From positions 17,052 through 81,051 of the IMG/VR virus record IMGVR_UViG_3300028532_000002: a stretch of 64,000 nucleotides of DNA. One strand, given 5' to 3'. Both the position numbers and the translations under genes were made by a program. This DNA is from a virus (taxonomy: Duplodnaviria > Caudoviricetes). How positions within the stretch are numbered: the stretch's first letter is position 1; each line of letters starts with the position of its first letter. Under the pieces are notes generated by a model that did no database searches, was not told where the DNA came from, and was given only the letters and a program-made list of their open reading frames with translations. Shown here piece after piece: positions 1-64,000 of the stretch.

Positions 1-274
1 AGGCCGCGCGGGTGCTCGGCTCAACGGCGGTCGTCGCGGGGACGCACATGCGGGAGATCTCGCGGGCGACGCTGGGCGGGAGCGGGCCGACGATGATCGA
101 GCCCAGACGGCCGACCAGTGCGGTACTCCACGCCTGCCCCGGACGCGGCGGCCCGGTCAGGTACTTCACGTACTCCTCGCGCGGGGTGCCGGTGTAGGCC
201 ACCGACGCCTGAATGTGCGGCTCACACTCGGCCAGGAACGCGGTCAGGTCAGGGGTTTCGGTCGGCCCGCTCAT
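1..274 (-). CDS. Hypothetical early protein, 3' end outside window
   Basis: ATG at 274 overlaps the Cro-like stop (ATGA); frame open to base 1 (MSGPTETPDLTAFLAECEPH...); not in supplied track. Confidence 0.65.
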   Translation of the reverse strand, partial: MSGPTETPDLTAFLAECEPHIQASVAYTGTPREEYVKYLTGPPRPGQAWSTALVGRLGSIIVGPLPPSVAREISRMCVPATTAVEPSTRAA

Positions 275-519
275 GCCGATTCGCCAAGTTCTGTGCCGTC
301 GGCCGTGGGGAGGGTGGGGAAGCTGATGTCCTCCAGCTCCGCAGCGAGCGCGTCGGCGATCCCTACCGCCGTTTCCGGCGCGGCGCGGCGCTTCCCGCGC
401 TCGATCCGGGAGATCGACGACGGCGTGACACCAGCGACATCAGCGATCTCGCGCTGTGTCAGGCCTGCCTTCTTCCTCAGCTCCCGCACGGCCAAGCCGT
501 AGATTTTTCGTGTCGCCAT
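271..519 (-). CDS. Cro-like XRE helix-turn-helix regulator
   Basis: VRELRKKAGLTQREIADVAGVTPSSISRIERG is a classic HTH_3 signature; divergent from repressor-like gene. Confidence 0.9.
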   Translation of the reverse strand: MATRKIYGLAVRELRKKAGLTQREIADVAGVTPSSISRIERGKRRAAPETAVGIADALAAELEDISFPTLPTADGTELGESA

Positions 520-571
520 GAGGGCACTCTAGGGGACTTCTGGGCACATTCACAACCCTTGAAGGGTTCTT
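520..571 (-). promoter_or_regulatory. Leaderless promoter of the cro-like gene with overlapping operator palindrome
   Basis: Minus strand TTGTGA(555-550)-N18-TAGAGT(531-526)-N6-ATG(519); palindrome AACCCTT-G-AAGGGTT at 554-568 overlaps the -35. Confidence 0.6.
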
Positions 572-735
572 TTGGGTTCATGCGGAGTCCCAAACCCCAC
601 CAGTAAAGTTGGGAACTTTTTTGCACCCGGCTATCCGTCGAGAATCCTTACGGGGTAGCATCTGCGCGAGACTGGGGCCCGAGCCCAAATGTGCCCAAAG
701 GGCCCCTTCGGGGGGTGAATCGCGAAGGAGCGAGC

Positions 736-1308
736 ATGACTGACACGCCTGAACTCGACTACTGGAAGCGCATCGCAAGTTGCCTACAGCGACAGCGCGT
801 AACGCTGCACCCCGACTACGCGGTGCGTCGGGCGTGGATCAAGCACACCGTCCCTCTCGGACTGAAGAAACGGGTCGTGGACGACCTGGAACAAGGAGCC
901 CGCGGCAACTTCAAAAAGTCGACACTCGCCCTGGCCGAACGGCTCTATGGTCTGCCTGAGGGGTGGATTACCGACTCCCTCGAATCGATGCGCGCCGGCG
1001 GAGACCCCCTCCCTCTCCCCGAGCAGCCCGTCTCCCACACCGGCCCCATACTTGTGCCCGCAGGACAGCACCCGCCGGGCCATCAAGGCGAGCCAGCGCA
1101 GATACTGCGCGGCATCCCTCCCCTGGAGAAGGACGAGAAGCTCACCGTCTGGGACTCCGGAGACGGCCGGCTGGACTACGAGTTCGTGAAGAAGGAGATC
1201 CCTGGAGCCCGGTCGCCCGTGACGCTCACCGCGGACTACCCGGCCGAGGACACCCTGGAGGCCGTGGTGCGGCGCCTACGCCACACGGTTCTCGGTCTTC
1301 ACAGGTGA
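736..1308 (+). CDS. Putative immunity repressor
   Basis: AAGGAG RBS before ATG 736; divergent from cro; helical N-terminal domain ending ...STLALAERLYGLPEGWITDSL resembles actinophage repressors. Confidence 0.65.
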   Translation: MTDTPELDYWKRIASCLQRQRVTLHPDYAVRRAWIKHTVPLGLKKRVVDDLEQGARGNFKKSTLALAERLYGLPEGWITDSLESMRAGGDPLPLPEQPVSHTGPILVPAGQHPPGHQGEPAQILRGIPPLEKDEKLTVWDSGDGRLDYEFVKKEIPGARSPVTLTADYPAEDTLEAVVRRLRHTVLGLHR

Positions 1309-1566
1309 ACACCAGGTGACCTGGTGAACCGGATTTACCTCTTGTGCGTCGTATTGTCACGAGGCGATGTAAACCCCGCCTCTGCATAGCCATGCCCGAA
1401 CGACCTTTTGTGGCGTTTTGCCTGGTCAGATAGGGTAAAATTTGTCACGACGGTGTGATTTGGGCTTTACCAAAGTGACCCAGATCACATAGCGTCGCAG
1501 ATCCGCCCACCCGGGCACCCCCGACCTTCCCCCGGGGCCTCCTACCACGACGCGAGGCGGTCTACG

Positions 1567-1914
1567 GTGATCCCCTACCCCTTCCACCCACCATCCGACG
1601 GCCGGATGATCCCCTTCTACGTCACCATCGCGAAGCTGGGTGACAGCAGCCGAGCTGGGCAGCGCTTCGTCTTCGATGACCGCATCGTGTGGGCCCTCCA
1701 GGACCACGCACCCGTCACCGAAACCGCCGTCGCAAGCTTCAACGACTTGTCCGAGGCCGAGCAGATCGCCATGCTCATCGGCTTCAACATCCACTGGCCG
1801 CTCGAAGCGGTCCGCCGCAACCCCGAAGCCGCGCTGGGTCCCCTCTACCGCGGCTTCGCTACTGCGGACATCATCCCGGCAGCGCTCCAGGAACCCGCCC
1901 GACTCAGGGCATAG
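1567..1914 (+). CDS. Hypothetical protein downstream of repressor
   Basis: 115-aa ORF followed by a terminator; no HEXXH motif; start uncertain. Confidence 0.5.
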   Translation: MIPYPFHPPSDGRMIPFYVTIAKLGDSSRAGQRFVFDDRIVWALQDHAPVTETAVASFNDLSEAEQIAMLIGFNIHWPLEAVRRNPEAALGPLYRGFATADIIPAALQEPARLRA

Positions 1915-1930
1915 CCCCCAGGGCATAGAC

Positions 1931-1958
1931 AAGCCCCGGCCGTTCGGCCGGGGCTTTC
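1931..1958. terminator. Intrinsic terminator between convergent genes
   Basis: AAGCCCCGGCC-GTTC-GGCCGGGGCTT followed by TT. Confidence 0.8.
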
Positions 1959-1969
1959 CCGTGCACCAC

Positions 1970-3703
1970 CTACGCGGCAAGCACGCCCTTCCACGCGACC
2001 CTGACATGCTGCTCAGGCAGAAGCTTGCGCCGACCCACATTCCCCACGGCCAGCATCCGCACCTCCTTCGCAAGCAGCCGCACAGCTGCCCGCCGCTGCG
2101 CTTGCGTCCACCCGGACCACACTCGACGGGCCGCCTGCGCAGACCCCGCAGCCAGCTCCACCAGAAGCGGATCCACCATCACCGGACGCGCCGCCACCCG
2201 CGCCGCCTCCAGCTGCATCAGCAACGGCTTCTCCGCGCGCTCCCCCATCTGCCAGGAAACCCGTCCTGCCTCTACCGCCTCATACAGGCCGGCAAGCTCA
2301 GCCTCCAGCTCCTCGACCTGCTTCTCGGCCGCCGTCAGCGCCTCCCGATTCTCCCGAGGGACCAGAGCAGCCCGCACATCCGGGTGCTCCAGCCGGTCGA
2401 ACAGGAACGACTGGAACGCCTCGTCGAGAACCGCCACCCGCCGCGACCCGTGAACCGGCGCCCCCTTCCCCAGCCCCACACACCGGTACAGACGGACGTT
2501 CTCCCGCTTGATCGGCACCGCGTACACCACGGCCCCACACTCATCGCACAGCGCGATCCCCGACAGCAGATCCATCGAGGATTGCTCCCGCGGGAGCCGT
2601 CCGTTGTTGTTCTCCTTCGGAGTGAGTGCCTCCTGGACCGCCTGCCACCGCGGCGGCGCCAGCACCGCCTGCCAGCCGCCCTGCTCGATCACCCGCCCGT
2701 TGTACCCGCGCTTGCCCTTCAGCGTGGGGGAGGACAGCAGCTGCTTCACCGTCTTGTGCGTCCACCCCTTCGACCGCACCTTCCGGCCGTTCTTCAGCTC
2801 CCGCGTCTCCCCCAGGAGTTGCCCACGTGGCGTCCGCACCCCACGCCGGTTCAAGTCCGCAGCGATCGCCGTGGGGGTGTGCTTGTCCTCAAGCAGCCGA
2901 TCCGCGATCTCCACGACGAGAGCCGCCCGCTGAGGGTGGATCACCTGCCGCACCAGCTCCCCAGTGTCCGGGTCGTAGTCCCGGGTGTACGCGTAGTGGG
3001 CGTACCCGTGCGGGCGCCCTTCCTCCGCGTGCGCATCCACGTCCCGCAGCACCCGCTTCCGAGTGGTGCCGGACTCCTGAATCACCTTGGCCATCTGCGT
3101 GTCGAGGTACCCCATGTCATCGGGGTCGTTGGTGTCCCAGAGTCGTTTGTCGAGTCCGATGTAGACATTGTTGTCCTGGCAGGCCAGCACCAGGTGCGCC
3201 CACACCATCCTGTCGCGGGTGCCTCGGGACAGCTCCCACAGCCACAGGATGTCTGCGCCACCTGCGCGAATCAGTGCCTCGACCTTGGGCCAGTCCTCCC
3301 GAACTCCGGCCGCCCACTCGCTAGCGGAGATGTCGTTGTCGGAGAACTCGGCCACCACATCCCAGTCGTGCTCCTCTGCCCGTCTGCGGCCGATCTTCAG
3401 CTGCTGACCTACCGACCGGCCCTGATGGGAGTCCTGAGACACGCGCGCGTAGATGACGACGCGCAGCCGCCGCGGGGGCATCCTCGCACCGGACATACCG
3501 GCCGCACCCAGGCGAGCCTCGTGTAGGGCAGTTACGCTGGCCCCGTGCCCGCCCGTGGCAGCCACCCTGTGCCCGGCAGGGCCGCGCCCGTTCGCCGTCG
3601 CACATATCGGGGAAGATCTATGGCCCCTCACCAGCCCAAACGTGCGCTCTGCGGTGCATGGCGCGTACTGAGTGTGGCGGAAGCTCGTCAAGACTGAGGG
3701 CAT
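1970..3703 (-). CDS. int: Large serine integrase (resolvase, recombinase and zinc-ribbon domains)
   Basis: VIYARVS catalytic Ser motif, WELSRGTR, recombinase domain, CDECG...YRC zinc ribbon, coiled coil; start may be 3481, 3496 or 3703. Confidence 0.95.
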   Translation of the reverse strand: MPSVLTSFRHTQYAPCTAERTFGLVRGHRSSPICATANGRGPAGHRVAATGGHGASVTALHEARLGAAGMSGARMPPRRLRVVIYARVSQDSHQGRSVGQQLKIGRRRAEEHDWDVVAEFSDNDISASEWAAGVREDWPKVEALIRAGGADILWLWELSRGTRDRMVWAHLVLACQDNNVYIGLDKRLWDTNDPDDMGYLDTQMAKVIQESGTTRKRVLRDVDAHAEEGRPHGYAHYAYTRDYDPDTGELVRQVIHPQRAALVVEIADRLLEDKHTPTAIAADLNRRGVRTPRGQLLGETRELKNGRKVRSKGWTHKTVKQLLSSPTLKGKRGYNGRVIEQGGWQAVLAPPRWQAVQEALTPKENNNGRLPREQSSMDLLSGIALCDECGAVVYAVPIKRENVRLYRCVGLGKGAPVHGSRRVAVLDEAFQSFLFDRLEHPDVRAALVPRENREALTAAEKQVEELEAELAGLYEAVEAGRVSWQMGERAEKPLLMQLEAARVAARPVMVDPLLVELAAGSAQAARRVWSGWTQAQRRAAVRLLAKEVRMLAVGNVGRRKLLPEQHVRVAWKGVLAA

Positions 3704-3733
3704 GGGGCTATAGTAGACCCCGAATCACCACAC

Positions 3734-3765
3734 TAAGAGTTCTTCGCCTTGCTGAAGAACCCTTA
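3734..3765. other. Candidate attP-like inverted repeat
   Basis: TAAGAGTTCTTC-gccTTgct-GAAGAACCCTTA, 12-bp arms with 1 mismatch, centred on TT (3749-3750), in AT-rich DNA just upstream of int. Confidence 0.45.
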
Positions 3766-3852
3766 ATAGCACCTTAAATATGTGCGCCCCCGGGCGGTGC
3801 GGACACACCACCTGAGGGCTGACCCGCCCCTGAGCACACCAGGAGACGAGCT

Positions 3853-4047
3853 GTGATGACCGTACCCTCTGGCGTCCCCGTGGACGCCGCCGCCCTCGCG
3901 CTTGACGGGATTGTGACCCTCGCGCGAATGCTGACCCTCACCGAGTGGGCTGTGCTCGTCGCCTGCTTCTCCCTCCTCGCGGCGACGTTCTTCCTCGCGA
4001 CCTTCACCCGTCCGTTCTTCGTGGATCAGGCCCCCTCCTCCCGATAG
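3853..4047 (+). CDS. Small membrane protein, first gene of transfer operon
   Basis: AGGAG RBS; hydrophobic segment WAVLVACFSLLAATFFLATF. Confidence 0.6.
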   Translation: MMTVPSGVPVDAAALALDGIVTLARMLTLTEWAVLVACFSLLAATFFLATFTRPFFVDQAPSSR

Positions 4048-4124
4048 GCGTGCGGCCCCGCTGGTACCCGCCCCTGCACCCGTCGGGCGCCGGCGGGACT
4101 GTACGCCCACAACAAGGAGGACCC

Positions 4125-4256
4125 ATGGCCACCGTGATCATCTACCGCGTCGACGGCACCGAAGAGACCAAGACGGTTCGGGACGAGGACACCGCCCAGT
4201 ACGACGACCTGCCGTTCACCGACCCGAACGTGGTCCGCACCGAGATCCGATTCTGA
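4125..4256 (+). CDS. 43-aa acidic hypothetical protein
   Basis: AAGGAGG RBS before ATG 4125; MATVIIYRVDGTEETKTVRDED... Confidence 0.65.
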   Translation: MATVIIYRVDGTEETKTVRDEDTAQYDDLPFTDPNVVRTEIRF

Positions 4257-4453
4257 TGCCCGGCCGAGTCGCCGCTGGCGTCGCCATCAGCGCGGGAACG
4301 CACGCGCTGATCGACAGGCGTTGGCCGGTGCGCGAGTGGATGGACCGCGCCGGCGCCAGCCGATTCCGACAGCACGGCGGCGCGGCGCATGTCGACCAGG
4401 CCATGCATCACGTCGCCCTGTACGCCGCGGCCCTCGTGATCGCTGGCCGCTGA
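4256..4453 (+). CDS. DUF3307-like membrane protein, C-terminal half only
   Basis: THALIDRRWPVREWM...GGAAHVDQAMH matches the C-terminal part of a family I recall from actinomycete conjugative elements; TGATG coupling. Confidence 0.55.
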   Translation: MPGRVAAGVAISAGTHALIDRRWPVREWMDRAGASRFRQHGGAAHVDQAMHHVALYAAALVIAGR

Positions 4454-4505
4454 ACATCTGCCCGCCCCCTCGCCGGGGGCGGGCCCCACTCTCCTGGAGG
4501 ATCCG

Positions 4506-4751
4506 GTGTCCGACACCGCGACTGCCCGCAGTGTCGGGCCCCACACCCAGCTCGGTCCCGCCTGGACCCGGCTGCCGACCAACCCCGAGCGCTCCCGCGA
4601 GGCCGCCGACCGCGCCCTGGCCGAGTGCCAGGTCGACCCGACCACGGGCCTGTGGCCGTCGGGTCGGGGCCCCTCCCCGTCGTGGCAGCGGCTGATCAAG
4701 GAAGCCGCTGCGGCGGCTACGGCGGCCGACGAGGAGGAGATCGCAGCATGA
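4506..4751 (+). CDS. Hypothetical protein
   Basis: GGAGG RBS; stop overlaps next ATG. Confidence 0.55.
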   Translation: MSDTATARSVGPHTQLGPAWTRLPTNPERSREAADRALAECQVDPTTGLWPSGRGPSPSWQRLIKEAAAAATAADEEEIAA

Positions 4752-5194
4752 TCGAGTCCGCCAACATCGCCGCCAGCGTGGTGTTCCTGATCGTCGCGTT
4801 GGTCCTGTGGTTCGCGAAGACCTGGCCCAAGTTGCAGCTCATCCTGTTCATCCTCGCGGGTGCGGGCATGTCCGCCGGGGTCATCGGCGGCGGGATCCAG
4901 GACGGTGTCGTCGGTCTGATCGACGGCGTGAACCGGGGCATGGTCTGGGCGTTCGGGTCGCCCGTTCCCGGGCTGCTCGCCGTCCTCGCCGTCGTCATCA
5001 TCGTCCTGACCTGGATGGGCAAGGTGGGGTGGATGAAGAAGGCCGCCCGCTATGTGCCGGGCCTCACCGCGCTGGCCGCGCCGATCATCTGGCACCTGAC
5101 GGGCGGGATTTTCGCCCCCCTCGCTCTGATCGTCGGCAGCTTCGGTTCCATCATCGGCGCGATCATCTTCGGAACCATGGGCCTGACCTTCTAA
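4748..5194 (+). CDS. Multi-pass membrane protein (transfer/spread accessory)
   Basis: ATGA overlap; 4-5 hydrophobic helices; upstream of traB. Confidence 0.75.
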   Translation: MIESANIAASVVFLIVALVLWFAKTWPKLQLILFILAGAGMSAGVIGGGIQDGVVGLIDGVNRGMVWAFGSPVPGLLAVLAVVIIVLTWMGKVGWMKKAARYVPGLTALAAPIIWHLTGGIFAPLALIVGSFGSIIGAIIFGTMGLTF

Positions 5195-5211
5195 CCCCTC
5201 TCGGAGGAACC

Positions 5212-5499
5212 ATGCGTAGTACCCGTAACTCCCTGTTCGCCGTCGCCATCGGCGGAAGCATCGGCTTCCTGGCCGTCCGCCCCGACCTTGGCGCCGTTGG
5301 TGAAGTCCTGGACGCGCAGGCCGAGATCCTCGGACTCGAGATCGCCATGGTCGCCCCGGTCCTGTTTCTCCTCGCCGTGCTGACCGTCTTCCTCTTCGTC
5401 CTGGTCGAGATCGTGACCGGGGTCGTGGACCTCGTTACCTGGCTGATCCGGCGCCACCGCAACCGCAACGCCCCCGCGGAGGTGCACGGTGACCGCTGA
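5212..5499 (+). CDS. Two-helix membrane protein
   Basis: GGAGG RBS; hydrophobic segments; overlaps traB start. Confidence 0.7.
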   Translation: MRSTRNSLFAVAIGGSIGFLAVRPDLGAVGEVLDAQAEILGLEIAMVAPVLFLLAVLTVFLFVLVEIVTGVVDLVTWLIRRHRNRNAPAEVHGDR

Positions 5500-7573
5500 G
5501 CCGACCGACGCTCAGGTCATCCCGCTGCGCCCCCGGCGTGACGCCGAGGACCGGCCGATCCGTCCCGAGTGGACGGGCCGCGCCGGCCGTCGGCGTGCCG
5601 ACCGGCCGACCGTCGGGGCGTCGGGTGGACCCGCCGCCCGACCCGACACCCCGACCGACCACCCGACGCCCGACCCCGACCTGGAGAAGACGCAGGTCAT
5701 CAGGCGTCGGCGTCTACCGACCCTGCCGTCGGGGATCGGCGCGGCCACGCTCGCCGTGCCCGCCCGGTGCGCGTGCTGCGTGGGGCGCGGCATCAAGGCC
5801 GGCGGGGACCGGTTCGGCGAGTGGGCGTCCGAGAAGGGCCACAAGGCCGAGCGGGCGAAGAAGACCCTCTGGTGGGTCGTCGGCGGGGTGGCCGTCCTGT
5901 ACGTGACCGCTCCCTATGGCCTGCTGTGCCTGCTCACCGTCGGCGCCATCGCCGCGGTGGTCGCGGGCCGGAGGGTCCCTCCGGCGGTGTCGGGTGGGGC
6001 CGACGCTCCGGGCAGGACGTTCACCGGCCCGACCGCTCCCCGAGCCGACACGTCGGGCAACGAACCGACCATCCCGGCCGACCACCCGACGCCTCCCCCG
6101 CTGCCCGACTACACGGTGGCCGACCACCCGACCGACAGCACCGACGGCGCGAGCCGCTACTCCGGGCCCGCCATGACGGCCCGCATCACCCCGGCGACCC
6201 TGACCGCCGAAGCGCTCCCCACCCTGCTCGCCCAGGCCGGGATCATCCGACCGGCCGACCGACGGCTGGTCGTCGTCGAGGGAGAACCGACCCGACACCC
6301 GACCGGGGCGGTGTCGGCGTCCATGCTGCTGCCGCCCGGCGCCGACGCGGAGGAGGTCATCGCGCAGGCGCGGGTGGTCGCGTCCGCGCTGGGTGTCGGC
6401 AAGATGCTCGTCGGGCTGTCGGCCGACCCCGAGCACGCGGGTCGGCTGGAGCTGTATGTGGCCGACGCCGACCCGTTCACGGAGTCGGTTCCGTCGCCGT
6501 TGGTCGGTCGGGAGGAGGAGCTGTCGGTGTGGGAACGGCTGCCGGTCGGGTGGGACGTGCGTATGGACTCGGTTGCGCTGCGTCTGGTTGACGCGTCCAT
6601 GCTCATCGCCGGAGAGCCCCGCGCCGGGAAGAGCGTGGCGCTGTCGGAGATCATCGCCGCGTTCGCCTTGGACCCCTCTGCGGACCTGTTCCTGTTCGAT
6701 GGCAAGGGCGCTGGCGACCAGGCGGTGTGGAGGCCCGTCGCGCGGGTGTTCTGCAAGCGCAACGCCGAGATGCTGCGGGTCCACCTGGAGTGGGCGGTGG
6801 AGGAGATGGAGCGGCGGTTCGACGCCCTGGAGGAGGACGGGCGCGACACCAAGCTCACGCCGGAGATCGCCGAGGACCTGGGATTCAACGTGAGCTTGCT
6901 GGCCGTGGACGAGACCCGCTACTACATGTCGGATCCCACGCACGGCAAGGCGATCGCCCGCCTGGCGGTGGACCTCGCGGCTCGCGGCCCGGCGGCCGGG
7001 ATGATCTCGGCGTGGGCCACCCAGTACATGGACAAGACCGCCATCCCCCCACAGCTCAAGGGTGTGTGCTCGCTGCGGTGGGCGTTCCGCACCCCGGACG
7101 CGGTCGCGAGCAACCTCGTGTTGGGTCCAGGGGCGGTCGGCCGTGGCTACAACTCCTCCAGGATTCCCCGGGTGACGCACCGCGGCGTCAGCATTCTGGA
7201 CGCGGACGGCGACGAGCCTCAGATGATGCGCACCCACTACCTGACCCCGGCCGAGCTGCGCGAGATCGCGGACACCGCGACCGCGCTGCGCGGCGGCCCG
7301 GTGGAGGCCAGCGAGCCCGCGGCGGCGGATGCCGACGGGGCGCAGGTGCTGGAGCGGGCGCTGGCGGCGCTCGCCGACAACGAGGACCGAGTCGAGCGCG
7401 ACGACCTCGCCGAGCGGCTCGACGTGGACCCGGACGACCTCAGGGCCCGGCTCAGAACGGCCGGCGCGGGCGCCCCGCAGAGCATGCGGATCAACGGCGT
7501 TCCGAACGCGCGCGGCTGGTATCGGCGGGTCCTGGAGGAGGCGTTGGACGCTGTCACGGACGCGCCGCCGTGA
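5489..7573 (+). CDS. traB: TraB-type FtsK/SpoIIIE conjugal DNA translocase
   Basis: N-terminal TM pair, Walker A GEPRAGKS, FLFDGKG, Walker B LLAVDE, WATQY, C-terminal winged-helix-like ERDDLAERLDVDPDDLRARL. Confidence 0.9.
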   Translation: MTAEPTDAQVIPLRPRRDAEDRPIRPEWTGRAGRRRADRPTVGASGGPAARPDTPTDHPTPDPDLEKTQVIRRRRLPTLPSGIGAATLAVPARCACCVGRGIKAGGDRFGEWASEKGHKAERAKKTLWWVVGGVAVLYVTAPYGLLCLLTVGAIAAVVAGRRVPPAVSGGADAPGRTFTGPTAPRADTSGNEPTIPADHPTPPPLPDYTVADHPTDSTDGASRYSGPAMTARITPATLTAEALPTLLAQAGIIRPADRRLVVVEGEPTRHPTGAVSASMLLPPGADAEEVIAQARVVASALGVGKMLVGLSADPEHAGRLELYVADADPFTESVPSPLVGREEELSVWERLPVGWDVRMDSVALRLVDASMLIAGEPRAGKSVALSEIIAAFALDPSADLFLFDGKGAGDQAVWRPVARVFCKRNAEMLRVHLEWAVEEMERRFDALEEDGRDTKLTPEIAEDLGFNVSLLAVDETRYYMSDPTHGKAIARLAVDLAARGPAAGMISAWATQYMDKTAIPPQLKGVCSLRWAFRTPDAVASNLVLGPGAVGRGYNSSRIPRVTHRGVSILDADGDEPQMMRTHYLTPAELREIADTATALRGGPVEASEPAAADADGAQVLERALAALADNEDRVERDDLAERLDVDPDDLRARLRTAGAGAPQSMRINGVPNARGWYRRVLEEALDAVTDAPP

Positions 7574-7660
7574 CGTCACGCCCCGCGCGCGTGACAGGCG
7601 CGTGACACCAGGGCGTGACACCGATTCACCTGCATAAACACCCGTGTGGCGGGCGTGACA
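7552..7660 (+). repeat. clt-like cluster of 8-bp direct repeats (GCGTGACA)
   Basis: Exact copies at 7589, 7600, 7613 and 7653; variants CCGTGACG at 7569 and inverted TGTCACGG at 7552; immediately 3' of traB. Confidence 0.7.
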
Positions 7661-7802
7661 CTCACCCCGACCACACCCCAGAAAACGGCCCCCAGGAGGG
7701 GGTCCGGCGCCACCGCCACACCGCCACACCACACAGAAGCGGCCTGCCCCCTACCGGCCAAGGACCAGGGGCGGGCCTAGACCCCGAGAAGGAGCCTGAA
7801 CC

Positions 7803-9401
7803 ATGTTCGCAGACGCCATCACCGACCCGGCCGTCCAGGAGGCCGCGTCCGCCCCGTGGTGGGTGTGGGCGCTGACCGCCGTGGCCGTCCTGGGTGTGAC
7901 GGTGTGGGTGGTGCTCCGCCTGCACCAGACCGTCCGGGACGGGTGGAGCATCCGGGACGTTCTGCCCCGGGTGGTCGCCTCGGTGCGGTCCGCACGCCCC
8001 CGGCCGGCCGCCGCTGTGACGGTGCCCCGGCCGCGGCCCGCCGCCGCGCCCTCCGTGCCGCCGGTGCCGCCCGCGCCGGACCCCGTCGCCCCGGTTGAAC
8101 CCCCCCAGGCGGCCCCGGTCGAGGCTGCGGGACCGCCCACGGCGTCCCGCCTCAAGGGCCTCATCGTCGCCGCCAGCATCCCGTCCACGTTCTCTCTGGT
8201 GTGGACCGTGTGGACGTTCATCGACATGCTGACCGCGCCGCTGCCCGCCGCGCTGGCGGCCGGTCTGGTCCTGGACGTGGCGCTCGTCGCCGCGGTCGCG
8301 ATCGGATTCCTCGTCCCGGACAGGGCGACCCCCGCGAAGATCGCCGGGTGGATCATTGCGGCCCTGGCGGCGGTGATCGTGGGCTGGCACAGCATGACGC
8401 TGATGACGGTGCTCGTGCTGCTCGGCGCGATTCCGCTGGCGTCCAAGGCGCTGTGGCACCTGGCGCTCGACGCCTACCTGACGCAGCGGCGCCAGCTGGC
8501 GGCCTGGCATGCCCGACAGGAGGACGAGGCGCGGGCGGCGCGGGAGCGGGAGGCGGAGGAGGCCCGGCAGCGGAAGGAGGCCGAGCTCGCCGCGGAGGAG
8601 GAGCGCAAGCGCCGCGAGGAGGAGCTGTCCTCCGACCTGGACCACAAGCAGCAGGTGCTGATCGCCAAGAAGCAGAAGGAGGCCGAGTTCGCCCGGCGGA
8701 TGGCCGCTGCGGAGCTGGAGCTGGAGATGGCCAAGTCCGAGGCCGAGCACAAGGCGGCCCTGGCCAAGATCCGGCGTCTGGGTGAGCAGCAGCGGGCGAT
8801 GGACAAGGAGTCCGCGGAGGTCGAGAAGGGACGCCAGCAGCTGATCCGGGAGATCAAGGCGGGCGAGGGTATCGACTTCGCTGTCGAGGCCGCGCGCCCG
8901 GCGCGGCGTGCACTTGGCCGACCCGACGACCCGACCGACGGTCCCGACGGGCCCGGCGGCGGGAAGCCGGTGGAGGACGTGTGGTTCCCGGAGCCGACCG
9001 ACGTGCAGTGGGAGCGGCACGGGCAGCCGACGGCCCGGCCGACTGCCGACCCGATCCCGGTGGGACAGTCGGTCGACGCCCGACCGACCGCCGACCTGCC
9101 GCCGTTCCTGTGGCCCGACGCCGCCCCGACGCCCGACCCGACCCCGGCGCCGGGTCCGTCGGTGGACGTGCCGCGCGACGACGACGCTCTCCTGGAACGC
9201 GTGCACGCCTTGGTGATGTCCGGGGAGTTGCCGCTGGTGCTGACCCGTGAGCAGCGGGCCGCCGGGCAGGTCGTCCCGGACCGACCGGCCGCCGAATCGC
9301 TGCGCAACGCGGTCGGGTGCGGGCAGGTCCGATCGCGGAGGCTGCGTGACGCCTACCCCGACTACGCCACCGGCCGAGAGAACACGTGGGGTGCGGCGTA
9401 G
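7803..9401 (+). CDS. SpdB-like spread protein (membrane helices, coiled coil, Pro/Thr-rich tail)
   Basis: AAGGAG RBS; several TM helices, long E/K/R coiled coil, C-terminal HTH-like SLRNAVGCGQVRSRRLRD. Confidence 0.7.
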   Translation: MFADAITDPAVQEAASAPWWVWALTAVAVLGVTVWVVLRLHQTVRDGWSIRDVLPRVVASVRSARPRPAAAVTVPRPRPAAAPSVPPVPPAPDPVAPVEPPQAAPVEAAGPPTASRLKGLIVAASIPSTFSLVWTVWTFIDMLTAPLPAALAAGLVLDVALVAAVAIGFLVPDRATPAKIAGWIIAALAAVIVGWHSMTLMTVLVLLGAIPLASKALWHLALDAYLTQRRQLAAWHARQEDEARAAREREAEEARQRKEAELAAEEERKRREEELSSDLDHKQQVLIAKKQKEAEFARRMAAAELELEMAKSEAEHKAALAKIRRLGEQQRAMDKESAEVEKGRQQLIREIKAGEGIDFAVEAARPARRALGRPDDPTDGPDGPGGGKPVEDVWFPEPTDVQWERHGQPTARPTADPIPVGQSVDARPTADLPPFLWPDAAPTPDPTPAPGPSVDVPRDDDALLERVHALVMSGELPLVLTREQRAAGQVVPDRPAAESLRNAVGCGQVRSRRLRDAYPDYATGRENTWGAA

Positions 9402-9415
9402 CCCGCACCCGACCC

Positions 9416-9442
9416 GGGGGCGTCGGACTGTCCGACGCCCCC
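9416..9442. repeat. Perfect 13-bp inverted repeat in CCGAC-rich intergenic DNA
   Basis: GGGGGCGTCGGAC-T-GTCCGACGCCCCC. Confidence 0.75.
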
Positions 9443-9526
9443 GCTGTGATGGACCCGACCGACCGACAGGAGACCCGACGCCATGACCGACACCCGACCC
9501 CCGACCCCCCGACCGGGGTGGTCGCC

Positions 9527-10345
9527 ATGATGGGACGCTCCCACGCGGCGACCGGTGTACTCGCCGGAGTCGCCGTCGCGGCGGCGTTCGGCGCCCACGG
9601 TTCCGACTACTTCATCCTCGCGGCCGTCGGCGCGGGGGCCGCTCTCCTGCCCGACCTCGACGAGCCCGGCTCCACGGTCGGTCGGTCCCTCGGGGGGCTG
9701 ACGCAGGGCGTGTCCCGGTGGACCCGACGCCTGTCCTCCGCCGCGTTCCGGGCGACCGCGACCCGGTGGGACACCGGCCGCATCCGCCGCGAGGAGGACG
9801 GCGAGGGGCTGGCCCCCGGCGGGCACCGCCACCTCACCCACACCCTGCCCGCCGTCGCCGTCTACGGACTGCTCGCGTGGGGGACGGCGTCGCTCGGGCC
9901 GATCGGGCTGGGGGTGACCGTCGCCGCCATGGCCGCGCTCGGCCTCGGCCTGGTCCTGCGGGAGATCGGGGTGCACTCCACCCCGCGGCGGCGCGACGAC
10001 GAGTCGACCATGGCGTGGCGGGCCCGTGCGCGGATGGCCGGCCTCCAGACCGTGGGTGTGCTTGCCGTCGGCCTGGGGATGGGCGCGGTCGTGTTGGACG
10101 GGGGCGCCCCGTGGCTGGTCGGGGTGACCGTCGCGGTGGGGGCGCTGGTGCACATCGGCGGGGACTGGCTGACCCGGGCCGGCGTCCCGCTTGCGTGGCC
10201 GGTCCCGTACCGGGGGAAGAGGTGGCGGATGTTCCGGTCGCCGGTCGCGTTCCACACCGGGAAGTCGAAAGTGGAGGACGGCATCCGGTGGGCGAGCCTC
10301 GCGGGCGCCCCCATGCTCGCGCTCCTTGCCGAGGCACCTCTGTGA
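9527..10345 (+). CDS. YdjM-like membrane metal-dependent hydrolase
   Basis: MGRSHAATG, ALLPDLD, GHRHLTHTL, HIGGDWLT..GVPLAWP motifs. Confidence 0.85.
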   Translation: MMGRSHAATGVLAGVAVAAAFGAHGSDYFILAAVGAGAALLPDLDEPGSTVGRSLGGLTQGVSRWTRRLSSAAFRATATRWDTGRIRREEDGEGLAPGGHRHLTHTLPAVAVYGLLAWGTASLGPIGLGVTVAAMAALGLGLVLREIGVHSTPRRRDDESTMAWRARARMAGLQTVGVLAVGLGMGAVVLDGGAPWLVGVTVAVGALVHIGGDWLTRAGVPLAWPVPYRGKRWRMFRSPVAFHTGKSKVEDGIRWASLAGAPMLALLAEAPL

Positions 10346-10397
10346 ACCGCCCTCGCCTGGATGCCCGACCGGCCATGATGATGAGCAGGAGGACACG

Positions 10398-10631
10398 ATG
10401 AACGACACCGCGATCCCGCTGCCCGCCGACGCGGAAGCACGATTCGCCGCGCTTACCGACGCGTGGCGGCCCCTCTTCGACGAACTCGCGTGCGGGCTCG
10501 AAGCCGCCGGGCGGGTCCTCCAGGAGTCCATGGAGACGTCCGCGCAGTACTGGGCGGTCGCCTCGATGATGCCCACCCTGAGCATGCGGCAGACCATGGT
10601 GCACGGCTACGTGCCCTGCGGGGGGGCGTGA
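10398..10631 (+). CDS. Hypothetical protein
   Basis: AGGAGG RBS before ATG 10398. Confidence 0.6.
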   Translation: MNDTAIPLPADAEARFAALTDAWRPLFDELACGLEAAGRVLQESMETSAQYWAVASMMPTLSMRQTMVHGYVPCGGA

Positions 10632-10864
10632 TGAGCTACCCGCTCCACGGCGGTCCCCTCGACGGGGCGACCGCCCCGGCCGGCGACATCGTCGACGGCC
10701 TGTACACCATCACCCGCTACGTGGGGGCTCCGCTCTCGGCGTTCACCGCCTCCCCCGTGCCGGACGAGGAGGCCAAGCCCGGCGGGCGCGAGACCGTGGT
10801 GTACGAGATCCAGACCTACAGGGGCCGCAAGCGGCTTGAGTACGCAGGAGGGAACACGTGGTGA
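10631..10864 (+). CDS. Hypothetical protein (GGPLDG motif)
   Basis: TGATG coupling; MSYPLHGGPLDG resembles VRLVGGPMDG in 15528..15749. Confidence 0.6.
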   Translation: MSYPLHGGPLDGATAPAGDIVDGLYTITRYVGAPLSAFTASPVPDEEAKPGGRETVVYEIQTYRGRKRLEYAGGNTW

Positions 10865-11340
10865 TGAACGTGCAGGCAGGCGAGGACGTGGACGTGCTTC
10901 ACACGCGCGTCTGTCAGGCGCTGGACGGCCACCGGAGGCGGCTGCACCCGCGCTTCATGGACGGCGCCCTACCGGCGAAGACCGCCGGGGAGCTGTGGGA
11001 GGCCATCGACAAGGCGCGCGCCGCGGCCGACCAGGCCCACGCCGACGGTGACCTCGCCGCGCTCCAGGTGCTGGCGAAACGGTGGCCGTCCCCGGCGCCC
11101 ACCCGGTCGGAGGCCCCCGAGGCATTCGACGCGCTCGCGGACCGGGCGGAGCACCTGATCATCAGGGTCGGCGAGTCCCGCGCCCGGGAGCAGCTGGAGG
11201 AGGAGCTGGGGAAGGCGGTCCAGGGCGCCCAGGAGGGGGCCGTGACTCTGGTGGCGGTCGCCGTGGAGGGCGCGATCCGGCAGGCCCGGGACGCGGTCAG
11301 GGACCGGCAGGACGTGTTCGCGAAGAGCAGCGAGGAGTAG
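10864..11340 (+). CDS. Hypothetical helical protein
   Basis: TGATG coupling; GC3-rich codons. Confidence 0.6.
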   Translation: MNVQAGEDVDVLHTRVCQALDGHRRRLHPRFMDGALPAKTAGELWEAIDKARAAADQAHADGDLAALQVLAKRWPSPAPTRSEAPEAFDALADRAEHLIIRVGESRAREQLEEELGKAVQGAQEGAVTLVAVAVEGAIRQARDAVRDRQDVFAKSSEE

Positions 11341-11342
11341 AC

Positions 11343-11612
11343 GTGAACGAGGACGAGCAGGGGGCCGCCGCGTACCGGCGCGACGATGGATGGACGCCCC
11401 GGGGCGAGGCCGGGCAGCGGACCCTCGCGGAGGCCACGGCCGCCGCCCTCGGGCACGAGATCGTCGAGGAGGACGACATGACCCCCCAGGACCGGCCGTG
11501 CGACGACGGCCACTTCCTGCCGAAGGACGAGGCCGACAAACGGTACGGGACCTGCACCAAGTGCGGGTGGTTCGTAGACCAGTGGGCCGACCAGGAAGAG
11601 GAAGGCCCCTGA
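11343..11612 (+). CDS. Small protein with Cys/His motif
   Basis: GTG 2 nt after upstream stop; PCDDGH...CTKCGW; followed by a terminator. Confidence 0.55.
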   Translation: MNEDEQGAAAYRRDDGWTPRGEAGQRTLAEATAAALGHEIVEEDDMTPQDRPCDDGHFLPKDEADKRYGTCTKCGWFVDQWADQEEEGP

Positions 11613-11645
11613 CCACAGGTCCCCCAGGATGCGGCCATAGCCGCT

Positions 11646-11678
11646 GGCCCTCACCTTCGGGTGGGGGCCTTCTGTGTT
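11646..11678 (+). terminator. Intrinsic terminator ending the transfer operon
   Basis: GGCCCTCACC-TTCG-GGTGGGGGCC then TTCTGTGTT. Confidence 0.7.
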
Positions 11679-11797
11679 CGCCCACAACTGCTAGCGACCT
11701 GCAACTTTCGCTTGCTCTTGCAGTTGGCGCCCGAGCGGGACGGGCACCCTGTCGGTCCCGCACGGTAGGACAGGAACCTCACCACCCGAGGAGCCCC

Positions 11798-12139
11798 ATG
11801 CTGCCGCGCTGCGCCGACACCACCATCCTGACCGACACCGAGACCGCCACGCTGACCCCGGACGGGCCCGTGCAGCTGGCGCTCATGGAGACCGAGGAGT
11901 CCGCGGAGGAGTTCCGGTGCGAACTCCAGGCCGCCCACCCCGACCGGCATGCCGGGTACGTGCAGGACGGCGACGACGAGATGGTCTGGTGGGTGCGGTG
12001 GGGGCCCGGCGGCCCCCGGGAGCTGGTCACCGTGCCCAACGACGACCACTGTCAGGGCGAGCTGCCCGAAGACGAACTGGTGTGCACCCTGCTGGAGCAC
12101 TGGGGTGGGCACTGCTTCGAGCTGGAGGGAGGACAGTGA
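11798..12139 (+). CDS. Hypothetical acidic protein with Cys/His motif
   Basis: GAGGAG RBS; HC...CTLLEHWGGHC. Confidence 0.6.
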   Translation: MLPRCADTTILTDTETATLTPDGPVQLALMETEESAEEFRCELQAAHPDRHAGYVQDGDDEMVWWVRWGPGGPRELVTVPNDDHCQGELPEDELVCTLLEHWGGHCFELEGGQ

Positions 12140-12228
12140 CCCGCGCGTGAGGCCGGTCGTCCCGGCACACGTAGAACCTGTCCTCTTCCCCTTCCTCGGG
12201 CGGGGTCGCCCGGCTACGGTGGGCTCCC

Positions 12229-12435
12229 ATGGACACCTCCAAGGACACGACCCGTATCCAGCCGTCCGGGATCTGCCGGCGCGGCCACCACGAGTGGCGG
12301 CACGACCGTCCGGGCGGAAAGCGGCTGACGTGCACGCGGTGTCGATCCATGTCGATGACGAACTACTCCCCTGAGGGCGGGGGCTGCCGGTCGGACTGCG
12401 CGGACTGCAACCCCCGCCCCCCTGAGGGTCAGTAG
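12229..12435 (+). CDS. Cys-rich mini zinc-finger protein
   Basis: CRRGHHEW...CTRC...CRSDCADC. Confidence 0.5.
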   Translation: MDTSKDTTRIQPSGICRRGHHEWRHDRPGGKRLTCTRCRSMSMTNYSPEGGGCRSDCADCNPRPPEGQ

Positions 12436-12533
12436 TTCTTCGCGCGGAACGCCCCGCATGTGCTGCACTGCTCGGTGCCCGGGTTCGGTCCGGGCCCCCA
12501 GTCGTGCTGCCCGCCCTGACAAGGTCCTGACAT
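12429..12533 (-). CDS. 34-aa mini zinc-finger peptide (not in supplied track)
   Basis: GGAGGT RBS; MSGPCQGGQHDWGPGPNPGTEQCSTCGAFRAKNY. Confidence 0.55.
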   Translation of the reverse strand: MSGPCQGGQHDWGPGPNPGTEQCSTCGAFRAKNY

Positions 12534-12661
12534 GGCCACCTCCACAGGGAGATGTACCCCGTGGGTGGTTCGTGCTGGTGGCCAGGTGTGGCCAGAAGCA
12601 ATGCCGGGCTCCCGCCCCTTGGGGAGGGTGAGGGCAGAGGGGTAGCCTCGAAGGGTGTCGC

Positions 12662-12701
12662 GACAAAACCGACCCCCGCCAACTGGTCTGGCGGGGGTCG
12701 G
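12662..12701 (-). terminator. Terminator after DUF397 gene
   Basis: ACCGACCCCCGCCA-N7-TGGCGGGGGTCGGT with a T-run on the minus strand. Confidence 0.7.
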
Positions 12702-12720
12702 TCACGTCACGCAGCAGCTC

Positions 12721-12897
12721 CTACTGGACGCGCACCGCCGCGAGGAGAGCGGTCCACTCGGGGGCCGGGGCCTCCAGGTGGCCCAGTTCCCGGTTCTGGG
12801 TGTCCCGCATCAGCGTCTCGAAGCCCTCGCTGACCTCGACGCAGTTCCCCGATCCGCTGCTGTAGCTGGCTTTGTGCCACGTGCGGGTTTCATTCAT
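12721..12897 (-). CDS. DUF397 domain protein
   Basis: WHKASYSSGSGNCVEV...RDTQNRELGHL...EW signature. Confidence 0.92.
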   Translation of the reverse strand: MNETRTWHKASYSSGSGNCVEVSEGFETLMRDTQNRELGHLEAPAPEWTALLAAVRVQ

Positions 12898-13709
12898 CGT
12901 CCACCGACCTCTCGCAACATCGTGAGTGTCGCGGCTTCCGAAAGGGCCTCTCCTTGGAGAAGACCAAACGTGGTCGCGCACTCCTGGTATCGATCCATAT
13001 CGCTGATGACCGTCTCCCCGGTCATATACTCCGCCGATGCCACGGGGGGCTCGTCCGCGAAGGTGTACAGCCTGAAAGCGCCACCACTGCCGTAGTGACG
13101 CCCCGTGCTCCGGGGGATGATCTGAACCCTGACCTTACCGCTGTCCATGTCGTCGAGGACCCTCTGCACCTGATTTGTCAGCAGCTCAGGGCCGCGCGCT
13201 CCGACCTGCTGGTGGAGGACCGCTTCGCCGAGGAGGCACAGGACCAGGGGGCGGGGTTCTTCGTCCAGGAGACGCTGTCGCGTCATGCGGTTGTGCACGA
13301 GCTGATCGACGGCGGATGAGGGCATGCCGGGGAAGATGTCCTCGAAGACCGCGCGGGCGTAGTCCTCGGTCTGGAGCAGGCCGGGGATGACGAGTGGCTG
13401 GAAGTCGCGGATCTGGGTGGCCGCGGTCTCCAGCTCGGGCAGTTCCGCGAATCGGAACGGGGTCTGCACCTGGCGGCGGACCTTGGCCCATTCGTCGGCC
13501 AGGCGACCTCCGGCCTTGAGGTGCTCGTCGAGCTGGTTGATGTACTTCTCGTCGACCTTGCGGGATCCCGTCTCCCACGAGGAGTAGTAGCTGCCCACGA
13601 CGTCGAGTTTCTTGGCGACGTCGATTTGCCGCAGGTTCAGGTCCTCGCGGTGCTTCTTCATCTGCTTCCCGAAGTGCTTCCATGCCGGGTCGGTCGGGCG
13701 CTTCGACAT
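12894..13709 (-). CDS. XRE HTH + DUF5753 regulator (WhiJ/Scr1-like)
   Basis: N-terminal HTH, FQPLVIPGLLQTEDYARAVF, LGEAVLHQQVG; coupled to DUF397. Confidence 0.92.
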   Translation of the reverse strand: MSKRPTDPAWKHFGKQMKKHREDLNLRQIDVAKKLDVVGSYYSSWETGSRKVDEKYINQLDEHLKAGGRLADEWAKVRRQVQTPFRFAELPELETAATQIRDFQPLVIPGLLQTEDYARAVFEDIFPGMPSSAVDQLVHNRMTRQRLLDEEPRPLVLCLLGEAVLHQQVGARGPELLTNQVQRVLDDMDSGKVRVQIIPRSTGRHYGSGGAFRLYTFADEPPVASAEYMTGETVISDMDRYQECATTFGLLQGEALSEAATLTMLREVGGR

Positions 13710-14024
13710 TCACTCCTCCAAGATTTCGCTGAGATGGTCAGATTACACAGAAATTTCACCCCAAGGGAAGAGTCTTCTGTGAAATCTCCTATCGCGCGAC
13801 CGTTCCGTGAAGTCCCTTGATCTGGATACTTCACTACGGGATCGTGTGGGCACGGAGAAATATCTGTGGAATGCGGAGAAGCCACCCCATTGCGGATGAA
13901 TGCCTTGCCGTAGGACAAACGCTCCACACGGTGACACATCCGACCAAAAGAAAAGCCCCGACGGCCGAAGTCAGAGGCGGCCGTCGAGGCTCAGCGCCCC
14001 ACCCCGAAACACCCGAGGTGAGAC

Positions 14025-14477
14025 ATGCAGAAGTGTACCGCTCCACCCCTGCCACTTCCACGCCGACTGTGCGGAACCGACACCAGGTCGGGCATCCTGA
14101 TCGGCCCCGACCGCGCACACGTCCGGGTCGCCCGACAGTGGGCGTCTCAGGCCACCCGATCCCGGACCGGCCTGGCCGAGCCCGTCGCGGTCGTCGTGTC
14201 CGAGCTGGCCACGAACGCCCTGATGCACACCGCATCAGGGCTGGCCAACGGCACCGTCCGCATCGAGCTCGAACGCACGCCCCGCCACCTGGAACTGCGT
14301 GTCACTGACGGCGGGCCCCGCCCCGGCCTCGTGGGCACCCTGCCTGCGATCCCCGACCCGGCTCCACTTCGGGTCGGCGGCAACGGCCTGCGTCTGGTTG
14401 AGGCCATGTGTTCCTACTGGGACTGGTCGCAAGGGACCGGCGGAGCGATCACCGTGCGAGCCGTCTTCCACTGCTAG
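14025..14477 (+). CDS. HATPase_c ATP-binding protein (AbaA/anti-sigma-like)
   Basis: VVVSELATNALMH, LRVTDGG, GNGLRLVEAM; divergent from the XRE-DUF397 pair. Confidence 0.9.
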   Translation: MQKCTAPPLPLPRRLCGTDTRSGILIGPDRAHVRVARQWASQATRSRTGLAEPVAVVVSELATNALMHTASGLANGTVRIELERTPRHLELRVTDGGPRPGLVGTLPAIPDPAPLRVGGNGLRLVEAMCSYWDWSQGTGGAITVRAVFHC

Positions 14478-14773
14478 CCCCCAGCTTCCGCGCCGACCGT
14501 TCCCGGCGCGGAACCACTGTGGTGCAGCGGTGACGCGCCTCCTCCCGTCCCATGGGGAGGATTCCGCCGCCGCACCACACCCGGGCCCTGCACCGCACCG
14601 CACCGCAGGGCCCGGGGCCCACACCACACGCCCCCGCAGCACACGCGGGGGCTCCCCACCCGGCCTGGACGCCGGGGCGGGGCCGCCGATCGGGAAGTCG
14701 GCGGCCCCGCACACCCCCGCACACCCACAGACCTCCGGGAGATCCCGTGACACCCGCCACCCCCACTCCTGCC

Positions 14774-15121
14774 ATGGAGCCGCAGGGCTACCCGCACCGG
14801 ACCCAGGTCACCGCCTGGCCGAGCACACCTGCTCAGGTCGGACGGTGGGTGGCAGCACACCTGACCCGTGCCGGCCGGACGGTACCCGAGGTGTTCGTGA
14901 CGGACCTGCGACTACTCGCCGAGGCGTTCCCGGAGCGCGCGGTGTACCGCGTGGTGTGCTGGCCGGGCGAGACCACCCGCGTGCACCTGGCCCCCGTAGA
15001 GGCGGCCGAGCCGTCCCCCGCTGTCCCTGTCCTGGACCGGCCGGGCGCGGAGTGGGGGCCGCTGCCTGAGGGTGGCTGGTGGATCCAGAGCCCCACCCAT
15101 CCCAGCTCTGCTGAGAGCTAG
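14774..15121 (+). CDS. Hypothetical protein
   Basis: ATG 14774; GC3-rich codons; followed by a terminator. Confidence 0.5.
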   Translation: MEPQGYPHRTQVTAWPSTPAQVGRWVAAHLTRAGRTVPEVFVTDLRLLAEAFPERAVYRVVCWPGETTRVHLAPVEAAEPSPAVPVLDRPGAEWGPLPEGGWWIQSPTHPSSAES

Positions 15122-15184
15122 GCCCACAGTCCCCCGGGGTGGAACCCGGGTGGGCCCGACGGGGAAGCAGGTAGTCGGGCCCGG

Positions 15185-15214
15185 CCCCGCCCACTGAAAG
15201 GTGGGCGGGGTTTT
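15185..15214 (+). terminator. Intrinsic terminator
   Basis: CCCCGCCCAC-TGAAAG-GTGGGCGGGG-TTTT. Confidence 0.75.
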
Positions 15215-15274
15215 CGCGTTCCCGCCCGCCCGGCACGCCCGGGTGGAAAAATGGGGCGCCCGAGAGGAGCGAGA

Positions 15275-15448
15275 ATGGCTGACACCCCCGAGAAGCCGAA
15301 GGTCATGAAGGGCTGGTCGAAGGCGTCGAAGCGCCGAGCAGCGACGAAGCGGAGGCAGCTCCCGGGAGGTCGCGACCAGGGTGAGCCTGTGGACCCGAAG
15401 GCACCGTGCGAGACGTGCGGAATCCGCGGCGGCTGCGACTGCCGGTGA
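15275..15448 (+). CDS. Small basic protein with CxxC-x4-CxC
   Basis: GAGGAG RBS; K/R-rich N-terminus, CETCGIRGGCDC. Confidence 0.55.
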   Translation: MADTPEKPKVMKGWSKASKRRAATKRRQLPGGRDQGEPVDPKAPCETCGIRGGCDCR

Positions 15449-15527
15449 ACGTGCTCCCCGCCTCTGCGGGGATGGTCCCCTCAATCGGGACGACACCACC
15501 TGCTCCCCGCACGCGTGGGGATGGCGT

Positions 15528-15749
15528 CTACGGCGCCCAGCCCTGCCAGTGCCACACGGTGGGGTCCGCGCCGGGCGCGGCTCCGTACACGACGCGCCCG
15601 CCCGGGAGATCCGCAGGCGCTTTCAGGTCCGAGTCGGGGATCATGATCGTGCCCGGCTCCGGGTCCTCGTACACGGACGCCCGTTCCACGTCCTGTACGG
15701 TCCCGTCCATCGGGCCGCCGACCAGTCGCACCTGCACCACTTCGCTCAT
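15528..15749 (-). CDS. Hypothetical protein (GGPMDG motif)
   Basis: GGAGGA RBS before ATG 15749. Confidence 0.6.
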   Translation of the reverse strand: MSEVVQVRLVGGPMDGTVQDVERASVYEDPEPGTIMIPDSDLKAPADLPGGRVVYGAAPGADPTVWHWQGWAP

Positions 15750-15822
15750 GCTGTGATCCTCCCAGCCGGATACGACCTGTGGACGAGGTGGCCGAGATCG
15801 GCCAGCGGGGTACACCACCTGC

Positions 15823-15954
15823 ATGGACACTGCTCCCCAGACCCCGGAAGACCGTGACGATCAGGCGTGGCTCGCAGGCCTCTTGGCGGAGCTGAGCACC
15901 GAGGATGCCTACGAGATCGCCGAGTCGCTCGGCATCGACCCCGACACCCTCTGA
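15823..15954 (+). CDS. 43-aa acidic peptide (not in supplied track)
   Basis: MDTAPQTPEDRDDQAWLAGLLAELSTEDAYEIAESLGIDPDTL; TGATG overlap with next gene. Confidence 0.5.
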   Translation: MDTAPQTPEDRDDQAWLAGLLAELSTEDAYEIAESLGIDPDTL

Positions 15955-16259
15955 TGCCCGCGCCCACCCACCGCCCGCCGCCCATGGTCCGTGTGACCGT
16001 CCAGGGGGTGCGCCTGCACGCCTACCTCCTCGCGTGGGTGGGCGCCGCCCGCGCGCGTGTGGGGTGGTGCGAGCAGTACCAAGTTGTGCCGGGGGTGGCT
16101 GAGCCCTACCAGTGGCGGTGGGTGGAGCAAGACCTGCCGCGGGGCGACGTGGAGACACTGGACGGCCAGTCGGCCCTCGCGGTGCCGCGGGCGGAGACCG
16201 CGCAGGAGCCGGAGCAGGACACCGACCCCAGGACGTGGCGGCAGATGAAGCGGGGGTGA
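15954..16259 (+). CDS. Hypothetical protein
   Basis: Coupled to upstream peptide; convergent with glycosyltransferase. Confidence 0.55.
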   Translation: MPAPTHRPPPMVRVTVQGVRLHAYLLAWVGAARARVGWCEQYQVVPGVAEPYQWRWVEQDLPRGDVETLDGQSALAVPRAETAQEPEQDTDPRTWRQMKRG

Positions 16260-16272
16260 GGCGGTCGAGCGC

Positions 16273-17874
16273 TCACCGCGCCTCGATGGCGGCCACCCAC
16301 GCCGCCAGCTCTGCGCGCGGGTCCACCTCTGCGGAGCGCGCCGACGCGGCCTTGGAAGCGACGTCCCACCCACCGTCCAGCAGCTCTCGCAGGGCCCGCT
16401 CCCAGCCGTCGATGTCGGCCCGGTCCACGAACACCCCGGCGGGGCCGAGCGCCTCGCGGAGCCCGATCGTGGGGTGCGCGATGGTGGGGATGCCGGACGC
16501 CGCGGCCTCGATGGCGACCATCCCGTAGGACTCCTCCGCCGAGGGCATGAGCAGGACGCGGGTGCGCGCCCACACGTCCCCCGCCATGTCGTCGGTGTGG
16601 TCCTGCCAGGTGACGTTGGGCAGGCCGTCGGGGCGGACCTGTTCGGTCTGCTGGTAGCCGCCCTCCACCGCGAGGAACTGCGCGTCGGGCATCCGGCGGG
16701 CCAGCTCGTAGAACACCCCGGCGCCCTTCGCGGGGATCGGGTTGACCAGGGTCACCATGTCGCCCGGCGCCGCACGGTGCTGCTCCGCCCACACGGGCGG
16801 GTGCACCACCAGGTGGGCGCCGCGGGCCGCCAGGCGCAGGCTCCGCGCGACGTGGTGGGTGTTCGCGACGAACAGGCTGGCGCCCGCGCGCACGTCCCGC
16901 AGGATCCACGGGGCCGCCGAGTGCAACACCTGGACGAGGCGGGCGCGCGCCTGCCGGGCGAGCTGGCGGGCGAGAGGTACGGACTTCAGGTGGGAAACGA
17001 CCACGTCGGCGTCCAGGCGTTCGGGCGTGCCGACGCGGACCGTGACCCCGTCCACGACCGCGTCGTCGGTCTCGTCGGTCGCCCACACCGTCACCTCGTG
17101 GCCGCGGTCGGCCAGGGCGCGCAGGAGCTCGTGGAGCATCAGCTCGGCCCCGGCCCGGTGGGCGGGCAGGTAGTAGTGGGCCAGGGCTGCGATACGGAGC
17201 GGGCGGTCGTCGGCGGCGGCGGCGACGAGGCGGCGCATGGCCGCCGGGTCGCGGCGGGCCCGCACGTACTCCTGGTACCGGGCCCGGTTGGTGCGGTACT
17301 GGGGGGAACGCACGTTCGCGGCGGGGGTGTGGTGCAGGTGGGTGATGGTGCCGTGGTGGCGCACGCCTTCCCCCAGCAGGACGTTGGAGGCGGTCCAGAA
17401 CGCGTCGTCCTCGAACCCCCAGCCGACGAAGTCCTCGTCCATGCCGCCGGCCTTCCACCAGGCGTCCGTCGAGATGACCCACACGCCGCCGATCGGCCGC
17501 CGGGACTCGTCGGCCACGGGCGCGTCCATGGGGTCGACACCCCGCGCGTACACGGCGAGGGTGCCCTCGGGGGTGAGGGCCCGGTACCGGGTGTAGGGCA
17601 GGTGCAGGCGCCCGTCGGCCGCGGCGCCCTCGATGGCGGCCCGGAGCGGCGCCTCCTCGGCGATGGTGTCGGCGTCGCACAGCACCACCACCCCCGACCC
17701 GGCCCGGCGCACCGCGGCGTTGCGCACCCGGGCCCGGGAGAACTCGCCGTCGACGTCGACCAGGAGGTGGTCGGCGTCGGGGAGCATCTCGCGGAGCCGC
17801 CACTGCACGTACTCGGCGTGGATCTCCCGGTCCAGCTGGCCGCCCCGGAACGGGACCGCGACGGTCACCTTCAC
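16273..17874 (-). CDS. Two-domain glycosyltransferase (GT2/GT7C-like + GT4-like)
   Basis: N-domain CDADT and GGMDEDFVGWGFED; C-domain HRAGAELMLHEL, NPIPAKG, EESYGMVAIEAAASGIP. Confidence 0.92.
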   Translation of the reverse strand: MKVTVAVPFRGGQLDREIHAEYVQWRLREMLPDADHLLVDVDGEFSRARVRNAAVRRAGSGVVVLCDADTIAEEAPLRAAIEGAAADGRLHLPYTRYRALTPEGTLAVYARGVDPMDAPVADESRRPIGGVWVISTDAWWKAGGMDEDFVGWGFEDDAFWTASNVLLGEGVRHHGTITHLHHTPAANVRSPQYRTNRARYQEYVRARRDPAAMRRLVAAAADDRPLRIAALAHYYLPAHRAGAELMLHELLRALADRGHEVTVWATDETDDAVVDGVTVRVGTPERLDADVVVSHLKSVPLARQLARQARARLVQVLHSAAPWILRDVRAGASLFVANTHHVARSLRLAARGAHLVVHPPVWAEQHRAAPGDMVTLVNPIPAKGAGVFYELARRMPDAQFLAVEGGYQQTEQVRPDGLPNVTWQDHTDDMAGDVWARTRVLLMPSAEESYGMVAIEAAASGIPTIAHPTIGLREALGPAGVFVDRADIDGWERALRELLDGGWDVASKAASARSAEVDPRAELAAWVAAIEAR

Positions 17875-18414
17875 CTACGTACCCCTCACTGCCTTCTCAG
17901 CGGACCACAGGTAGTAGCCCAGCACGTCGCCCTCGTGGGCCTCGACGAGGCCGGGCCCCAGCTCCGCGCGCATCTGCGGCCCGGTCCAGTGGTCCCGGTG
18001 GATCTCGAACCAGTTCCCGTTGACGTCCGCCTGGTCGTGATGGGCCAACGGGACGCTGACGAGGACGTGGTGCGCCCAGTCCCGCATGCGCGCGAGCACC
18101 GCCCGCGCCTCCGGCTGCGTCATGTGCTCCAGCACGTCCGCGAGGATGACCAGGTCCGGTTCGCGCAGGATGGTGTACGGGTCCAGGTGGCGGATGTCCG
18201 CGACGACGACGTGGTCGTAGGCCTCGAACAGCTGGAACTGCTGGATGTAGGGGGCCCACGCCTCCACCCCCACCCACCGGCACCCCGGGGTGGCGTCGCG
18301 GGCCAGCTGCACGTAGGTGCCCTCGCCGGGTCCCACGTCCACCACAGAGGCGGGCGCGAGAGACCTGATGATCTCCCGCGCCCACCCCTTTCCCTCACGG
18401 TCGGAGGTCGGCAC
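17875..18414 (-). CDS. Class I SAM-dependent methyltransferase
   Basis: VVDVGPGEGTY motif I, GVEAW, DLVILADVLEHM. Confidence 0.9.
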   Translation of the reverse strand: MPTSDREGKGWAREIIRSLAPASVVDVGPGEGTYVQLARDATPGCRWVGVEAWAPYIQQFQLFEAYDHVVVADIRHLDPYTILREPDLVILADVLEHMTQPEARAVLARMRDWAHHVLVSVPLAHHDQADVNGNWFEIHRDHWTGPQMRAELGPGLVEAHEGDVLGYYLWSAEKAVRGT

Positions 18415-18765
18415 CTACGCCGCCACCGGCCGGACGGGCGTGGGCGACACCTCGTGGCGGAGCACCAGGGTCATGATCGCGACGATCGCGCCGTTGATCG
18501 CGACCACCAGCTCGGGGCTCACCCCGATCCCGTAGTGGGTCAGCAGCGGGGCGAGCGTCAGTATGACGGCAGTGAACGCCGCGGGGGCGATGGGGCGGAC
18601 GTAGACCGCCTGCACCGCACCCAGGACCGCGCCGAGCGCCCCGACGATCAGCGGCACCGCGGCGTCGGTCAGGTACGGCAGGCCGACCGCGACGCCGACG
18701 AGGAGGACGGCCTGGACGGCGTTCAGGATGACGACCGGCTCGCGGCCGAACACGGGAGACTTCAT
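18415..18765 (-). CDS. Holin
   Basis: IFGREP-type N-terminus (VFGREPVVIL), four TM helices, in the lysis cassette. Confidence 0.75.
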   Translation of the reverse strand: MKSPVFGREPVVILNAVQAVLLVGVAVGLPYLTDAAVPLIVGALGAVLGAVQAVYVRPIAPAAFTAVILTLAPLLTHYGIGVSPELVVAINGAIVAIMTLVLRHEVSPTPVRPVAA

Positions 18766-18950
18766 GGGCTGGATTCCTGTTCTCGGGCTTCTCGCCCGTC
18801 AAGACTGCTGTGAGTGATGACCCAGCCGACCGATCCGTCTTTGCGTTTGATCGGTCGGGTGGTGGGGCCGCACATGCAGTCGGCCTCGTTGGTGTCGGTG
18901 TCGTGCTCGACCAGGTCATTGTCGGGGTAGACGTGCACGGTGTCGGACAC
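18762..18950 (-). CDS. Small hypothetical protein in lysis cassette
   Basis: VHVYPDNDLVEHDT...CMCGP...HSSLDGRE; ATGA overlap with holin. Confidence 0.7.
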   Translation of the reverse strand: MSDTVHVYPDNDLVEHDTDTNEADCMCGPTTRPIKRKDGSVGWVITHSSLDGREAREQESSP

Positions 18951-18956
18951 GGTGGC

Positions 18957-19943
18957 CTACTTCGGCCAGTAGAAGACGTCCGCGGTGGCCGACACGACCT
19001 TCGCGGCAGCGTCCCCGTACTGGACGACGCGGACCCGGACCCGGCGGCCCTTGGCGAGGTTGCCCTTCCAGCTGTAGGTGAAGTGGCCGTTGCCGCCGGC
19101 GTGCACGGGGCTGTCGATGGGCCGGTTGCGGGCGTACACCCACGACCCCTTGCCGTCCTGTTCGTACTCGGTGGCGCGCAGCTGCACCTCCGCACCGGCG
19201 GACAGGTCGGCGATGGTCACCCCCACGGAGAAGTCGTAGAGGGCGCCGTCCTTCTCGTTGACGCCCACCAGCGAGTACAGGCTGCCGGTGGAGGTGCCGC
19301 CGTGGTCGGCGTCGACCACGGTCTCGAACTCCAGGGAGGTCCACTCGCCGGGGTTGAGGGTCTGGGTCCGGTCCTTCTCGAACCGGCGGTGTCGGGGCAT
19401 GCCGTCTTCTCCCTTGTCGTTATCGGTGAAGCTCGTGGGCGGCTTCGCGAACGTGCCGTCCTCGACGAGCCGGTAGGCCCTGGCGCCGGGGCACGAGGTG
19501 GAGATGAAGTCGCGGTGGCCGAGCACCTTCCCGGAGATGGAGGTGTCCGGTTCCATCAGCCACTGGCGCAGCTGGCGGACGGCGTTGATCTGCTCCGGGG
19601 TGATCTCGTCGTTCGGGCCCGTGGCCAGGGTCACCGAGTAGTGCGAGGTGTTGCCGCCGGGCTGGGCGGCCTGCGCCCGGTACAGGCCGCGCCCCTCCAG
19701 GACGTAGCCGTGGCTGCACGCCATCCAGCTGTAGCCGATGTCCGCCCAGCCGCGGGACGGCCCGGTATGGAAGCGACGGGTGTTGCGCCAGTACGTGATG
19801 CAGGCCGAGTGATCCTTGTCGGCGAGGCCCTGGTCGGCGCTGTCGTAGTGGATGACCAGACCCGATCGGGGGTTGGCCCTCTCGGCGGGCGTCGACCCCC
19901 AGCCGAGGTCGGCGCGAGACACGTACTTCGTGGGTATGGGCAT
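18957..19943 (-). CDS. Endolysin, amidase_2 (PGRP-like) N-acetylmuramoyl-L-alanine amidase
   Basis: GLVIHY, WADIGYSW, EGRG, AQPGGN, GHRDFISTSCPG. Confidence 0.92.
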   Translation of the reverse strand: MPIPTKYVSRADLGWGSTPAERANPRSGLVIHYDSADQGLADKDHSACITYWRNTRRFHTGPSRGWADIGYSWMACSHGYVLEGRGLYRAQAAQPGGNTSHYSVTLATGPNDEITPEQINAVRQLRQWLMEPDTSISGKVLGHRDFISTSCPGARAYRLVEDGTFAKPPTSFTDNDKGEDGMPRHRRFEKDRTQTLNPGEWTSLEFETVVDADHGGTSTGSLYSLVGVNEKDGALYDFSVGVTIADLSAGAEVQLRATEYEQDGKGSWVYARNRPIDSPVHAGGNGHFTYSWKGNLAKGRRVRVRVVQYGDAAAKVVSATADVFYWPK

Positions 19944-19958
19944 GTGCTCCTCCGAGCG

Positions 19959-20429
19959 TCAGGACAGGGGCGGCAGCGGGGTGACGGTCTCCACCGGCCC
20001 CGGCGGGCCGGGCGGCCCGGGTGGGCCCTGCGGACCTTCGGGACCCTGAGGTCCGGCAGGCCCCGGGACACCGGGGGCGCCGGACGGACCGGCCGGGCCC
20101 GGGGCGCCATCGGCCCCGCTCTCCCCGTCGGCGCCGTCGCCTCCGGGGGGTCCGCTCGAACCGTCGTCGCCGTCCCTCCCGGAAGGTCCGGGGCGGCCGG
20201 GCGGGCCGGACGGGCCCGGCACAGGAATCGGGGTGGAGGTCGGCGGCGGCACCGGCGTTCCGCCGAGCTGCTCCACCTGCTGGGACAGCTCCTCGCGGTG
20301 CTGCTCGGCGTCGGACAGGCGCTGGGCCTGCTGCACGGCCGCGCCGATCAGGGCCGCCAGCACCCCGTAGAGGACGAGGAGAGCCAGGACGTACAGGATG
20401 CCGGCCGCACGTACTCGTCTCCGGGTCAT
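19959..20429 (-). CDS. Membrane-anchored collagen-like protein
   Basis: N-terminal TM, short coiled coil, long Gly-X-Y run. Confidence 0.8.
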
Positions 20430-20713
20430 CCCATCCCCCTCAGAAAGAGGGCAACCGCGATGCCCACGAAGATCGGTCCGATGAAGGAGGTGATCGCGGT
20501 GAGAAGGGCAGTCCGCGTCTGGGTCCGCTGCTCGGTGAGCTGGGCCTCCAGCCGGGCGATGCGGTCCAGATCAGCTTTCCGCTGCGCTTCGTACACCTCT
20601 TTCAAGACGTACATCGACAACCGCTGATCGAGCTGTCCGATGTCCCCGGACAGCTCTCGGTAGCCCGACTCGATCGCCCTCTTGAGCTCCCACATGGTGG
20701 GTTCGTCAGCCAC
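20426..20713 (-). CDS. Coiled-coil protein with C-terminal TM (lysis cassette)
   Basis: GTG 20713; C-terminal hydrophobic helix; ATGA overlap with next gene. Confidence 0.7.
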
Positions 20714-20819
20714 CGGCCACCTCCCACCCCGACAGGGGGGTGCTCGTGGCACTCGACGGTCTCTGTGGTGTCACACCCACTCCCCCCGAAATCGGTGGTG
20801 ACTCACCCAGTATGCCGCA

Positions 20820-20849
20820 AAGGTATCGACACACCGTTTTCGATACCTT
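20820..20849. promoter_or_regulatory. Operator-like inverted repeat between lysis cassette and divergent gene
   Basis: AAGGTATCGA-N10-TCGATACCTT, perfect 10-bp arms, no U-tail. Confidence 0.5.
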
Positions 20850-20977
20850 CGGGGTATGCTCCTGGAGAGAGATGAGAGGGCACGAGAGATCGTGTCTGCT
20901 CAGGGGGGTGCGAGGGCCTTGGCTTGGGGGAGCCAAGGCCCTCACCTTTTGTCCGGCCCGGCCCGTAGCCTCAGATC

Positions 20978-21475
20978 ATGGACATCTCCCTCTCCCCCCT
21001 CGACGTCGGCGACCTCTCCGGCGTTGCTGCTCTGCTTGTCGCGATCGTCGCTGGCGTCATCGCTGGCCTGGCCAAACGGGAAGCGCGCCGCGCCGCCGAC
21101 GCGGCCGAGGACTCCGCAACGTCCTCGAAGAGGTCAGCGGACGCGGCCGAGGAGCAGACGAACCTCGCGCGCGCCCAGGACGACCGCTACGACCCGATGT
21201 GGGAACTGAGCATGCTGCCCGCAGAGGGCCTCGGCGCCATGAGGCTGGCGGTGACCAACCGAACGGGAGAGACCGCCTACGGAGCGACGGTCTCAGGCGA
21301 GGGGGTCGGCAGCAGCTCCCCTGCCGATGTTCTCGATGGCTCGCCCGTGGAGTTCGACTTCAAGCCGCCCCGGGGTCGCCTCGAAGGTTGTGAGGTGGAA
21401 GTTCGGTGGCGGCGACCGGAGTACCGCGGATCGACGGAACAGGTGTGGCTCGGGGGTCTCTCCTCATTGCTGTAG
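20978..21475 (+). CDS. Membrane-anchored accessory (moron-like) protein
   Basis: N-terminal TM; opposite strand to neighbours; own terminator. Confidence 0.7.
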   Translation: MDISLSPLDVGDLSGVAALLVAIVAGVIAGLAKREARRAADAAEDSATSSKRSADAAEEQTNLARAQDDRYDPMWELSMLPAEGLGAMRLAVTNRTGETAYGATVSGEGVGSSSPADVLDGSPVEFDFKPPRGRLEGCEVEVRWRRPEYRGSTEQVWLGGLSSLL

Positions 21476-21479
21476 GGAC

Positions 21480-21520
21480 AACACGAAGGCCCGCACCACA
21501 CGGTGCGGGCCTTCGTTGTT
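21480..21520. terminator. Bidirectional terminator
   Basis: CGAAGGCCCGCACC-ACAC-GGTGCGGGCCTTCG. Confidence 0.8.
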
Positions 21521-21527
21521 TCCAGGG

Positions 21528-21800
21528 TCAGCGGAGGTCCCAGGGCGGCGCCCCGGCGCCCTTGACCTCCACGTAGTCGTCACCGGCCGCGAAGGACACG
21601 GGGATGGCCCGCCCCTCCCCTTCGTCGGTGCGCAGGGTGACCATGTTGCGGCGGAACACGACCGCGAGGTCCTCCTCGTCCAGGTGGAGTTGGCCGCCCC
21701 ACTCCTTCAGGGGGCCGCCGGCGCTCGTGGCAAGGACGGCGTGGGCGGAGGCTGAGCCCCCGTCGTGCACGACCTCGACCGGGCCTTCGTAGCTGCTCAT
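21528..21800 (-). CDS. DUF4873-like small protein
   Basis: YEGPVEV...WGGQL...GAGAPPW pattern recalled for DUF4873. Confidence 0.55.
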   Translation of the reverse strand: MSSYEGPVEVVHDGGSASAHAVLATSAGGPLKEWGGQLHLDEEDLAVVFRRNMVTLRTDEGEGRAIPVSFAAGDDYVEVKGAGAPPWDLR

Positions 21801-22144
21801 GTCTTCTCCTGTGTGGTCTTGCGGGGCCGGTTCGTGCGCTGGAGGCCGTAGGCCATCCCGCACGCTCCGAACAGGGACACCAGCGAGACCACGACCGCAG
21901 GGGCGATCCACCACCCACCCATGACGGCCATCCACGCGCCCAGGGCGCCGAAGATCCCCATCAGGCCTGCGCCCAGGGTGATGATGGTCGGGTCCCGGGA
22001 CGGTTCGGCCGCGGGCGCCTCGTTGCTCGGCCGGTCGTCGATTTGGGCGTGGGTGACCTCGATGCCGGCGTCGTGCAGTGCGTCGACGGCCCGTCGGCGG
22101 GTGTTCTCGTCGGCGTTGGCGACCGCCAGTCGCAGGGTGCTCAT
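21797..22144 (-). CDS. Membrane protein (two C-terminal TMs)
   Basis: ATGA overlaps at both ends. Confidence 0.65.
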   Translation of the reverse strand: MSTLRLAVANADENTRRRAVDALHDAGIEVTHAQIDDRPSNEAPAAEPSRDPTIITLGAGLMGIFGALGAWMAVMGGWWIAPAVVVSLVSLFGACGMAYGLQRTNRPRKTTQEKT

Positions 22145-22491
22145 GACTCCTCCTGCTGAGCCCGGGCGAGTTGGGCGCGCAGGTCGGCGACCTCGCGGGC
22201 CCACTCCACGACAGTGTGCTCCTTCAGGTGCGCCTCCAGGACACGCTCGGTGGTCGCCGCGGTTCGCCGGTGCACGTCTGCGGCCAGCTGCGCCAGGGGC
22301 ACGCTTCCGAACCCCGGTACGACGGAGAGGTCCGCGGGCAGGGGCTCCTCGGTGTGCAACCAGGTGCAGGCCGAGATCGGGCAGTGCCTGACCACGGTCG
22401 GACCGGTGAGGACGCCGCCGCGCCGGAACGCCTCCACGTTGCCGGCCTCCTGCGCCTCGCGTCTGCCGGCCTTCGGGGCGCAAGCGTTCAC
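22141..22491 (-). CDS. Hypothetical protein with CxxxxC-x2-H motif
   Basis: HCPISACTWLH; coupled to the RHH gene. Confidence 0.55.
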   Translation of the reverse strand: MNACAPKAGRREAQEAGNVEAFRRGGVLTGPTVVRHCPISACTWLHTEEPLPADLSVVPGFGSVPLAQLAADVHRRTAATTERVLEAHLKEHTVVEWAREVADLRAQLARAQQEES

Positions 22492-23075
22492 TGCTGGACC
22501 CAGGCGTCGACCTTGCCGTACTCGCGCAGGTCGTCGATCAGATCCGCAGCGCCCTCGACTCCGGCTGCGGCCTGGCCCTCCAGGAAGGGGATCAGGTCCT
22601 TGTCGAGGGTGAGTATCGAGCCGACGACGCCGTCCGGCGCGATGCGCTGGATGAGGGTGTGGAGGAGTTGCTGCGGGATGGTGACCCGAACGCTCCGAGC
22701 TCCTGCTGTGTCCTCGATGTCGAGGACCCGCAGGAGGTCGCGGGCCGCAGTGATGGCCAAGTCCGCGCGGGCGTTGTCGCGGAAGCCGCCCCCCGTGTAC
22801 TGCTCGGTGAGGAGTTCGACGACCTCCCAGGGATCGACCTGCGGGGCGCCCTCGGAGAGGGGGTGCCCGTAGATCTCGACGCGCTCCTGGAGGACGTTGG
22901 TCAGGGTGATCTTTTTGGCGCCCGCGGGCAGGGCCTCGGTCTCCGCTTCAGCGCGGGCGAGGGCGGGGGTCCAGATCTTGTCGGTGATGCGGACGTTGCG
23001 CTTGGGGGTGGGCCCGTCGGGGCTGGGTGTGCGAGGCATGCGGCCAGTCTCGCATGTGGGGGTACGGCTCGTCAT
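22488..23075 (-). CDS. Ribbon-helix-helix-like DNA-binding protein, candidate island regulator
   Basis: GGAGGG RBS before ATG 23075; TPKRNVRITDKIWTPALARAE...TLTNVLQERVEIY resembles actinophage RHH proteins. Confidence 0.65.
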   Translation of the reverse strand: MTSRTPTCETGRMPRTPSPDGPTPKRNVRITDKIWTPALARAEAETEALPAGAKKITLTNVLQERVEIYGHPLSEGAPQVDPWEVVELLTEQYTGGGFRDNARADLAITAARDLLRVLDIEDTAGARSVRVTIPQQLLHTLIQRIAPDGVVGSILTLDKDLIPFLEGQAAAGVEGAADLIDDLREYGKVDAWVQQ

Positions 23076-23098
23076 TTTTGTCCCTCCATGTGCTGTGT

Positions 23099-23153
23099 CT
23101 GTCCCTACGGGGGATTGAACCTGTCCCCCCATCTGACTATACTGGGGGGACAG
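23099..23153 (+). promoter_or_regulatory. Promoter/operator cassette P1
   Basis: TTGAAC(23115)-N17-TATACT(23138); CTGTCCCCCCA(23121)...TGGGGGGACAG(23143). Confidence 0.85.
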
Positions 23154-23177
23154 AAACAGTCAAGGGGAGGAACCACC

Positions 23178-23510
23178 ATGGGGATCCAGTTCTGCGCCGC
23201 CGCCGACCGTCCGGCCGCCCCCGTGGTGGACGTGAACGCCTTCCACGGGTCGCGCCTGCTGCGCCTCCTGGGCCTGCCCGTCGAGCCGGTCGGCGACGTT
23301 CCGGCCGCCGAGCTGCGCGAGCGCGCCACGCTCGCCATCGCCATGTGCGAGGCGGGCGAGGCGCACGCCGACGGCGAGGCCGGGGCCGCCCTGGAGTCGG
23401 CCGCGCGCGGCGCGGACCCCTCGCACCTGCGCATGCGCCTCGTGGAGCTGCTCGGCGTCGCCGAGTGGGTCCGCGAGCACCGCCCCGGCGGCCCCGTCAC
23501 CTGGGGCTGA
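23178..23510 (+). CDS. Island gene P1-1, hypothetical
   Basis: GGAGG RBS; first gene after P1. Confidence 0.7.
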   Translation: MGIQFCAAADRPAAPVVDVNAFHGSRLLRLLGLPVEPVGDVPAAELRERATLAIAMCEAGEAHADGEAGAALESAARGADPSHLRMRLVELLGVAEWVREHRPGGPVTWG

Positions 23511-23574
23511 CCCCTCCCCCACCACACACCCCACCGGGGCGGCCCCACCGGGCCGCCCCAGGAAGGACACTCCC

Positions 23575-24108
23575 ATGCACGACATCTCCGACCGCCTGCT
23601 GAACCGCCTGGTCGAGGCCGTCAAGGAGGCCGAGCGCACCGGCGTCTACGCCCACCTGCCCGCGAAGACCCCGGCCGCGTCCCGTGAGGCGCTCCTGCGC
23701 CGCGAGCTCGTCTACCGCAACCACGTCGAAGGGCGGTGGGAGCTGTCGCTGGAGGCCGTCGGCATGGCAGAGGAGGAGATCGAGCGCCGCGCCCACGACG
23801 CGGCCGAGGAGGCTGCCCGGCCCGCCCTCCAGGCCGCCGCCGACCGGGTGTTCCTCGCCCAGTGGGCGGGCCTGCCCGGGGAAGAGGAGTTCCGCGCGGT
23901 CGCCCCCGCGCGGGGCGTGCGCACCCACGAGGCCCGGTGTGCCGACAGGGCTCTGCGGCCGACGTGCGCCGAGCCGGGCCGGAGCCTGCGGACGAACTTC
24001 CTCCCCACCGACGCCGACATCACCTGCCCCAAGTGCCGCAAGCGACGGGCGCTACGCGCCGAGAGCCGCGCCGAGCTGGCCGCCGCCCGCGCCCGGCTCG
24101 CCGTCTGA
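23575..24108 (+). CDS. Island gene P1-2, hypothetical with zinc motif
   Basis: AGGAAGGA RBS; HEARC...PTC...ITCPKC. Confidence 0.7.
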   Translation: MHDISDRLLNRLVEAVKEAERTGVYAHLPAKTPAASREALLRRELVYRNHVEGRWELSLEAVGMAEEEIERRAHDAAEEAARPALQAAADRVFLAQWAGLPGEEEFRAVAPARGVRTHEARCADRALRPTCAEPGRSLRTNFLPTDADITCPKCRKRRALRAESRAELAAARARLAV

Positions 24109-24161
24109 CCCCACGAACCGTCGGGGCGGCCGACCGGCCGCCCCGCAGAAAGGACACCGCC

Positions 24162-24713
24162 ATGACCAGCACCCCCTCCTGGACCCCGCCCCGCGCCATG
24201 GTCGACCTGCTGGAAGAGGCCACCCGATTCGGCCGCAACTCCTCGGTGACCCACGCCACCGATTCCGGCGGCGCACCCTTCGTGACCGTGCGTCTGTCGT
24301 GGCAGCGCGAGCGCCAGGACTACCCGGTCGAAATCCGCGCGACGTGGCACACCCGCACCACGGGCACGTACCGACTGAAGTCCGCCATCGCCCGGTGGCC
24401 GGGGCAGGACTGGGTGGACGTGAGCCTCACCCGCGCACAGGCGCTCGTGGCCGACGGCCAGGAGCTTCAGCCCGCCCCCGAGGAGGCCCCCGACCCGGCG
24501 CAGGAGTGGGCGCGGGTGTGGGGTAACCCCTACCTGGCCGGGGACGTAGGGGGGCGACTGACGTGCGAGGAGACGGAGGTGGTCGCCGACCTCCTCGCGA
24601 CCCTGGGAATGCCGGACCGGGGGTTGGCGTGGCTGGTGGAGCACGCCCAGGATGATGACGAGGGCGACAGTCACTGGGACCTGCGCCAGCAGTACCCGCT
24701 TGGGTGGATCTAA
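24162..24713 (+). CDS. Island gene P1-3, two-domain hypothetical
   Basis: AAAGGA RBS; C-terminal LTCEETEVVADLL...EHAQDDDEGDSH. Confidence 0.7.
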   Translation: MTSTPSWTPPRAMVDLLEEATRFGRNSSVTHATDSGGAPFVTVRLSWQRERQDYPVEIRATWHTRTTGTYRLKSAIARWPGQDWVDVSLTRAQALVADGQELQPAPEEAPDPAQEWARVWGNPYLAGDVGGRLTCEETEVVADLLATLGMPDRGLAWLVEHAQDDDEGDSHWDLRQQYPLGWI

Positions 24714-24714
24714 C

Positions 24715-24770
24715 CTGTCCCCCCATTTGAGTTGCAACTGTCCCCCCATTTGTATATAGTGGGGGGACAG
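24715..24770 (+). promoter_or_regulatory. Promoter/operator cassette P2
   Basis: Extra half-site at 24715; TTGCAA(24732)-N17-TATAGT(24755); inverted repeat 24738/24760. Confidence 0.85.
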
Positions 24771-24805
24771 CAAGCGGGGGAGCCCGCCGAGACCGGGGAG
24801 ACACC

Positions 24806-25132
24806 ATGGCCGAGAAGTACGAGTTCAGCGGGCGCACCATGACCGTCCACGAGTACCGCGCCCTGGACACCCGCCGCCCCTACGCGGTCGTCGACATCGA
24901 CGGCGTCCCCGTCTGGCTCACCCTGGACGCGCACGGCCTGCTCTCCACCTCCGTCCGCCACCCCGAGGGCATCAACGCCGGGGCCGACGTCCTGTGGGAC
25001 CTGCGCGGCTCGGGCCTGGTCGACCTGGTCTGCCGGGGCACCTCGGCCGAGGCCGACGACACCGAGTCCTGGCTGGGCCCCGTCCCCGTCCGGCTGCGCC
25101 CGTTCACGTCCCGCGCCACCACCTGCCCGTAG
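24806..25132 (+). CDS. Island gene P2-1, hypothetical
   Basis: GGGGAG RBS; GC3-rich. Confidence 0.7.
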   Translation: MAEKYEFSGRTMTVHEYRALDTRRPYAVVDIDGVPVWLTLDAHGLLSTSVRHPEGINAGADVLWDLRGSGLVDLVCRGTSAEADDTESWLGPVPVRLRPFTSRATTCP

Positions 25133-25187
25133 CCGCCCCGCCCGCCCCCTCTCCGGGGGCGGGCCCCACCCCCACCGGGAGCACCCC

Positions 25188-25688
25188 ATGGCCACCGCCG
25201 TCCGCGCCACCCGCGCCGCCACCAGCCCCGTCGTCGGCCACTACGTCACCGTCACGGTCACCGACACCGACTGGGACACCGGGCAGGCCAGCGGGACCCG
25301 CACCCTCTACCGCGCCTACCTCGCGGACGGCACCCCGGCGGGGTCCCCGATCAGCTGGGGGAACGGACTCGCCCCCGACACGAACGCCTACCCGACCGAG
25401 GCCAAGGCGCGCGCCGGGATCCGCCGCGCCCACCGCCACCTCACCGAGATCCGCGCCGAGCTCGACACCCTCCGCGCCGAGGCCGCCGCCCGCGCCGAGG
25501 CCGTCATCTCCGTCGCCCCGGTGGCCGACGAGTCCGGCCGCGAGGTCGGCACCGTCCGCGAGCGCCGCGACGGCCGCTACCTGGCCGCCCTGCCCGCCGC
25601 CGACGGGAGCGGCTACCTGCCCGTCCAGGTGTGCGACACCCACACCGACGCCGAGGCCGCCGTCCACGCCCACCTGAACGGGAGCTGA
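25188..25688 (+). CDS. Island gene P2-2, hypothetical
   Basis: GGGAG RBS after a hairpin. Confidence 0.7.
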   Translation: MATAVRATRAATSPVVGHYVTVTVTDTDWDTGQASGTRTLYRAYLADGTPAGSPISWGNGLAPDTNAYPTEAKARAGIRRAHRHLTEIRAELDTLRAEAAARAEAVISVAPVADESGREVGTVRERRDGRYLAALPAADGSGYLPVQVCDTHTDAEAAVHAHLNGS

Positions 25689-25690
25689 CC

Positions 25691-26071
25691 ATGAACCCCA
25701 CGACCGCCCGCCGCCTCTCGCGCGGGCTGACCGGCGACGCGCGCGCCATCGCCCGCGCGGCCGAGCGCCTCCTGTCGCTCCGGCCGGACCGCCCCACCTC
25801 TCCGAGCCCGCACGCGCGCATGGCCGCCGCCCTGTACGCCCTACACGCCGCTCGCGCCGCCACCGAGGGCCCCGGGCCCACCTGCGAGCAGTGCCGCAAG
25901 GGCGTCGACCTCGACACCGGCCGGTGCGCCTGCCCCGGCCGGGCGTGGGGCCTGCCCGTGGTCGACGTCGTCCCTGACGCGGTCGGACTCCCCCGGTGGG
26001 AGGGCCGCCCCGAGCGGGCCCCGGCGCGGCTGGTCGCCGCCGGGTTGCGCCACGGCTACCACCTGTCCTGA
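25691..26071 (+). CDS. Island gene P2-3, hypothetical with CxxC...CxC
   Basis: ATG 2 nt after upstream stop; CEQCRKG...RCACPG. Confidence 0.6.
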   Translation: MNPTTARRLSRGLTGDARAIARAAERLLSLRPDRPTSPSPHARMAAALYALHAARAATEGPGPTCEQCRKGVDLDTGRCACPGRAWGLPVVDVVPDAVGLPRWEGRPERAPARLVAAGLRHGYHLS

Positions 26072-26116
26072 ACCCGCGGCCGGCGCCCGCCGACCGCCAT
26101 CTGAGAGGAACTCACC

Positions 26117-26404
26117 ATGCAGCAGCTTCCGATCCGCGTCCGCGCCAGCGTCGTGCAGGACGCCATCGACGCCCACCCGACCCCGGCGGCCGAGTGCGCG
26201 TGGGCCGAGACCCGGTTCGCCGTGGCCTCCAGGCCCTCCAGGAGGGCGGCCACCCGCGCCCCGCACCGGATGGCCCCGGGGTCGTTCAGCACGCCGCAGG
26301 GAATGCGCCACTCGGCGCTGTGCGCGGACTGCCCCTATCGGACGCCGCCGACGGTGACACCGGAGGCCATGGACGCACTGGTCGAGGCGCACGAGGCCGG
26401 ATAG
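26117..26404 (+). CDS. Island gene P2-4, hypothetical
   Basis: GAGGA RBS; LCADCPY. Confidence 0.6.
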   Translation: MQQLPIRVRASVVQDAIDAHPTPAAECAWAETRFAVASRPSRRAATRAPHRMAPGSFSTPQGMRHSALCADCPYRTPPTVTPEAMDALVEAHEAG

Positions 26405-26450
26405 TCGGCCTGATCTGCCTTTGACCTGCGGGGATACCCCCACCGCCAAA

Positions 26451-26506
26451 CTGTCCCCCCATTTATGTTGATACTGTCCCCCCACTGGGTTATAGTGGGG
26501 GGACAA
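26451..26506 (+). promoter_or_regulatory. Promoter/operator cassette P3
   Basis: Extra half-site at 26451; TTGATA(26468)-N17-TATAGT(26491); inverted repeat 26474/26496. Confidence 0.85.
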
Positions 26507-26527
26507 GAACGGATGAGGGAGACGGAC

Positions 26528-26914
26528 ATGGCGAGCACCACCAAGAACACCGAGACCAACACCCCGCGCTGCGCCCGCTGCGCCCGCGTGCTCACCAGCA
26601 CCACTTCCATCGCCCGTGGCATCGGCCCCGGCTGCGCGACCATCCTGCGCCGCGAGGCACGCGCCGAGTACCGCGCCCACCAGATCGAGTCCGCCCGCGA
26701 GCTCATCGCTGACGGCGGCATCGCCCACCTGCGCAGCGCGGTCTACCTCACCGTCTCCACCGACGGCACCCGCGTCCACCGCACCACCACCACCCACTGC
26801 ACCTGCGACGCCGGTATCCGCAACGGCCGCTGCTACCACTCCGCAGCGGTCCGCATCATCACCGCCCTGTCCCTGGCCCGCCCCGCCCGCCCCGCCCACA
26901 CCCTCGCCGCCTGA
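26528..26914 (+). CDS. DUF6011-like + SWIM-type zinc-finger protein
   Basis: CARCARVLT..SIARGIGPGC and HCTCDAGIRNGRCYHSAA. Confidence 0.75.
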   Translation: MASTTKNTETNTPRCARCARVLTSTTSIARGIGPGCATILRREARAEYRAHQIESARELIADGGIAHLRSAVYLTVSTDGTRVHRTTTTHCTCDAGIRNGRCYHSAAVRIITALSLARPARPAHTLAA

Positions 26915-26968
26915 GCCCGCCCCCGGCGGCCCCGCACACGGGGCCGCCACCCCGGATAGGAACCCCCG

Positions 26969-27274
26969 ATGACCGCCACCGCCCGCGAGATCGCCGTCCG
27001 CACCGCCACCGAGTTCGCCCGCATGGCCGAGGCATGGGAGGACGCCACCGACGCCGATGGCGACACCAGCCGCCGCCTGGCGACCCTCCTGCGCACCGGC
27101 ACCGCGTGGCCGACCGGCCCCCGGTCCGTGGCCGCCACCGTCACCGGGACCGACGCCGCCCTGTGGGGCTACACGGCCGGACAGGTCCTCGACGCCGCCG
27201 CCGACCTTGACGAGGTGTTCACCACCGGCCAGATCACCGAGACCGCCCCCGGTTCTTGGCACCTCACCTGGTAA
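26969..27274 (+). CDS. Island gene P3-2, hypothetical
   Basis: AGGA RBS after a hairpin. Confidence 0.65.
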   Translation: MTATAREIAVRTATEFARMAEAWEDATDADGDTSRRLATLLRTGTAWPTGPRSVAATVTGTDAALWGYTAGQVLDAAADLDEVFTTGQITETAPGSWHLTW

Positions 27275-27332
27275 CCGCCCGGGGGGGTCGCGCCCGTCCG
27301 CGACCTTCGCCCCCTCCCCGAAGGAGAGTTCG

Positions 27333-27716
27333 ATGCACCCCGCCAACACCACCGTGATCATCGTCCGCGCCACCAGAAACAAGCCGTTCGAGGTCGTGCG
27401 GCGCAACGGCCGGTTCCGTGTCCGCGACTCGCGCACCGGTCGGATGATGACCGGCCAGCTCCCCAAGGCAGACGCCGTACAGATGGCCAACTATCACAAC
27501 CGGCGCACGCCGGGCCCGTGTGTGGCCGCTGCCGGGGGTCATTCCGTGAGGCGGTCGCCGTCGGGGCGGTACTGGGAGGTTCTCGACCCTGACGACATTC
27601 CGATCAAGGAACTGGCCTCCCCGACCCGTAGGGAGGCACTGGCCAGGGTCGACGCGATGCTTGCCACGCGAGCCCTGACAGCTATTGAAACCACCGAGGA
27701 GATCCACCATGTCTGA
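27333..27716 (+). CDS. Island gene P3-3, basic hypothetical
   Basis: AAGGAG RBS. Confidence 0.6.
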   Translation: MHPANTTVIIVRATRNKPFEVVRRNGRFRVRDSRTGRMMTGQLPKADAVQMANYHNRRTPGPCVAAAGGHSVRRSPSGRYWEVLDPDDIPIKELASPTRREALARVDAMLATRALTAIETTEEIHHV

Positions 27717-28245
27717 CCGCACCGACCACGTTCTGAGCGCCATCGACCACGCCGTTTCCGACTGGGAGGTGGGCCCCGACGCCATGCGGTCGATGCCCGA
27801 CCTGCCGCCTGCCCCCGAGGTGGACGCGCACGCGCTGGCCACCGACGCGGCCGTGCGGGCACTGAGCGACGCCCTGGACCGGTCGGGCACCACCCGGGCC
27901 GGGCTGATCGAGGCCGGCCACCTCGTGGAGGCCCCGGCTGGCATGGCGGCAGAGGCCGGGTGGACGGTGCCCGTCGCCGTCACCCGGGCGCTGTGGCTGG
28001 ACATGGTCGAGTGGCCCGACTCCGAGGCGTGTCCGCAGGACGAGTCCGGGCGGTGGTGGGATGTGCTGTGGATGAGCGCGTTCGCGGCCCGCCGGAACCG
28101 GGCCCGAGGCGGGATGGTGCGCGCGGGACTGTTCCGGGTGCCGCGCGGCGGGATGGTGGCCGAGAAGGTGACGGTGGAGGTGTCGATCGGGCCGGGCGAC
28201 GACGGGGGTCCGGCGGTGACGCTGTCGCTTCCGCAGGAGGGGTGA
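27709..28245 (+). CDS. DUF6573-like protein
   Basis: QDESGRWWDVLWM...IGPGDDGGPAVTL recalled as DUF6573; GAGGAG RBS. Confidence 0.7.
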   Translation: MSDRTDHVLSAIDHAVSDWEVGPDAMRSMPDLPPAPEVDAHALATDAAVRALSDALDRSGTTRAGLIEAGHLVEAPAGMAAEAGWTVPVAVTRALWLDMVEWPDSEACPQDESGRWWDVLWMSAFAARRNRARGGMVRAGLFRVPRGGMVAEKVTVEVSIGPGDDGGPAVTLSLPQEG

Positions 28246-28259
28246 CCTGCCATCCAAAT

Positions 28260-28315
28260 CTGTCCCCCCACATGACTTGAAACTGTCCCCCCATCTATAT
28301 ATAGTGGGGGGACAA
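28260..28315 (+). promoter_or_regulatory. Promoter/operator cassette P4
   Basis: Extra half-site at 28260; TTGAAA(28277)-N17-TATAGT(28300); inverted repeat 28283/28305. Confidence 0.85.
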
Positions 28316-28345
28316 GAACGGATGAGGGGAAAGGAGGCGGCGCAC

Positions 28346-28531
28346 ATGCACCGCGAGGACTACCTCTACCTGGCCCCCGAGGCCGACGACGCCGAGGGCG
28401 AGTGCGTGTACGAGACCGGCGGCGACGACACCTGCGACGCCCCCGCGACCGACCTGTTCTGCGACGTCCACGACGACGCGATCAGCCCCGAGGACCGCGC
28501 CCTCTACGAGCGCCACCACCTCGCCGCATGA
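28346..28531 (+). CDS. 61-aa very acidic Cys/His protein
   Basis: AAGGAGG RBS; 18 D/E versus 3 R; C-x9-C-x8-C-x2-H. Confidence 0.7.
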   Translation: MHREDYLYLAPEADDAEGECVYETGGDDTCDAPATDLFCDVHDDAISPEDRALYERHHLAA

Positions 28532-28614
28532 GAGCGGCCCGGCCGGGGCTCCACCCCCGGCCGGGCCTACGGACCCCCGACAGCGACCAGCGACCAGCCA
28601 CCAGGAGAACCACG

Positions 28615-29106
28615 ATGAACGCTACCGCTACCGCCGCCGCCCTCGCGGCCCTGCTCGACTCCCTCGCCGCCGACACCCCGGCGCACCTGTCCACGCTGAT
28701 CGAGGACACCGACAGCTACGGCACCGGAGACGACGACGGCGACACCGCCGTAGGCAACTACCTCGCCCTGCGCCTGCTCATAGGGGGCGTCCCCGCGCAG
28801 GTGCTGGTGCAGTACCACACCGTGACGGCCGTGGACCTGCACACCCGAGCGGTCCTCGCCCGGGGCGAGATGACCGGGGGGCTCGCGGAGCTGCGCGACC
28901 TGATCGAGGAGGAGGACACCGAGTTCGCCCACCTGCACCAGGCGGGAGCGGTGGAGGCCTCCCGTGGTGGTGCGGCCGACCGCGCCGAGGAGGCCGCGAC
29001 CGGCCCGATCTGGGAGCGCGCGGACACCGACGACGCCGACTTCTTCGACCTGATCACCGGCATGTGGGACGGGGTGAACGCCCCGGCACTGACCGCCGTC
29101 GCCTGA
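28615..29106 (+). CDS. Acidic hypothetical protein
   Basis: AGGAG RBS; about 29 D/E, about 7 R, no K. Confidence 0.7.
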   Translation: MNATATAAALAALLDSLAADTPAHLSTLIEDTDSYGTGDDDGDTAVGNYLALRLLIGGVPAQVLVQYHTVTAVDLHTRAVLARGEMTGGLAELRDLIEEEDTEFAHLHQAGAVEASRGGAADRAEEAATGPIWERADTDDADFFDLITGMWDGVNAPALTAVA

Positions 29107-29176
29107 CCCGACCAGGGCCGCCCCGCCCGTCCTGCGGGGCGGCCCCTCCCCTCCCACGCCCACACGAGGAGACGCC

Positions 29177-29443
29177 GTGACCACCCACAAGAACTACTCC
29201 CTCAAAGGTTTCACGCCCCAGATCGAGTGCAGCACCGACCCCATCGGCGTCAACAGCTCGGACGACCTCAACCGAGTGGACTGCGTCGAGTGCCTGCGCG
29301 CCGTTGCCAAGAGCACCACCGCCAAGGTCGCCGAGCTGGACAAGAAGTACGCCCGGGCCCGCTACGACCGCAACCGCTACTGGGAGCAGCGCAACACCGC
29401 CCGCGAGCGCGCGAACAAGCTCGCCGCCGAGTCCGCCGAGTAG
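29177..29443 (+). CDS. Island gene P4-3, CxxC plus coiled coil
   Basis: GAGGAG RBS. Confidence 0.7.
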   Translation: MTTHKNYSLKGFTPQIECSTDPIGVNSSDDLNRVDCVECLRAVAKSTTAKVAELDKKYARARYDRNRYWEQRNTARERANKLAAESAE

Positions 29444-29504
29444 CCACCCGGCCGGCCGCCCCCGACCGCCACCGGGGGCGGCCCCCACACCCGAAGGAGA
29501 CACC

Positions 29505-29684
29505 GTGGTCACCTATCAGGACCTGCCCCCTGCCGACCGCGCCATCCTCGCGCTCGCCAGCCACGAGGTCACCTCGGCGCTGATCGACGGCGACAAGGCA
29601 CGCGCGGCCAGCTGCGAAGACTTCTTTCGGTGGGCGTGCGGAACCTACGGGATCGACCCCGACGAGACCTTGACGCACCTGTGA
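29505..29684 (+). CDS. Island gene P4-4, small hypothetical
   Basis: AAGGAG RBS before GTG 29505. Confidence 0.6.
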   Translation: MVTYQDLPPADRAILALASHEVTSALIDGDKARAASCEDFFRWACGTYGIDPDETLTHL

Positions 29685-29745
29685 CTGAACCGCCCGCCCC
29701 GGGCCCGCCCCGGGGCGGGCCCCACAACCCGAACGGGGAGACCCC

Positions 29746-30261
29746 ATGACCAGCATCGACCACCACCTGACCGAGGCCGAGAAGCTGACCGCCCGCGGCT
29801 TCGAGGAGAACGACGGGACGTGGGCGCTGGTGTACCAGCAGGCTGCACAGACGCACGCCACCATCGCCCTGACCATGGCCACGGCCGCCAAGACGAACCA
29901 GGAGCTGGCTGCCGAACTGGAGACGGTCCGCGCCGAACTGGAGGCCGAGCGACGCAAAAACCGGGACGCCGCCCTGTCGATGCGCAACCGCGCCGCGGCC
30001 ACCGCCGTCACCGCCGTGTGGCAGATGCCCGCCCACGGGTGGGCGGAGCTGAACAAGGCCATGCGCTCGGTGTACGCCCTGCCGCTGGACACCGACCGCA
30101 CGCCCGGCGCCCCCACCATCCACGACGACGCCGTGCACGGGCGAAGCAAGCTCGCCGCCACCCACGGGGCGACCACGTGTGGCCTGCCCGCTGGCGACGT
30201 GGGGCGCACGAGCGACAACCCTGACGGCGTCACGTGCCCGTGGTGCCGCGACCTGCTGTAG
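29746..30261 (+). CDS. Island gene P4-5, coiled coil plus zinc motif
   Basis: GGGGAG RBS; H...TTCG...VTCPWC. Confidence 0.7.
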   Translation: MTSIDHHLTEAEKLTARGFEENDGTWALVYQQAAQTHATIALTMATAAKTNQELAAELETVRAELEAERRKNRDAALSMRNRAAATAVTAVWQMPAHGWAELNKAMRSVYALPLDTDRTPGAPTIHDDAVHGRSKLAATHGATTCGLPAGDVGRTSDNPDGVTCPWCRDLL

Positions 30262-30317
30262 CCCAACCCCCCGCCCCGCGCCCGCGGGGCGGGCCCCTCT
30301 TCCTGTTGGAGAACACC

Positions 30318-30770
30318 ATGAACAGCACCTCCACCCTCCGCCTCCTCGCCGACCTCTCCGAGCGCGCCCACAGCGCCCTTCTGGGAGGCCAGATGGAGTG
30401 GTCCGTGACCATCGCCGGGGCGGCCGTCGGCACCCTCTTCGACCGGGACAGCCGCCCCGACTCGCAGCGCGCACGCCTCCAGCAGTGGGGTGCCCTCATG
30501 GGGCAGGACCTGGACATCACCGAGACCCAGGAGGGCGACACCACCCACCTGGAAGCACGCCTTCAGTACGACGACGTGCCGGTAACGCTGCGCGCCGTGT
30601 GCCCGCCCTACCGGCCCCGCCTGTGCGGGCACGTCTCGGATGAGGGGTTGTCCTGCCAGATGCGCCCCGGCCACACCAGCTGGGTGACGAGCTACGCGAT
30701 GCACCTGCACCGCGCCGAGGACGGCACCACCACGCGCTGGGAGTACAACAGCGCCGACCTGAACCGATAG
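30318..30770 (+). CDS. Island gene P4-6, hypothetical with Cys/His motif
   Basis: GGAG RBS; LCGH...SCQMRPGH...H. Confidence 0.65.
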   Translation: MNSTSTLRLLADLSERAHSALLGGQMEWSVTIAGAAVGTLFDRDSRPDSQRARLQQWGALMGQDLDITETQEGDTTHLEARLQYDDVPVTLRAVCPPYRPRLCGHVSDEGLSCQMRPGHTSWVTSYAMHLHRAEDGTTTRWEYNSADLNR

Positions 30771-30788
30771 GACTGACCCCGCACACGA

Positions 30789-30834
30789 CGAAGCCCCGAA
30801 CTCTTTCCTGTTGGGAAAGAGCTCGGGGCGTTCG
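30789..30834. terminator. Terminator closing the island
   Basis: CGAAGCCCCGAACTCTTTCC / GGAAAGAGCTCGGGGCGTTCG long stem between convergent genes. Confidence 0.75.
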
Positions 30835-30840
30835 CGCGCG

Positions 30841-31437
30841 CTACGCGACGGGGACGACGGCGACCTCCGGGGCGCCCTCCGCGGCCAGGCCAAGCGCGGC
30901 CAGCTCGGTGCCCTCCGGCAGGTCGAACACCATCGTGTACTCGCTGGTGTTGCCGGGGTTGGTCTCCTCGGAGAACGAGCAAACCTCCGCGTGGGGAGCG
31001 AACTCCGTGCCGTCCGCGGCGTAGGCGTGCACGCCCGACCAGGAGTCGGCAGGCGGGTAGGCCGGCGCGGTGCTGGTGTTCTCCGCGCTGATGGTGACCA
31101 CGTAGAACTCGCCACTGGCGGTGTACTGGCTGCCGCAGTCGTCGTCGTTGTAGGTGGCCGCGGTGCCGATGTCGGTGACCGCGTAGTCGAACACGCCGTC
31201 GGTCGGCTCACCCGACGGCGGTGCGGTCGGGGCGGGCGGCGCCTCTTCCTCGTACTCCTCCATCGCCTCCATGTCCTCGGGGACGCTGGCGTCTTCGATG
31301 TCGGCGCCGATGTCCTCGAACGCGCTGTTCAGGGAGGCGCGGATATAGGCCTGGTTGGAGATCCATCCGAGGCCGAAGCCGATCACGACCGCGACGGCGG
31401 CGCTGGCCATGGTGACGATCCACCCGGTTCTGGTCAC
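30841..31437 (-). CDS. Membrane-anchored acidic protein, DUF4352-like Ig fold
   Basis: N-terminal TM; YVVTISAENTS, ETNPGNTSEYTMVFDLPEG. Confidence 0.7.
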   Translation of the reverse strand: MTRTGWIVTMASAAVAVVIGFGLGWISNQAYIRASLNSAFEDIGADIEDASVPEDMEAMEEYEEEAPPAPTAPPSGEPTDGVFDYAVTDIGTAATYNDDDCGSQYTASGEFYVVTISAENTSTAPAYPPADSWSGVHAYAADGTEFAPHAEVCSFSEETNPGNTSEYTMVFDLPEGTELAALGLAAEGAPEVAVVPVA

Positions 31438-31570
31438 TGGGGGTTCTCCTTACTGGGGGCCGGGCAAGGAGCGGGGGCTGGCGGCCGGCGGTGGTGGGCA
31501 ATTCGCCGCACAGTATCCCGCTCCAGAGACATCGGGGGGTGGTTTCGGTGGATCGTCCTACACTCGTGGC

Positions 31571-31810
31571 ATGAGCGATCGGGAGCTGTACAAGGTCGGG
31601 TTCCACTTCGGCGACGAGGACTTCCAGTCGGTGACCCTGGCGACCAGCCCGGACGACGACGAGTCGCTGGAGAAGTACCTGGGCAAGAAGCTGAACGGCG
31701 CCAGCGCCGCACGCTTCGCGGCGTTCGGCGACGGCGCGGACGGGTTCACCTTGATCAACACGGACCGGTTGACCAAGGTGTCCGTCCGCAAGATCACCGA
31801 AAGCGCTTGA
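31571..31810 (+). CDS. 79-aa hypothetical protein convergent with tail genes
   Basis: ATG 31571; overlaps end of the last tail gene. Confidence 0.55.
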   Translation: MSDRELYKVGFHFGDEDFQSVTLATSPDDDESLEKYLGKKLNGASAARFAAFGDGADGFTLINTDRLTKVSVRKITESA

Positions 31811-32528
31811 CCCACAGGTTCGACCTGGCGTTGACCACGGTCGCAGTGGTCGAGGCGGCGTTCTGCGCCCACCTCAGCTGGAGGCGCCCCGGCGACGCCC
31901 CGGTCCTGAGAAGCCCGTGCTCGATGATGCTGTTCGCCGAGCTGCTGCACCCGTAGGAGCGCTCGGTGGACCACACCGCCGCGCCGGTCTGCATCGTCAC
32001 CCCCGCCCCCGGATCCTGGGACACGTAGGGGCCCTGAAGCCACCGGCCCCCGGAGTCGGACCCGGCCGGGATCGACCAGGCGACCTTGATGTCCGAGGCG
32101 GTGGACCCGGTGGCGTTCATCGCGAGGATCACCCGGTAGGTCGCATTCGCGGCCACGTCCAGGTACAGCTCCGTGTCATCCACCAGGCTGGTGGAGTTGG
32201 TGACGGACTGCTCGGTGTCCTTGATGACCAGCCACTCCGTGGGCTCCGGCGCCGACATCGGCCCGGCGACCACGTAGGTGTCCCGGCCGGCCGGGATGAG
32301 CAGCACCCGCACACCGGGGGTTGGCCGGTACCCGTACAGGGTCGGGTACCGGCGCCGCCCCGCGCCGTCCTCGCCGTCGAACTGCACCCGTGGGGCCGCG
32401 CCGTGGGGGCCGTCCGGGTCGTGATCGTAGGCCACCCGGGCCAACCGGGTGGGCTTGTCGGCGTTGCTGTGAGGTCGGGTGGCGTGCGTGTACCCGGCGA
32501 TGTTGGCCAGGGCCTGCTCCACACTCAC
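31794..32528 (-). CDS. Minor tail protein
   Basis: GTG start in 4-nt overlap; N-terminal RYPTLYGYRPTPGVRVLL region, C-terminal beta domain GRLQLRWAQ. Confidence 0.75.
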   Translation of the reverse strand: MSVEQALANIAGYTHATRPHSNADKPTRLARVAYDHDPDGPHGAAPRVQFDGEDGAGRRRYPTLYGYRPTPGVRVLLIPAGRDTYVVAGPMSAPEPTEWLVIKDTEQSVTNSTSLVDDTELYLDVAANATYRVILAMNATGSTASDIKVAWSIPAGSDSGGRWLQGPYVSQDPGAGVTMQTGAAVWSTERSYGCSSSANSIIEHGLLRTGASPGRLQLRWAQNAASTTATVVNARSNLWVKRFR

Positions 32529-32884
32529 GAGAGCACCACCCCGGGGTCTTCTTCTTCGATGTCCTCGACCGGGGGCTCCTCCTCGCCGTCGCCGGGCTGG
32601 GGCAGGTTCGGGGCGGGCGCCGTGTTGACGATCTCGTAGACGCCGTCGGTGAACTCGGCCTCGATGCGGGTGGGGTACCCGCAGGCACCGCAGCCCGCGG
32701 CGACGCCGCCGACGTTGGTGTGCAGGGCCCCCTCGCGGCCGACGCCCTGCGCCGTACACCCGGGGGTGTGACAGGTGACGGTGCCGACCACCTGGTGCCA
32801 GTCCTTGACCTCGTCGGGCCATATGCCCTGGAGGAGCTGGGTCACGAACGCGGCGGCGGCCGTCAGGTACTCGTCGTGGGTCAT
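32525..32884 (-). CDS. Tail-associated protein with Cys motifs
   Basis: TCHTPGC...GCGACG; tail-fibre-assembly-like position. Confidence 0.6.
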   Translation of the reverse strand: MTHDEYLTAAAAFVTQLLQGIWPDEVKDWHQVVGTVTCHTPGCTAQGVGREGALHTNVGGVAAGCGACGYPTRIEAEFTDGVYEIVNTAPAPNLPQPGDGEEEPPVEDIEEEDPGVVLS

Positions 32885-32895
32885 GGGGTTCACGG

Positions 32896-33192
32896 TCACT
32901 GGTCTCTCCACATCAGTACGGAAATGTTGGTCTCGGTGGCGTTGGTGCGGCGGATCCACACCAGGCACCCGGACGGGGTCACCGAGGACACCGACACCTC
33001 CACCACCCGCAGTCCGGGCACGGAGGAGTGGGCGGTGGCCAGGGCCTGGACGGGGCCGGTGCCGCGCAGCGCCAGGCCGGTGATCTCCACGGACGTGGGG
33101 ACGTTGGGCTGGGGGGTGACGGTGACCATCAGGCTGGCCATGTTCCCGGCGGACACGGACCCGGTGACCTGCACGTCGTCGTTGTAGATCAC
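32896..33192 (-). CDS. Tail-tip beta-domain protein, paralog 3
   Basis: Shares AGN, PNxPT, GxG, VPG, WxxRTNxT with two neighbours. Confidence 0.75.
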   Translation of the reverse strand: MIYNDDVQVTGSVSAGNMASLMVTVTPQPNVPTSVEITGLALRGTGPVQALATAHSSVPGLRVVEVSVSSVTPSGCLVWIRRTNATETNISVLMWRDQ

Positions 33193-33485
33193 GCGAGGTC
33201 CCGGATGCTGATCCACCGCACGATGGTCGCGGTGGTGTTGGTGCGGTACACCCAGATCGTGAATCCGAACGGGGTGATGTCGGTGACGCCCAGGCCGAGC
33301 ACGGTGCCGGGGACCAAGGTGTTCGCGGTGACCCACGCACGGGTCGCGCCGGCCCCGGCGAGGTTGTGCCCGGACACCACGTAGGACGTGGGCGAGTTCG
33401 CGAGGGGGGCAATGCTGACCTCCCCCGTGACGATGTTGCCCGCCCGCAGCGCCCCCGAGATACGCAGGTCGTGGGTGAGGATCAT
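33189..33485 (-). CDS. Tail-tip beta-domain protein, paralog 2
   Basis: Same motif set as the 33486 C-terminus. Confidence 0.78.
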   Translation of the reverse strand: MILTHDLRISGALRAGNIVTGEVSIAPLANSPTSYVVSGHNLAGAGATRAWVTANTLVPGTVLGLGVTDITPFGFTIWVYRTNTTATIVRWISIRDLA

Positions 33486-35561
33486 TCAGGCCCCCCGGAT
33501 GGCGAGGTAGTGGATGTTCGTCGCGGTCGCGTTGGTCCGGTACACCCACAGCACGAACCCGTCCGGGGAGGGGTTGCGCAGGGTGACCTCACGCAGGGTG
33601 CCGCCGGGGACCGCGGTGACGGCGGTCAGCTGCACCCGCACCGGCCCGGTCCCGGTGAGGTTGAGGCCGGTCACTGTGACCGGCGTCGGCGTGTTCGGCA
33701 CCGGGGAGACGTTGATCGTGCCGGTGCGGATGTTGCCTGCGGACAGCGCCCCGGTGATGGTGGCGTCGCCGACGACGATGGAGGGGTCGGTGGCAGGGGT
33801 CAGGGACACCACCCGGCGTGCACGGTGGCGCATCAGGCCCGTGGACGCCAGATCCATTTCCCAGGTGTGGCCGGTGAAATCCGCGTCCACGGCCAGGTCG
33901 TCACGGCGGATCGAGTACACGTCATCGTGGGAGTGCAGTGGGTTCAGGGCGGTCGCGAACTCCTGCGCCTCGTACAACTGGCTCGACTCGAACGCGACCT
34001 GGGCTATCTGTTCGATCAGCGCCGACTCCGAGGTGGCGTCCTGTTGGTCGCGGACTTCGGTGATGACCCGCCCGCGCCGCACCGTCGACGTCGGCGAGGC
34101 CGGGTCGCGGTTCGTGAACGTGATGTTCAACTCGTCGCGGTCCGGCTCCGAGACGGTGCCCGTCCACCGGTTGGGGACGGCGTACAGGTCGTACTCCTCC
34201 ACGGCGTCGGGCACCATGATCGACCTCGAGTCGTCGACGTACACGAACTCGGTCGCCCTCTGGCCGGGCGGGACGTAGGGGGCGGCTACCGCTGTCCCCT
34301 CCTCATCGAAGGACAGCGACCTGTAGTTGATGGACGAGAGCAGGTCGGCGATGATCATCGCCCGCGACGTGCCCGGGTCCCAGTCGCGCGGGGTCGGCAT
34401 CACCTCCACGGAGGGGGTGATCTGGTGCTGCACGACCCCGGCCTGCTCCAGGACCCGACGCACCTCCCCCGTCACCAAGTCGGTCGGGTTCGCGTTCAGC
34501 TCGAACCGGGAGAACCGGAACTGCGGGGACACGTTGGTGTTGGCGGCGGCCGTGCTCACGGACACCCCGAACTGGCCGTCGGCGACCTGCGCCGAAGTGA
34601 TGGTGCGCTCCAGCATCCACCCGGTCGGCTCCGGGGTGCCGTCCAGCCATACCCGCGCCATCAGGTCCTGGCCGACCAGGCGGGCCCGCGCGTGCAGCCA
34701 CCCGCCGGCGGTGTAGGTCAGCCCCGTCGGTTCGGTGGCCCCGACCTGTGATGTGCCGCTGGCCGCCGACATGGACACGGACCCGTCCACCCCCAGGTGG
34801 ATGCGGGCCCGGTAGTAGACGCCGACACCGATGTAGCGGAGCAGGAGGGAGGGCAGGTAGGTGGCGCCGGTCGCGATCTGGTTCACGGACAGGCGTGTGT
34901 ACACTTCCCCGTCCCGGTAGCGGCGGTCGGGGATGCTTACCCGCACGATGGAGGGGCTCCCGGTCAGGGTCACCGACCCGATCCCGTTGCTGACCGTGTA
35001 GACGGTGTTGGCGGTGCTCTGCTGCCAGACGGGCCCTACGTCCGGCGTCCCCCAGAACCCGGAGGCGGTGCGCTGGTACGTGTCGAGGATGTCGAGGTGG
35101 GCGCCAGTGGTGTACCGGCCGGGGATCTGGTCGTCCGCGAGGATGACTCCCTGGTCGTAGGCCTGGATGTCGCGCCACACGTACCGTGTGGCGTCGACCG
35201 ACTGGGTGGGAGTGGTGGGCAGGAAAACCCCGAGCGGCCACTCCACCCAGTCCTGAGGGCCGTAGGGGGGCAGGTGCAGACGGGCCCACGGCTGGATGCG
35301 GTTCGACCCCCAGTCCACGCCGGTCCCCGACCGGACCCGCAGGGACAGATCCCTCTTGATGTCCCCCAGGTTGTTGAGGGTGACGCGGCCGGAGTCCGCG
35401 GCGACCTCGTCCAGGGGGCGCAGCAGCCGGTTGGTGCGGTCTAGGAGGTCGTAGCGGAACGTCATCCGCTGGGAGCCGTCGACGCCGTGCAGAGCACGCC
35501 GCACCTCGTCCTCGGTGTGCCCGTTGGGGTTGCGGGGCCCCTGCACTGGGATGGGCTGCAT
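33486..35561 (-). CDS. Minor tail (Tal/hub-like) protein with C-terminal lectin-like domain
   Basis: Downstream of tape measure; actinophage minor-tail motifs (YLPSLLLRY, ELLSSINY-like ADLLSSINY, VPNRW). Confidence 0.8.
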   Translation of the reverse strand: MQPIPVQGPRNPNGHTEDEVRRALHGVDGSQRMTFRYDLLDRTNRLLRPLDEVAADSGRVTLNNLGDIKRDLSLRVRSGTGVDWGSNRIQPWARLHLPPYGPQDWVEWPLGVFLPTTPTQSVDATRYVWRDIQAYDQGVILADDQIPGRYTTGAHLDILDTYQRTASGFWGTPDVGPVWQQSTANTVYTVSNGIGSVTLTGSPSIVRVSIPDRRYRDGEVYTRLSVNQIATGATYLPSLLLRYIGVGVYYRARIHLGVDGSVSMSAASGTSQVGATEPTGLTYTAGGWLHARARLVGQDLMARVWLDGTPEPTGWMLERTITSAQVADGQFGVSVSTAAANTNVSPQFRFSRFELNANPTDLVTGEVRRVLEQAGVVQHQITPSVEVMPTPRDWDPGTSRAMIIADLLSSINYRSLSFDEEGTAVAAPYVPPGQRATEFVYVDDSRSIMVPDAVEEYDLYAVPNRWTGTVSEPDRDELNITFTNRDPASPTSTVRRGRVITEVRDQQDATSESALIEQIAQVAFESSQLYEAQEFATALNPLHSHDDVYSIRRDDLAVDADFTGHTWEMDLASTGLMRHRARRVVSLTPATDPSIVVGDATITGALSAGNIRTGTINVSPVPNTPTPVTVTGLNLTGTGPVRVQLTAVTAVPGGTLREVTLRNPSPDGFVLWVYRTNATATNIHYLAIRGA

Positions 35562-38500
35562 CAGCGCTCACCCCCGGGCAGGTCCGAGCTGACGCGGGTC
35601 ATGGTCCAGGAGGGCTGGTCGCCCCACTCGGTGTCGCCGACGTCGAAACCGTCCATGGTGCTGATCCACACCCGTCCCCTGTTGTCCCTGCACACGAGGG
35701 TGCGGCGGGCCTCGTTCCACGAGCGCAGGCTGTCGGTGGCGGGCAACCGGCCGGGGCCCTCGGGGATGTCCACGGTGATCGACCAGGTGTCGATGCGGGT
35801 GTCGCCCCACGCCGCGACGGGCAGGGCCCGGCCCACGAACTGGTGGTGGGCCTGCTCCACCGCGCTGCTGTCGGAGCGTTGGGCGCGGCCGTACAGGTAC
35901 TGGGTGATGGTGTCCTCCGGGGCGGCCGGGTCGTGCAGCCACACCCCGAGGAAGTCGACCCTGCCGGGCGCCGGGGCGGAGTCCACGGTGACGCCGTCCG
36001 GCGCCAGGGCGCGCGCGAGGTAGGTGTAGACGCGGCCGGACCCGGCGAGGTAGTCGCGCAGGGCCTCGCCGGGGGCGACGGTGCCCACCAGCTCCGGCCG
36101 CCCGCCCCGGTAGGTGCGCCAGACCTCGTTGGCGGTGGGGGCGGGCACGTCGGAGGCGGTGCGCACCTCGACACCGTCCACGAACAGCACCTGCCCGTCC
36201 GTGGGGGCGGCCAGGTCGGGCCCGTACCCGGCTGTGGTCGCGCCCGCCGGCGCGGACGCGGTGTGCTCGACCAGGGTCCACTCCCCCGCCTCCACGGGCA
36301 CGTCCGTGCTCGCGGAGGCGAGCAGCGCCCCGTCGGTGCCGTAGAAGTCCAGGACCGGGCGGACGGTCGCCGCGGTGGGCGAGTACGCCCACAGGGCCAG
36401 GGTGTACCGGCGGAACTCGGCCACCTCGACCCGCCACACGGGCCCGCAGCGGATCCCCGTCGCCGCCGGGGCGCCGGCCACCTCCAGGCGCCCGGAGTGG
36501 GCGCCGGCGTGGGCCTGCTCGGTGGAGGAGGTCAGGGTCACCGACGCATCGGGCACCCACCCGTCGGTGCCGGTCTCGAACCCCCCGTCGAGCTGGGACA
36601 GGAGTTCGCCGGGTTCGGGGTTGTCGACCTCGATGCGGAGGTGCGCGCCGTCGGGGACGGGCACCAGGGCGATGGTGGGCTGCATCGGCGAGGAGTAGTC
36701 CGGCCGCACGAGCCGGGTCCCGGTGGAGGAGGCGACGCCGGCGGCGCGGCCGGTGACCTCGATCCGGTACTCCACCTGGGAGGCGAGCCCGGTGACGAGG
36801 TGGGTGGTGGCGGTGGAGGCGATCCACCCGGTGTCGGAGTGCACGGCCCCGGTGGCGGTGGCGATGGCCACGACCCGGTAGGAGTCCTGGACAGCGCCCG
36901 TCACCTCCCACACCACCTGCACGTCAGCGGTCTCCAGCGGCTCCAGGTCGGTCGCCGGGACCGTAATGGTCGTGTTGCCGCTGGCGCTGGTGGCGAAGAA
37001 CCCGAACCCGGAGAAGGGCCCGGCTTCGCCGAGGCGGTCCCAGGTGCGGACCCTCCACCGGTACGTCTGGCCGTTGGCGAGGGTGTTCGCGGGCAGAGTG
37101 TGGGAGGAGGAGGTGGCGGTGGTCTGCCCGGTGCTGTAGACCACCGTGTCGGTGAGGTCGTCCCACACCTCCAGCGTGTAGGCCGACTGGGTGTCGGCCG
37201 GGTTGGGGTCGCGGAAGGACCATGCGAACGTGGTGGCCGCGGTGGCGTCGAAATTCGCCTTCGCGGTCACCTGGGGAGCGTCGGGGGCCTGGTTGATCTC
37301 CTCGGCCACGTACAGGAGCTGCTCGGCGAACCCCTGCTGGTTCGCCACTGAGATGAGGACCTGCTGGCCGGCCGACTCGCCCCTGTGCACGCGGATGGCC
37401 CGGTTCACGGACCCGGAGGCTCCGATGTCGGTGGCGACCTCCACCTCGTCCCCCGCGGCGAGACCCGTGGCCAGGTTCACGTGGGTTTTCATCAGCCGCC
37501 GAGGGTTGGTGGCGTCCAGGTAGTACACCCACACCAGGTGGGTGACGGGGTCGTAGAGGGCATCCCATGCCGAGGACCCGGCGAGGGTGGTGGGTGCGGG
37601 CATGGTCGCCATGCCCAGGCCGTCCAAGCTCGCGCGTGCGAGCACCGACCACGTCGACCCTCCGGTGCCCTGCTGGCGGTGGGTGACGGTGATCCCGAAC
37701 CCAGCGCTGGAGGAGGCGTGCACGGTCACGCACTGGGAGGCCGAGACGGGCAGCACGCGGGCCTTGGCGTCGGCGTCCTTGGTGGCGTACTCCGCGGCGG
37801 TGTCCAGGGTGCGGACGGTGCCGATGGACGCCCCGTCGTCGGCGAGCTGGTAGCGGGCGAAGGACTGGGCGGCGCGGGCGCCGAGCGCCTGGTGCTTGGC
37901 CGTCGAGGTGATGAACCCGCGGTTGGAGACGTTGCCGTCGGCGTCGCGGACCGCGCACAGGTCCGCGAGCGTCCCGGTCTCGTTCGGGTAGTTGTTGAAC
38001 CCGTCCGCCGAGCTCGCGTCCACCATCGTGCCGTCGGCGTTCCCGGACCCGCGCAGGAGCGACCCCGTGCCGGTGAGGACGTGGTCGCAGGAGATGAGCG
38101 CATACCCGAGCGGGGTGCCCGCGTTGTCTCCGGCCTCGCGGCCGACGAGCGCCACGAGGGTGCCGCGGGTGCCGCCCTGCGGGTGCCACGCCATGGTGAC
38201 GTTGTTGACCCTGCGGTCGTAGGTGGGTAGGGCCGCGGTGCGGTTCGTGGTGGCCGCCGACCAGGTGTTCCCGGGCCCGCGCGTGTAGGCGCGGATGATG
38301 ATCTGGTTGTCGCCGTTGTCGTTGCACACGTACACCGTGTCGGCCTCGTCGCGGGCCATCGCGACGGTCTGCGCACCCCGGCGTTCCGCCACCGAGGACA
38401 GGGTGTCGATGGTGGTCGGCGCGGTGCCGTCGTGGTGGCGCACCAGGAAGGACAGCGGGCCCGGCGCGGGAGCGGTCTGCTCCAGCACCATGTGCGTGCC

Positions 38501-39127
38501 GTCGGACAGCTGTACCTGCGCCCCCAGAGACAGGTCGAGCAGGTGCTTGGTGGTGGCGGTGACGTACAGGGCGGGCCGCTGCGCCGCCGAGTTCACCAGC
38601 TCGGCCTGGCGCAGCGTCTGCCACTCCAACCCGCCCGGCGCCTGCTGGCCCCGGTTGCGGGAGGAGCACACCACGTACCGCAGGGACGCGGAGGCGTCGA
38701 GCTCGGCCAGGTCCAGGCCGGCGCGCATCAGCTGCCCGCCCGCCTGGTGGGCGCCCACGATGCGGGCCCGCAGCGCAGCCGCCGACAGCTGGGACGGGGT
38801 ACGCCAGTCCGCTGCGTTGATCAGGCTGCCGAAGTCGTAGCTGCGCAGCTCCATGTCGCGGGCAGTACCGGCCCCGGCCGTGGACCCGGCCTGGAGGCGC
38901 AGGTAGGCGCCCACGGGGGTCGCGGTGCCGTCGGTCGCCCAGTCCAGGCGCACGAAGGACTGCCACACGTACCGGGTGCCGGACGCGAGCGACTGCCCGT
39001 AGTACATCAGCGGCGCCGAGTTGTCGGGGGCCTGGACGTTGGACCCGGACAGGGCGGAGGAGTAGGAGCCCGACGACGACTCGAGGTAGCCGTCGAAGTT
39101 GTGGCCCAGGACGATGCTCACGGTCAT
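35561..39127 (-). CDS. Large minor tail protein with Fn3/Ig-like and CBM-like domains
   Basis: ATG 39127 in 4-nt overlap; PDAPQV...AWSFRDPNPADTQSAY, GFETGTDGW CBM-like segment. Confidence 0.8.
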   Translation of the reverse strand: MTVSIVLGHNFDGYLESSSGSYSSALSGSNVQAPDNSAPLMYYGQSLASGTRYVWQSFVRLDWATDGTATPVGAYLRLQAGSTAGAGTARDMELRSYDFGSLINAADWRTPSQLSAAALRARIVGAHQAGGQLMRAGLDLAELDASASLRYVVCSSRNRGQQAPGGLEWQTLRQAELVNSAAQRPALYVTATTKHLLDLSLGAQVQLSDGTHMVLEQTAPAPGPLSFLVRHHDGTAPTTIDTLSSVAERRGAQTVAMARDEADTVYVCNDNGDNQIIIRAYTRGPGNTWSAATTNRTAALPTYDRRVNNVTMAWHPQGGTRGTLVALVGREAGDNAGTPLGYALISCDHVLTGTGSLLRGSGNADGTMVDASSADGFNNYPNETGTLADLCAVRDADGNVSNRGFITSTAKHQALGARAAQSFARYQLADDGASIGTVRTLDTAAEYATKDADAKARVLPVSASQCVTVHASSSAGFGITVTHRQQGTGGSTWSVLARASLDGLGMATMPAPTTLAGSSAWDALYDPVTHLVWVYYLDATNPRRLMKTHVNLATGLAAGDEVEVATDIGASGSVNRAIRVHRGESAGQQVLISVANQQGFAEQLLYVAEEINQAPDAPQVTAKANFDATAATTFAWSFRDPNPADTQSAYTLEVWDDLTDTVVYSTGQTTATSSSHTLPANTLANGQTYRWRVRTWDRLGEAGPFSGFGFFATSASGNTTITVPATDLEPLETADVQVVWEVTGAVQDSYRVVAIATATGAVHSDTGWIASTATTHLVTGLASQVEYRIEVTGRAAGVASSTGTRLVRPDYSSPMQPTIALVPVPDGAHLRIEVDNPEPGELLSQLDGGFETGTDGWVPDASVTLTSSTEQAHAGAHSGRLEVAGAPAATGIRCGPVWRVEVAEFRRYTLALWAYSPTAATVRPVLDFYGTDGALLASASTDVPVEAGEWTLVEHTASAPAGATTAGYGPDLAAPTDGQVLFVDGVEVRTASDVPAPTANEVWRTYRGGRPELVGTVAPGEALRDYLAGSGRVYTYLARALAPDGVTVDSAPAPGRVDFLGVWLHDPAAPEDTITQYLYGRAQRSDSSAVEQAHHQFVGRALPVAAWGDTRIDTWSITVDIPEGPGRLPATDSLRSWNEARRTLVCRDNRGRVWISTMDGFDVGDTEWGDQPSWTMTRVSSDLPGGER

Positions 39128-39375
39128 CGGCCGGCCTCCGTCTGCGAGCCGAGGAGGGCGGCGATGGTGCGGCCCGGGTCGCCGCCGAGCGGGTCCAGGA
39201 GCCGCACCGGGGCCTGTCCCTGGTTGGGGCCCTCCCACACCAGCAGCATGGGGCTGTCGGGGTCCTGGGCGACAGCGGCGACGGTGGCGTACCCCTGGGC
39301 GCCCAGCACGCGCAGGGTGCCGTCGGCGCCCCGGTCGGGGTTGGCCGACCATAGGGCGAGCGCGTTCTCGTTCAT
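39124..39375 (-). CDS. Small tail-region protein
   Basis: ATGA overlaps at both ends. Confidence 0.7.
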   Translation of the reverse strand: MNENALALWSANPDRGADGTLRVLGAQGYATVAAVAQDPDSPMLLVWEGPNQGQAPVRLLDPLGGDPGRTIAALLGSQTEAGR

Positions 39376-42300
39376 CGGGTGGGGGCTCCTACTCGGGTAC
39401 GCGCGCCGTGGCGGCGCGCTTCGGACTGGAGGCGGTCGAAGAAGGCGACCGCGCTCTTCATCTGGGCGATGTCGGCGGCGGGGATGGTGATGGCCCCCGA
39501 CTCGAAGTGCAGGTGGACGTCGCCGCCGGTGCGGGTGGCTTCGGCCCAGGCGCGCATCTCCTCGCGGAGCACCACGAGCTCGGCTTCGCCGCGGTGGTTG
39601 ACGGCGGCCCGCTTGTCGAGGACGACGCCGCCTGTGTCGTGGGTGGGCGCCACGTCCAGGGCGCGGCGCATGACCTTGTCGCGCAGCGGCGTGAACGCGT
39701 CCGGGGTTTCCCGCTTGTCCTGGTTCCAGAACTGGCGGGCCTCGACCAGGCCGCCGCCCGCGAACGCCGGGCGGCGGATGCTGGACGCCGAGTTCATGTA
39801 CCCGAACTGCCTGCGCACCGCGTTGGATTCGTTGCCGCCGACGCTCTCGCCCGTGGCGGGGTCCGCGACGATGTTGATGTGGCCGGCGTCGGATCGGTAC
39901 AGGGCCAGGTCGCCCGGCTGGGCCTCTGAGCGTGACACCCGCGGCAGGGTCGTGAAGTTGGAGACGAGCGGTGTCCACCCGTCGCGGACCGCGTCCAGGG
40001 CCTTGTGTGCGTTGGCCTTCTTGAAAACCCAGTCCACGAACATCCCGCACCAGGCGGCGGAGAAGAACGGCTCGGTGAACTTGTTGGGCCGCCCGCTGAT
40101 GCCGACCTGGGAGCGGGCGACGTCCACGACCTTCTGTCCGTCGCCGCCCTCCAGCTGGGACGCGAACGGCGACCAGAACCCGTGGAGCTTCCCAATGAGG
40201 TGTTCGATGATGTTCGTGGGCAGGCCCTGAAAACCGGTGGACCCGTAGTCGTCGCGGAGCGCGCCGAGGATGGGCCCGGTGACGCCGTTGACGGCGTCCA
40301 TGAACCCGCCCTTGAAGAACCCGGACATCTTGTCGCCGAAGTCGCCGATGATGCCGCCGAACCGGAACCCCGGCAGGCCCGCGAGGAGGCTGCTGGCGCG
40401 GCCCTTGAGGTTGTTCGCGGCGTGCACGAACGACGGGCCGAGGGACTGCACGGCCTCGGGGACGAGCACACCCTCACCGTCGCGGAACAGGGCCACCCGG
40501 TTGTCCTGCGCGGAGTACCCGGGCTGGACGCCGCCGGCGCGCATGTCGACCATGCCGCCGTCGCGGAACCCGCGCGGCAGGTCCACCTTTCCAATACTTC
40601 CGACGCCGGGAACTTTATCCGCAATTCGATTCCATAGTTTGCGAATTCCCTCATTATAAACCGTGGAAATTACGAACCGAACGGGCTTTTTGGCGACTTC
40701 TTCCAGCTTATTCCAGACGCTTCTAATTCCGTCTCGCGCGCGCTCGAAACTACTAATTGCCCGGGATCGGAAACTGTCGAACGCGGCGGACACCTGGTCG
40801 CGCAGCGCGCGGGCGCGCGCCACCACCCAGTCGCGCATGGCCCCGACGATGGCGGTGCCGCGGTCGCGCAGGTTCGTGAGAGTGGAGACGCCGCGGTCGC
40901 GCAGGCCCGTGAAGAAGCCGAGCACCCGGTCGCGGAGCTGGAGGGCGGCGGCGACCGCCCGGTCGCGCAGCGCCCGCACCCGGGCGACCACCCAGTCCCG
41001 GAGTGCGGCGACCAGGGCCGCCCCGCGGTCGCGCAGGCTCACGAACCACCCGATGATCGCCTCGACCATGTCGGGGATGATCGAGTTGCCGACGAGGGTG
41101 TCGTACAGCCAGGTGAACGCGCCGACGACCGCGTCGACGATCCCCCCGACGATGTTCGTCAAGATCTGCCAGGCGCCGGTGACGATGCCGACCAGGGCCT
41201 GCCAGATTCCGGCGAAGACCTGCTTGATGCCGTCCCAGGCGCGCGACCAGTCGCCGGTCAGGATGCCGATGGCCGTGTTGAAAATGCCCTTGATGACCTC
41301 GAATCCGCCGGAGACCATCCCGGACAGGATCGTCCACAGGCCGGAGAAGTGGCCGATGATGCGCTCGCCGAAGGTCTCCCAGATCCAGGTGGCGGCGTCC
41401 GTGGCCCGGCGCAGGATCGTGCCGATGAGCTCACCGCCGAGGGAGACGATCTCACTGATCTCCGACCACCAGCCGGACACCGTGTCGAGGACGTCGGAGT
41501 CGGCGAGTCTGCCCTGGATGTCGTCCAAGATCGGCAGGAGCCGCTCGCGGGCGTAGTCCATCGACTCGGAGATGAAACCGCCGGCCTCGGAGAACGCGGC
41601 GCCCATCTCGCGCATCTTGCTGGTGAGCTTGCCGCCCGCCTCGTCGCTGTCCAGGAGCGCCGTGGTGAGGCCGCCGAGCGGGGAGATGAGGGTGAGCAGG
41701 CCGCCGGGGATCCGCTCCGTGATCCACACGTAGGCCTCGGACAGCCACCCGACGAGCCGGATGGTCCCGGTGATGAAGTCGAGGAGGCCGATGACGATGC
41801 CCCCGAAGACGTCCGGGTTCTCCTCGACCGTCGTGAAGAGCTCGGACAGGGCTGTGCCCATCCGGTCGAAGGCGCCCTCAAGTTCGGGGCCGATCACGTC
41901 CAGCAGCGCCGTGAAGGAGCCGGTGATGGAGTCGATCAGGGACCCGTCGCCCTCGAACGCCCCGAACAGGTCCGCGGAGAAGCGGGACAGGGCGGGCGCC
42001 ATGTCCGCGAATGCCTGCTCCAGGTGCGGGCTGAGGCTGTCGAACAGGTCGGTGAGGTCGTCGGAGACGTCCACCAGCGTCTGTTCGAGGGGGCGCGCGA
42101 TCTCCTGCATCGTGGAGACGACGTGGTCGCGCAGCCCGGAGAACGCCTCTCGGACCCGGTCGGCCTGGGCCGCCGCGAACAGGCCGATACCGGCGATCCC
42201 GGCGCCGAACGCCAACGTGAACGCCACACCGGCTGTGGCGCCGATCAGCGGGAGGGCGGCCATCGCCGCAGCTACGATGCCGACCAGCAGCCAGGGGACC

Positions 42301-42830
42301 TTGCCGAGCATCCCGAACGAGCGGGTGAACATGTTGGTGATGCCGCCGAGGCCGCCGGAGACCGCGTCGGACATGCCGCCCATGAACCGGCCGCCGCCAC
42401 GGCGGCCACCACCGCCCCAGTCGGGGCCGTCCTCCAGGCCCTTGATGAACCGGCCGTGGGCGTCGCGCATGCGCCCCTCGGCGCCGCGGGTGAACCCCTC
42501 GCCGAACCCTTCCCCGGAGTCCTCCCCTGCGGAGATGAACCGGCCGCGCTCCACGCGGATGCCGCGCTGGGCGGCGGAGGAGAACGCGCCCGCGTAGGCG
42601 GCGCCCTGCTGGGTGCCGGAGGCCACGAACCGGCCGCGGGCGTCGCGCAGGGGCCGGTGGGCGGCAGACACCCCGCGGCGCATCCCCGATCGGGCGCCGG
42701 CGGAGAACCCGTCGGTGTACCCGTCGGCGGCTTCCTGGCCGACCTGGCGGGCCGCGCGCCGCATCTGCGCCCGGTCCGTCTGTGCGGACACGTGCACATA
42801 CGCGGACGCGATCCTGAATCCGCCGGCCAC
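39372..42830 (-). CDS. Tape measure protein with C-terminal CHAP-like domain
   Basis: 1152 aa, Ala/Gly-rich helical repeats with periodic W/F; AWCGMFVDWVF...GDL...GHINIV...GGN. Confidence 0.92.
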   Translation of the reverse strand: MAGGFRIASAYVHVSAQTDRAQMRRAARQVGQEAADGYTDGFSAGARSGMRRGVSAAHRPLRDARGRFVASGTQQGAAYAGAFSSAAQRGIRVERGRFISAGEDSGEGFGEGFTRGAEGRMRDAHGRFIKGLEDGPDWGGGGRRGGGRFMGGMSDAVSGGLGGITNMFTRSFGMLGKVPWLLVGIVAAAMAALPLIGATAGVAFTLAFGAGIAGIGLFAAAQADRVREAFSGLRDHVVSTMQEIARPLEQTLVDVSDDLTDLFDSLSPHLEQAFADMAPALSRFSADLFGAFEGDGSLIDSITGSFTALLDVIGPELEGAFDRMGTALSELFTTVEENPDVFGGIVIGLLDFITGTIRLVGWLSEAYVWITERIPGGLLTLISPLGGLTTALLDSDEAGGKLTSKMREMGAAFSEAGGFISESMDYARERLLPILDDIQGRLADSDVLDTVSGWWSEISEIVSLGGELIGTILRRATDAATWIWETFGERIIGHFSGLWTILSGMVSGGFEVIKGIFNTAIGILTGDWSRAWDGIKQVFAGIWQALVGIVTGAWQILTNIVGGIVDAVVGAFTWLYDTLVGNSIIPDMVEAIIGWFVSLRDRGAALVAALRDWVVARVRALRDRAVAAALQLRDRVLGFFTGLRDRGVSTLTNLRDRGTAIVGAMRDWVVARARALRDQVSAAFDSFRSRAISSFERARDGIRSVWNKLEEVAKKPVRFVISTVYNEGIRKLWNRIADKVPGVGSIGKVDLPRGFRDGGMVDMRAGGVQPGYSAQDNRVALFRDGEGVLVPEAVQSLGPSFVHAANNLKGRASSLLAGLPGFRFGGIIGDFGDKMSGFFKGGFMDAVNGVTGPILGALRDDYGSTGFQGLPTNIIEHLIGKLHGFWSPFASQLEGGDGQKVVDVARSQVGISGRPNKFTEPFFSAAWCGMFVDWVFKKANAHKALDAVRDGWTPLVSNFTTLPRVSRSEAQPGDLALYRSDAGHINIVADPATGESVGGNESNAVRRQFGYMNSASSIRRPAFAGGGLVEARQFWNQDKRETPDAFTPLRDKVMRRALDVAPTHDTGGVVLDKRAAVNHRGEAELVVLREEMRAWAEATRTGGDVHLHFESGAITIPAADIAQMKSAVAFFDRLQSEARRHGARTRVGAPTR

Positions 42831-42840
42831 CGGCCACCCC

Positions 42841-43254
42841 CTACGTGCGCTTCTTCATCCGGCCGATCACGGGAGGCATCCCGTTGGTGTCGCCCTGGAA
42901 GGCGGGTGACATGGCCAGCTGGTCGAGGTCGCGCGGGGGCGCGTCCTGGGTCGGGGCGGACGGTGGGCCGGGGGTGGAGTGGCCGTGGTACCCGTCCGCG
43001 CGCTGCTGCTGCTCGTGCTCTCGTCGTGCGTTCTCGTTCTCGGACCAGCCGCGGACCGCCGACCCCTCCTGGAAGGGCAGGGCCTCGCAGAGGCGGAAGA
43101 ACCGCTCGGCGCCCATCTGGGGCGGGAACACCTCGTCGGCGATCCCGGGCCCCCAGTCGGGCGGCCACTGGTAGAACCGTCTGAAGTCCGCGTCGACCAG
43201 GTCGATGAGGTCTACGACCCACGCGACCTCGGCCGCGCGGGTCAGGAGTTTCCC
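42841..43254 (-). CDS. Tail assembly chaperone, frameshift extension (gpT-like)
   Basis: -1 frame from GGGAAAC (43254-43248) is open into the 42841..43131 ORF. Confidence 0.75.
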   Translation of the reverse strand, partial: GKLLTRAAEVAWVVDLIDLVDADFRRFYQWPPDWGPGIADEVFPPQMGAERFFRLCEALPFQEGSAVRGWSENENARREHEQQQRADGYHGHSTPGPPSAPTQDAPPRDLDQLAMSPAFQGDTNGMPPVIGRMKKRT

Positions 43255-43691
43255 AGGGCCTTCGACGTCGCAGAGGTCATCTTCACCTCCACGATGTCCA
43301 TGACCTGCTGCATGTTCTCGTCGGTCATGCCCTCGGCCTCGGCGAGGGCATCCAGGGTGTGCTCACCCAGGAGCAGCGCGAACGCCTCCGCGACGGCGTA
43401 CTGGTCACCGCCCGCGCGCACGTCCCGCAGGTACCGCATGGCCAGGTTCGGCGGCACGTCCTTGGGGATCGAGTAGGTGACGTCCTCCACGCGGGGGGTG
43501 CCGTCCTCGTCGACCTCCTGGTAGCCGTCCTCCCCGATGACCGGCTGGTCCTCCAGGACGAACAGGGCCTCCATCTCGACCTCGACCTCGGGGGCCTTCG
43601 CGCCGATGCGCACAGGCCCGTCCGGCAGCTGCGGGCGCACCCGCGGGGCGGCCGGACGGGCGGGGCGGTTCGGGTTCTTCTTCTTCGGCAT
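43242..43691 (-). CDS. Tail assembly chaperone (gpG-like)
   Basis: Between major tail and tape measure; ends at a slippery GGGAAAC. Confidence 0.85.
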   Translation of the reverse strand: MPKKKNPNRPARPAAPRVRPQLPDGPVRIGAKAPEVEVEMEALFVLEDQPVIGEDGYQEVDEDGTPRVEDVTYSIPKDVPPNLAMRYLRDVRAGGDQYAVAEAFALLLGEHTLDALAEAEGMTDENMQQVMDIVEVKMTSATSKALGNS

Positions 43692-43735
43692 GGTCTTCTC
43701 TCCGGTCTGGGTCGGTCAGGGGTGTGTGGCGCGGG

Positions 43736-44338
43736 TCAGGACGCGAGCGCGACCTCGTCGACGTACTCCACGGGGGAGGTTTCGGAGTCCACGAACATCG
43801 CGTTGAACACCACGGGGTACAGCCACAGGCCGTCCTTCTGATAGGCGCTCTCGACGTTCTCGATCGAGATGCACCGGTACAGGACGACACGGCGCCGCAT
43901 GTTGCCGCCGGGCGCCCACCCGTCCAGGACGATGGACAGCTCGTCGGGCAGGAACGCGTCCTGCCCGGCCTTCATCGTGAAGCGCCGGTATCCGGCGCCT
44001 TCAGTGATGAACTCGTCGGGGTCGTGGTTGAGGGCGATCGCGAGGTTGGCCAGGGTGCCCTGCGCGAGGCTGGTGGAGACCTGGGTGTCGCGCTCGGTCA
44101 GGCGCTGGCCGACGGCGTCGGCGACCTGGTCGACGCTCATCCTGAAGAACGACTGGTTGTTGGTGAGGGTGACGCCTCCGTCAGTCGCGCCGCAGTCGTG
44201 CCAGCCGTCCGCCTCCAGCAGCGGGTGGGCGACGTCCTCGGGGTCGGGCAGGGTGCTGATGCCGTACCGGCCGCGCCAGAGCTGGGCGGGTCCGGCCAGG
44301 ATGGTCTCCCGGTCGACGACTGCGCGGGGTCCACTCAT
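43736..44338 (-). CDS. Major tail protein
   Basis: ILAGPAQLW, GATDGGVTL, LAQGTLANLA, VENVESAYQKDG...PVVF. Confidence 0.85.
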   Translation of the reverse strand: MSGPRAVVDRETILAGPAQLWRGRYGISTLPDPEDVAHPLLEADGWHDCGATDGGVTLTNNQSFFRMSVDQVADAVGQRLTERDTQVSTSLAQGTLANLAIALNHDPDEFITEGAGYRRFTMKAGQDAFLPDELSIVLDGWAPGGNMRRRVVLYRCISIENVESAYQKDGLWLYPVVFNAMFVDSETSPVEYVDEVALAS

Positions 44339-44805
44339 GACTGCTCTCCTTCTTCGAGGTCGGCCTGCACCCAGTTCAGGGCGAGGTCCATGCGGTAGAG
44401 GGCGTAGGAGGAGGGGTCGGTGGGGATGCGGCGGAGCCCGCGGGGGATCGCTCCGGTGACCCGCGCGCCGTGCCATCCGGTGCGCAGGGTCAGGGGGGTG
44501 TTCAGGGAGAGCCCGGCGACGGCGGCGTTGGCGACGCGCTGGCCGAGGGCCGCGGCGAGCCCGTAGTCGGGGCGCAGGCTGTTGGGGTTCACGGCCCGGA
44601 ACTCGATCTGGTGCACGGACTCCCCCCACGGGACGGTGGGGTTCTGGGAGCCGGACACGTCGGGGCCCACCACGCAGAAACCCCGCTCCGCCCAGCTGTT
44701 CTGATCCTTGGGGAGCTGAGTGGAGCACATGCCCGGCGCCCAGTCGGGCAGGGACAGGATCCAGGCGACGGCGACGAGCTCGGAGGTGGCCGGGTGCAGG
44801 CTCAC
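44335..44805 (-). CDS. Tail terminator
   Basis: Position; ATSELVAVAWI...ALYRMDLALNW. Confidence 0.7.
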   Translation of the reverse strand: MSLHPATSELVAVAWILSLPDWAPGMCSTQLPKDQNSWAERGFCVVGPDVSGSQNPTVPWGESVHQIEFRAVNPNSLRPDYGLAAALGQRVANAAVAGLSLNTPLTLRTGWHGARVTGAIPRGLRRIPTDPSSYALYRMDLALNWVQADLEEGEQS

Positions 44806-45059
44806 AGTTCCTCGTCCTCCCCGCGCTCGGCCCCGCAGGTGAGGTCCATGTCGGTGGTCAGCGTCGCGGCGCGCAGCAGGCCGGCCACGTCCCACGGCTG
44901 GAGGCCGTCGGAGTAGCGCTGGGCGAGCGCGTAGGAGCCCATGCCCTCCCCCTCGGGGAGCAGGCACTTGACGATGACGAGGACCTCGACGGGCTGCCAC
45001 CCCTCGGGGAGGCCGTCGACCTCCACGCCGAACACGTGCTCGCGGTCGTCGGTGCTCAT
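44802..45059 (-). CDS. Hypothetical neck-region protein
   Basis: Overlapping stop/start with neighbours. Confidence 0.65.
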   Translation of the reverse strand: MSTDDREHVFGVEVDGLPEGWQPVEVLVIVKCLLPEGEGMGSYALAQRYSDGLQPWDVAGLLRAATLTTDMDLTCGAERGEDEEL

Positions 45060-45451
45060 GAGGTTCCCGATCCCTTGGGGCGTCCGCGGCGCTTGTACGC
45101 GGCCGGGCGCAGGGTCGGCTGCGCGGGCGTGCCCGGGTGCTGGACCACCGCGACGGGGTGGTCCGCGCCGGGCCACCACAGCGCTTCGGCGTGGACGGGG
45201 CGGATCTCGTGGGGGTCGGTGCCGAACTCGGGGTGGTCCGCGTAGTCCAGGGAGGAGCCGACGTTGCGCTCGCACTGGCGGGGCTTCTCGGTGCCGTAGG
45301 ACTCCGAGAGGCGGCCGGTGTCGATCGCGGCGCCGTCGCCGGCATCCTCGGCGATCGCCTCGGCCAAGGGCCCGACGGCGTTGCGGTCGACGGCGTCGTC
45401 GACGTGCTGCTCCCAGCCGCGGGCCATGACGACCCGCACGCGCTGTGTCAT
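45056..45451 (-). CDS. HK97 gp10-like neck protein
   Basis: IDTGRLSESY, YADHPEFGT, HPGTPAQPTLRPA. Confidence 0.8.
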   Translation of the reverse strand: MTQRVRVVMARGWEQHVDDAVDRNAVGPLAEAIAEDAGDGAAIDTGRLSESYGTEKPRQCERNVGSSLDYADHPEFGTDPHEIRPVHAEALWWPGADHPVAVVQHPGTPAQPTLRPAAYKRRGRPKGSGTS

Positions 45452-45523
45452 GCTCTGCTTCCCCCTGGGCCGTTTGCGGGCCGGATCGGGTGGTTCGGTT
45501 GTCCCTGCCTGGGCGGTTGCGGC

Positions 45524-45865
45524 TCAGGCGGGGGGTTGGTTGGACAGGTCCACGCAGGCGCAGACCTTGTCCACGAGCCACCCGGACAGGCGCGGCTGGT
45601 GGATCTCACGGACGGGGTAGATGCGGCCGGTGGCCTCGTCGACCAGGCGGTCGAGGGCGGCCACGTCCACGTCGCCGGGGACCTTGATCTTGATGTCGCG
45701 GACGGTGCGCGGGGCCCCGGTGGAGGGGTCCCAGATCCGCTGGGCGTGTTCGATCAGCTCGCCAGGCACACCCGTGGCGACGGTCTGCTCGGGGCCGGTG
45801 CCGGTGTAGTCGTCCACCGGCCCGTCGCGCAGCACCGTCCACGCGGTGTTGACCTGGCTGGTCAT
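45524..45865 (-). CDS. Head-to-tail stopper/closure protein
   Basis: Position; DRLVDEATGRIYPV. Confidence 0.7.
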   Translation of the reverse strand: MTSQVNTAWTVLRDGPVDDYTGTGPEQTVATGVPGELIEHAQRIWDPSTGAPRTVRDIKIKVPGDVDVAALDRLVDEATGRIYPVREIHQPRLSGWLVDKVCACVDLSNQPPA

Positions 45866-46215
45866 CAGACGGCCGGGGTCTCGGTGTCCGGCGTCGCCTT
45901 CGTCTTGCTGCGGGTACGTGCGGGCGCGGCCGGGGTCGCGGTCTCGGCGTCCTTAGCGGCCTGGATGGCGGCGAGCTGCTCGGCGACTCGCTGATCCACG
46001 AGGGCGTCCACATCCACCTGCGGGGCCGCGGGGGCGGGGGTGTCGGCGCGCTGCCACTTCGCGGAGCGGTCCAGGGTGGTGAGCAGGCGCTGCTGGCGGC
46101 CCTGGATCTTGCGGGTGTGCTGGGGGTTGCGGCCGGTCAGCTCGTGCGGGGAGGCGACCTCCTGCACGTGGCCGGTGGGCTTGCCGCCGCGGTACAGCTG
46201 GAAGTGGATGGGCAT
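45865..46215 (-). CDS. Hypothetical head-tail region protein
   Basis: TGATG overlaps at both ends. Confidence 0.65.
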   Translation of the reverse strand: MPIHFQLYRGGKPTGHVQEVASPHELTGRNPQHTRKIQGRQQRLLTTLDRSAKWQRADTPAPAAPQVDVDALVDQRVAEQLAAIQAAKDAETATPAAPARTRSKTKATPDTETPAV

Positions 46216-46643
46216 CACGAGTCTCCAAACATGGTGTGGATCTGGTTGCGGTAGGGGTAGAGGAGCCGCTCGGGGAGGTCGATGGTCATGTCGATGCCGG
46301 ACAGGGCTCCGAGGCCGACGGCGCCGCGGATGATCTCCGCCTCCTCCTCGGTGGCGTAGAGGGTGTCCTGGCCTTCGGCGACCTGCCACCGGAAGACGGT
46401 GTCGGTGCCCTCGGTGGTGAAGCCGTGGGGGTTCTCGACGGCGCGGCGGACCATCTCGTAGGCGACCCGGCGGACGGCCACGGGCACGGTCTCGTGGGTG
46501 GCCTCGTCTAGGTGGCCGTCGGCGATGTCGCGCACGAGCCCGGACACGTCCTCGCAGTGCGCCTGTACCTGGGTCAGCCAGGAGTCGGCGAAGGTGCGGC
46601 GCATGCGGGCGCCCACTTGCTCGGGTGTGATCAGGTCAGCCAC
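46215..46643 (-). CDS. Head-to-tail adaptor
   Basis: GGAGG RBS; MVRRAVENPHGFTTEG...LYATEEE resembles actinophage adaptors. Confidence 0.75.
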   Translation of the reverse strand: MADLITPEQVGARMRRTFADSWLTQVQAHCEDVSGLVRDIADGHLDEATHETVPVAVRRVAYEMVRRAVENPHGFTTEGTDTVFRWQVAEGQDTLYATEEEAEIIRGAVGLGALSGIDMTIDLPERLLYPYRNQIHTMFGDS

Positions 46644-46716
46644 CCGGCACCTCCTCCACTGGGTTGGGGTGCGGGGCGGACGCGACCGGAGAAGGGACGC
46701 CCGCCCCGCACGTTCA

Positions 46717-47583
46717 TCAGGACACGTCGTCGTTGCCGATGACGACGGCCCGGTCGGCATCGACCAGCGCCGCACCCGCGAAGGTCGAAAGAAGCGACCG
46801 GTCGGTGGCGGTCGTCGGGTCGAACATGTAGATGTGGCGGAGCGAAATGCCCTCTTCCACGGCGGTGGAGGACTGGGTGGCGCCCTCGGGGTCGGCCGGC
46901 GCGCTGTTCGCGAACGCGAACGAGCTCTCGTGGTAGAGGACGCCGCGGGTGCCGGTCAGCGCGGCGGTCTCGACGACGTTGAACCCTCGGTAGCGGCCGA
47001 TCCGCGCCTCGGTGAGCGCGGTCGGGGTGGGCGGGGAGTCGAACGGGGTCAGGTTGGGCTTGCCGAGCAGGATCTCGGCCAGCGCGGGGGACGCGGCGAG
47101 CCAGCGGCCCTCCATGGGGACGTGGTTGCGGCCCAGGTCGGCGCGGCCGGACAGGATCGCGGCGTCGATGTTGGAGGTGGCTCCGCCGGTGACCTCGTAC
47201 TCGATCGGCAGGGCGTTCATGACGTCCGCGAGGACGTCTTCGGCGCCGACGGCGACCGCGCGCACCTGCGGCATGACGACCTGGGTCGTGAAGTTCTCGA
47301 TGTCCAGGGTGCGCTGCTGGAGGGTGATGCGCGCGCCGTCGTAGATGTGCTCCAGGCCCGTCTCGACGGGGATCTCGGAGATCTCGGAGAAGTCCAGGGT
47401 GTCGCCCGGGTTCTCCTGGATCTTGGCGTCCCGGGGTACCGGGACGCGGATGATCACGGAGCCGCCGGAGGGGCCGGAGTACTCGTCCGAGGGGACCCGG
47501 GAGACCGTCATGGGCAGGGCCAGACGGCGGGTCAGGAGCGATACGGCCAGTCGCGAGATGCGGCTGGAGGTGACAAGCGCCAT
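46717..47583 (-). CDS. Major capsid protein
   Basis: Follows scaffold; EGISLRHIYMFD...SLLSTFAGA motif typical of actinophage HK97-fold capsids. Confidence 0.85.
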   Translation of the reverse strand: MALVTSSRISRLAVSLLTRRLALPMTVSRVPSDEYSGPSGGSVIIRVPVPRDAKIQENPGDTLDFSEISEIPVETGLEHIYDGARITLQQRTLDIENFTTQVVMPQVRAVAVGAEDVLADVMNALPIEYEVTGGATSNIDAAILSGRADLGRNHVPMEGRWLAASPALAEILLGKPNLTPFDSPPTPTALTEARIGRYRGFNVVETAALTGTRGVLYHESSFAFANSAPADPEGATQSSTAVEEGISLRHIYMFDPTTATDRSLLSTFAGAALVDADRAVVIGNDDVS

Positions 47584-47615
47584 GGGTCAGTCCTCCCGGA
47601 CCCACGGCGGCGGCG

Positions 47616-48263
47616 TCACCGACCGTAGGTCTGCTTCATGGCCTTGGCGACGAGCTCGTCGTCGGTGGGGCCGTCGTCCGCGCCGGAGGCTCCGCCTCGG
47701 AGCTTCTCGGTGGGACGGGTGGTCTTCTTGGGTTCGGGGGAGGTTTCGGGGGTCGGCTCGGTGTCGCCGGCGGGCTTGTCGAGGCCGAACAGGGTCTTGA
47801 TCTTGGCGGCGTCGTTGAGCAGCGCTTCCTTGGTCTTGCCGCGGAGACGTGTGGCCTGCTCGGTGGTCAGGCCGGTCTCTTCGGCGACGGTCGCGATGAG
47901 GACCTTGCGTTCGGCTGCCGCGGTCTTCTCCTCGGCTGCGGTCACGCGGGCGGCGAGTTCGTCCAGCTGGGCCTTGGTGGCGGTGCCTTCGGCCTTGGCC
48001 TTCTCCAGTTGCCTGAAGTTGGTCTTGGCCCGGTCCTCCTGCCTTTTCAGGAGGGCCTTGTACTTGCGGGCTTCCGCTTCCCAGTCCGTGCCGTCGGCGG
48101 GGGCGTCGTCCTCCTGGGTGGAGGCGGTGTCCTCGTCGGTGTCGGCGCTGGTGCTCTCGGCGGCGGTCTCGGTGGTCTCGTCCCGTTCCGGGGCGGTCTC
48201 CGTGGACTGCTGCTCCTGCTCCTGCTCTTCGCTCTGTTCGGTTGTCTCGTCGTGCTCGCTCAT
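47616..48263 (-). CDS. Capsid scaffolding protein
   Basis: Acidic N-terminus, coiled coil, RLRGKTKEALLNDA, PTEKLRGGA; frame extends to ATG 48479. Confidence 0.85.
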   Translation of the reverse strand: MSEHDETTEQSEEQEQEQQSTETAPERDETTETAAESTSADTDEDTASTQEDDAPADGTDWEAEARKYKALLKRQEDRAKTNFRQLEKAKAEGTATKAQLDELAARVTAAEEKTAAAERKVLIATVAEETGLTTEQATRLRGKTKEALLNDAAKIKTLFGLDKPAGDTEPTPETSPEPKKTTRPTEKLRGGASGADDGPTDDELVAKAMKQTYGR

Positions 48264-48475
48264 GCGGTCCCGTTCCGGGTGTGTCGTGGCCGTTTCGGCG
48301 CTGTCTTCCGCTTCTGCGTGTGCTGTTGTGGAGTCGCCCGTTTCGGGCTCCTCTGCCTCGGATGATACCCCAATGGAATCACCATTGGCTTGTTGATGCG
48401 TTTCAGGTATCACGGCCGCCACGGCGAGGGCCTCCTCGGCTTCGAGCGCTTCCACGGCCTCTTTGACCTGCTGGT

Positions 48476-48742
48476 TCATGGGTTGAGCCTTCCTGTGGTG
48501 GTGTCCCAGGTGTCCGGGATCAGGTTGAGGAGCCCCAGCGCGCGCGCCCGACGGACGATGAATCGTCGCACCAATGCGCGTTGGGTATCAGTCGCCGGGC
48601 TCACCCGGCCGACGGCGCGGATCGCGTTCTCCAGGTCGGTGCGGTTACGGATGGGGAAGCGGCCCGGGGCGCCGTCGCGCCCCGGGAGCGCCCGGCCCTG
48701 CTGGGCCAGGCGCCGCCGCTCCCCCGCGCCCGGGTCAGCCAC
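48476..48742 (-). CDS. Small head-module protein (DUF6582-like, uncertain)
   Basis: GRFPIRNRTDLENAIRAVGR...RRARALGLLNLIPDTW. Confidence 0.6.
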   Translation of the reverse strand: MADPGAGERRRLAQQGRALPGRDGAPGRFPIRNRTDLENAIRAVGRVSPATDTQRALVRRFIVRRARALGLLNLIPDTWDTTTGRLNP

Positions 48743-49913
48743 GGACGGCCACCCGGAACACGAACTTCTTCCCGCTGTCGACGGTGTCGGTGTGCTCCAC
48801 GTCGCCGCACGGCACACGCCCGGCGTCCAGGGCGCGGCGCAGCACGACGCGGGCCTGCCGGTCCAGCCACGTCTGGTCGACCCGGTCGGGGCGCACCGCG
48901 GGGACGGTGAGCTCGAAGTGCTCGCGCTCGTCCTCCTCCTGGGCGGAGGCGTCGGGGTCGCCGGCCGGGACGGCGGCGCCCGCCTCGGCGTCCTTGTGCT
49001 CGGGTTCGGCGTCGGCCGCGCGCAGCCGCTCGACGAGCTCGGCCTTGTTGCCGGTGGTGGGCAGGCCGCGCTTCTTCGCGCGCTCGCGCAGGTCCGCGAC
49101 GAGCAGCTCCTCGTAGTCCACGGCGCTGGTGTCGGTCATCGGGGTCTCCTCCATGGGTGGGCCCAGCGGGGCGCCGGGCTCGGACAGGATCAGGCGCATC
49201 GCGCCCGGGTCGGGGACAGTGGCGGCGGTGCGCGGCAGGATGCCCGCCGCGGGGGTGTGGCCGGCGGCCTCCTTGTAGCGCAGGGCCAGGGCGGTGTTCA
49301 CGGCCCGGCCGTGCCCGTGCTTGTCCGCAGAGGGCGGGTGCCACAGGTGGTAGGCGCGGCCGGGGATGCGGGCGCCGGGGCCGCCGGTGAGGGTGTGGAC
49401 GGCGTACTGGTAGGCGCGGTCCTCCCCTCCCCACGCGCTCATGCGCTCGTCGTGGCCGCCCACGAGGGCGTTGACGTCGGCGCGCACGGCGATGCACCCG
49501 GACGGGGCGTCGGCGACCAGGCGCTCGGCGGGGTGGGTCGGCATGCGTGCGTCGGGCCCGTGCTCGAGAATCCGGCGGGTGGCGGCGCGGGGCAGGCGCA
49601 CGAGGTCGATGTAGGCGTGCACGAGGCGGCCGGTGGTGTGCGCGGCCTCGGCGGCGGCGTGCAGCTGGTCGATGGGGACAACGGTGTCGGCGTCCGCGAA
49701 CACCAGCACCTGCGCGCCGTCGTTGCGGGCGCGGGCGGCGGCGTCGTTGCGGGCGGCGGCACGGGATGGCCCGGTGCCGTAGACGACGGTGAGGCCGTAC
49801 CGCTCCCAGTACGCGCGCGTCCACTCCCGGGCCGCCTCCCGGTGGGGGCAGCCCGTGGGGAACCAGGGCACGCACACGGCCATGCGCGGGGACTCGCGCA
49901 CGAACACGGTCAT
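48735..49913 (-). CDS. Glycosyltransferase (GT2/GT7C-like) fused to HeH/SAP-like domain
   Basis: FADADT, GGHDERMSAWGGED; C-terminal YEELLVADLRERAKKRGLPTTGNKAELVERL. Confidence 0.85.
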   Translation of the reverse strand: MTVFVRESPRMAVCVPWFPTGCPHREAAREWTRAYWERYGLTVVYGTGPSRAAARNDAAARARNDGAQVLVFADADTVVPIDQLHAAAEAAHTTGRLVHAYIDLVRLPRAATRRILEHGPDARMPTHPAERLVADAPSGCIAVRADVNALVGGHDERMSAWGGEDRAYQYAVHTLTGGPGARIPGRAYHLWHPPSADKHGHGRAVNTALALRYKEAAGHTPAAGILPRTAATVPDPGAMRLILSEPGAPLGPPMEETPMTDTSAVDYEELLVADLRERAKKRGLPTTGNKAELVERLRAADAEPEHKDAEAGAAVPAGDPDASAQEEDEREHFELTVPAVRPDRVDQTWLDRQARVVLRRALDAGRVPCGDVEHTDTVDSGKKFVFRVAVRG

Positions 49914-50257
49914 TTCAGCCCGCGGTCGCGCCGGTCGATGCAGTCGGCCAGGGCCATCCACTCGCGGGCGGCCTCGATCTTGCGACGCGCGGCACCTTCG
50001 TTGACCATGGGCGCGGTGGCGGCCGTGAGTGCGTCGGCCGCGGCGGTGACGGCCTGGACGAAGGTGGGCATCTGCCCCTTCTCGCGGGGCGTCGGGTCGG
50101 TGGCCATGGGGTTCTCCTGGTGTCGGTAGTCGGGGCCGGGGATGAGGAGTCCGCCGCGCTGGAAGCGCTCGGCCTCCACAGGCTTCGGGGCCGCGGGGTC
50201 GCGGGGAAGGGATTCCTGCTGCTGCTCGCGGATGGGCCCGGGGTTGGGGACGGCCAC
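49910..50257 (-). CDS. Hypothetical protein
   Basis: GGAGGA RBS for GTG 50257; alternative ATG 50107 also has an RBS. Confidence 0.55.
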   Translation of the reverse strand: MAVPNPGPIREQQQESLPRDPAAPKPVEAERFQRGGLLIPGPDYRHQENPMATDPTPREKGQMPTFVQAVTAAADALTAATAPMVNEGAARRKIEAAREWMALADCIDRRDRGLK

Positions 50258-50259
50258 GG

Positions 50260-50577
50260 TCAGTCCTCCGGGTGGTGCCAGGTGCCGCCGAGGTACACGC
50301 GGGTGCCGGTGTGGCAGCGGGCGCCGGGGGCGTCGCCGGCCGGGTCGCCGGGGGCGCCGGGCACGCGCGGCGTGAAGAACATTCCGGTGGGGTTCAGCAC
50401 GGCCAGGCCGACGCCGTGGTCGGACTCGCCAGCGGGCGCAGACCAGTCGTGCACCTGCGTGACGACCGCGGCCCGGCACACCGACGGATACGCCTGGGTT
50501 CCGTCGGGGCGCACCGGGGTGCCGTGGGCGACGTAGTGCACGGTGTCGCCCACGTGGGGCGGCCAGTGTGCGGCCAT
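50260..50577 (-). CDS. Conserved-type actinophage small protein
   Basis: PHVGDTVHYV...CRAAVVT...GLAVLNPTGMFF. Confidence 0.75.
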   Translation of the reverse strand: MAAHWPPHVGDTVHYVAHGTPVRPDGTQAYPSVCRAAVVTQVHDWSAPAGESDHGVGLAVLNPTGMFFTPRVPGAPGDPAGDAPGARCHTGTRVYLGGTWHHPED

Positions 50578-50579
50578 GG

Positions 50580-50957
50580 TCAGGCTTCCTTCGCGCGGGC
50601 GCGGCGCAGGGCGTCGACCGCCTCGGCCTCGGTGGCGGTGAGCTGGTAGGTGGTGCGGAGCGTGTGGGTCTCCCCGCGGTACTCGGCCAGGGCCTGGCGG
50701 AGGCCGTTCTCGTCGCGGTCGTAGGAGCGCCACCACTCCATGGCCTGCCACACAGGGGCGAGCCGGTCGGTGGACGCCTCGACGCGGGCTCCGGCGGCGC
50801 GCAGGGTCGCGAGCACGCCTGCGGTCTCGGCGGCGGCGTCCTCCGCGTAGCCGAGTTCGGCGAGGGCGGTGACCATGTCGGACAGGTCGTCGGCGCGGGT
50901 GGCGAGCGCCGCGAGGGTCCGGGCGTCGCAGAGGTAGTTGAACGATCCGCCGCTCAC
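50580..50957 (-). CDS. Hypothetical protein
   Basis: MSGGSFNYL...VWQAMEWWRSYD; GGAGGA RBS. Confidence 0.7.
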   Translation of the reverse strand: MSGGSFNYLCDARTLAALATRADDLSDMVTALAELGYAEDAAAETAGVLATLRAAGARVEASTDRLAPVWQAMEWWRSYDRDENGLRQALAEYRGETHTLRTTYQLTATEAEAVDALRRARAKEA

Positions 50958-51157
50958 GAGCGTCCTCCCGGGTAGAAGAGCGCTTCGGGGGCGAACTCCT
51001 CTGCAGTGAGGAGGCTGCGCAGGCCGGTCCAGACGGCGCGCTCCGTCTCGTCGCCCTCCTCGGTGCCGAGGGCGACCTTGGCAGCCTGGCGGAGGGCCTT
51101 GAGCTCGTCCGTGGTGAGCGTGAGCGTGTGGGTGACGGTGGTGGCGATCTTGGCCAT
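50954..51157 (-). CDS. Small hypothetical protein
   Basis: Overlapping stop/start. Confidence 0.6.
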   Translation of the reverse strand: MAKIATTVTHTLTLTTDELKALRQAAKVALGTEEGDETERAVWTGLRSLLTAEEFAPEALFYPGGRS

Positions 51158-51159
51158 GC

Positions 51160-51426
51160 TCAGGACTCCCTGGCCTGGTCAGCTGCGGCGAGGGCCTCGT
51201 GCTCCTCGGGCCGGTAGATGCGGGTGGTCGCGATCCGGTCGCAGGTGCCGACGTCTCCGGGGACGTTCGGGTGCTGACCGCCGAGGACGATCCGGTCGGC
51301 GCCGACCGCGATGAGAATGCCGACGTGGCGGACCTCGCCGGGGGTGGAGACGACGACGGGGTGGCCGATGAGGTGCCAGTACTTGGTGGGGTCGTCGGGG
51401 ACCCCAGTGGGAAGGAACTTCGTCAT
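51160..51426 (-). CDS. Small hypothetical protein (SH3/Sm-like)
   Basis: GGAG RBS; LIGHPVVV...VGILIAV. Confidence 0.6.
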   Translation of the reverse strand: MTKFLPTGVPDDPTKYWHLIGHPVVVSTPGEVRHVGILIAVGADRIVLGGQHPNVPGDVGTCDRIATTRIYRPEEHEALAAADQARES

Positions 51427-51590
51427 GGTGTTCTCCGGTCGGTTTCGTGTGTGGTTTCGGAAGCAGATCAGCGGCCTAGGTTCCGTTGTTCTCGCGGCCT
51501 TCGGAGGCCAGATCAGCGAATCGGGCGCCCTTCTTCCGACGGGGCATCAGCACCACTCCGCGGCGAATTGGGTGAGCCACTCGGCGCGGG

Positions 51591-52937
51591 TTAGACGGCG
51601 GTAAGTTCGGCTGCGCGCGCGACCGGCTGGGCGGCCGGGTCGGCGTCGGTGTTGTCGAGGTCGTGGTCGCCGTCGGCGGTTCCGTCGCGGGCGGCCTGGC
51701 GGTCGCGTTCGGCGCGGGCCTCGATCCACCGGTCGACGGTGGACTGGGAGACGCCGGGCACCATCTCGTACAGCTCCTGCACGGGCACGTCGAGCTTCTC
51801 GCCGAGGATCTCCAGGGCGGACACGACAAGGCCCAGGCGTCGGGCCGCAGTGTCCTTCCACATGACCTCGGCGAGCGGGTCGTCGGGGATGCCGGCCATC
51901 TCTCCGGCGCGGCCGAGGAGTTGTTCGTGCCCCTCCCCCAGGGCGGTCTCGCGTTCGATGAGCTTGCGGTCGGTGGCGGCGTTGACGGCGTCGAGGGCTT
52001 CGGCGCTGATCTGCACGATCTGGCCGAGGAGTTCGTTGGCGGGGGTCTGGGAGATGACGGCGAGGTGGCGCAAGGTGGCCTCGCGGGAGTCGATGTAGGG
52101 GTCCAGGGGCACCGGGTCGAACTGCCCCAGGGCCACCTCGCCGGGCTTCTTGGGGATGGTCAGCAGGTTCGCCGCGGCGGCCTTGACCCTGTCGGCGCCC
52201 TTGGCAAGCCAGCCGATGATGTACCGCTGGCCGTGCGCCCCGTAGTGCTGGGCCACGAGCAGGAGGAAAGTCGTGATGTTGATCTGGTCCTGGAGGTCCA
52301 TCAGCGGTTCGATGGTGCCGACCACGGGGTCGTCGAGGTCGACGGTGGGCAGGTAGCGGACGATGGGGCACACGCCCTGGTCGTGCGACTCGGTGTCGCG
52401 GTGGTCGAAGCCGCCCTGGCCGAGGTAGAGGGTGTGCACGTCCTGGTTGTCGTAGAGGCGCCACTGGCCGTGGTGGCGCTTCTCCAGGGCGAACTCCGGC
52501 CAGACGTCGTCGTCGCCGTAGGCCGCGGTGAGCTGGCGGGGGGAGGCTCCGCGCAGAACGGGGACGGGCTCGCCCGGGAGGGTGATGCCGTAGGCGGCCC
52601 CGTAGGTGGAGGCGGCGCGGGTGATGCCGAGCTGGCGGGAGTCGAACTGGTTGCGCTGCCAGATGTCCCACACCGCCTTGGCGTGGCCGGTGTTCTCGCG
52701 CCGGTACCCGTCGACGTACAGGGACTGAGTCTCCGATTCGGGGACCAACCTGAGGATGTTGACCTTCGCGATGTTGGCGAGGGCCTTCAGCTCCAGGGGG
52801 GCGTCCGGCGGGAGCCAGGTCAGTTCGGGTTCGCCGCGCACGTACATGCGGATCTTGTCGAGGCGCTCCTTCTCGCGGCCTCGGATCTTCAGCAGCTCCT
52901 GGGCGCGTGCCTGGACCTGGTCTGGTGTGAGCGCCAC
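51591..52937 (-). CDS. Portal protein (SPP1 gp6-like)
   Basis: Downstream of TerL; YGAAY, GVCPIVRY, MDLQDQIN, ISAEAL. Confidence 0.9.
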   Translation of the reverse strand: MALTPDQVQARAQELLKIRGREKERLDKIRMYVRGEPELTWLPPDAPLELKALANIAKVNILRLVPESETQSLYVDGYRRENTGHAKAVWDIWQRNQFDSRQLGITRAASTYGAAYGITLPGEPVPVLRGASPRQLTAAYGDDDVWPEFALEKRHHGQWRLYDNQDVHTLYLGQGGFDHRDTESHDQGVCPIVRYLPTVDLDDPVVGTIEPLMDLQDQINITTFLLLVAQHYGAHGQRYIIGWLAKGADRVKAAAANLLTIPKKPGEVALGQFDPVPLDPYIDSREATLRHLAVISQTPANELLGQIVQISAEALDAVNAATDRKLIERETALGEGHEQLLGRAGEMAGIPDDPLAEVMWKDTAARRLGLVVSALEILGEKLDVPVQELYEMVPGVSQSTVDRWIEARAERDRQAARDGTADGDHDLDNTDADPAAQPVARAAELTAV

Positions 52938-53026
52938 CTGTTACCCCCCGGTGTTGGCGTCTACCACGGATGATAGCTGTGGGGTATCAACATCCAGGTT
53001 TTGATGCCGTGGGGGTATGGGCGGAG

Positions 53027-54358
53027 TCAGAAGCCCATCTCGAAGTCGAATCCCTCGTCGACGTGCATGACCAGGTACCGACTGGCGTCCATGCCGTGGT
53101 CGTTGATCTTCAGCGGCTGCTCCTTCGGGCCGCTCCGGGCGGTGCCGGGGTCCCACACGTACCCGGTGATCTCCTCCAACGTGGAGCAGGGCTTCTTCGC
53201 GGCCTCCAGCTCCATGTCGCGGGAGACCACGGCGTCGCGCAGGAACAGGATCCGCGGCCGGCCGTCGCCGGTGACGCGCATGCGCGCCTGGACGGCCTGG
53301 ATGCCCTCAGACACCTTCTTGTCGGCGCTGGTGGTGATCATGCCGAGCTCGCGTTCCAGGACCGCGCGGCCCTCGGCGTCGTGGTCGACGACGACCGCAC
53401 TGGGGAGGGGTTCGGTCCACTCCCCTCCCGGGCCCTGCATGGCGGCGAGGATGTCGCGCGCGTGCAGGTCGACGGTGCGTTTGGTCCGGTAGATCTCCCG
53501 GTACAGGTACAGGCGCCCGTCGCCGTCCTGGGCCCACCACTGGGCGACGAAAGGGTTGGTGTACCCGAAGTCGACGGCGAGGTAGCGGGTCCAGTCCGCG
53601 GGGATGTCGAAGCGGTCGAGGACGTGGACGGTGTCCTGGAAGTCCTCGTAGATGATGCCTTCGGCGGCGGCCCACACGCCGCGGCGCAGGCGGGCGTGCC
53701 GGACCCCGGTGAGGTTGTCGAGCTTGCCGATGTAGGCGACGCCGCGCTCGGTGAGGGACCCGTCGGCGTTGAAGTAGACGGGGTTGTCCTCGTGGCGGGT
53801 GTTGATCAGCCTCGTGGTGCCCTTGTCGCAGCGCAGCTTCAAGAAGTGGGTGGGCGAGTCCGGGTTGCAGCCCGCCAGCAACTGCTGGAAGGACATGGCG
53901 CCGTGGCGGAGGCGGGTCATGATCGCCTCCCAGTCGTCGACGGTGAGCTCGGTGGCCTCGTCCGCGAACACCACGTCGTACTCCGACGACATGATCTTGG
54001 TGGGTTTGTCCATGCCGCCGACGACGATCGTGGACCCGTTGTCGTACCGGTAGGCGGCGGCCTCCTGCGGGGAGCCGCCGTAGAAGTGCACGGCTCCGGT
54101 CGCGAGGAGTTCGGGGATGACCTGCTCGCGCCAGGTGACCAGCGTCGTCGACCCCAGGGACACCGAGGTCTTGCGGACGATCAGCCCGCGCATGCCCGGG
54201 TTGAGCAGCGCCATGAGGTTGAGCTTCTCCAGGCACACCCGCGACTTGCCGGTGCCGGCCGGGCCACACGCGAGGACCTCGTCGTCGCGCGCCTCCATCA
54301 CCTCCACGGCGTGCCCGCGCGGGGTGTAGGCGTGGACGAGGTCAGCGGAGAGCGTCAA
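53027..54358 (-). CDS. terL: Terminase large subunit (PBSX-like)
   Basis: GPAGTGKS Walker A, VFADEATE Walker B, CNPD, AVDFGYTNP, DHGMDASRY. Confidence 0.95.
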   Translation of the reverse strand: MTLSADLVHAYTPRGHAVEVMEARDDEVLACGPAGTGKSRVCLEKLNLMALLNPGMRGLIVRKTSVSLGSTTLVTWREQVIPELLATGAVHFYGGSPQEAAAYRYDNGSTIVVGGMDKPTKIMSSEYDVVFADEATELTVDDWEAIMTRLRHGAMSFQQLLAGCNPDSPTHFLKLRCDKGTTRLINTRHEDNPVYFNADGSLTERGVAYIGKLDNLTGVRHARLRRGVWAAAEGIIYEDFQDTVHVLDRFDIPADWTRYLAVDFGYTNPFVAQWWAQDGDGRLYLYREIYRTKRTVDLHARDILAAMQGPGGEWTEPLPSAVVVDHDAEGRAVLERELGMITTSADKKVSEGIQAVQARMRVTGDGRPRILFLRDAVVSRDMELEAAKKPCSTLEEITGYVWDPGTARSGPKEQPLKINDHGMDASRYLVMHVDEGFDFEMGF

Positions 54359-54800
54359 GGTCGACCCCGGTCACGTGGTAGGTGGCCACCTTGCCGGAGT
54401 GCTCGGTCTTGGCCGGCGCGTCCAGGCCCAACAGTTTGCGGCGTTCGGCGTCCAGCTGGGAGATGAGCTTGGCCGCGGCGAGCCGGGGGCTGTTGTCGCG
54501 CAGCGGCATACCGTCGGGGCCCTCCACGACCCTGCCGGTGGCGGACACGACGTAGTGGTGGGTGGTCATCACCGCGGAGGCTTCGGCAATGAGGACGTCC
54601 AGGCGCTCCACGACGGTCAGGCGGACGGCGTCGCGTTCCTCCTCGGGGATGGACGCGCGCACGTCGGCGATGATCTGCGAGACGCGGGACTGTCCGATGT
54701 CGTGGTGTTCGGCGATGCGTTCCTGGGTCCATCCGGCCAGGTGCTGCTGCCAGATGAGTCCGTTGCGGCCCTCCAGGCGGCCCGTGGCGTTGTTCGGCAT
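54342..54800 (-). CDS. terS: Terminase small subunit
   Basis: N-terminal HTH WTQERIAEHHDIGQSRVSQI; RRKLLGLDAP. Confidence 0.85.
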   Translation of the reverse strand: MPNNATGRLEGRNGLIWQQHLAGWTQERIAEHHDIGQSRVSQIIADVRASIPEEERDAVRLTVVERLDVLIAEASAVMTTHHYVVSATGRVVEGPDGMPLRDNSPRLAAAKLISQLDAERRKLLGLDAPAKTEHSGKVATYHVTGVDLDALR

Positions 54801-54832
54801 TCCCCCTCCTCAGATGGGCGGATTATCAGTTA

Positions 54833-55537
54833 TTACCGGTCTGAGCGTCGGATGCGGAGCTTGCAGCGGCACCAGGGGTGGGCGGGTGGGAGGCCGGTGA
54901 ACCCGGTCCAGTTGGTGAAGGACTGGTAGGTGCCGTCGGGTCCGGTGGGGGTGGTGCCGTCGAGGTCGTTGCAGACGGGGCAGACGCTGGTGTCCTCCTC
55001 GGACCCCCATTCGGTGGTGCGTCCGAGGGCGCGGGCGGTGTGGTCGAACACCTGGTTGTAGGTGCCGTACAGCCAGGTGGTGATGGTGCGGGTGAGGGTG
55101 CGGGCCAGGCGTGCAAGTTGCTGGGAGGGGGGTGTGGGGTTGATGGGCAGGGTGGTGCCGAGGGCGGCGGCGGTGTCGGTGAGGGCCTGGACGATGTCGG
55201 CGTGGACGTCGTCGAGGGTGGTGGCGATCAGGCGGCGGATGGTGGTCGGGTCGGTGGGGGGCGTGCCGGCAGCTGCCGTGTGGGCGAGGGTGGCGGCTTG
55301 GGTGAGGAGGGTGGTGGTCTGGTCGGTGAGTTCTCGGGTGGCTTCGTGGGTGAGGTGGTCGGCGGCGAGGGCGGTGTCGCGCCCCCAGGTGCCGGGGAGG
55401 GCGAGGGGAACGGGGGGTAGCTGGGTGAGGGCGCCGGCGAGCGCGGCGGTGATGGCCGCGGCGGCTGCGGCTTCGAGGGCGGTGAGCTGTTCCTCGACCT
55501 GCTCGTCGGTGGGTGGTTCCTCTGGTGTGGTGGTCAT
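54833..55537 (-). CDS. MuF-like minor head protein
   Basis: W...EDTSVCPVC..LDG...PPAHPWCRC. Confidence 0.8.
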   Translation of the reverse strand: MTTTPEEPPTDEQVEEQLTALEAAAAAAITAALAGALTQLPPVPLALPGTWGRDTALAADHLTHEATRELTDQTTTLLTQAATLAHTAAAGTPPTDPTTIRRLIATTLDDVHADIVQALTDTAAALGTTLPINPTPPSQQLARLARTLTRTITTWLYGTYNQVFDHTARALGRTTEWGSEEDTSVCPVCNDLDGTTPTGPDGTYQSFTNWTGFTGLPPAHPWCRCKLRIRRSDR

Positions 55538-55606
55538 GTCGTCCCCCGTTTGGTATCACCATTGACGATAGCTGGCGGCTATGGTGGGTGGTGTGGTGGT
55601 GAAGGG

Positions 55607-55639
55607 CGAAGGGCCCGCGCTCGGTGCGCGGGCCCTTCG
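55607..55639 (-). terminator. Hairpin terminator between early and late regions
   Basis: CGAAGGGCCCGCGC-TCGGT-GCGCGGGCCCTTCG. Confidence 0.65.
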
Positions 55640-55655
55640 TCGTGGGTGGGGGTGG

Positions 55656-56948
55656 TCAGGGGCGGTCGTCGTAGCAGCGGGGGCCGCTGATGAACTGCCG
55701 GGTGGGGGTCTTCCCGCAGGTTTCGCCGCGGGCGGCAATGTAGTGGCCGCAGGGCAGGTGCTCCTGGCCGGGCATGGCTTCGGCGATCCACACGGCGATG
55801 TGCGGGGGCAGTGTCCAGGCGGTCTCGGTGGCGGGCGGTTCGGCGGGCGGTTCGGTGGTGGTGGGTGGCCGGTCGCGGGTGGGGACGGGGATCTTCGGGG
55901 CGCCTTGGCCGGGTGCGCGCGGGGTTCGGGCGCCGCCGGTGACGCGGAGGCGGCGTCGGGGCTGGTGGAGGATCGAGTCGTGGTTCTCGTAGCCCTCGGT
56001 GTGCCTGGTGGCGGGTGTGGTGAGGGTGCGCAGGTGCGGGGGTAGGTCGGCTTCGGTGAACGGGCGGCCCTGGGTGTGGGCGTACTCGGCGTGGTGGTCG
56101 GGTGTGGCCCACAGGCGGGCGACGGTGCGCTCGTCGTCGGAGGGGATGGCGATGGGCACGAGGAGACCTCCGGCGGAGTGCTCGATGAACTCCTCCAGAC
56201 GGGTGGGGCGCCGCTCCCAGATGCCGTGCTCTTTGCCGCAGTCCAGGGTGAGGGGGCCGGGGGTGGTGCAGGGCCCGGGGATGTTGCGGCACCACTCCCA
56301 GCGGTAGGTGCTGATGCCGTCGGAAACCCATGCGGCGCGGCCGTGGAGGATCTGTTCGGGGAGCATCTGGTTGGCCATGGACCAGGGGACCTTGTGGATG
56401 AGTTCGCGGGTCTTGGACTTGGCGCTGTAGTCGGTGGTGAGCCAAGAGGGGGTGTGGCCGTCCCGGTAGACGAGGTTGGTGCGTTTGGTGATGGCGCCCT
56501 TGCCGGGCTGGGTGACCTGGATCTGCCAGTTGATCTGGCGGCCGTCGGGTCCGAGCACGGCCACGTCGGCGCGGCCCCTGGTGGAGGAGCCGTAGTCGGC
56601 GGACAGGCCGGCGGTGGAGGCGTTGGTGGCGATGCGGTCCCGCCAGGCCTTGCGCTCGTCGTTGTCGGCGGGGTCGCATGAGCGGTCCTCGGAGGAGTGG
56701 TGGGCGACCTCCCAGAACCCTTCCCGGCCGCGTTGCTGGCGCACGTACATGGACGCCTTGTCGTGGCGCTGGGGGATGGCGCGGCAGCGGGTGCACAGCA
56801 GGTAGCCCTTGGCGTAGGTGCGGCGTTTGCCCGGGGCGGTGTAGAGGAGGGTGCGGAGCTGTTCGGGGGTGAGGCCGAAGTCGTCGAGGTTGGGGTCGAG
56901 CTCCAGGCGGGCCGCGACCCACAGGACGGGGGCGAGTGCATCTGTCAT
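55656..56948 (-). CDS. CoiA-like nuclease-fold protein with C-terminal zinc motif
   Basis: GAGG RBS; CTRC...H N-terminal, RADV...WQIQ PD-(D/E)xK-like core, CGH...TCG...RC. Confidence 0.6.
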   Translation of the reverse strand: MTDALAPVLWVAARLELDPNLDDFGLTPEQLRTLLYTAPGKRRTYAKGYLLCTRCRAIPQRHDKASMYVRQQRGREGFWEVAHHSSEDRSCDPADNDERKAWRDRIATNASTAGLSADYGSSTRGRADVAVLGPDGRQINWQIQVTQPGKGAITKRTNLVYRDGHTPSWLTTDYSAKSKTRELIHKVPWSMANQMLPEQILHGRAAWVSDGISTYRWEWCRNIPGPCTTPGPLTLDCGKEHGIWERRPTRLEEFIEHSAGGLLVPIAIPSDDERTVARLWATPDHHAEYAHTQGRPFTEADLPPHLRTLTTPATRHTEGYENHDSILHQPRRRLRVTGGARTPRAPGQGAPKIPVPTRDRPPTTTEPPAEPPATETAWTLPPHIAVWIAEAMPGQEHLPCGHYIAARGETCGKTPTRQFISGPRCYDDRP

Positions 56949-57021
56949 GGTCACCTCGCAGGGAAGGGGCGTGCGTTGATGCTTGCAGCCGGTACTGCCA
57001 AAACGGGGCGGATGCCGTGGA

Positions 57022-57657
57022 TCAGGCGTAGGGGCCGAGTGCTTCGCTGGTGAGGCAGGGCCAGGGCAGGGGGTTGCCGTCGGCGTCGGCGCAGTGGGCG
57101 CACGTGGCGGGGAGGAGGCCCGTCGCGGTGCAGAGCACGTCGCCGCGGTCGTCGCGCGGGTGCATGTCGGCGCTGGAGTCGGTGTCGTGGCCGCAGTTGA
57201 TGCAGGTGTGGTCGGAGCCATTGGGGTCAGGGAGGGCCCACGGGTAGGTCTGGTGGGGTGCGTGGAGGCGTCGCACCCTGGCGATCGCGGCTCTGAGCGT
57301 TCTGGACTGTGCGCGCGCCTTGCGGGTCTTGTCGCGCTGGTCGGCGAGTTTGCCTTCGAGGTCGTGGACGCGGGCGTTGGCGTGCTCGACGGAAAGGGTG
57401 AGGGCCTTGTGGACGGAGGGGGCCATGGCCCGGTTCTCGGCGCGTTCGGTGAGGCGGATGCTGCGCTGGATGCCGGGGGTGCGGTCGAGGTACCCGTCGT
57501 CGGTGAGGATCTTGACGTGGCGGCTGACCGTGGCGGGGCTGGAGAGCCCGGAGCGGTCGGCGATCTCGCGGAGGGTGGGTGCGTGGCCCTGTTCCGCGGT
57601 GAGGGCGCGGATGGCCGCGAGGATGGTTCCCTGGGTGGCGGTGAGGGTGGTGCGCAC
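57022..57657 (-). CDS. LexA-type DNA-binding domain fused to phage zinc module (no peptidase)
   Basis: LTATQGTILAAI...GHAPTLREIA..GLSSPATVSRHV..L...GYL.R.PG..RSI. Confidence 0.85.
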   Translation of the reverse strand: MRTTLTATQGTILAAIRALTAEQGHAPTLREIADRSGLSSPATVSRHVKILTDDGYLDRTPGIQRSIRLTERAENRAMAPSVHKALTLSVEHANARVHDLEGKLADQRDKTRKARAQSRTLRAAIARVRRLHAPHQTYPWALPDPNGSDHTCINCGHDTDSSADMHPRDDRGDVLCTATGLLPATCAHCADADGNPLPWPCLTSEALGPYA

Positions 57658-57739
57658 GGGGGCCTCCTGGTGTTGTTACTGGTGAGACGCACTGGGAGGG
57701 TGGGGGGTTGCGCGGGCGGGAGCGGGCCGCCCGCAGTGA

Positions 57740-58372
57740 CTACTCCCCCGCGAGTTCGCGGGCGCGGGCGAGGGCGAGGAGTACGTCCGTGTGGCGTTCG
57801 GTCGGCCCCCACGAGCGCACGAACCATTCGGGCCCGCCGTCGTGCGGCTGTTCCCGGGTGACGCGGACGAAGGTGTCCATGGCCCCGAACTCGAATGCGG
57901 TCGCGTGGCCGAGGTAGGTCCGTAGCTTCCGGTTCTCCTCCTCCAGGTCCGCGGTGTGGCGGGCTTGGGCTTCGGTGTGGGCTCGACGCTCGGCCTGGTC
58001 GGTTTCCCATACGGCGATGATCTGCTCCGGGTCGCCGCTGTGGGCCTCGACCTCGGTGCGCGGGTCGAAGCCGCCGTCGGGGGTGTCCACCCGGTTCGCG
58101 AGGACGTCCATGATCGCGGCGGCGCGGTGTTGGTCGGGGGTGCCGCCGAGGGCCCCGTTCCACTTCCCGCACGAGCAGGAGCGGTGTCCGGCGAGGTCGA
58201 TGTCGTCGGGGTCGGTCTCGTGGTCGGCGAGCACGGCGGTGATGCGGTCGCGGAGGGGGGTTTGTGCTTGCACGGTGGGGCAGGGCCAGTGCCGGTAGTC
58301 GGCGGCGCAGATCAGCGCTCCGGGCCGGGTGCAGCCGCAGGGGCACTGGTGGGTGGGCCGGTGGTCAGACAT
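57740..58372 (-). CDS. Mosaic hypothetical protein
   Basis: GGAG RBS; multiple Cys motifs, coiled coil. Confidence 0.65.
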   Translation of the reverse strand: MSDHRPTHQCPCGCTRPGALICAADYRHWPCPTVQAQTPLRDRITAVLADHETDPDDIDLAGHRSCSCGKWNGALGGTPDQHRAAAIMDVLANRVDTPDGGFDPRTEVEAHSGDPEQIIAVWETDQAERRAHTEAQARHTADLEEENRKLRTYLGHATAFEFGAMDTFVRVTREQPHDGGPEWFVRSWGPTERHTDVLLALARARELAGE

Positions 58373-59612
58373 GGGTGTCTCCGTCCAAGGCGATCTTGGT
58401 GGCGCACGGCCAAGGGGCCTCTTCCTCCTGGATGATGCAGTGGGTGCAGGTGCGGCGTGGGCGGACCCGGCAGCGCAGGGTGCCGTACCCGTCGGCGAAG
58501 TGGTTCTCGGTGAGGGTGCCGGCCGCGTCGCGGAGCGGGGCGTCGCAGTGGTCGCATTCCAGGTGGTACGGGTAAGGGGCCTCGGCCTGGTGGTAGTGGG
58601 TTTCGCAGGCGTGGAGGGCGCGGACGGCGGCGGCCTGCGCCTCCAGGGCGGCGAGGTCCTCGCGCTCGACGTACAGCTCGGTGAAGCGGGCCGCGGCGCG
58701 GGCGCCGGCCGGGGTGACGGACGGGTAGTAGTCGGCGACCCCGTCTTCGCCGACGTCCGGCACGAGCCCGGCGATGATGCGGGCGGGGATGCGGGTGCCG
58801 CCGATGCAGGCCTGGCCGCCCGCGGCTTCGGGGCGGATGGTGACGGACCCGGCGAGGCGCTTCTCCAGCTCCACGATGCGGGCCCCGCGTTCGGCCTTGA
58901 TGCCGTCCAGGCGAGCCATGGACTCGCGATGCACGCGGACTGACTCCTCCAGCTCGGCGATGCGGTCGCGGAGCTTGTCGGCTTCGTGCTCCATGTGGGA
59001 GAAGTCCGAGGCATCCGGGCCGTCGTCGGCGCCCAGGAGGGCGAGGGCGTGGGCGATCCACGCCGCGCCCATGTGGCCGAGGGTCGGGCCGGGGAGCGGG
59101 TGGCCGCAGGTGCACGCGCAGGTGCTGGTGGTGTGGTCCAGGCGGGGCCGGTGCGGGGTGTCGCCCTCCCACAGGTGGACGTGGTCGGGGCACAGCAGCA
59201 GGTGCGGGGAGGAGGTCCGGAGCCAGTGGCGGTCGGCGGTGGCCTGTTCGGGGGCGGGGCCGTCGGCGGCGTCGTAGAAGGCGAGGCACCCGGGGATGGC
59301 GCAGCGGCGGGCGAGGGTGCCGTACCGTTCGACCTCGAGTTCGGAGATGCGGATGTCTCGGGCGGCCAGGACCGGGGCGAACTCGGTCATCGCGGCATCG
59401 GCGTTGGCGGAGGCGCTCCTCTCGACCAGGGTCCGGGTTCCGCGTTCGAGGTGGCGGCCGTCGGCCTCGGAGAGGACGCGGGCCACGAGTGCTGCGGCGA
59501 CTCGGTCGCGGAGGCCGGCGTCGTCGACGGTCTGGGGGCGGGGAGGCGTGGGGGTGGCGTCCAGGTCCTGTTGCATCTCGGTGTAGAGGCGGTTCAGTGC
59601 GCTCATGCCCAT
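58365..59612 (-). CDS. Mosaic protein containing a DUF433-like domain
   Basis: GGQACIGGTRIPARII...YYPSVT; zinc motifs; AAGGA RBS. Confidence 0.7.
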   Translation of the reverse strand: MGMSALNRLYTEMQQDLDATPTPPRPQTVDDAGLRDRVAAALVARVLSEADGRHLERGTRTLVERSASANADAAMTEFAPVLAARDIRISELEVERYGTLARRCAIPGCLAFYDAADGPAPEQATADRHWLRTSSPHLLLCPDHVHLWEGDTPHRPRLDHTTSTCACTCGHPLPGPTLGHMGAAWIAHALALLGADDGPDASDFSHMEHEADKLRDRIAELEESVRVHRESMARLDGIKAERGARIVELEKRLAGSVTIRPEAAGGQACIGGTRIPARIIAGLVPDVGEDGVADYYPSVTPAGARAAARFTELYVEREDLAALEAQAAAVRALHACETHYHQAEAPYPYHLECDHCDAPLRDAAGTLTENHFADGYGTLRCRVRPRRTCTHCIIQEEEAPWPCATKIALDGDTHV

Positions 59613-59664
59613 CGGTTTCCTTTCGGTTCGGGCCCGGGGCCGGGTGGTCCGGCCCCGGGGCGGG

Positions 59665-59922
59665 TCAGGCTTCGTCGGCGGAGGCGAGCACGCCGTTGGT
59701 GTGCCAGCGGCGCCCGTACTCGTCCTCGTGCAGGCCGGGGTGTTCCTCGGTACGGCGGCACTGGGCGAAGATCGGGAGGCCGCGGCGGCCGTGGTGGAGG
59801 GTGCTGATCGTGTGGTCGCACGGGGCGGTCCCGGCGCGGTCGGTCTTCATCTGGTGGAGGCGGGTGGACGCGAGGGCGTGGGTGACGCTCTTCATGGCGT
59901 GGGTGACCGGGTCGGCGCCCAT
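59665..59922 (-). CDS. Small Cys/His protein
   Basis: ATG 59922; C...CRRTEEHPGLH...W. Confidence 0.6.
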   Translation of the reverse strand: MGADPVTHAMKSVTHALASTRLHQMKTDRAGTAPCDHTISTLHHGRRGLPIFAQCRRTEEHPGLHEDEYGRRWHTNGVLASADEA

Positions 59923-60156
59923 CAGGCGATTCCCTTCGGCTCGTGCGGGTCCGGGGACGGGCCCGGCCTGTCCGCTCCACACCAGGACCAGCCGTGGACG
60001 TCGACCCAGTGGCGCTGGCGGGGGTGTTCGGCGTCGTGCCAGATGGTGCCGGTCGCACCTCCAGCACTGGTCGCGGCGGCCGGTGGCGCTGACGGCGTCG
60101 GCGTGGTCCCGCATCGTCTGCCGTGCCTGTGCGTCCCGGCTGGGCGGGCGGGTCAT
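59922..60156 (-). pseudogene. Possible frameshifted small gene
   Basis: Frame from ATG 60156 loses GC3 bias near 60060; the shifted frame (GATGTIWHDAEHPRQRHW...) ends in TGA overlapping the next ATG. Confidence 0.35.
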
Positions 60157-60377
60157 CGGGCCCGCCCGGTGCGCTTCCACGGCTCCAACAGCTCGACGAC
60201 CTTCTCCAGGGCGGCGCGGATCTCCGGGGTGTCGGGGTCGATCCGGTCGTCGCTGTAGTAGGTGCCGCGGTACTCGTCGAGGTGGTCGAGGCGGTCCAGG
60301 GCGGATTTGGCGCGCTTGTGCACGGTGCGGACCTCGGTCAGCGCGTCGCTGGTGTCGCGGCCACGGTCAGCGCTCAT
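60153..60377 (-). CDS. Small hypothetical protein
   Basis: ATGA overlaps. Confidence 0.65.
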   Translation of the reverse strand: MSADRGRDTSDALTEVRTVHKRAKSALDRLDHLDEYRGTYYSDDRIDPDTPEIRAALEKVVELLEPWKRTGRAR

Positions 60378-60736
60378 CGGGTGGGCTCCTCGCTCGGGAT
60401 GAGGTGGGCGGGGTGGGTGCGGGGCGGCCCGTGCAGGACCTCCACGGACCGCAGGCGCAGGGTGTCGGGGTCGGTCTGGCGCTCGTAAATGCGCAGGACG
60501 TCACACGCGGGACAGCGATGGGCGTGCCACCGGTACAGCTCCACCTGGCGGCCCCGGTGGGTCGTGAGGGCGAAGCCGCGGTTGATGCAGCCGGGGCCGG
60601 GGTCGGCGCAGGTGTCGCACCCGGGGTCGACGTGGGACAGGATCTGCTCGGCCGCCCACGGGTTCCACCGGGCGACGGGGACGCCCCCGATCTCGTCGGG
60701 GAGCGCCGGGATGGAGCGGAGCTCGCGGTCGCTCAC
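60374..60736 (-). CDS. Zinc-finger hypothetical protein
   Basis: CDTC...C...HRCPAC. Confidence 0.65.
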   Translation of the reverse strand: MSDRELRSIPALPDEIGGVPVARWNPWAAEQILSHVDPGCDTCADPGPGCINRGFALTTHRGRQVELYRWHAHRCPACDVLRIYERQTDPDTLRLRSVEVLHGPPRTHPAHLIPSEEPTR

Positions 60737-61344
60737 TGGTCGTCTCCGGGGGTGTTGGCGGCGAGCAGAAGGACGTCTGCGTGGCAGGGTTCCGTGGTTT
60801 TGCACCAGCACATGAGGTTGCGGCCGGCCAGCTGTGGGAGCGCGTTGCGGAGCTCCCAGTGCTCCACGGCCATGCTGGCCGGGCGCGCCTGGGGGTTGGG
60901 GGTCGTGATCCACGACTGGAACCAGGAGACCGCGCTCTGGGCGTCAGCGATCTCCAGTCGCACGCCGGTGTAGTCCCACCCCGGAACCAGCGGCTCGGGT
61001 TGGGTATCGCAGTCGGGGGTCCAGGCGTAGGTCTCGCCGACCGTGTAGGGGTTCCCGAATTTGGTGCCGCGGCCGACGTACCGGGCGCCGGTCGGGGACC
61101 GCCACCCCTTGTCGCGGCGGCGCTGGATGCGGGTGGGGATGGGGCCGCCGCGATCGAGGGGGTGGACGTGGCCCAGGACGATGCCGCCGCTGTAGTCCTC
61201 AACGAGCACCATGGGTTCGCCGTGGCCGAGGGGCCACGCGGCGCTGCGGGTGACGGTGATGAGGGGCTCGTCGGTGAGCGTACCGGGGTAGGCGGCGACC
61301 TTCGTGCCTTCGGGGTAGAGGGCGTTCCACAGGGCAGCGGTCAT
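60733..61344 (-). CDS. DUF4326 domain protein
   Basis: RIQRRR.KGWR...YVGRGTKFGNPY...LAGRNLMCWC...CHADVLL. Confidence 0.85.
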   Translation of the reverse strand: MTAALWNALYPEGTKVAAYPGTLTDEPLITVTRSAAWPLGHGEPMVLVEDYSGGIVLGHVHPLDRGGPIPTRIQRRRDKGWRSPTGARYVGRGTKFGNPYTVGETYAWTPDCDTQPEPLVPGWDYTGVRLEIADAQSAVSWFQSWITTPNPQARPASMAVEHWELRNALPQLAGRNLMCWCKTTEPCHADVLLLAANTPGDDQ

Positions 61345-61619
61345 CGGTCGTTCTCCTGGTCGGTGAGGTAGCGGTGGGCGAGCCCGGCGATGCAGGCGGC
61401 GCGGATGCGGCGGACGGTGCCGAGCAGGTAGCGGATGCCGCGGCGGTCCAGAGGGATGGTCGTGGTGATGCCGGTGATGCCGCGTGCGTCGCCGGGCTGG
61501 TCCCAGGCGGGGCCAGTGAGGCGGATGCGGATTTCCAGGTGGGGGGCGTGCCTGGTGCCGGTGGCGCGGCGCAGGTCCCGCCGGGCCGCGCGGTAGGCGG
61601 CCCGGCGGCGGGTGTTCAC
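61341..61619 (-). CDS. Basic hypothetical protein
   Basis: GTG in overlap with upstream stop. Confidence 0.55.
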   Translation of the reverse strand: MNTRRRAAYRAARRDLRRATGTRHAPHLEIRIRLTGPAWDQPGDARGITGITTTIPLDRRGIRYLLGTVRRIRAACIAGLAHRYLTDQENDR

Positions 61620-61858
61620 AGCGACTCCCCCACGGGGGCGGTGAGCCAGGACGACCACTGAGTCGTCCTGGTCTCGGGGTTGTCGGGTCCGAGGCGACGA
61701 GAGATGTCCTCGCCGGTGGTGACGACGTACTCGTAGGTGCCGTCGTGGTAGGGGCCCTTGATCTCGCGAACCGTCCCGGTGGCGAGGTTCTCTCGTCGGG
61801 CCCACTCCTGGCGTGCGTGGTAGACGCGGGTGCCGACGGGCAGCGGCTGTGCGGTCAT
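61616..61858 (-). CDS. Small hypothetical protein
   Basis: ATGA overlap; LPVGTRVYH. Confidence 0.6.
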   Translation of the reverse strand: MTAQPLPVGTRVYHARQEWARRENLATGTVREIKGPYHDGTYEYVVTTGEDISRRLGPDNPETRTTQWSSWLTAPVGESL

Positions 61859-62043
61859 CGGGAGGCTCCGATCGGAGTCTGGGCGCGGAGGGCGCCGGCG
61901 GCGGTGAGGGTGTACAGGCGGCGGGCGACGCGGGTGGGGTCGGGCTGGGGTTCGTGTTCGCTGTGGATCAGGCCGGCGTCCTCCAGGCGGGTGAGGGCGG
62001 GGTGGAGGCGGCCGAAGTCGATGCGGCAGAACGGGCAGGACAC
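61855..62043 (-). CDS. Truncated PadR-like winged-helix protein
   Basis: GRLHPALTRLEDAGLIHS...RRLYTLTAAG. Confidence 0.7.
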   Translation of the reverse strand: MSCPFCRIDFGRLHPALTRLEDAGLIHSEHEPQPDPTRVARRLYTLTAAGALRAQTPIGASR

Positions 62044-62115
62044 GAAGGTCTCCTCTCGGGCCCGCCCCGGCGGTCGGCCGGGGCGGGCGGGGGTGGCCGG
62101 TTCGGGTGGTGGTTC

Positions 62116-62436
62116 TCAGTCGAGCGATACGGCGTCGTCGTAGCCGGACCAGTTGTCGACGCCCGCGGCCTCCAGGGCGAGCAGAGTGTCGAAGGCCTTT
62201 TCCAGGGAGGCGAGGCGGGCCGCGTCGATCACGACGTGCCCGGTGTCCCCAGGGGCGTCGAGGACGGCACGGGCCAGCTCGACGGCGTCGTCTCCCTGCG
62301 GGACGTACACGGTCGCGCGGCGCGTCTGGCCGTTGAAGGTCTCCCGGGCCTGGATGCACATGTGCCCGCTCAGGACGCCGACTTCGAGCACGTCGTTGTG
62401 GCGGTCGGTGTAGGTGTATGGGAACTCGGTGCTCAC
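62116..62436 (-). CDS. Hypothetical protein
   Basis: GAGGAG RBS; C-terminal LEAAGVDNWSGY motif. Confidence 0.7.
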   Translation of the reverse strand: MSTEFPYTYTDRHNDVLEVGVLSGHMCIQARETFNGQTRRATVYVPQGDDAVELARAVLDAPGDTGHVVIDAARLASLEKAFDTLLALEAAGVDNWSGYDDAVSLD

Positions 62437-62446
62437 GGTGTTCTCC

Positions 62447-63223
62447 TCAGGTGGTCTTGTGGGGGCAGGGGCCGCGCATCTGGTCGTAGATCTCGGCGGA
62501 GTACCGCTCGTGGGTGACCAGCTCGATGCGGTACCCGAAGCGGCGTTCGCTGTCCCGCTCGGCGTCGTCGGGGGTCAGCTCCTCCCACGCCTTGTCGGCG
62601 GTCGTGAGGACGGTGTCGCCGTACTGGGCGAGGGTCACCGCGCGCGGGCACCCGCAGGGCGACCAGAGCACCCAGTCGCAGGCGGTGAGCGTGACGAGCG
62701 GTCCGGCCTGCGCCTCGACGTCGGGGAGGCTGACGACCACGCCGGGCCCGGTGGTCAGCCGGTAACGGTCGTTGGCCTCCTTGTGCCAGACGTCGCCGTG
62801 ACGGTCGCGGTAGGCGGTCGGGGCGGCGGGCTTGGGCTGGTCCTTGGTGAGGGCGTGGATGACGGTGCTCACGGGCCCGCACGGCCAGGCGTGGATCCTG
62901 TAGCCGTCGTCCTCGTCGGCGCAGTACTCGCAGACGGCCTTGATGGGCGTGTTCGCGCACCGGTAGTAGCCGCCGAACGCGATGCCGTTCTCGTCGGCGG
63001 GGTGCTTCCCGTCGCTCGGGTTGGTTCCGCAGACCCGGCACCGGTCCGGGTCGTTGCCGCCGGAGGGCTGGTAGGGGGTGGAGACGTGGGGGGACAGCAC
63101 CGCGCGCAGGGCCGCGATGACGCGGGCGGCGTCGTGGACGGCGGCCGTGCCCTTGGTGGCCTCGAAGAGGCGGCGGTCGGCGGCGTCGATGAGTTCGACG
63201 GGGTCGGGGGTGGGGTCAGCCAT
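62447..63223 (-). CDS. Mosaic hypothetical protein with zinc motifs
   Basis: CRVC, CEYC...WPC, AYRDRHGDVW, WVLWSPCGC. Confidence 0.65.
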   Translation of the reverse strand: MADPTPDPVELIDAADRRLFEATKGTAAVHDAARVIAALRAVLSPHVSTPYQPSGGNDPDRCRVCGTNPSDGKHPADENGIAFGGYYRCANTPIKAVCEYCADEDDGYRIHAWPCGPVSTVIHALTKDQPKPAAPTAYRDRHGDVWHKEANDRYRLTTGPGVVVSLPDVEAQAGPLVTLTACDWVLWSPCGCPRAVTLAQYGDTVLTTADKAWEELTPDDAERDSERRFGYRIELVTHERYSAEIYDQMRGPCPHKTT

Positions 63224-64000
63224 CGGTGTCACCCTTGAGAACGCCGGGGGCGGCGAGCACCTGGATGTCCGTGCCGTGGTCGAGGTCGATGGTGTGCTCC
63301 GCGCGCTCCCGGGCTTCCAGGGCGGCGACGCGGTCCTCGACCTGGCGGAGCCGCTCGGCGGACGCGGCCCCGGCCTCCAGGGTGTGGATGCGCTCGTACA
63401 GCTCGGCGAGGGTGGGCACCTCGTCCCCCGGCTCGACGAGGTCCTCGGCGGGGAGGTCAACGAGGTCCGGGCGGTCAGTGTTGGGCCGCAGCGGAAGGGC
63501 GGCGATGGCCTCGGAGATGGCCATGGGCACCCGGTGCGTGTCGATGAGGACTTCCTGCGCGGCGAGGTCGCGCATGGACCGGGCGCCCTTTTCGAGCGCC
63601 GCGTCGCGCTCTTGGCGCAGCCGCCGGACCTCGCAGGTCAGCTCGAATCCGCGGGCGCTGCGGGCGCGGTAGGCGTCGATCTCGTCAGTGCGGGCCACCT
63701 CGTGCTCGGTGTCTCCGGCGACGGCGAGGATCGCGCGGGCCAGAGCGACAGCGTCGGGGCCCTTGGGCGCGTGCGCGGTCAGGAGGGCCTGGGCGAGCTG
63801 CACCACGGCGGGGATGGTGACGTCTTCGGGGTCGGGTCCGGCGCTGATGCGCTCGGTCACCGTGAGGGGGATGACGGCGGGGGTGTAGGGAGCCTGGTAG
63901 GTGTACGCGGCGGAGCGGACGGCGTCCGCGTGTGTGGGGGCCTGGACGGTCTCCAGAAAGTCCGGCTCGTAGTCGTAGGGGGAAGTGATGATGGCGGGCC
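63216..64000 (-). CDS. Hypothetical coiled-coil protein, 5' end outside window
   Basis: Frame of 63216..63860 stays open to base 64000. Confidence 0.65.
   Translation of the reverse strand, partial: PAIITSPYDYEPDFLETVQAPTHADAVRSAAYTYQAPYTPAVIPLTVTERISAGPDPEDVTIPAVVQLAQALLTAHAPKGPDAVALARAILAVAGDTEHEVARTDEIDAYRARSARGFELTCEVRRLRQERDAALEKGARSMRDLAAQEVLIDTHRVPMAISEAIAALPLRPNTDRPDLVDLPAEDLVEPGDEVPTLAELYERIHTLEAGAASAERLRQVEDRVAALEARERAEHTIDLDHGTDIQVLAAPGVLKGDTDG

Follow-up and report, generated by a model that had tools for sequence, protein, structure and literature searches.

In the 64,000-nt stretch of DNA analyzed here (the window), the head-assembly operon of a Streptomyces-type phage contains a 392-codon open reading frame in which, judged against its homologues, a glycosyltransferase (GT) and a SAP-type protein, formerly encoded by two genes, have truly been joined in frame. 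To explain the whole arrangement we favor, as rather probable, a true read-through fusion between late genes that were separate in an ancestor; the two would now be nested and yield products of 392 and 134 aa.

The open reading frame, with its TGA stop, occupies 49913..48735 on the minus strand, which also carries all of the other window features described below, and encodes a GT domain, a SAP domain and a small C-terminal domain (CTD). At its start, the ATG at 49913 shares an ATGA with the stop codon of the 115-aa gene upstream. Translation showed the frame to be uninterrupted throughout, which upheld the proposal of the initial annotation that the GT continues without a stop into a SAP-like protein. 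Third-position GC was 0.90–1.00 in a single frame from 49913 to approximately 48760 with no change of frame at the junction, a region whose eight codons are too few for a GC3 plot to fix the frame there. The identical 392-aa product was called on seven contigs from at least three samples, and the three contigs that were fetched (one from an ENA assembly and two from Logan runs, representing three samples) had 100% DNA identity with the window over 4.9–13 kb. The junction DNA was the same in the IMG/VR record, the ENA assembly and the two Logan run assemblies. These data indicated that the 392-aa frame is not a one-off assembly error. In addition, several samples yielded the same unaltered phage genotype, which means that the fusion, at the least, does the phage no strong harm.

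The first part of the protein, aa 11–250 (49164..49883), was identified by phrog_1721, AF2 and Foldseek as a GT-A fold glycosyltransferase domain with DxD (D74-A-D76), HDER, WGGED (aa 161–165) and HLWH motifs. The profile search matched this domain to phrog_1721 with an E-value of 6e-20. The Pfam Glycos_transf_2 profile scored 21.6 bits, just under its gathering cut-off of 23.3, and the GT homologues carry precomputed PF00535, PF02709 and PF10111 assignments. In an alignment with 11 homologues, all 23 of the invariant columns were kept in the GT domain, including those of DxD and WGGED; D74-A-D76 and G152-GHDERMSAWGGED-165 both fall on invariant columns, in agreement with the GT2/GT7C-like domain with a DAD motif noted in the initial annotation. 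The AF2 model had pLDDT values mostly >90 over aa 11–220, and Foldseek searches with it returned B4GalT1, B4GalT7, ppGalNAc-T1/2/10/12 and chondroitin polymerase (prob 1.0, E-values 1e-6 to 6e-5). Based on these sequence and model comparisons, the first gene is predicted to encode a metal-dependent (DxD) GT-A glycosyltransferase of the beta4GalT/ppGalNAc-T-like type. In other actinophages this accessory enzyme is found either on its own, at about 240 aa, or joined to a nucleotidyltransferase, often inside head-gene modules. In two other phages, the genes for P0002 and P0003, its nearest homologues for which there is genomic context, come right behind the major capsid gene. The recurrence of this GT clade in head modules fits a role in virion-protein glycosylation. 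Homologues were also found in many contexts without a SAP gene.

The second part is predicted from its sequence to be a small protein with a putative DNA-binding motif, composed of a SAP domain, an acidic linker and a 62-aa CTD. The SAP (helix-extended-helix) domain at aa 267–301 (49011..49115) was detected by Pfam PF02037 and VIA. It scored 44.2 bits against a gathering cut-off of 23.9 (E = 1.3e-11) in the 392-aa protein, which placed the proposed HeH/SAP-like motif above the Pfam threshold, and 46.4 bits (E = 2.7e-12) in the 134-aa short form. In the short form, helices at aa 14–23 and 32–44 produce the helix-extended-helix fold. VIA aligned the domain with 1zrj (Z = 7.0, rmsd 2.5 over 49 residues, 45% identity) and with further SAP domains at Z of 5–6.3. 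The SAP domain is followed by an acidic, Pro/Ala-rich, disordered linker at aa 302–329 (48927..49010; pLDDT <50 at aa 307–327), whose length differs among the SAP+CTD homologues.

The small C-terminal domain that had been proposed to follow the SAP motif proved to be a beta-alpha-beta-beta domain, aa 330–392 (48738..48926), which is conserved in the homologue alignment, where a PCG(D/E)V motif and several basic positions do not vary. A Pfam search with the CTD gave zero matches, and fold searches (Foldseek PDB, BFVD, VIA-wide) found generic small alpha/beta matches only, with Z ≤5.4. The best BFVD matches were uncharacterized actinophage proteins of 73–82 aa (E ~2e-3), and an ESM Atlas look-up identified small viral SAP/Rho_N clusters only, all below trust level.

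Comparisons with relatives indicated that the two parts are normally encoded separately. The SAP+CTD protein is free-standing, at 112–215 aa, in all six homologue clusters (P0013, P0014, P0017, P0020, P0040 and P0045). The initial annotation had suggested checking whether homologues are split in related phages, and they are: besides the free SAP+CTD proteins, the GT homologues end near an EPGxPL motif (aa 245–250 in the window protein), with all 10 ending 2–8 residues past it. No further GT-SAP fusion was found among 1.8 billion representative proteins, and one of the seven CTD-bearing clusters is fused. The fusion occurs in one phage genotype only, and all copies of it are 100% identical. The CTD relatives known to us make up six metagenomic or prophage clusters. 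None were found in 185,579 species genomes or in JGI metagenome contigs, a tblastn search of 50,697 phage records with the 134-aa part gave zero matches, and a pattern scan of IMG/VR for CTD relatives returned SAP-only matches.

The genomic context of the SAP+CTD gene was examined in four related loci (L010, L011, L012 and L031, the last being a Streptomyces calidiresistens prophage). In all four it lies upstream of scaffold/capsid genes, and in both of the loci that include the portal gene (L011 and L031) it follows that gene. The gene orders are portal, SAP, scaffold and major capsid protein (MCP) in L011; FkbM methyltransferase, SAP, a 122-aa gene, scaffold and MCP in L012; SAP, 45-aa and 88-aa genes and scaffold in L010; and portal, Methyltransf_24, GT-B-like, SAP, a 93-aa gene, scaffold and MCP in L031. 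The MCPs of the three loci with an MCP gene (L011, L012 and L031) are 50–83% identical to that of the window. The slot between portal and SAP is variable, and its cargo differs from one relative to the next. An IMG/VR search with the capsid protein found only three distant loci (MCP 42–50% identical); tblastn detected no SAP-CTD in any of the three, and two of them (L035 and L036) have a MuF/VG15-like gene after the portal instead. Based on gene order, the SAP+CTD gene is a conserved resident of the portal-to-scaffold-capsid module in this Streptomyces-phage lineage.

The same module can be recognized in the window, where the fused gene lies between portal and scaffold, as originally annotated. 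The portal protein (448 aa; 52937..51591) matched PF05133 (E = 2.6e-17). Between it and the GT are five small genes (88, 67, 125, 105 and 115 aa; 49910..51426), open reading frames of no assigned function that are absent from L011 and L031. A conserved 88-aa gene (48476..48742) separates the fused gene from that of the scaffold, its GTG start overlapping the fused gene's stop by 8 nt and its stop overlapping the scaffold ATG by 4 nt; its product is 64% and 60% identical to those of the corresponding neighbors in L010 and L031, respectively. Overlaps of 4 nt are common in this operon. The head scaffolding protein (287 aa; 48479..47616; phrog_1879, E = 4.5e-13) has an acidic, Ser/Thr-rich N-terminal half, and the MCP (288 aa; 46717..47583; phrog_283, E = 8e-27) is 83% identical to that of the S. 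calidiresistens prophage.

The junction between the two parts (aa 251–258, GPPMEETP; 49140..49163) is disordered in the AF2 model, with pLDDT <50 at aa 254–263, and the EPGAPL motif before it shares one frame with the SAP domain. Immediately after it is an in-frame ATG, codon 259 (49139..49137), preceded by a GGAGGAG Shine-Dalgarno (SD) sequence at 49152..49146 and the 6-nt spacer ACCCCG. Among the in-frame ATG, GTG and TTG codons of the open reading frame, this ATG alone has an SD match of at least 5 nt, equal in quality to that of the capsid gene, and it aligns with the N-termini of the free SAP+CTD homologues. The sequence at the internal start, ATGACCGACACC, is identical to that at the SAP start in the S. 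calidiresistens prophage, the closest relative, where the ATGA of the start overlaps the stop of the upstream GT-B-like gene. The prophage reads GGAGGGCTC-ATGA-CCGACACC, and its SAP protein begins with MTDT, as does the predicted short form here. A GTGA stop-start overlap is present at the SAP gene of L012. In the window, the ATGA at 49139 supplies a TGA in the +1 frame, and the 24 nt before the internal ATG consist of G/C runs (GGGCCCACCC).

Together, these alignments indicated that the ATG at 49139 is the ancestral start of the SAP+CTD gene. The strong internal ribosome-binding site and start postulated in the initial annotation were confirmed as GGAGGAG-N6-ATG, and a separate 134-aa product is credible, since this site marks the start of a protein that is free-standing in relatives. 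It is nevertheless possible that the SD sequence and ATG are left over from a recent event and do not serve as a start. The predicted mRNA structure around the internal SD did not differ from that of shuffled sequences (z = -0.79). Programmed frameshifting was also considered, as an in-frame heptamer, G GGC CCA, occurs 21 nt ahead of the internal ATG; it was treated as a chance occurrence. The -1 frame at this heptamer is open and Arg-rich, which is typical of high-GC DNA, and it never reaches the ATGA stop.

We propose the following origin for the fused gene. In relatives, the gene upstream of SAP ends in a 4-nt ATGA or GTGA stop-start overlap, and a single inserted or deleted base within the G/C-rich 24 nt that precede the ATG would suffice for fusion. 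The GT is not terminated at the ATGA since it arrives in the frame of the ATG and not in that of the TGA. Translation of the 392-aa GT-SAP-CTD protein would begin at 49913, coupled to that of the upstream gene, and translation of the 134-aa SAP-CTD protein at 49139. Two products are expected as the SAP gene's own SD sequence and ATG are intact, and from these signals both the long fused and the short protein are probably made.

A less likely possibility, although one we take seriously, is that the fusion is a recent, neutral accident without a function of its own, in which a single-base indel or the insertion of the GT abolished the ATGA stop and the long form has been tolerated. The GT would then work as if it were alone, and the internally started, free SAP-CTD protein would do the conserved job. 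The singleton status of the fusion supports such an origin, as does its boundary, which is exactly the old gene boundary with the ATGA still there, so that a 1-nt change would create it. The flexible junction would allow both parts to fold independently, and the portal-to-SAP slot is variable. On the other hand, the recovery of the genotype unchanged from several samples indicates that the fusion is not strongly deleterious, and related head-module enzymes are targeted by shared C-terminal parts, as in the C/Nu3 proteins of phage lambda. By comparison, we regard a sequence artifact as most improbable. Were the true genome to lack one base, or to have two additional ones, shortly before 49139, there would be two ordinary coupled genes, with the +1-frame TGA as the stop of the first, and the G/C runs and the shortness of the junction for GC3 purposes are compatible with such an error. 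However, the DNA is identical in all four assemblies compared, consistent indels are rare in short-read assemblies, and the conserved EPGAPL motif is in the same frame as SAP.

We likewise give little credence to the SAP-CTD protein being a substrate or adaptor of the sugar and methyl transferases encoded upstream of it, with the fusion an enzyme-substrate or enzyme-adaptor linkage. A transferase gene is immediately upstream in three of five loci, coupled by a 4-nt overlap or fused (the GT-A in the window, the FkbM-type methyltransferase in L012, and the Methyltransf_24 and GT-B-like pair in L031), and the L031 SAP protein has a Thr/Ser-rich N-terminal extension. In contrast, L011 has no upstream transferase, the SAP-CTD part in the window is poor in Ser/Thr (≤17% in any 30-aa stretch), and the GT homologues occur in many contexts apart from a SAP gene; a shared insertion hot-spot accounts equally well for the adjacency.

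If the read-through fusion that we favor is correct, the long form would carry the GT wherever the SAP-CTD part goes. In a functional version of it, which we consider unlikely though less so than an artifact or a substrate linkage, the 392-aa and 134-aa forms would come together, by way of the CTD and/or SAP domain of the former, on proheads, on the terminase-DNA complex or on packaged DNA. This would deliver the GT to the assembling head, or even package it, and virion proteins would be glycosylated in situ. The structural-partner role that the initial annotation gave to the short form is speculative. In the read-through fusion that we favor, the GT would glycosylate virion proteins together with the other two GT domains and the methyltransferase of the phage, which make up another glycan-related cluster where the late operon ends (16273..18414). 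This cluster comprises a SAM methyltransferase (18414..17875) directly before a 533-aa double GT (17874..16273), whose N-terminal half is GT7C/GT2-like and 34% identical to the head-module GT, and whose C-terminal half is GT4. In total, three GT domains and a methyltransferase are encoded by the phage, each in the orientation of the late operon. Weighing against this reading, the C-termini of the capsid and putative tail-tube proteins are not Ser/Thr-rich.

The closest precedent for the gene structure is that of C and nu3 in lambda, which are annotated at 4418-5737 and 5132-5737, respectively, nested and in frame. In both phages a single head-module open reading frame just downstream of the portal gene has an in-frame start inside it that is served by its own ribosome-binding site, and the shorter protein is identical (in lambda), or predicted to be identical (here), to the C-terminal portion of the longer protein, which bears the enzyme. 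In lambda the shared C-terminal part targets the head-module enzyme. The pairs differ in that lambda combines a protease with a scaffold and the window a glycosyltransferase with a SAP-domain protein; moreover, the C/Nu3 arrangement is conserved in lambdoid phages, whereas the one here is a singleton. The fused gene is most likely a C/Nu3-style nested gene giving 392-aa and 134-aa products.

The short form also invites comparison with lambda gpFI (Packaging_FI, PDB 2LSM), which is reported to bridge the terminase-DNA complex and the prohead (PMC13595911). The two proteins are similar in size, are encoded in head modules and share a layout of a helical HeH/SAP-like N-terminus, a long, acidic, flexible linker and a C-domain of approximately 60 aa. 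The N-terminus of gpFI matched Pfam SAP weakly (E = 0.0018), and hhalign aligned gpFI with the SAP motif over 30 N-terminal columns at a probability of 24%. Membership of the gpFI packaging chaperones (PF14000) was rejected, as the short form had no Packaging_FI match at E ≤5, compared with 4.8e-59 for lambda gpFI itself; there was a weak phrog_92 match (E = 0.029) for one of seven members. The C-terminal domains of the two proteins gave no alignment, and 2LSM was not among the matches listed by Foldseek or VIA-wide, an absence that would still be compatible with that fold. In addition, lambda FI lies after the capsid gene, while the SAP+CTD gene is upstream of scaffold and capsid. The likeness to gpFI is only an analogy of architecture, not membership.

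Among actinophages, the closest homologues of the GT domain (52–62% identity) are the NTP-transferase and GT fusions P0002–P0004, which also lie in head modules; their partner, however, is an N-terminal MobA-like nucleotidyltransferase and they are located directly after the MCP gene, whereas the partner here is a C-terminal SAP-CTD in a different slot. To our knowledge, the glycosylation of virions by GTs that phages encode was discovered recently and is confined so far to mycobacteriophages, in which, according to Freeman et al. in 2023, tail-tube proteins are reportedly glycosylated as well as those of the capsid. A published account that cites this work reports glycosylation of mycobacteriophage virions by phage GTs, with O-glycosylation of capsid proteins (PMC11256854). 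The GTs of that system (Che8/Rita-type; 'galactosyl transferase' phrog_1721) and the window GT are alike actinophage GT-A enzymes with DxD and WGGED motifs, and the window GT is 36% identical to the Phrappuccino gp143/144 GTs over aa 10–216 (E = 5e-14). The presence of several GT domains and a methyltransferase in one genome is a further likeness. The window GT differs in being inside the head-assembly operon and fused to a SAP protein, and virion glycosylation by it is only predicted. None of the 11 phage-database matches covered the SAP/CTD part.

Our analyses define a small, conserved head-module protein family with a SAP domain, an acidic linker and a new 62-aa domain, to whose genes those of sugar and methyl transferases are repeatedly coupled. 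The natural fusion permits a direct test of the importance of the enzyme-protein linkage. If it is a mere accident, it would cleanly illustrate the one-step conversion of two genes with a 4-nt stop-start overlap into a nested pair. If it is functional, in situ glycosylation of virion proteins would follow the logic by which the shared C/Nu3 C-terminus targets the lambda protease, and, more broadly, the SAP-CTD protein may act in packaging much as gpFI does and recruit glycan-modifying enzymes in this Streptomyces-phage lineage. The GT inside the head operon represents a candidate virion-glycosylation system in a Streptomyces-type phage, and its location there, together with that of its closest homologues next to capsid genes, points to a wider habit of head-linked glycosylation among actinophages.

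Sequence comparisons indicated that the 392-aa ORF (49913..48735, minus strand), in which a glycosyltransferase (GT) is followed by a helix-extended-helix (SAP) domain and a C-terminal domain (CTD), unites two formerly separate genes. Each of the ten GT homologues recovered from 5.8 billion proteins ends 2-8 residues past a conserved EPGxPL motif (aa 245-250 in the window protein), and none has a SAP domain; five are free GT proteins of 237-247 aa and three have an N-terminal NTP-transferase domain. Six other CTD-containing clusters came out of an exhaustive phmmer search in which the last 134 residues were the query; all consist of small free-standing proteins (112-215 aa) that share the SAP-linker-CTD arrangement, and the N-terminus of most of these proteins coincides with the internal ATG at 49139. 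The homologues recovered in relatives, whose state the initial annotation had proposed to check, are split.

The GT-A domain (residues 11-250) matched phrog_1721, "galactosyl transferase" (E=6e-20), and scored slightly below the Pfam GT2 threshold. Its DAD, HDER, WGGED and HLWH positions were invariant in an alignment of 11 sequences, and its AlphaFold model (pLDDT mostly >90) had structural matches to beta-1,4-galactosyltransferases 1 and 7, polypeptide GalNAc-transferases and chondroitin synthase. A disordered segment (residues 254-263) precedes a bona fide SAP domain (residues 267-301; Pfam E=1.3e-11; Z=7.0 and 45% identity to human SAP domain 1zrj), followed by an acidic disordered linker (302-329) and the CTD (330-392), confidently modelled as beta-alpha-beta-beta with an invariant PCG(D/E)V motif. 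The CTD had no Pfam family and fold searches gave no convincing match.

The source IMG/VR virus record is 81 kb, ~71% G+C and an estimated 92% complete. Its long minus-strand late operon runs from the large terminase (54358..53027) and portal (52937..51591) through five small ORFs (88, 67, 125, 105 and 115 aa) to the GT-SAP gene, and on through an 88-aa ORF (48742..48476), scaffold (48479..47616) and major capsid protein (MCP; 47583..46717) to head-tail and tail genes. The GT-SAP start codon overlaps the stop of the preceding gene (ATGA), and third-position GC is 0.90-1.00 in this frame alone from the ORF start to ~48760. Translation gave no internal stop, including before 49139, where a stop on resequencing would have counted against the initial annotation; the identical product was called on seven contigs, and the three fetched (one ENA assembly, two Logan runs) were 100% identical to the window in DNA. 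The in-frame fusion, internal start and operon position were all confirmed as first described. A MuF-like minor head protein gene (54833-55537, minus strand; L001:377-1081), assigned from a precomputed weak PF04233 match, lies upstream of the terminase genes and not after the portal, an order identical in the related locus L011; in the more distant relatives L035, L036, L004 and L037 a VG15/MuF-like gene follows the portal.

The genomic contexts of free SAP-CTD genes were syntenic with the window: portal-SAP-scaffold-MCP in L011; FkbM methyltransferase (L012:72-722)-SAP-122 aa-scaffold-MCP in L012; and SAP-45 aa-88 aa-scaffold in L010. In L031, a Streptomyces calidiresistens prophage (MCP 83% and portal 58% identical to the window's), the portal-to-SAP interval (L031:7386-9004) encodes other modifying enzymes than the window's, namely a Methyltransf_24 protein and a 322-aa GT-B-like protein with weak Glyphos_transf and Epimerase_2 matches, and SAP is followed by a 93-aa gene, scaffold and MCP. 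A transferase gene lies directly upstream of SAP in three of five loci; either insertion at a hot-spot or a functional connection could account for this. The conserved 88-aa gene (48476-48742, minus strand) overlaps the GT-SAP gene by 8 nt and the scaffold by 4 nt, is 64% identical to its L010 neighbour and 60% to the 93-aa prophage gene, and has the motif GRFPIRNRxDLxNAxRAVGR...RRFIxRRA...IPxTW; it had no match in Pfam, PHROG or NCBIfam.

In both L031 and L012, the stop of the gene immediately preceding SAP shares a 4-nt overlap with the SAP start. The L031 junction is GGAGGGCTC-ATGA-CCGACACC, the TGA of the upstream gene overlapping the ATG of a protein starting MTDT; the window junction is GGAGGAGACCCCG-ATGA-CCGACACC, with the same MTDT start in the short form, and in L012 the corresponding overlap is GTGA. 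Together, these data identified 49139 as the ancestral start of the SAP gene. The sole difference at the window junction is that the upstream GT arrives in the ATG frame and not the TGA frame, and gain or loss of one base within the 24 G/C-rich nt that separate EPGAPL from the ATG would suffice to interconvert the split and fused states. No intermediate was found among the relatives recovered. A G GGC CCA heptamer in X XXY YYZ register (49158-49164, minus strand) lies 21 nt upstream of the internal ATG; the -1 frame there is open for 424 codons, Arg-rich and non-coding in appearance by GC3, and we consider the heptamer probably a chance occurrence in high-GC DNA.

The fusion is a singleton positioned on the old gene boundary, both of which make a recent neutral accident a serious rival explanation for its existence. 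The strong internal RBS noted initially was borne out: of the in-frame start codons in the ORF, the internal ATG alone has a Shine-Dalgarno (SD) match of at least 5 nt, and its GGAGGAG with 6-nt spacer equals in quality the SDs of the capsid gene and other operon genes. The Met-Glu-Glu encoded at this SD is not conserved in the aligned GT homologues, so GT coding constraints do not explain the SD; local mRNA folding around the start was unremarkable. Since free SAP-CTD proteins are retained in all relatives, the parsimonious expectation is that the 134-aa form would still be produced; any translation of the GT would necessarily yield the 392-aa form as well. This layout equals that of lambda C/Nu3, where the C gene (4418-5737) comes right after the portal gene and nu3 (5132-5737) is read in the frame of C and corresponds to its C-terminal part.

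Among GT homologues with genomic context, the two closest, P0002 (62% identical) and P0003 (57%), are encoded directly after the capsid gene in two phages whose capsid families differ. The end of the window's late operon (16273-20429, minus strand) encodes a collagen-repeat protein (20429..19959), an Amidase_2 endolysin (19943..18957), a 116-aa ORF, a SAM methyltransferase (18414..17875) and, directly after it, a 533-aa GT7C/GT2-like plus GT4 double glycosyltransferase (17874..16273), whose N-terminal half shares 34% identity with the head-module GT. Mycobacteriophage capsid proteins are reportedly glycosylated by phage-encoded GTs, as cited in PMC11256854, and such glycosylation is mentioned more generally elsewhere (PMC12582341). 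Based on these homologues, the methyltransferase and double GT, and the mycobacteriophage reports, virion-protein glycosylation is our best functional guess for the GT. The original mycobacteriophage study reportedly describes glycosylation of tail-tube subunits too. No Ser/Thr-rich C-terminus, as a candidate target, was found in the capsid or putative tail-tube protein; only the acidic N-terminal half of the scaffold is Ser/Thr-rich. This long extension (aa ~25-130 of the scaffold, 47616-48479, minus strand; up to 43% S+T per 30-aa window), most of which the shorter L011 and L012 scaffolds lack, is a conceivable O-glycosylation target. The mechanism proposed initially, in which the GT would be tethered to the procapsid or to DNA and the short form would act as its partner, is possible. 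At L013:2451-4118, in another phage, a GT4-like gene precedes the free GT homologue P0005, and after P0005 comes a 555-aa protein with a precomputed Phage_phiTE_241_C match and a weak CBM_5_12 match; this is a GT pair adjoining a gene that probably encodes a tail or fibre protein.

SAP-CTD resembles the lambda packaging chaperone gpFI, which bridges terminase-DNA and prohead (PMC13595911), in size and layout. The gpFI N-terminus (ELIARLRSLGEQLNRDVSLTGTKEELALRV; L033:4403-4801, lambda FI) had a weak Pfam SAP match below cut-off (E=0.0018) and aligns with the SAP motif of the family. We rejected SAP-CTD as a gpFI family member on sequence, and the C-domains did not match among the fold matches listed; gpFI itself may carry a degenerate HeH/SAP motif.

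Phage GTs and nested head genes are both known kinds. Of more lasting value is the definition of SAP-CTD as a conserved head-module family, recurrently coupled to glycan-modifying enzymes.
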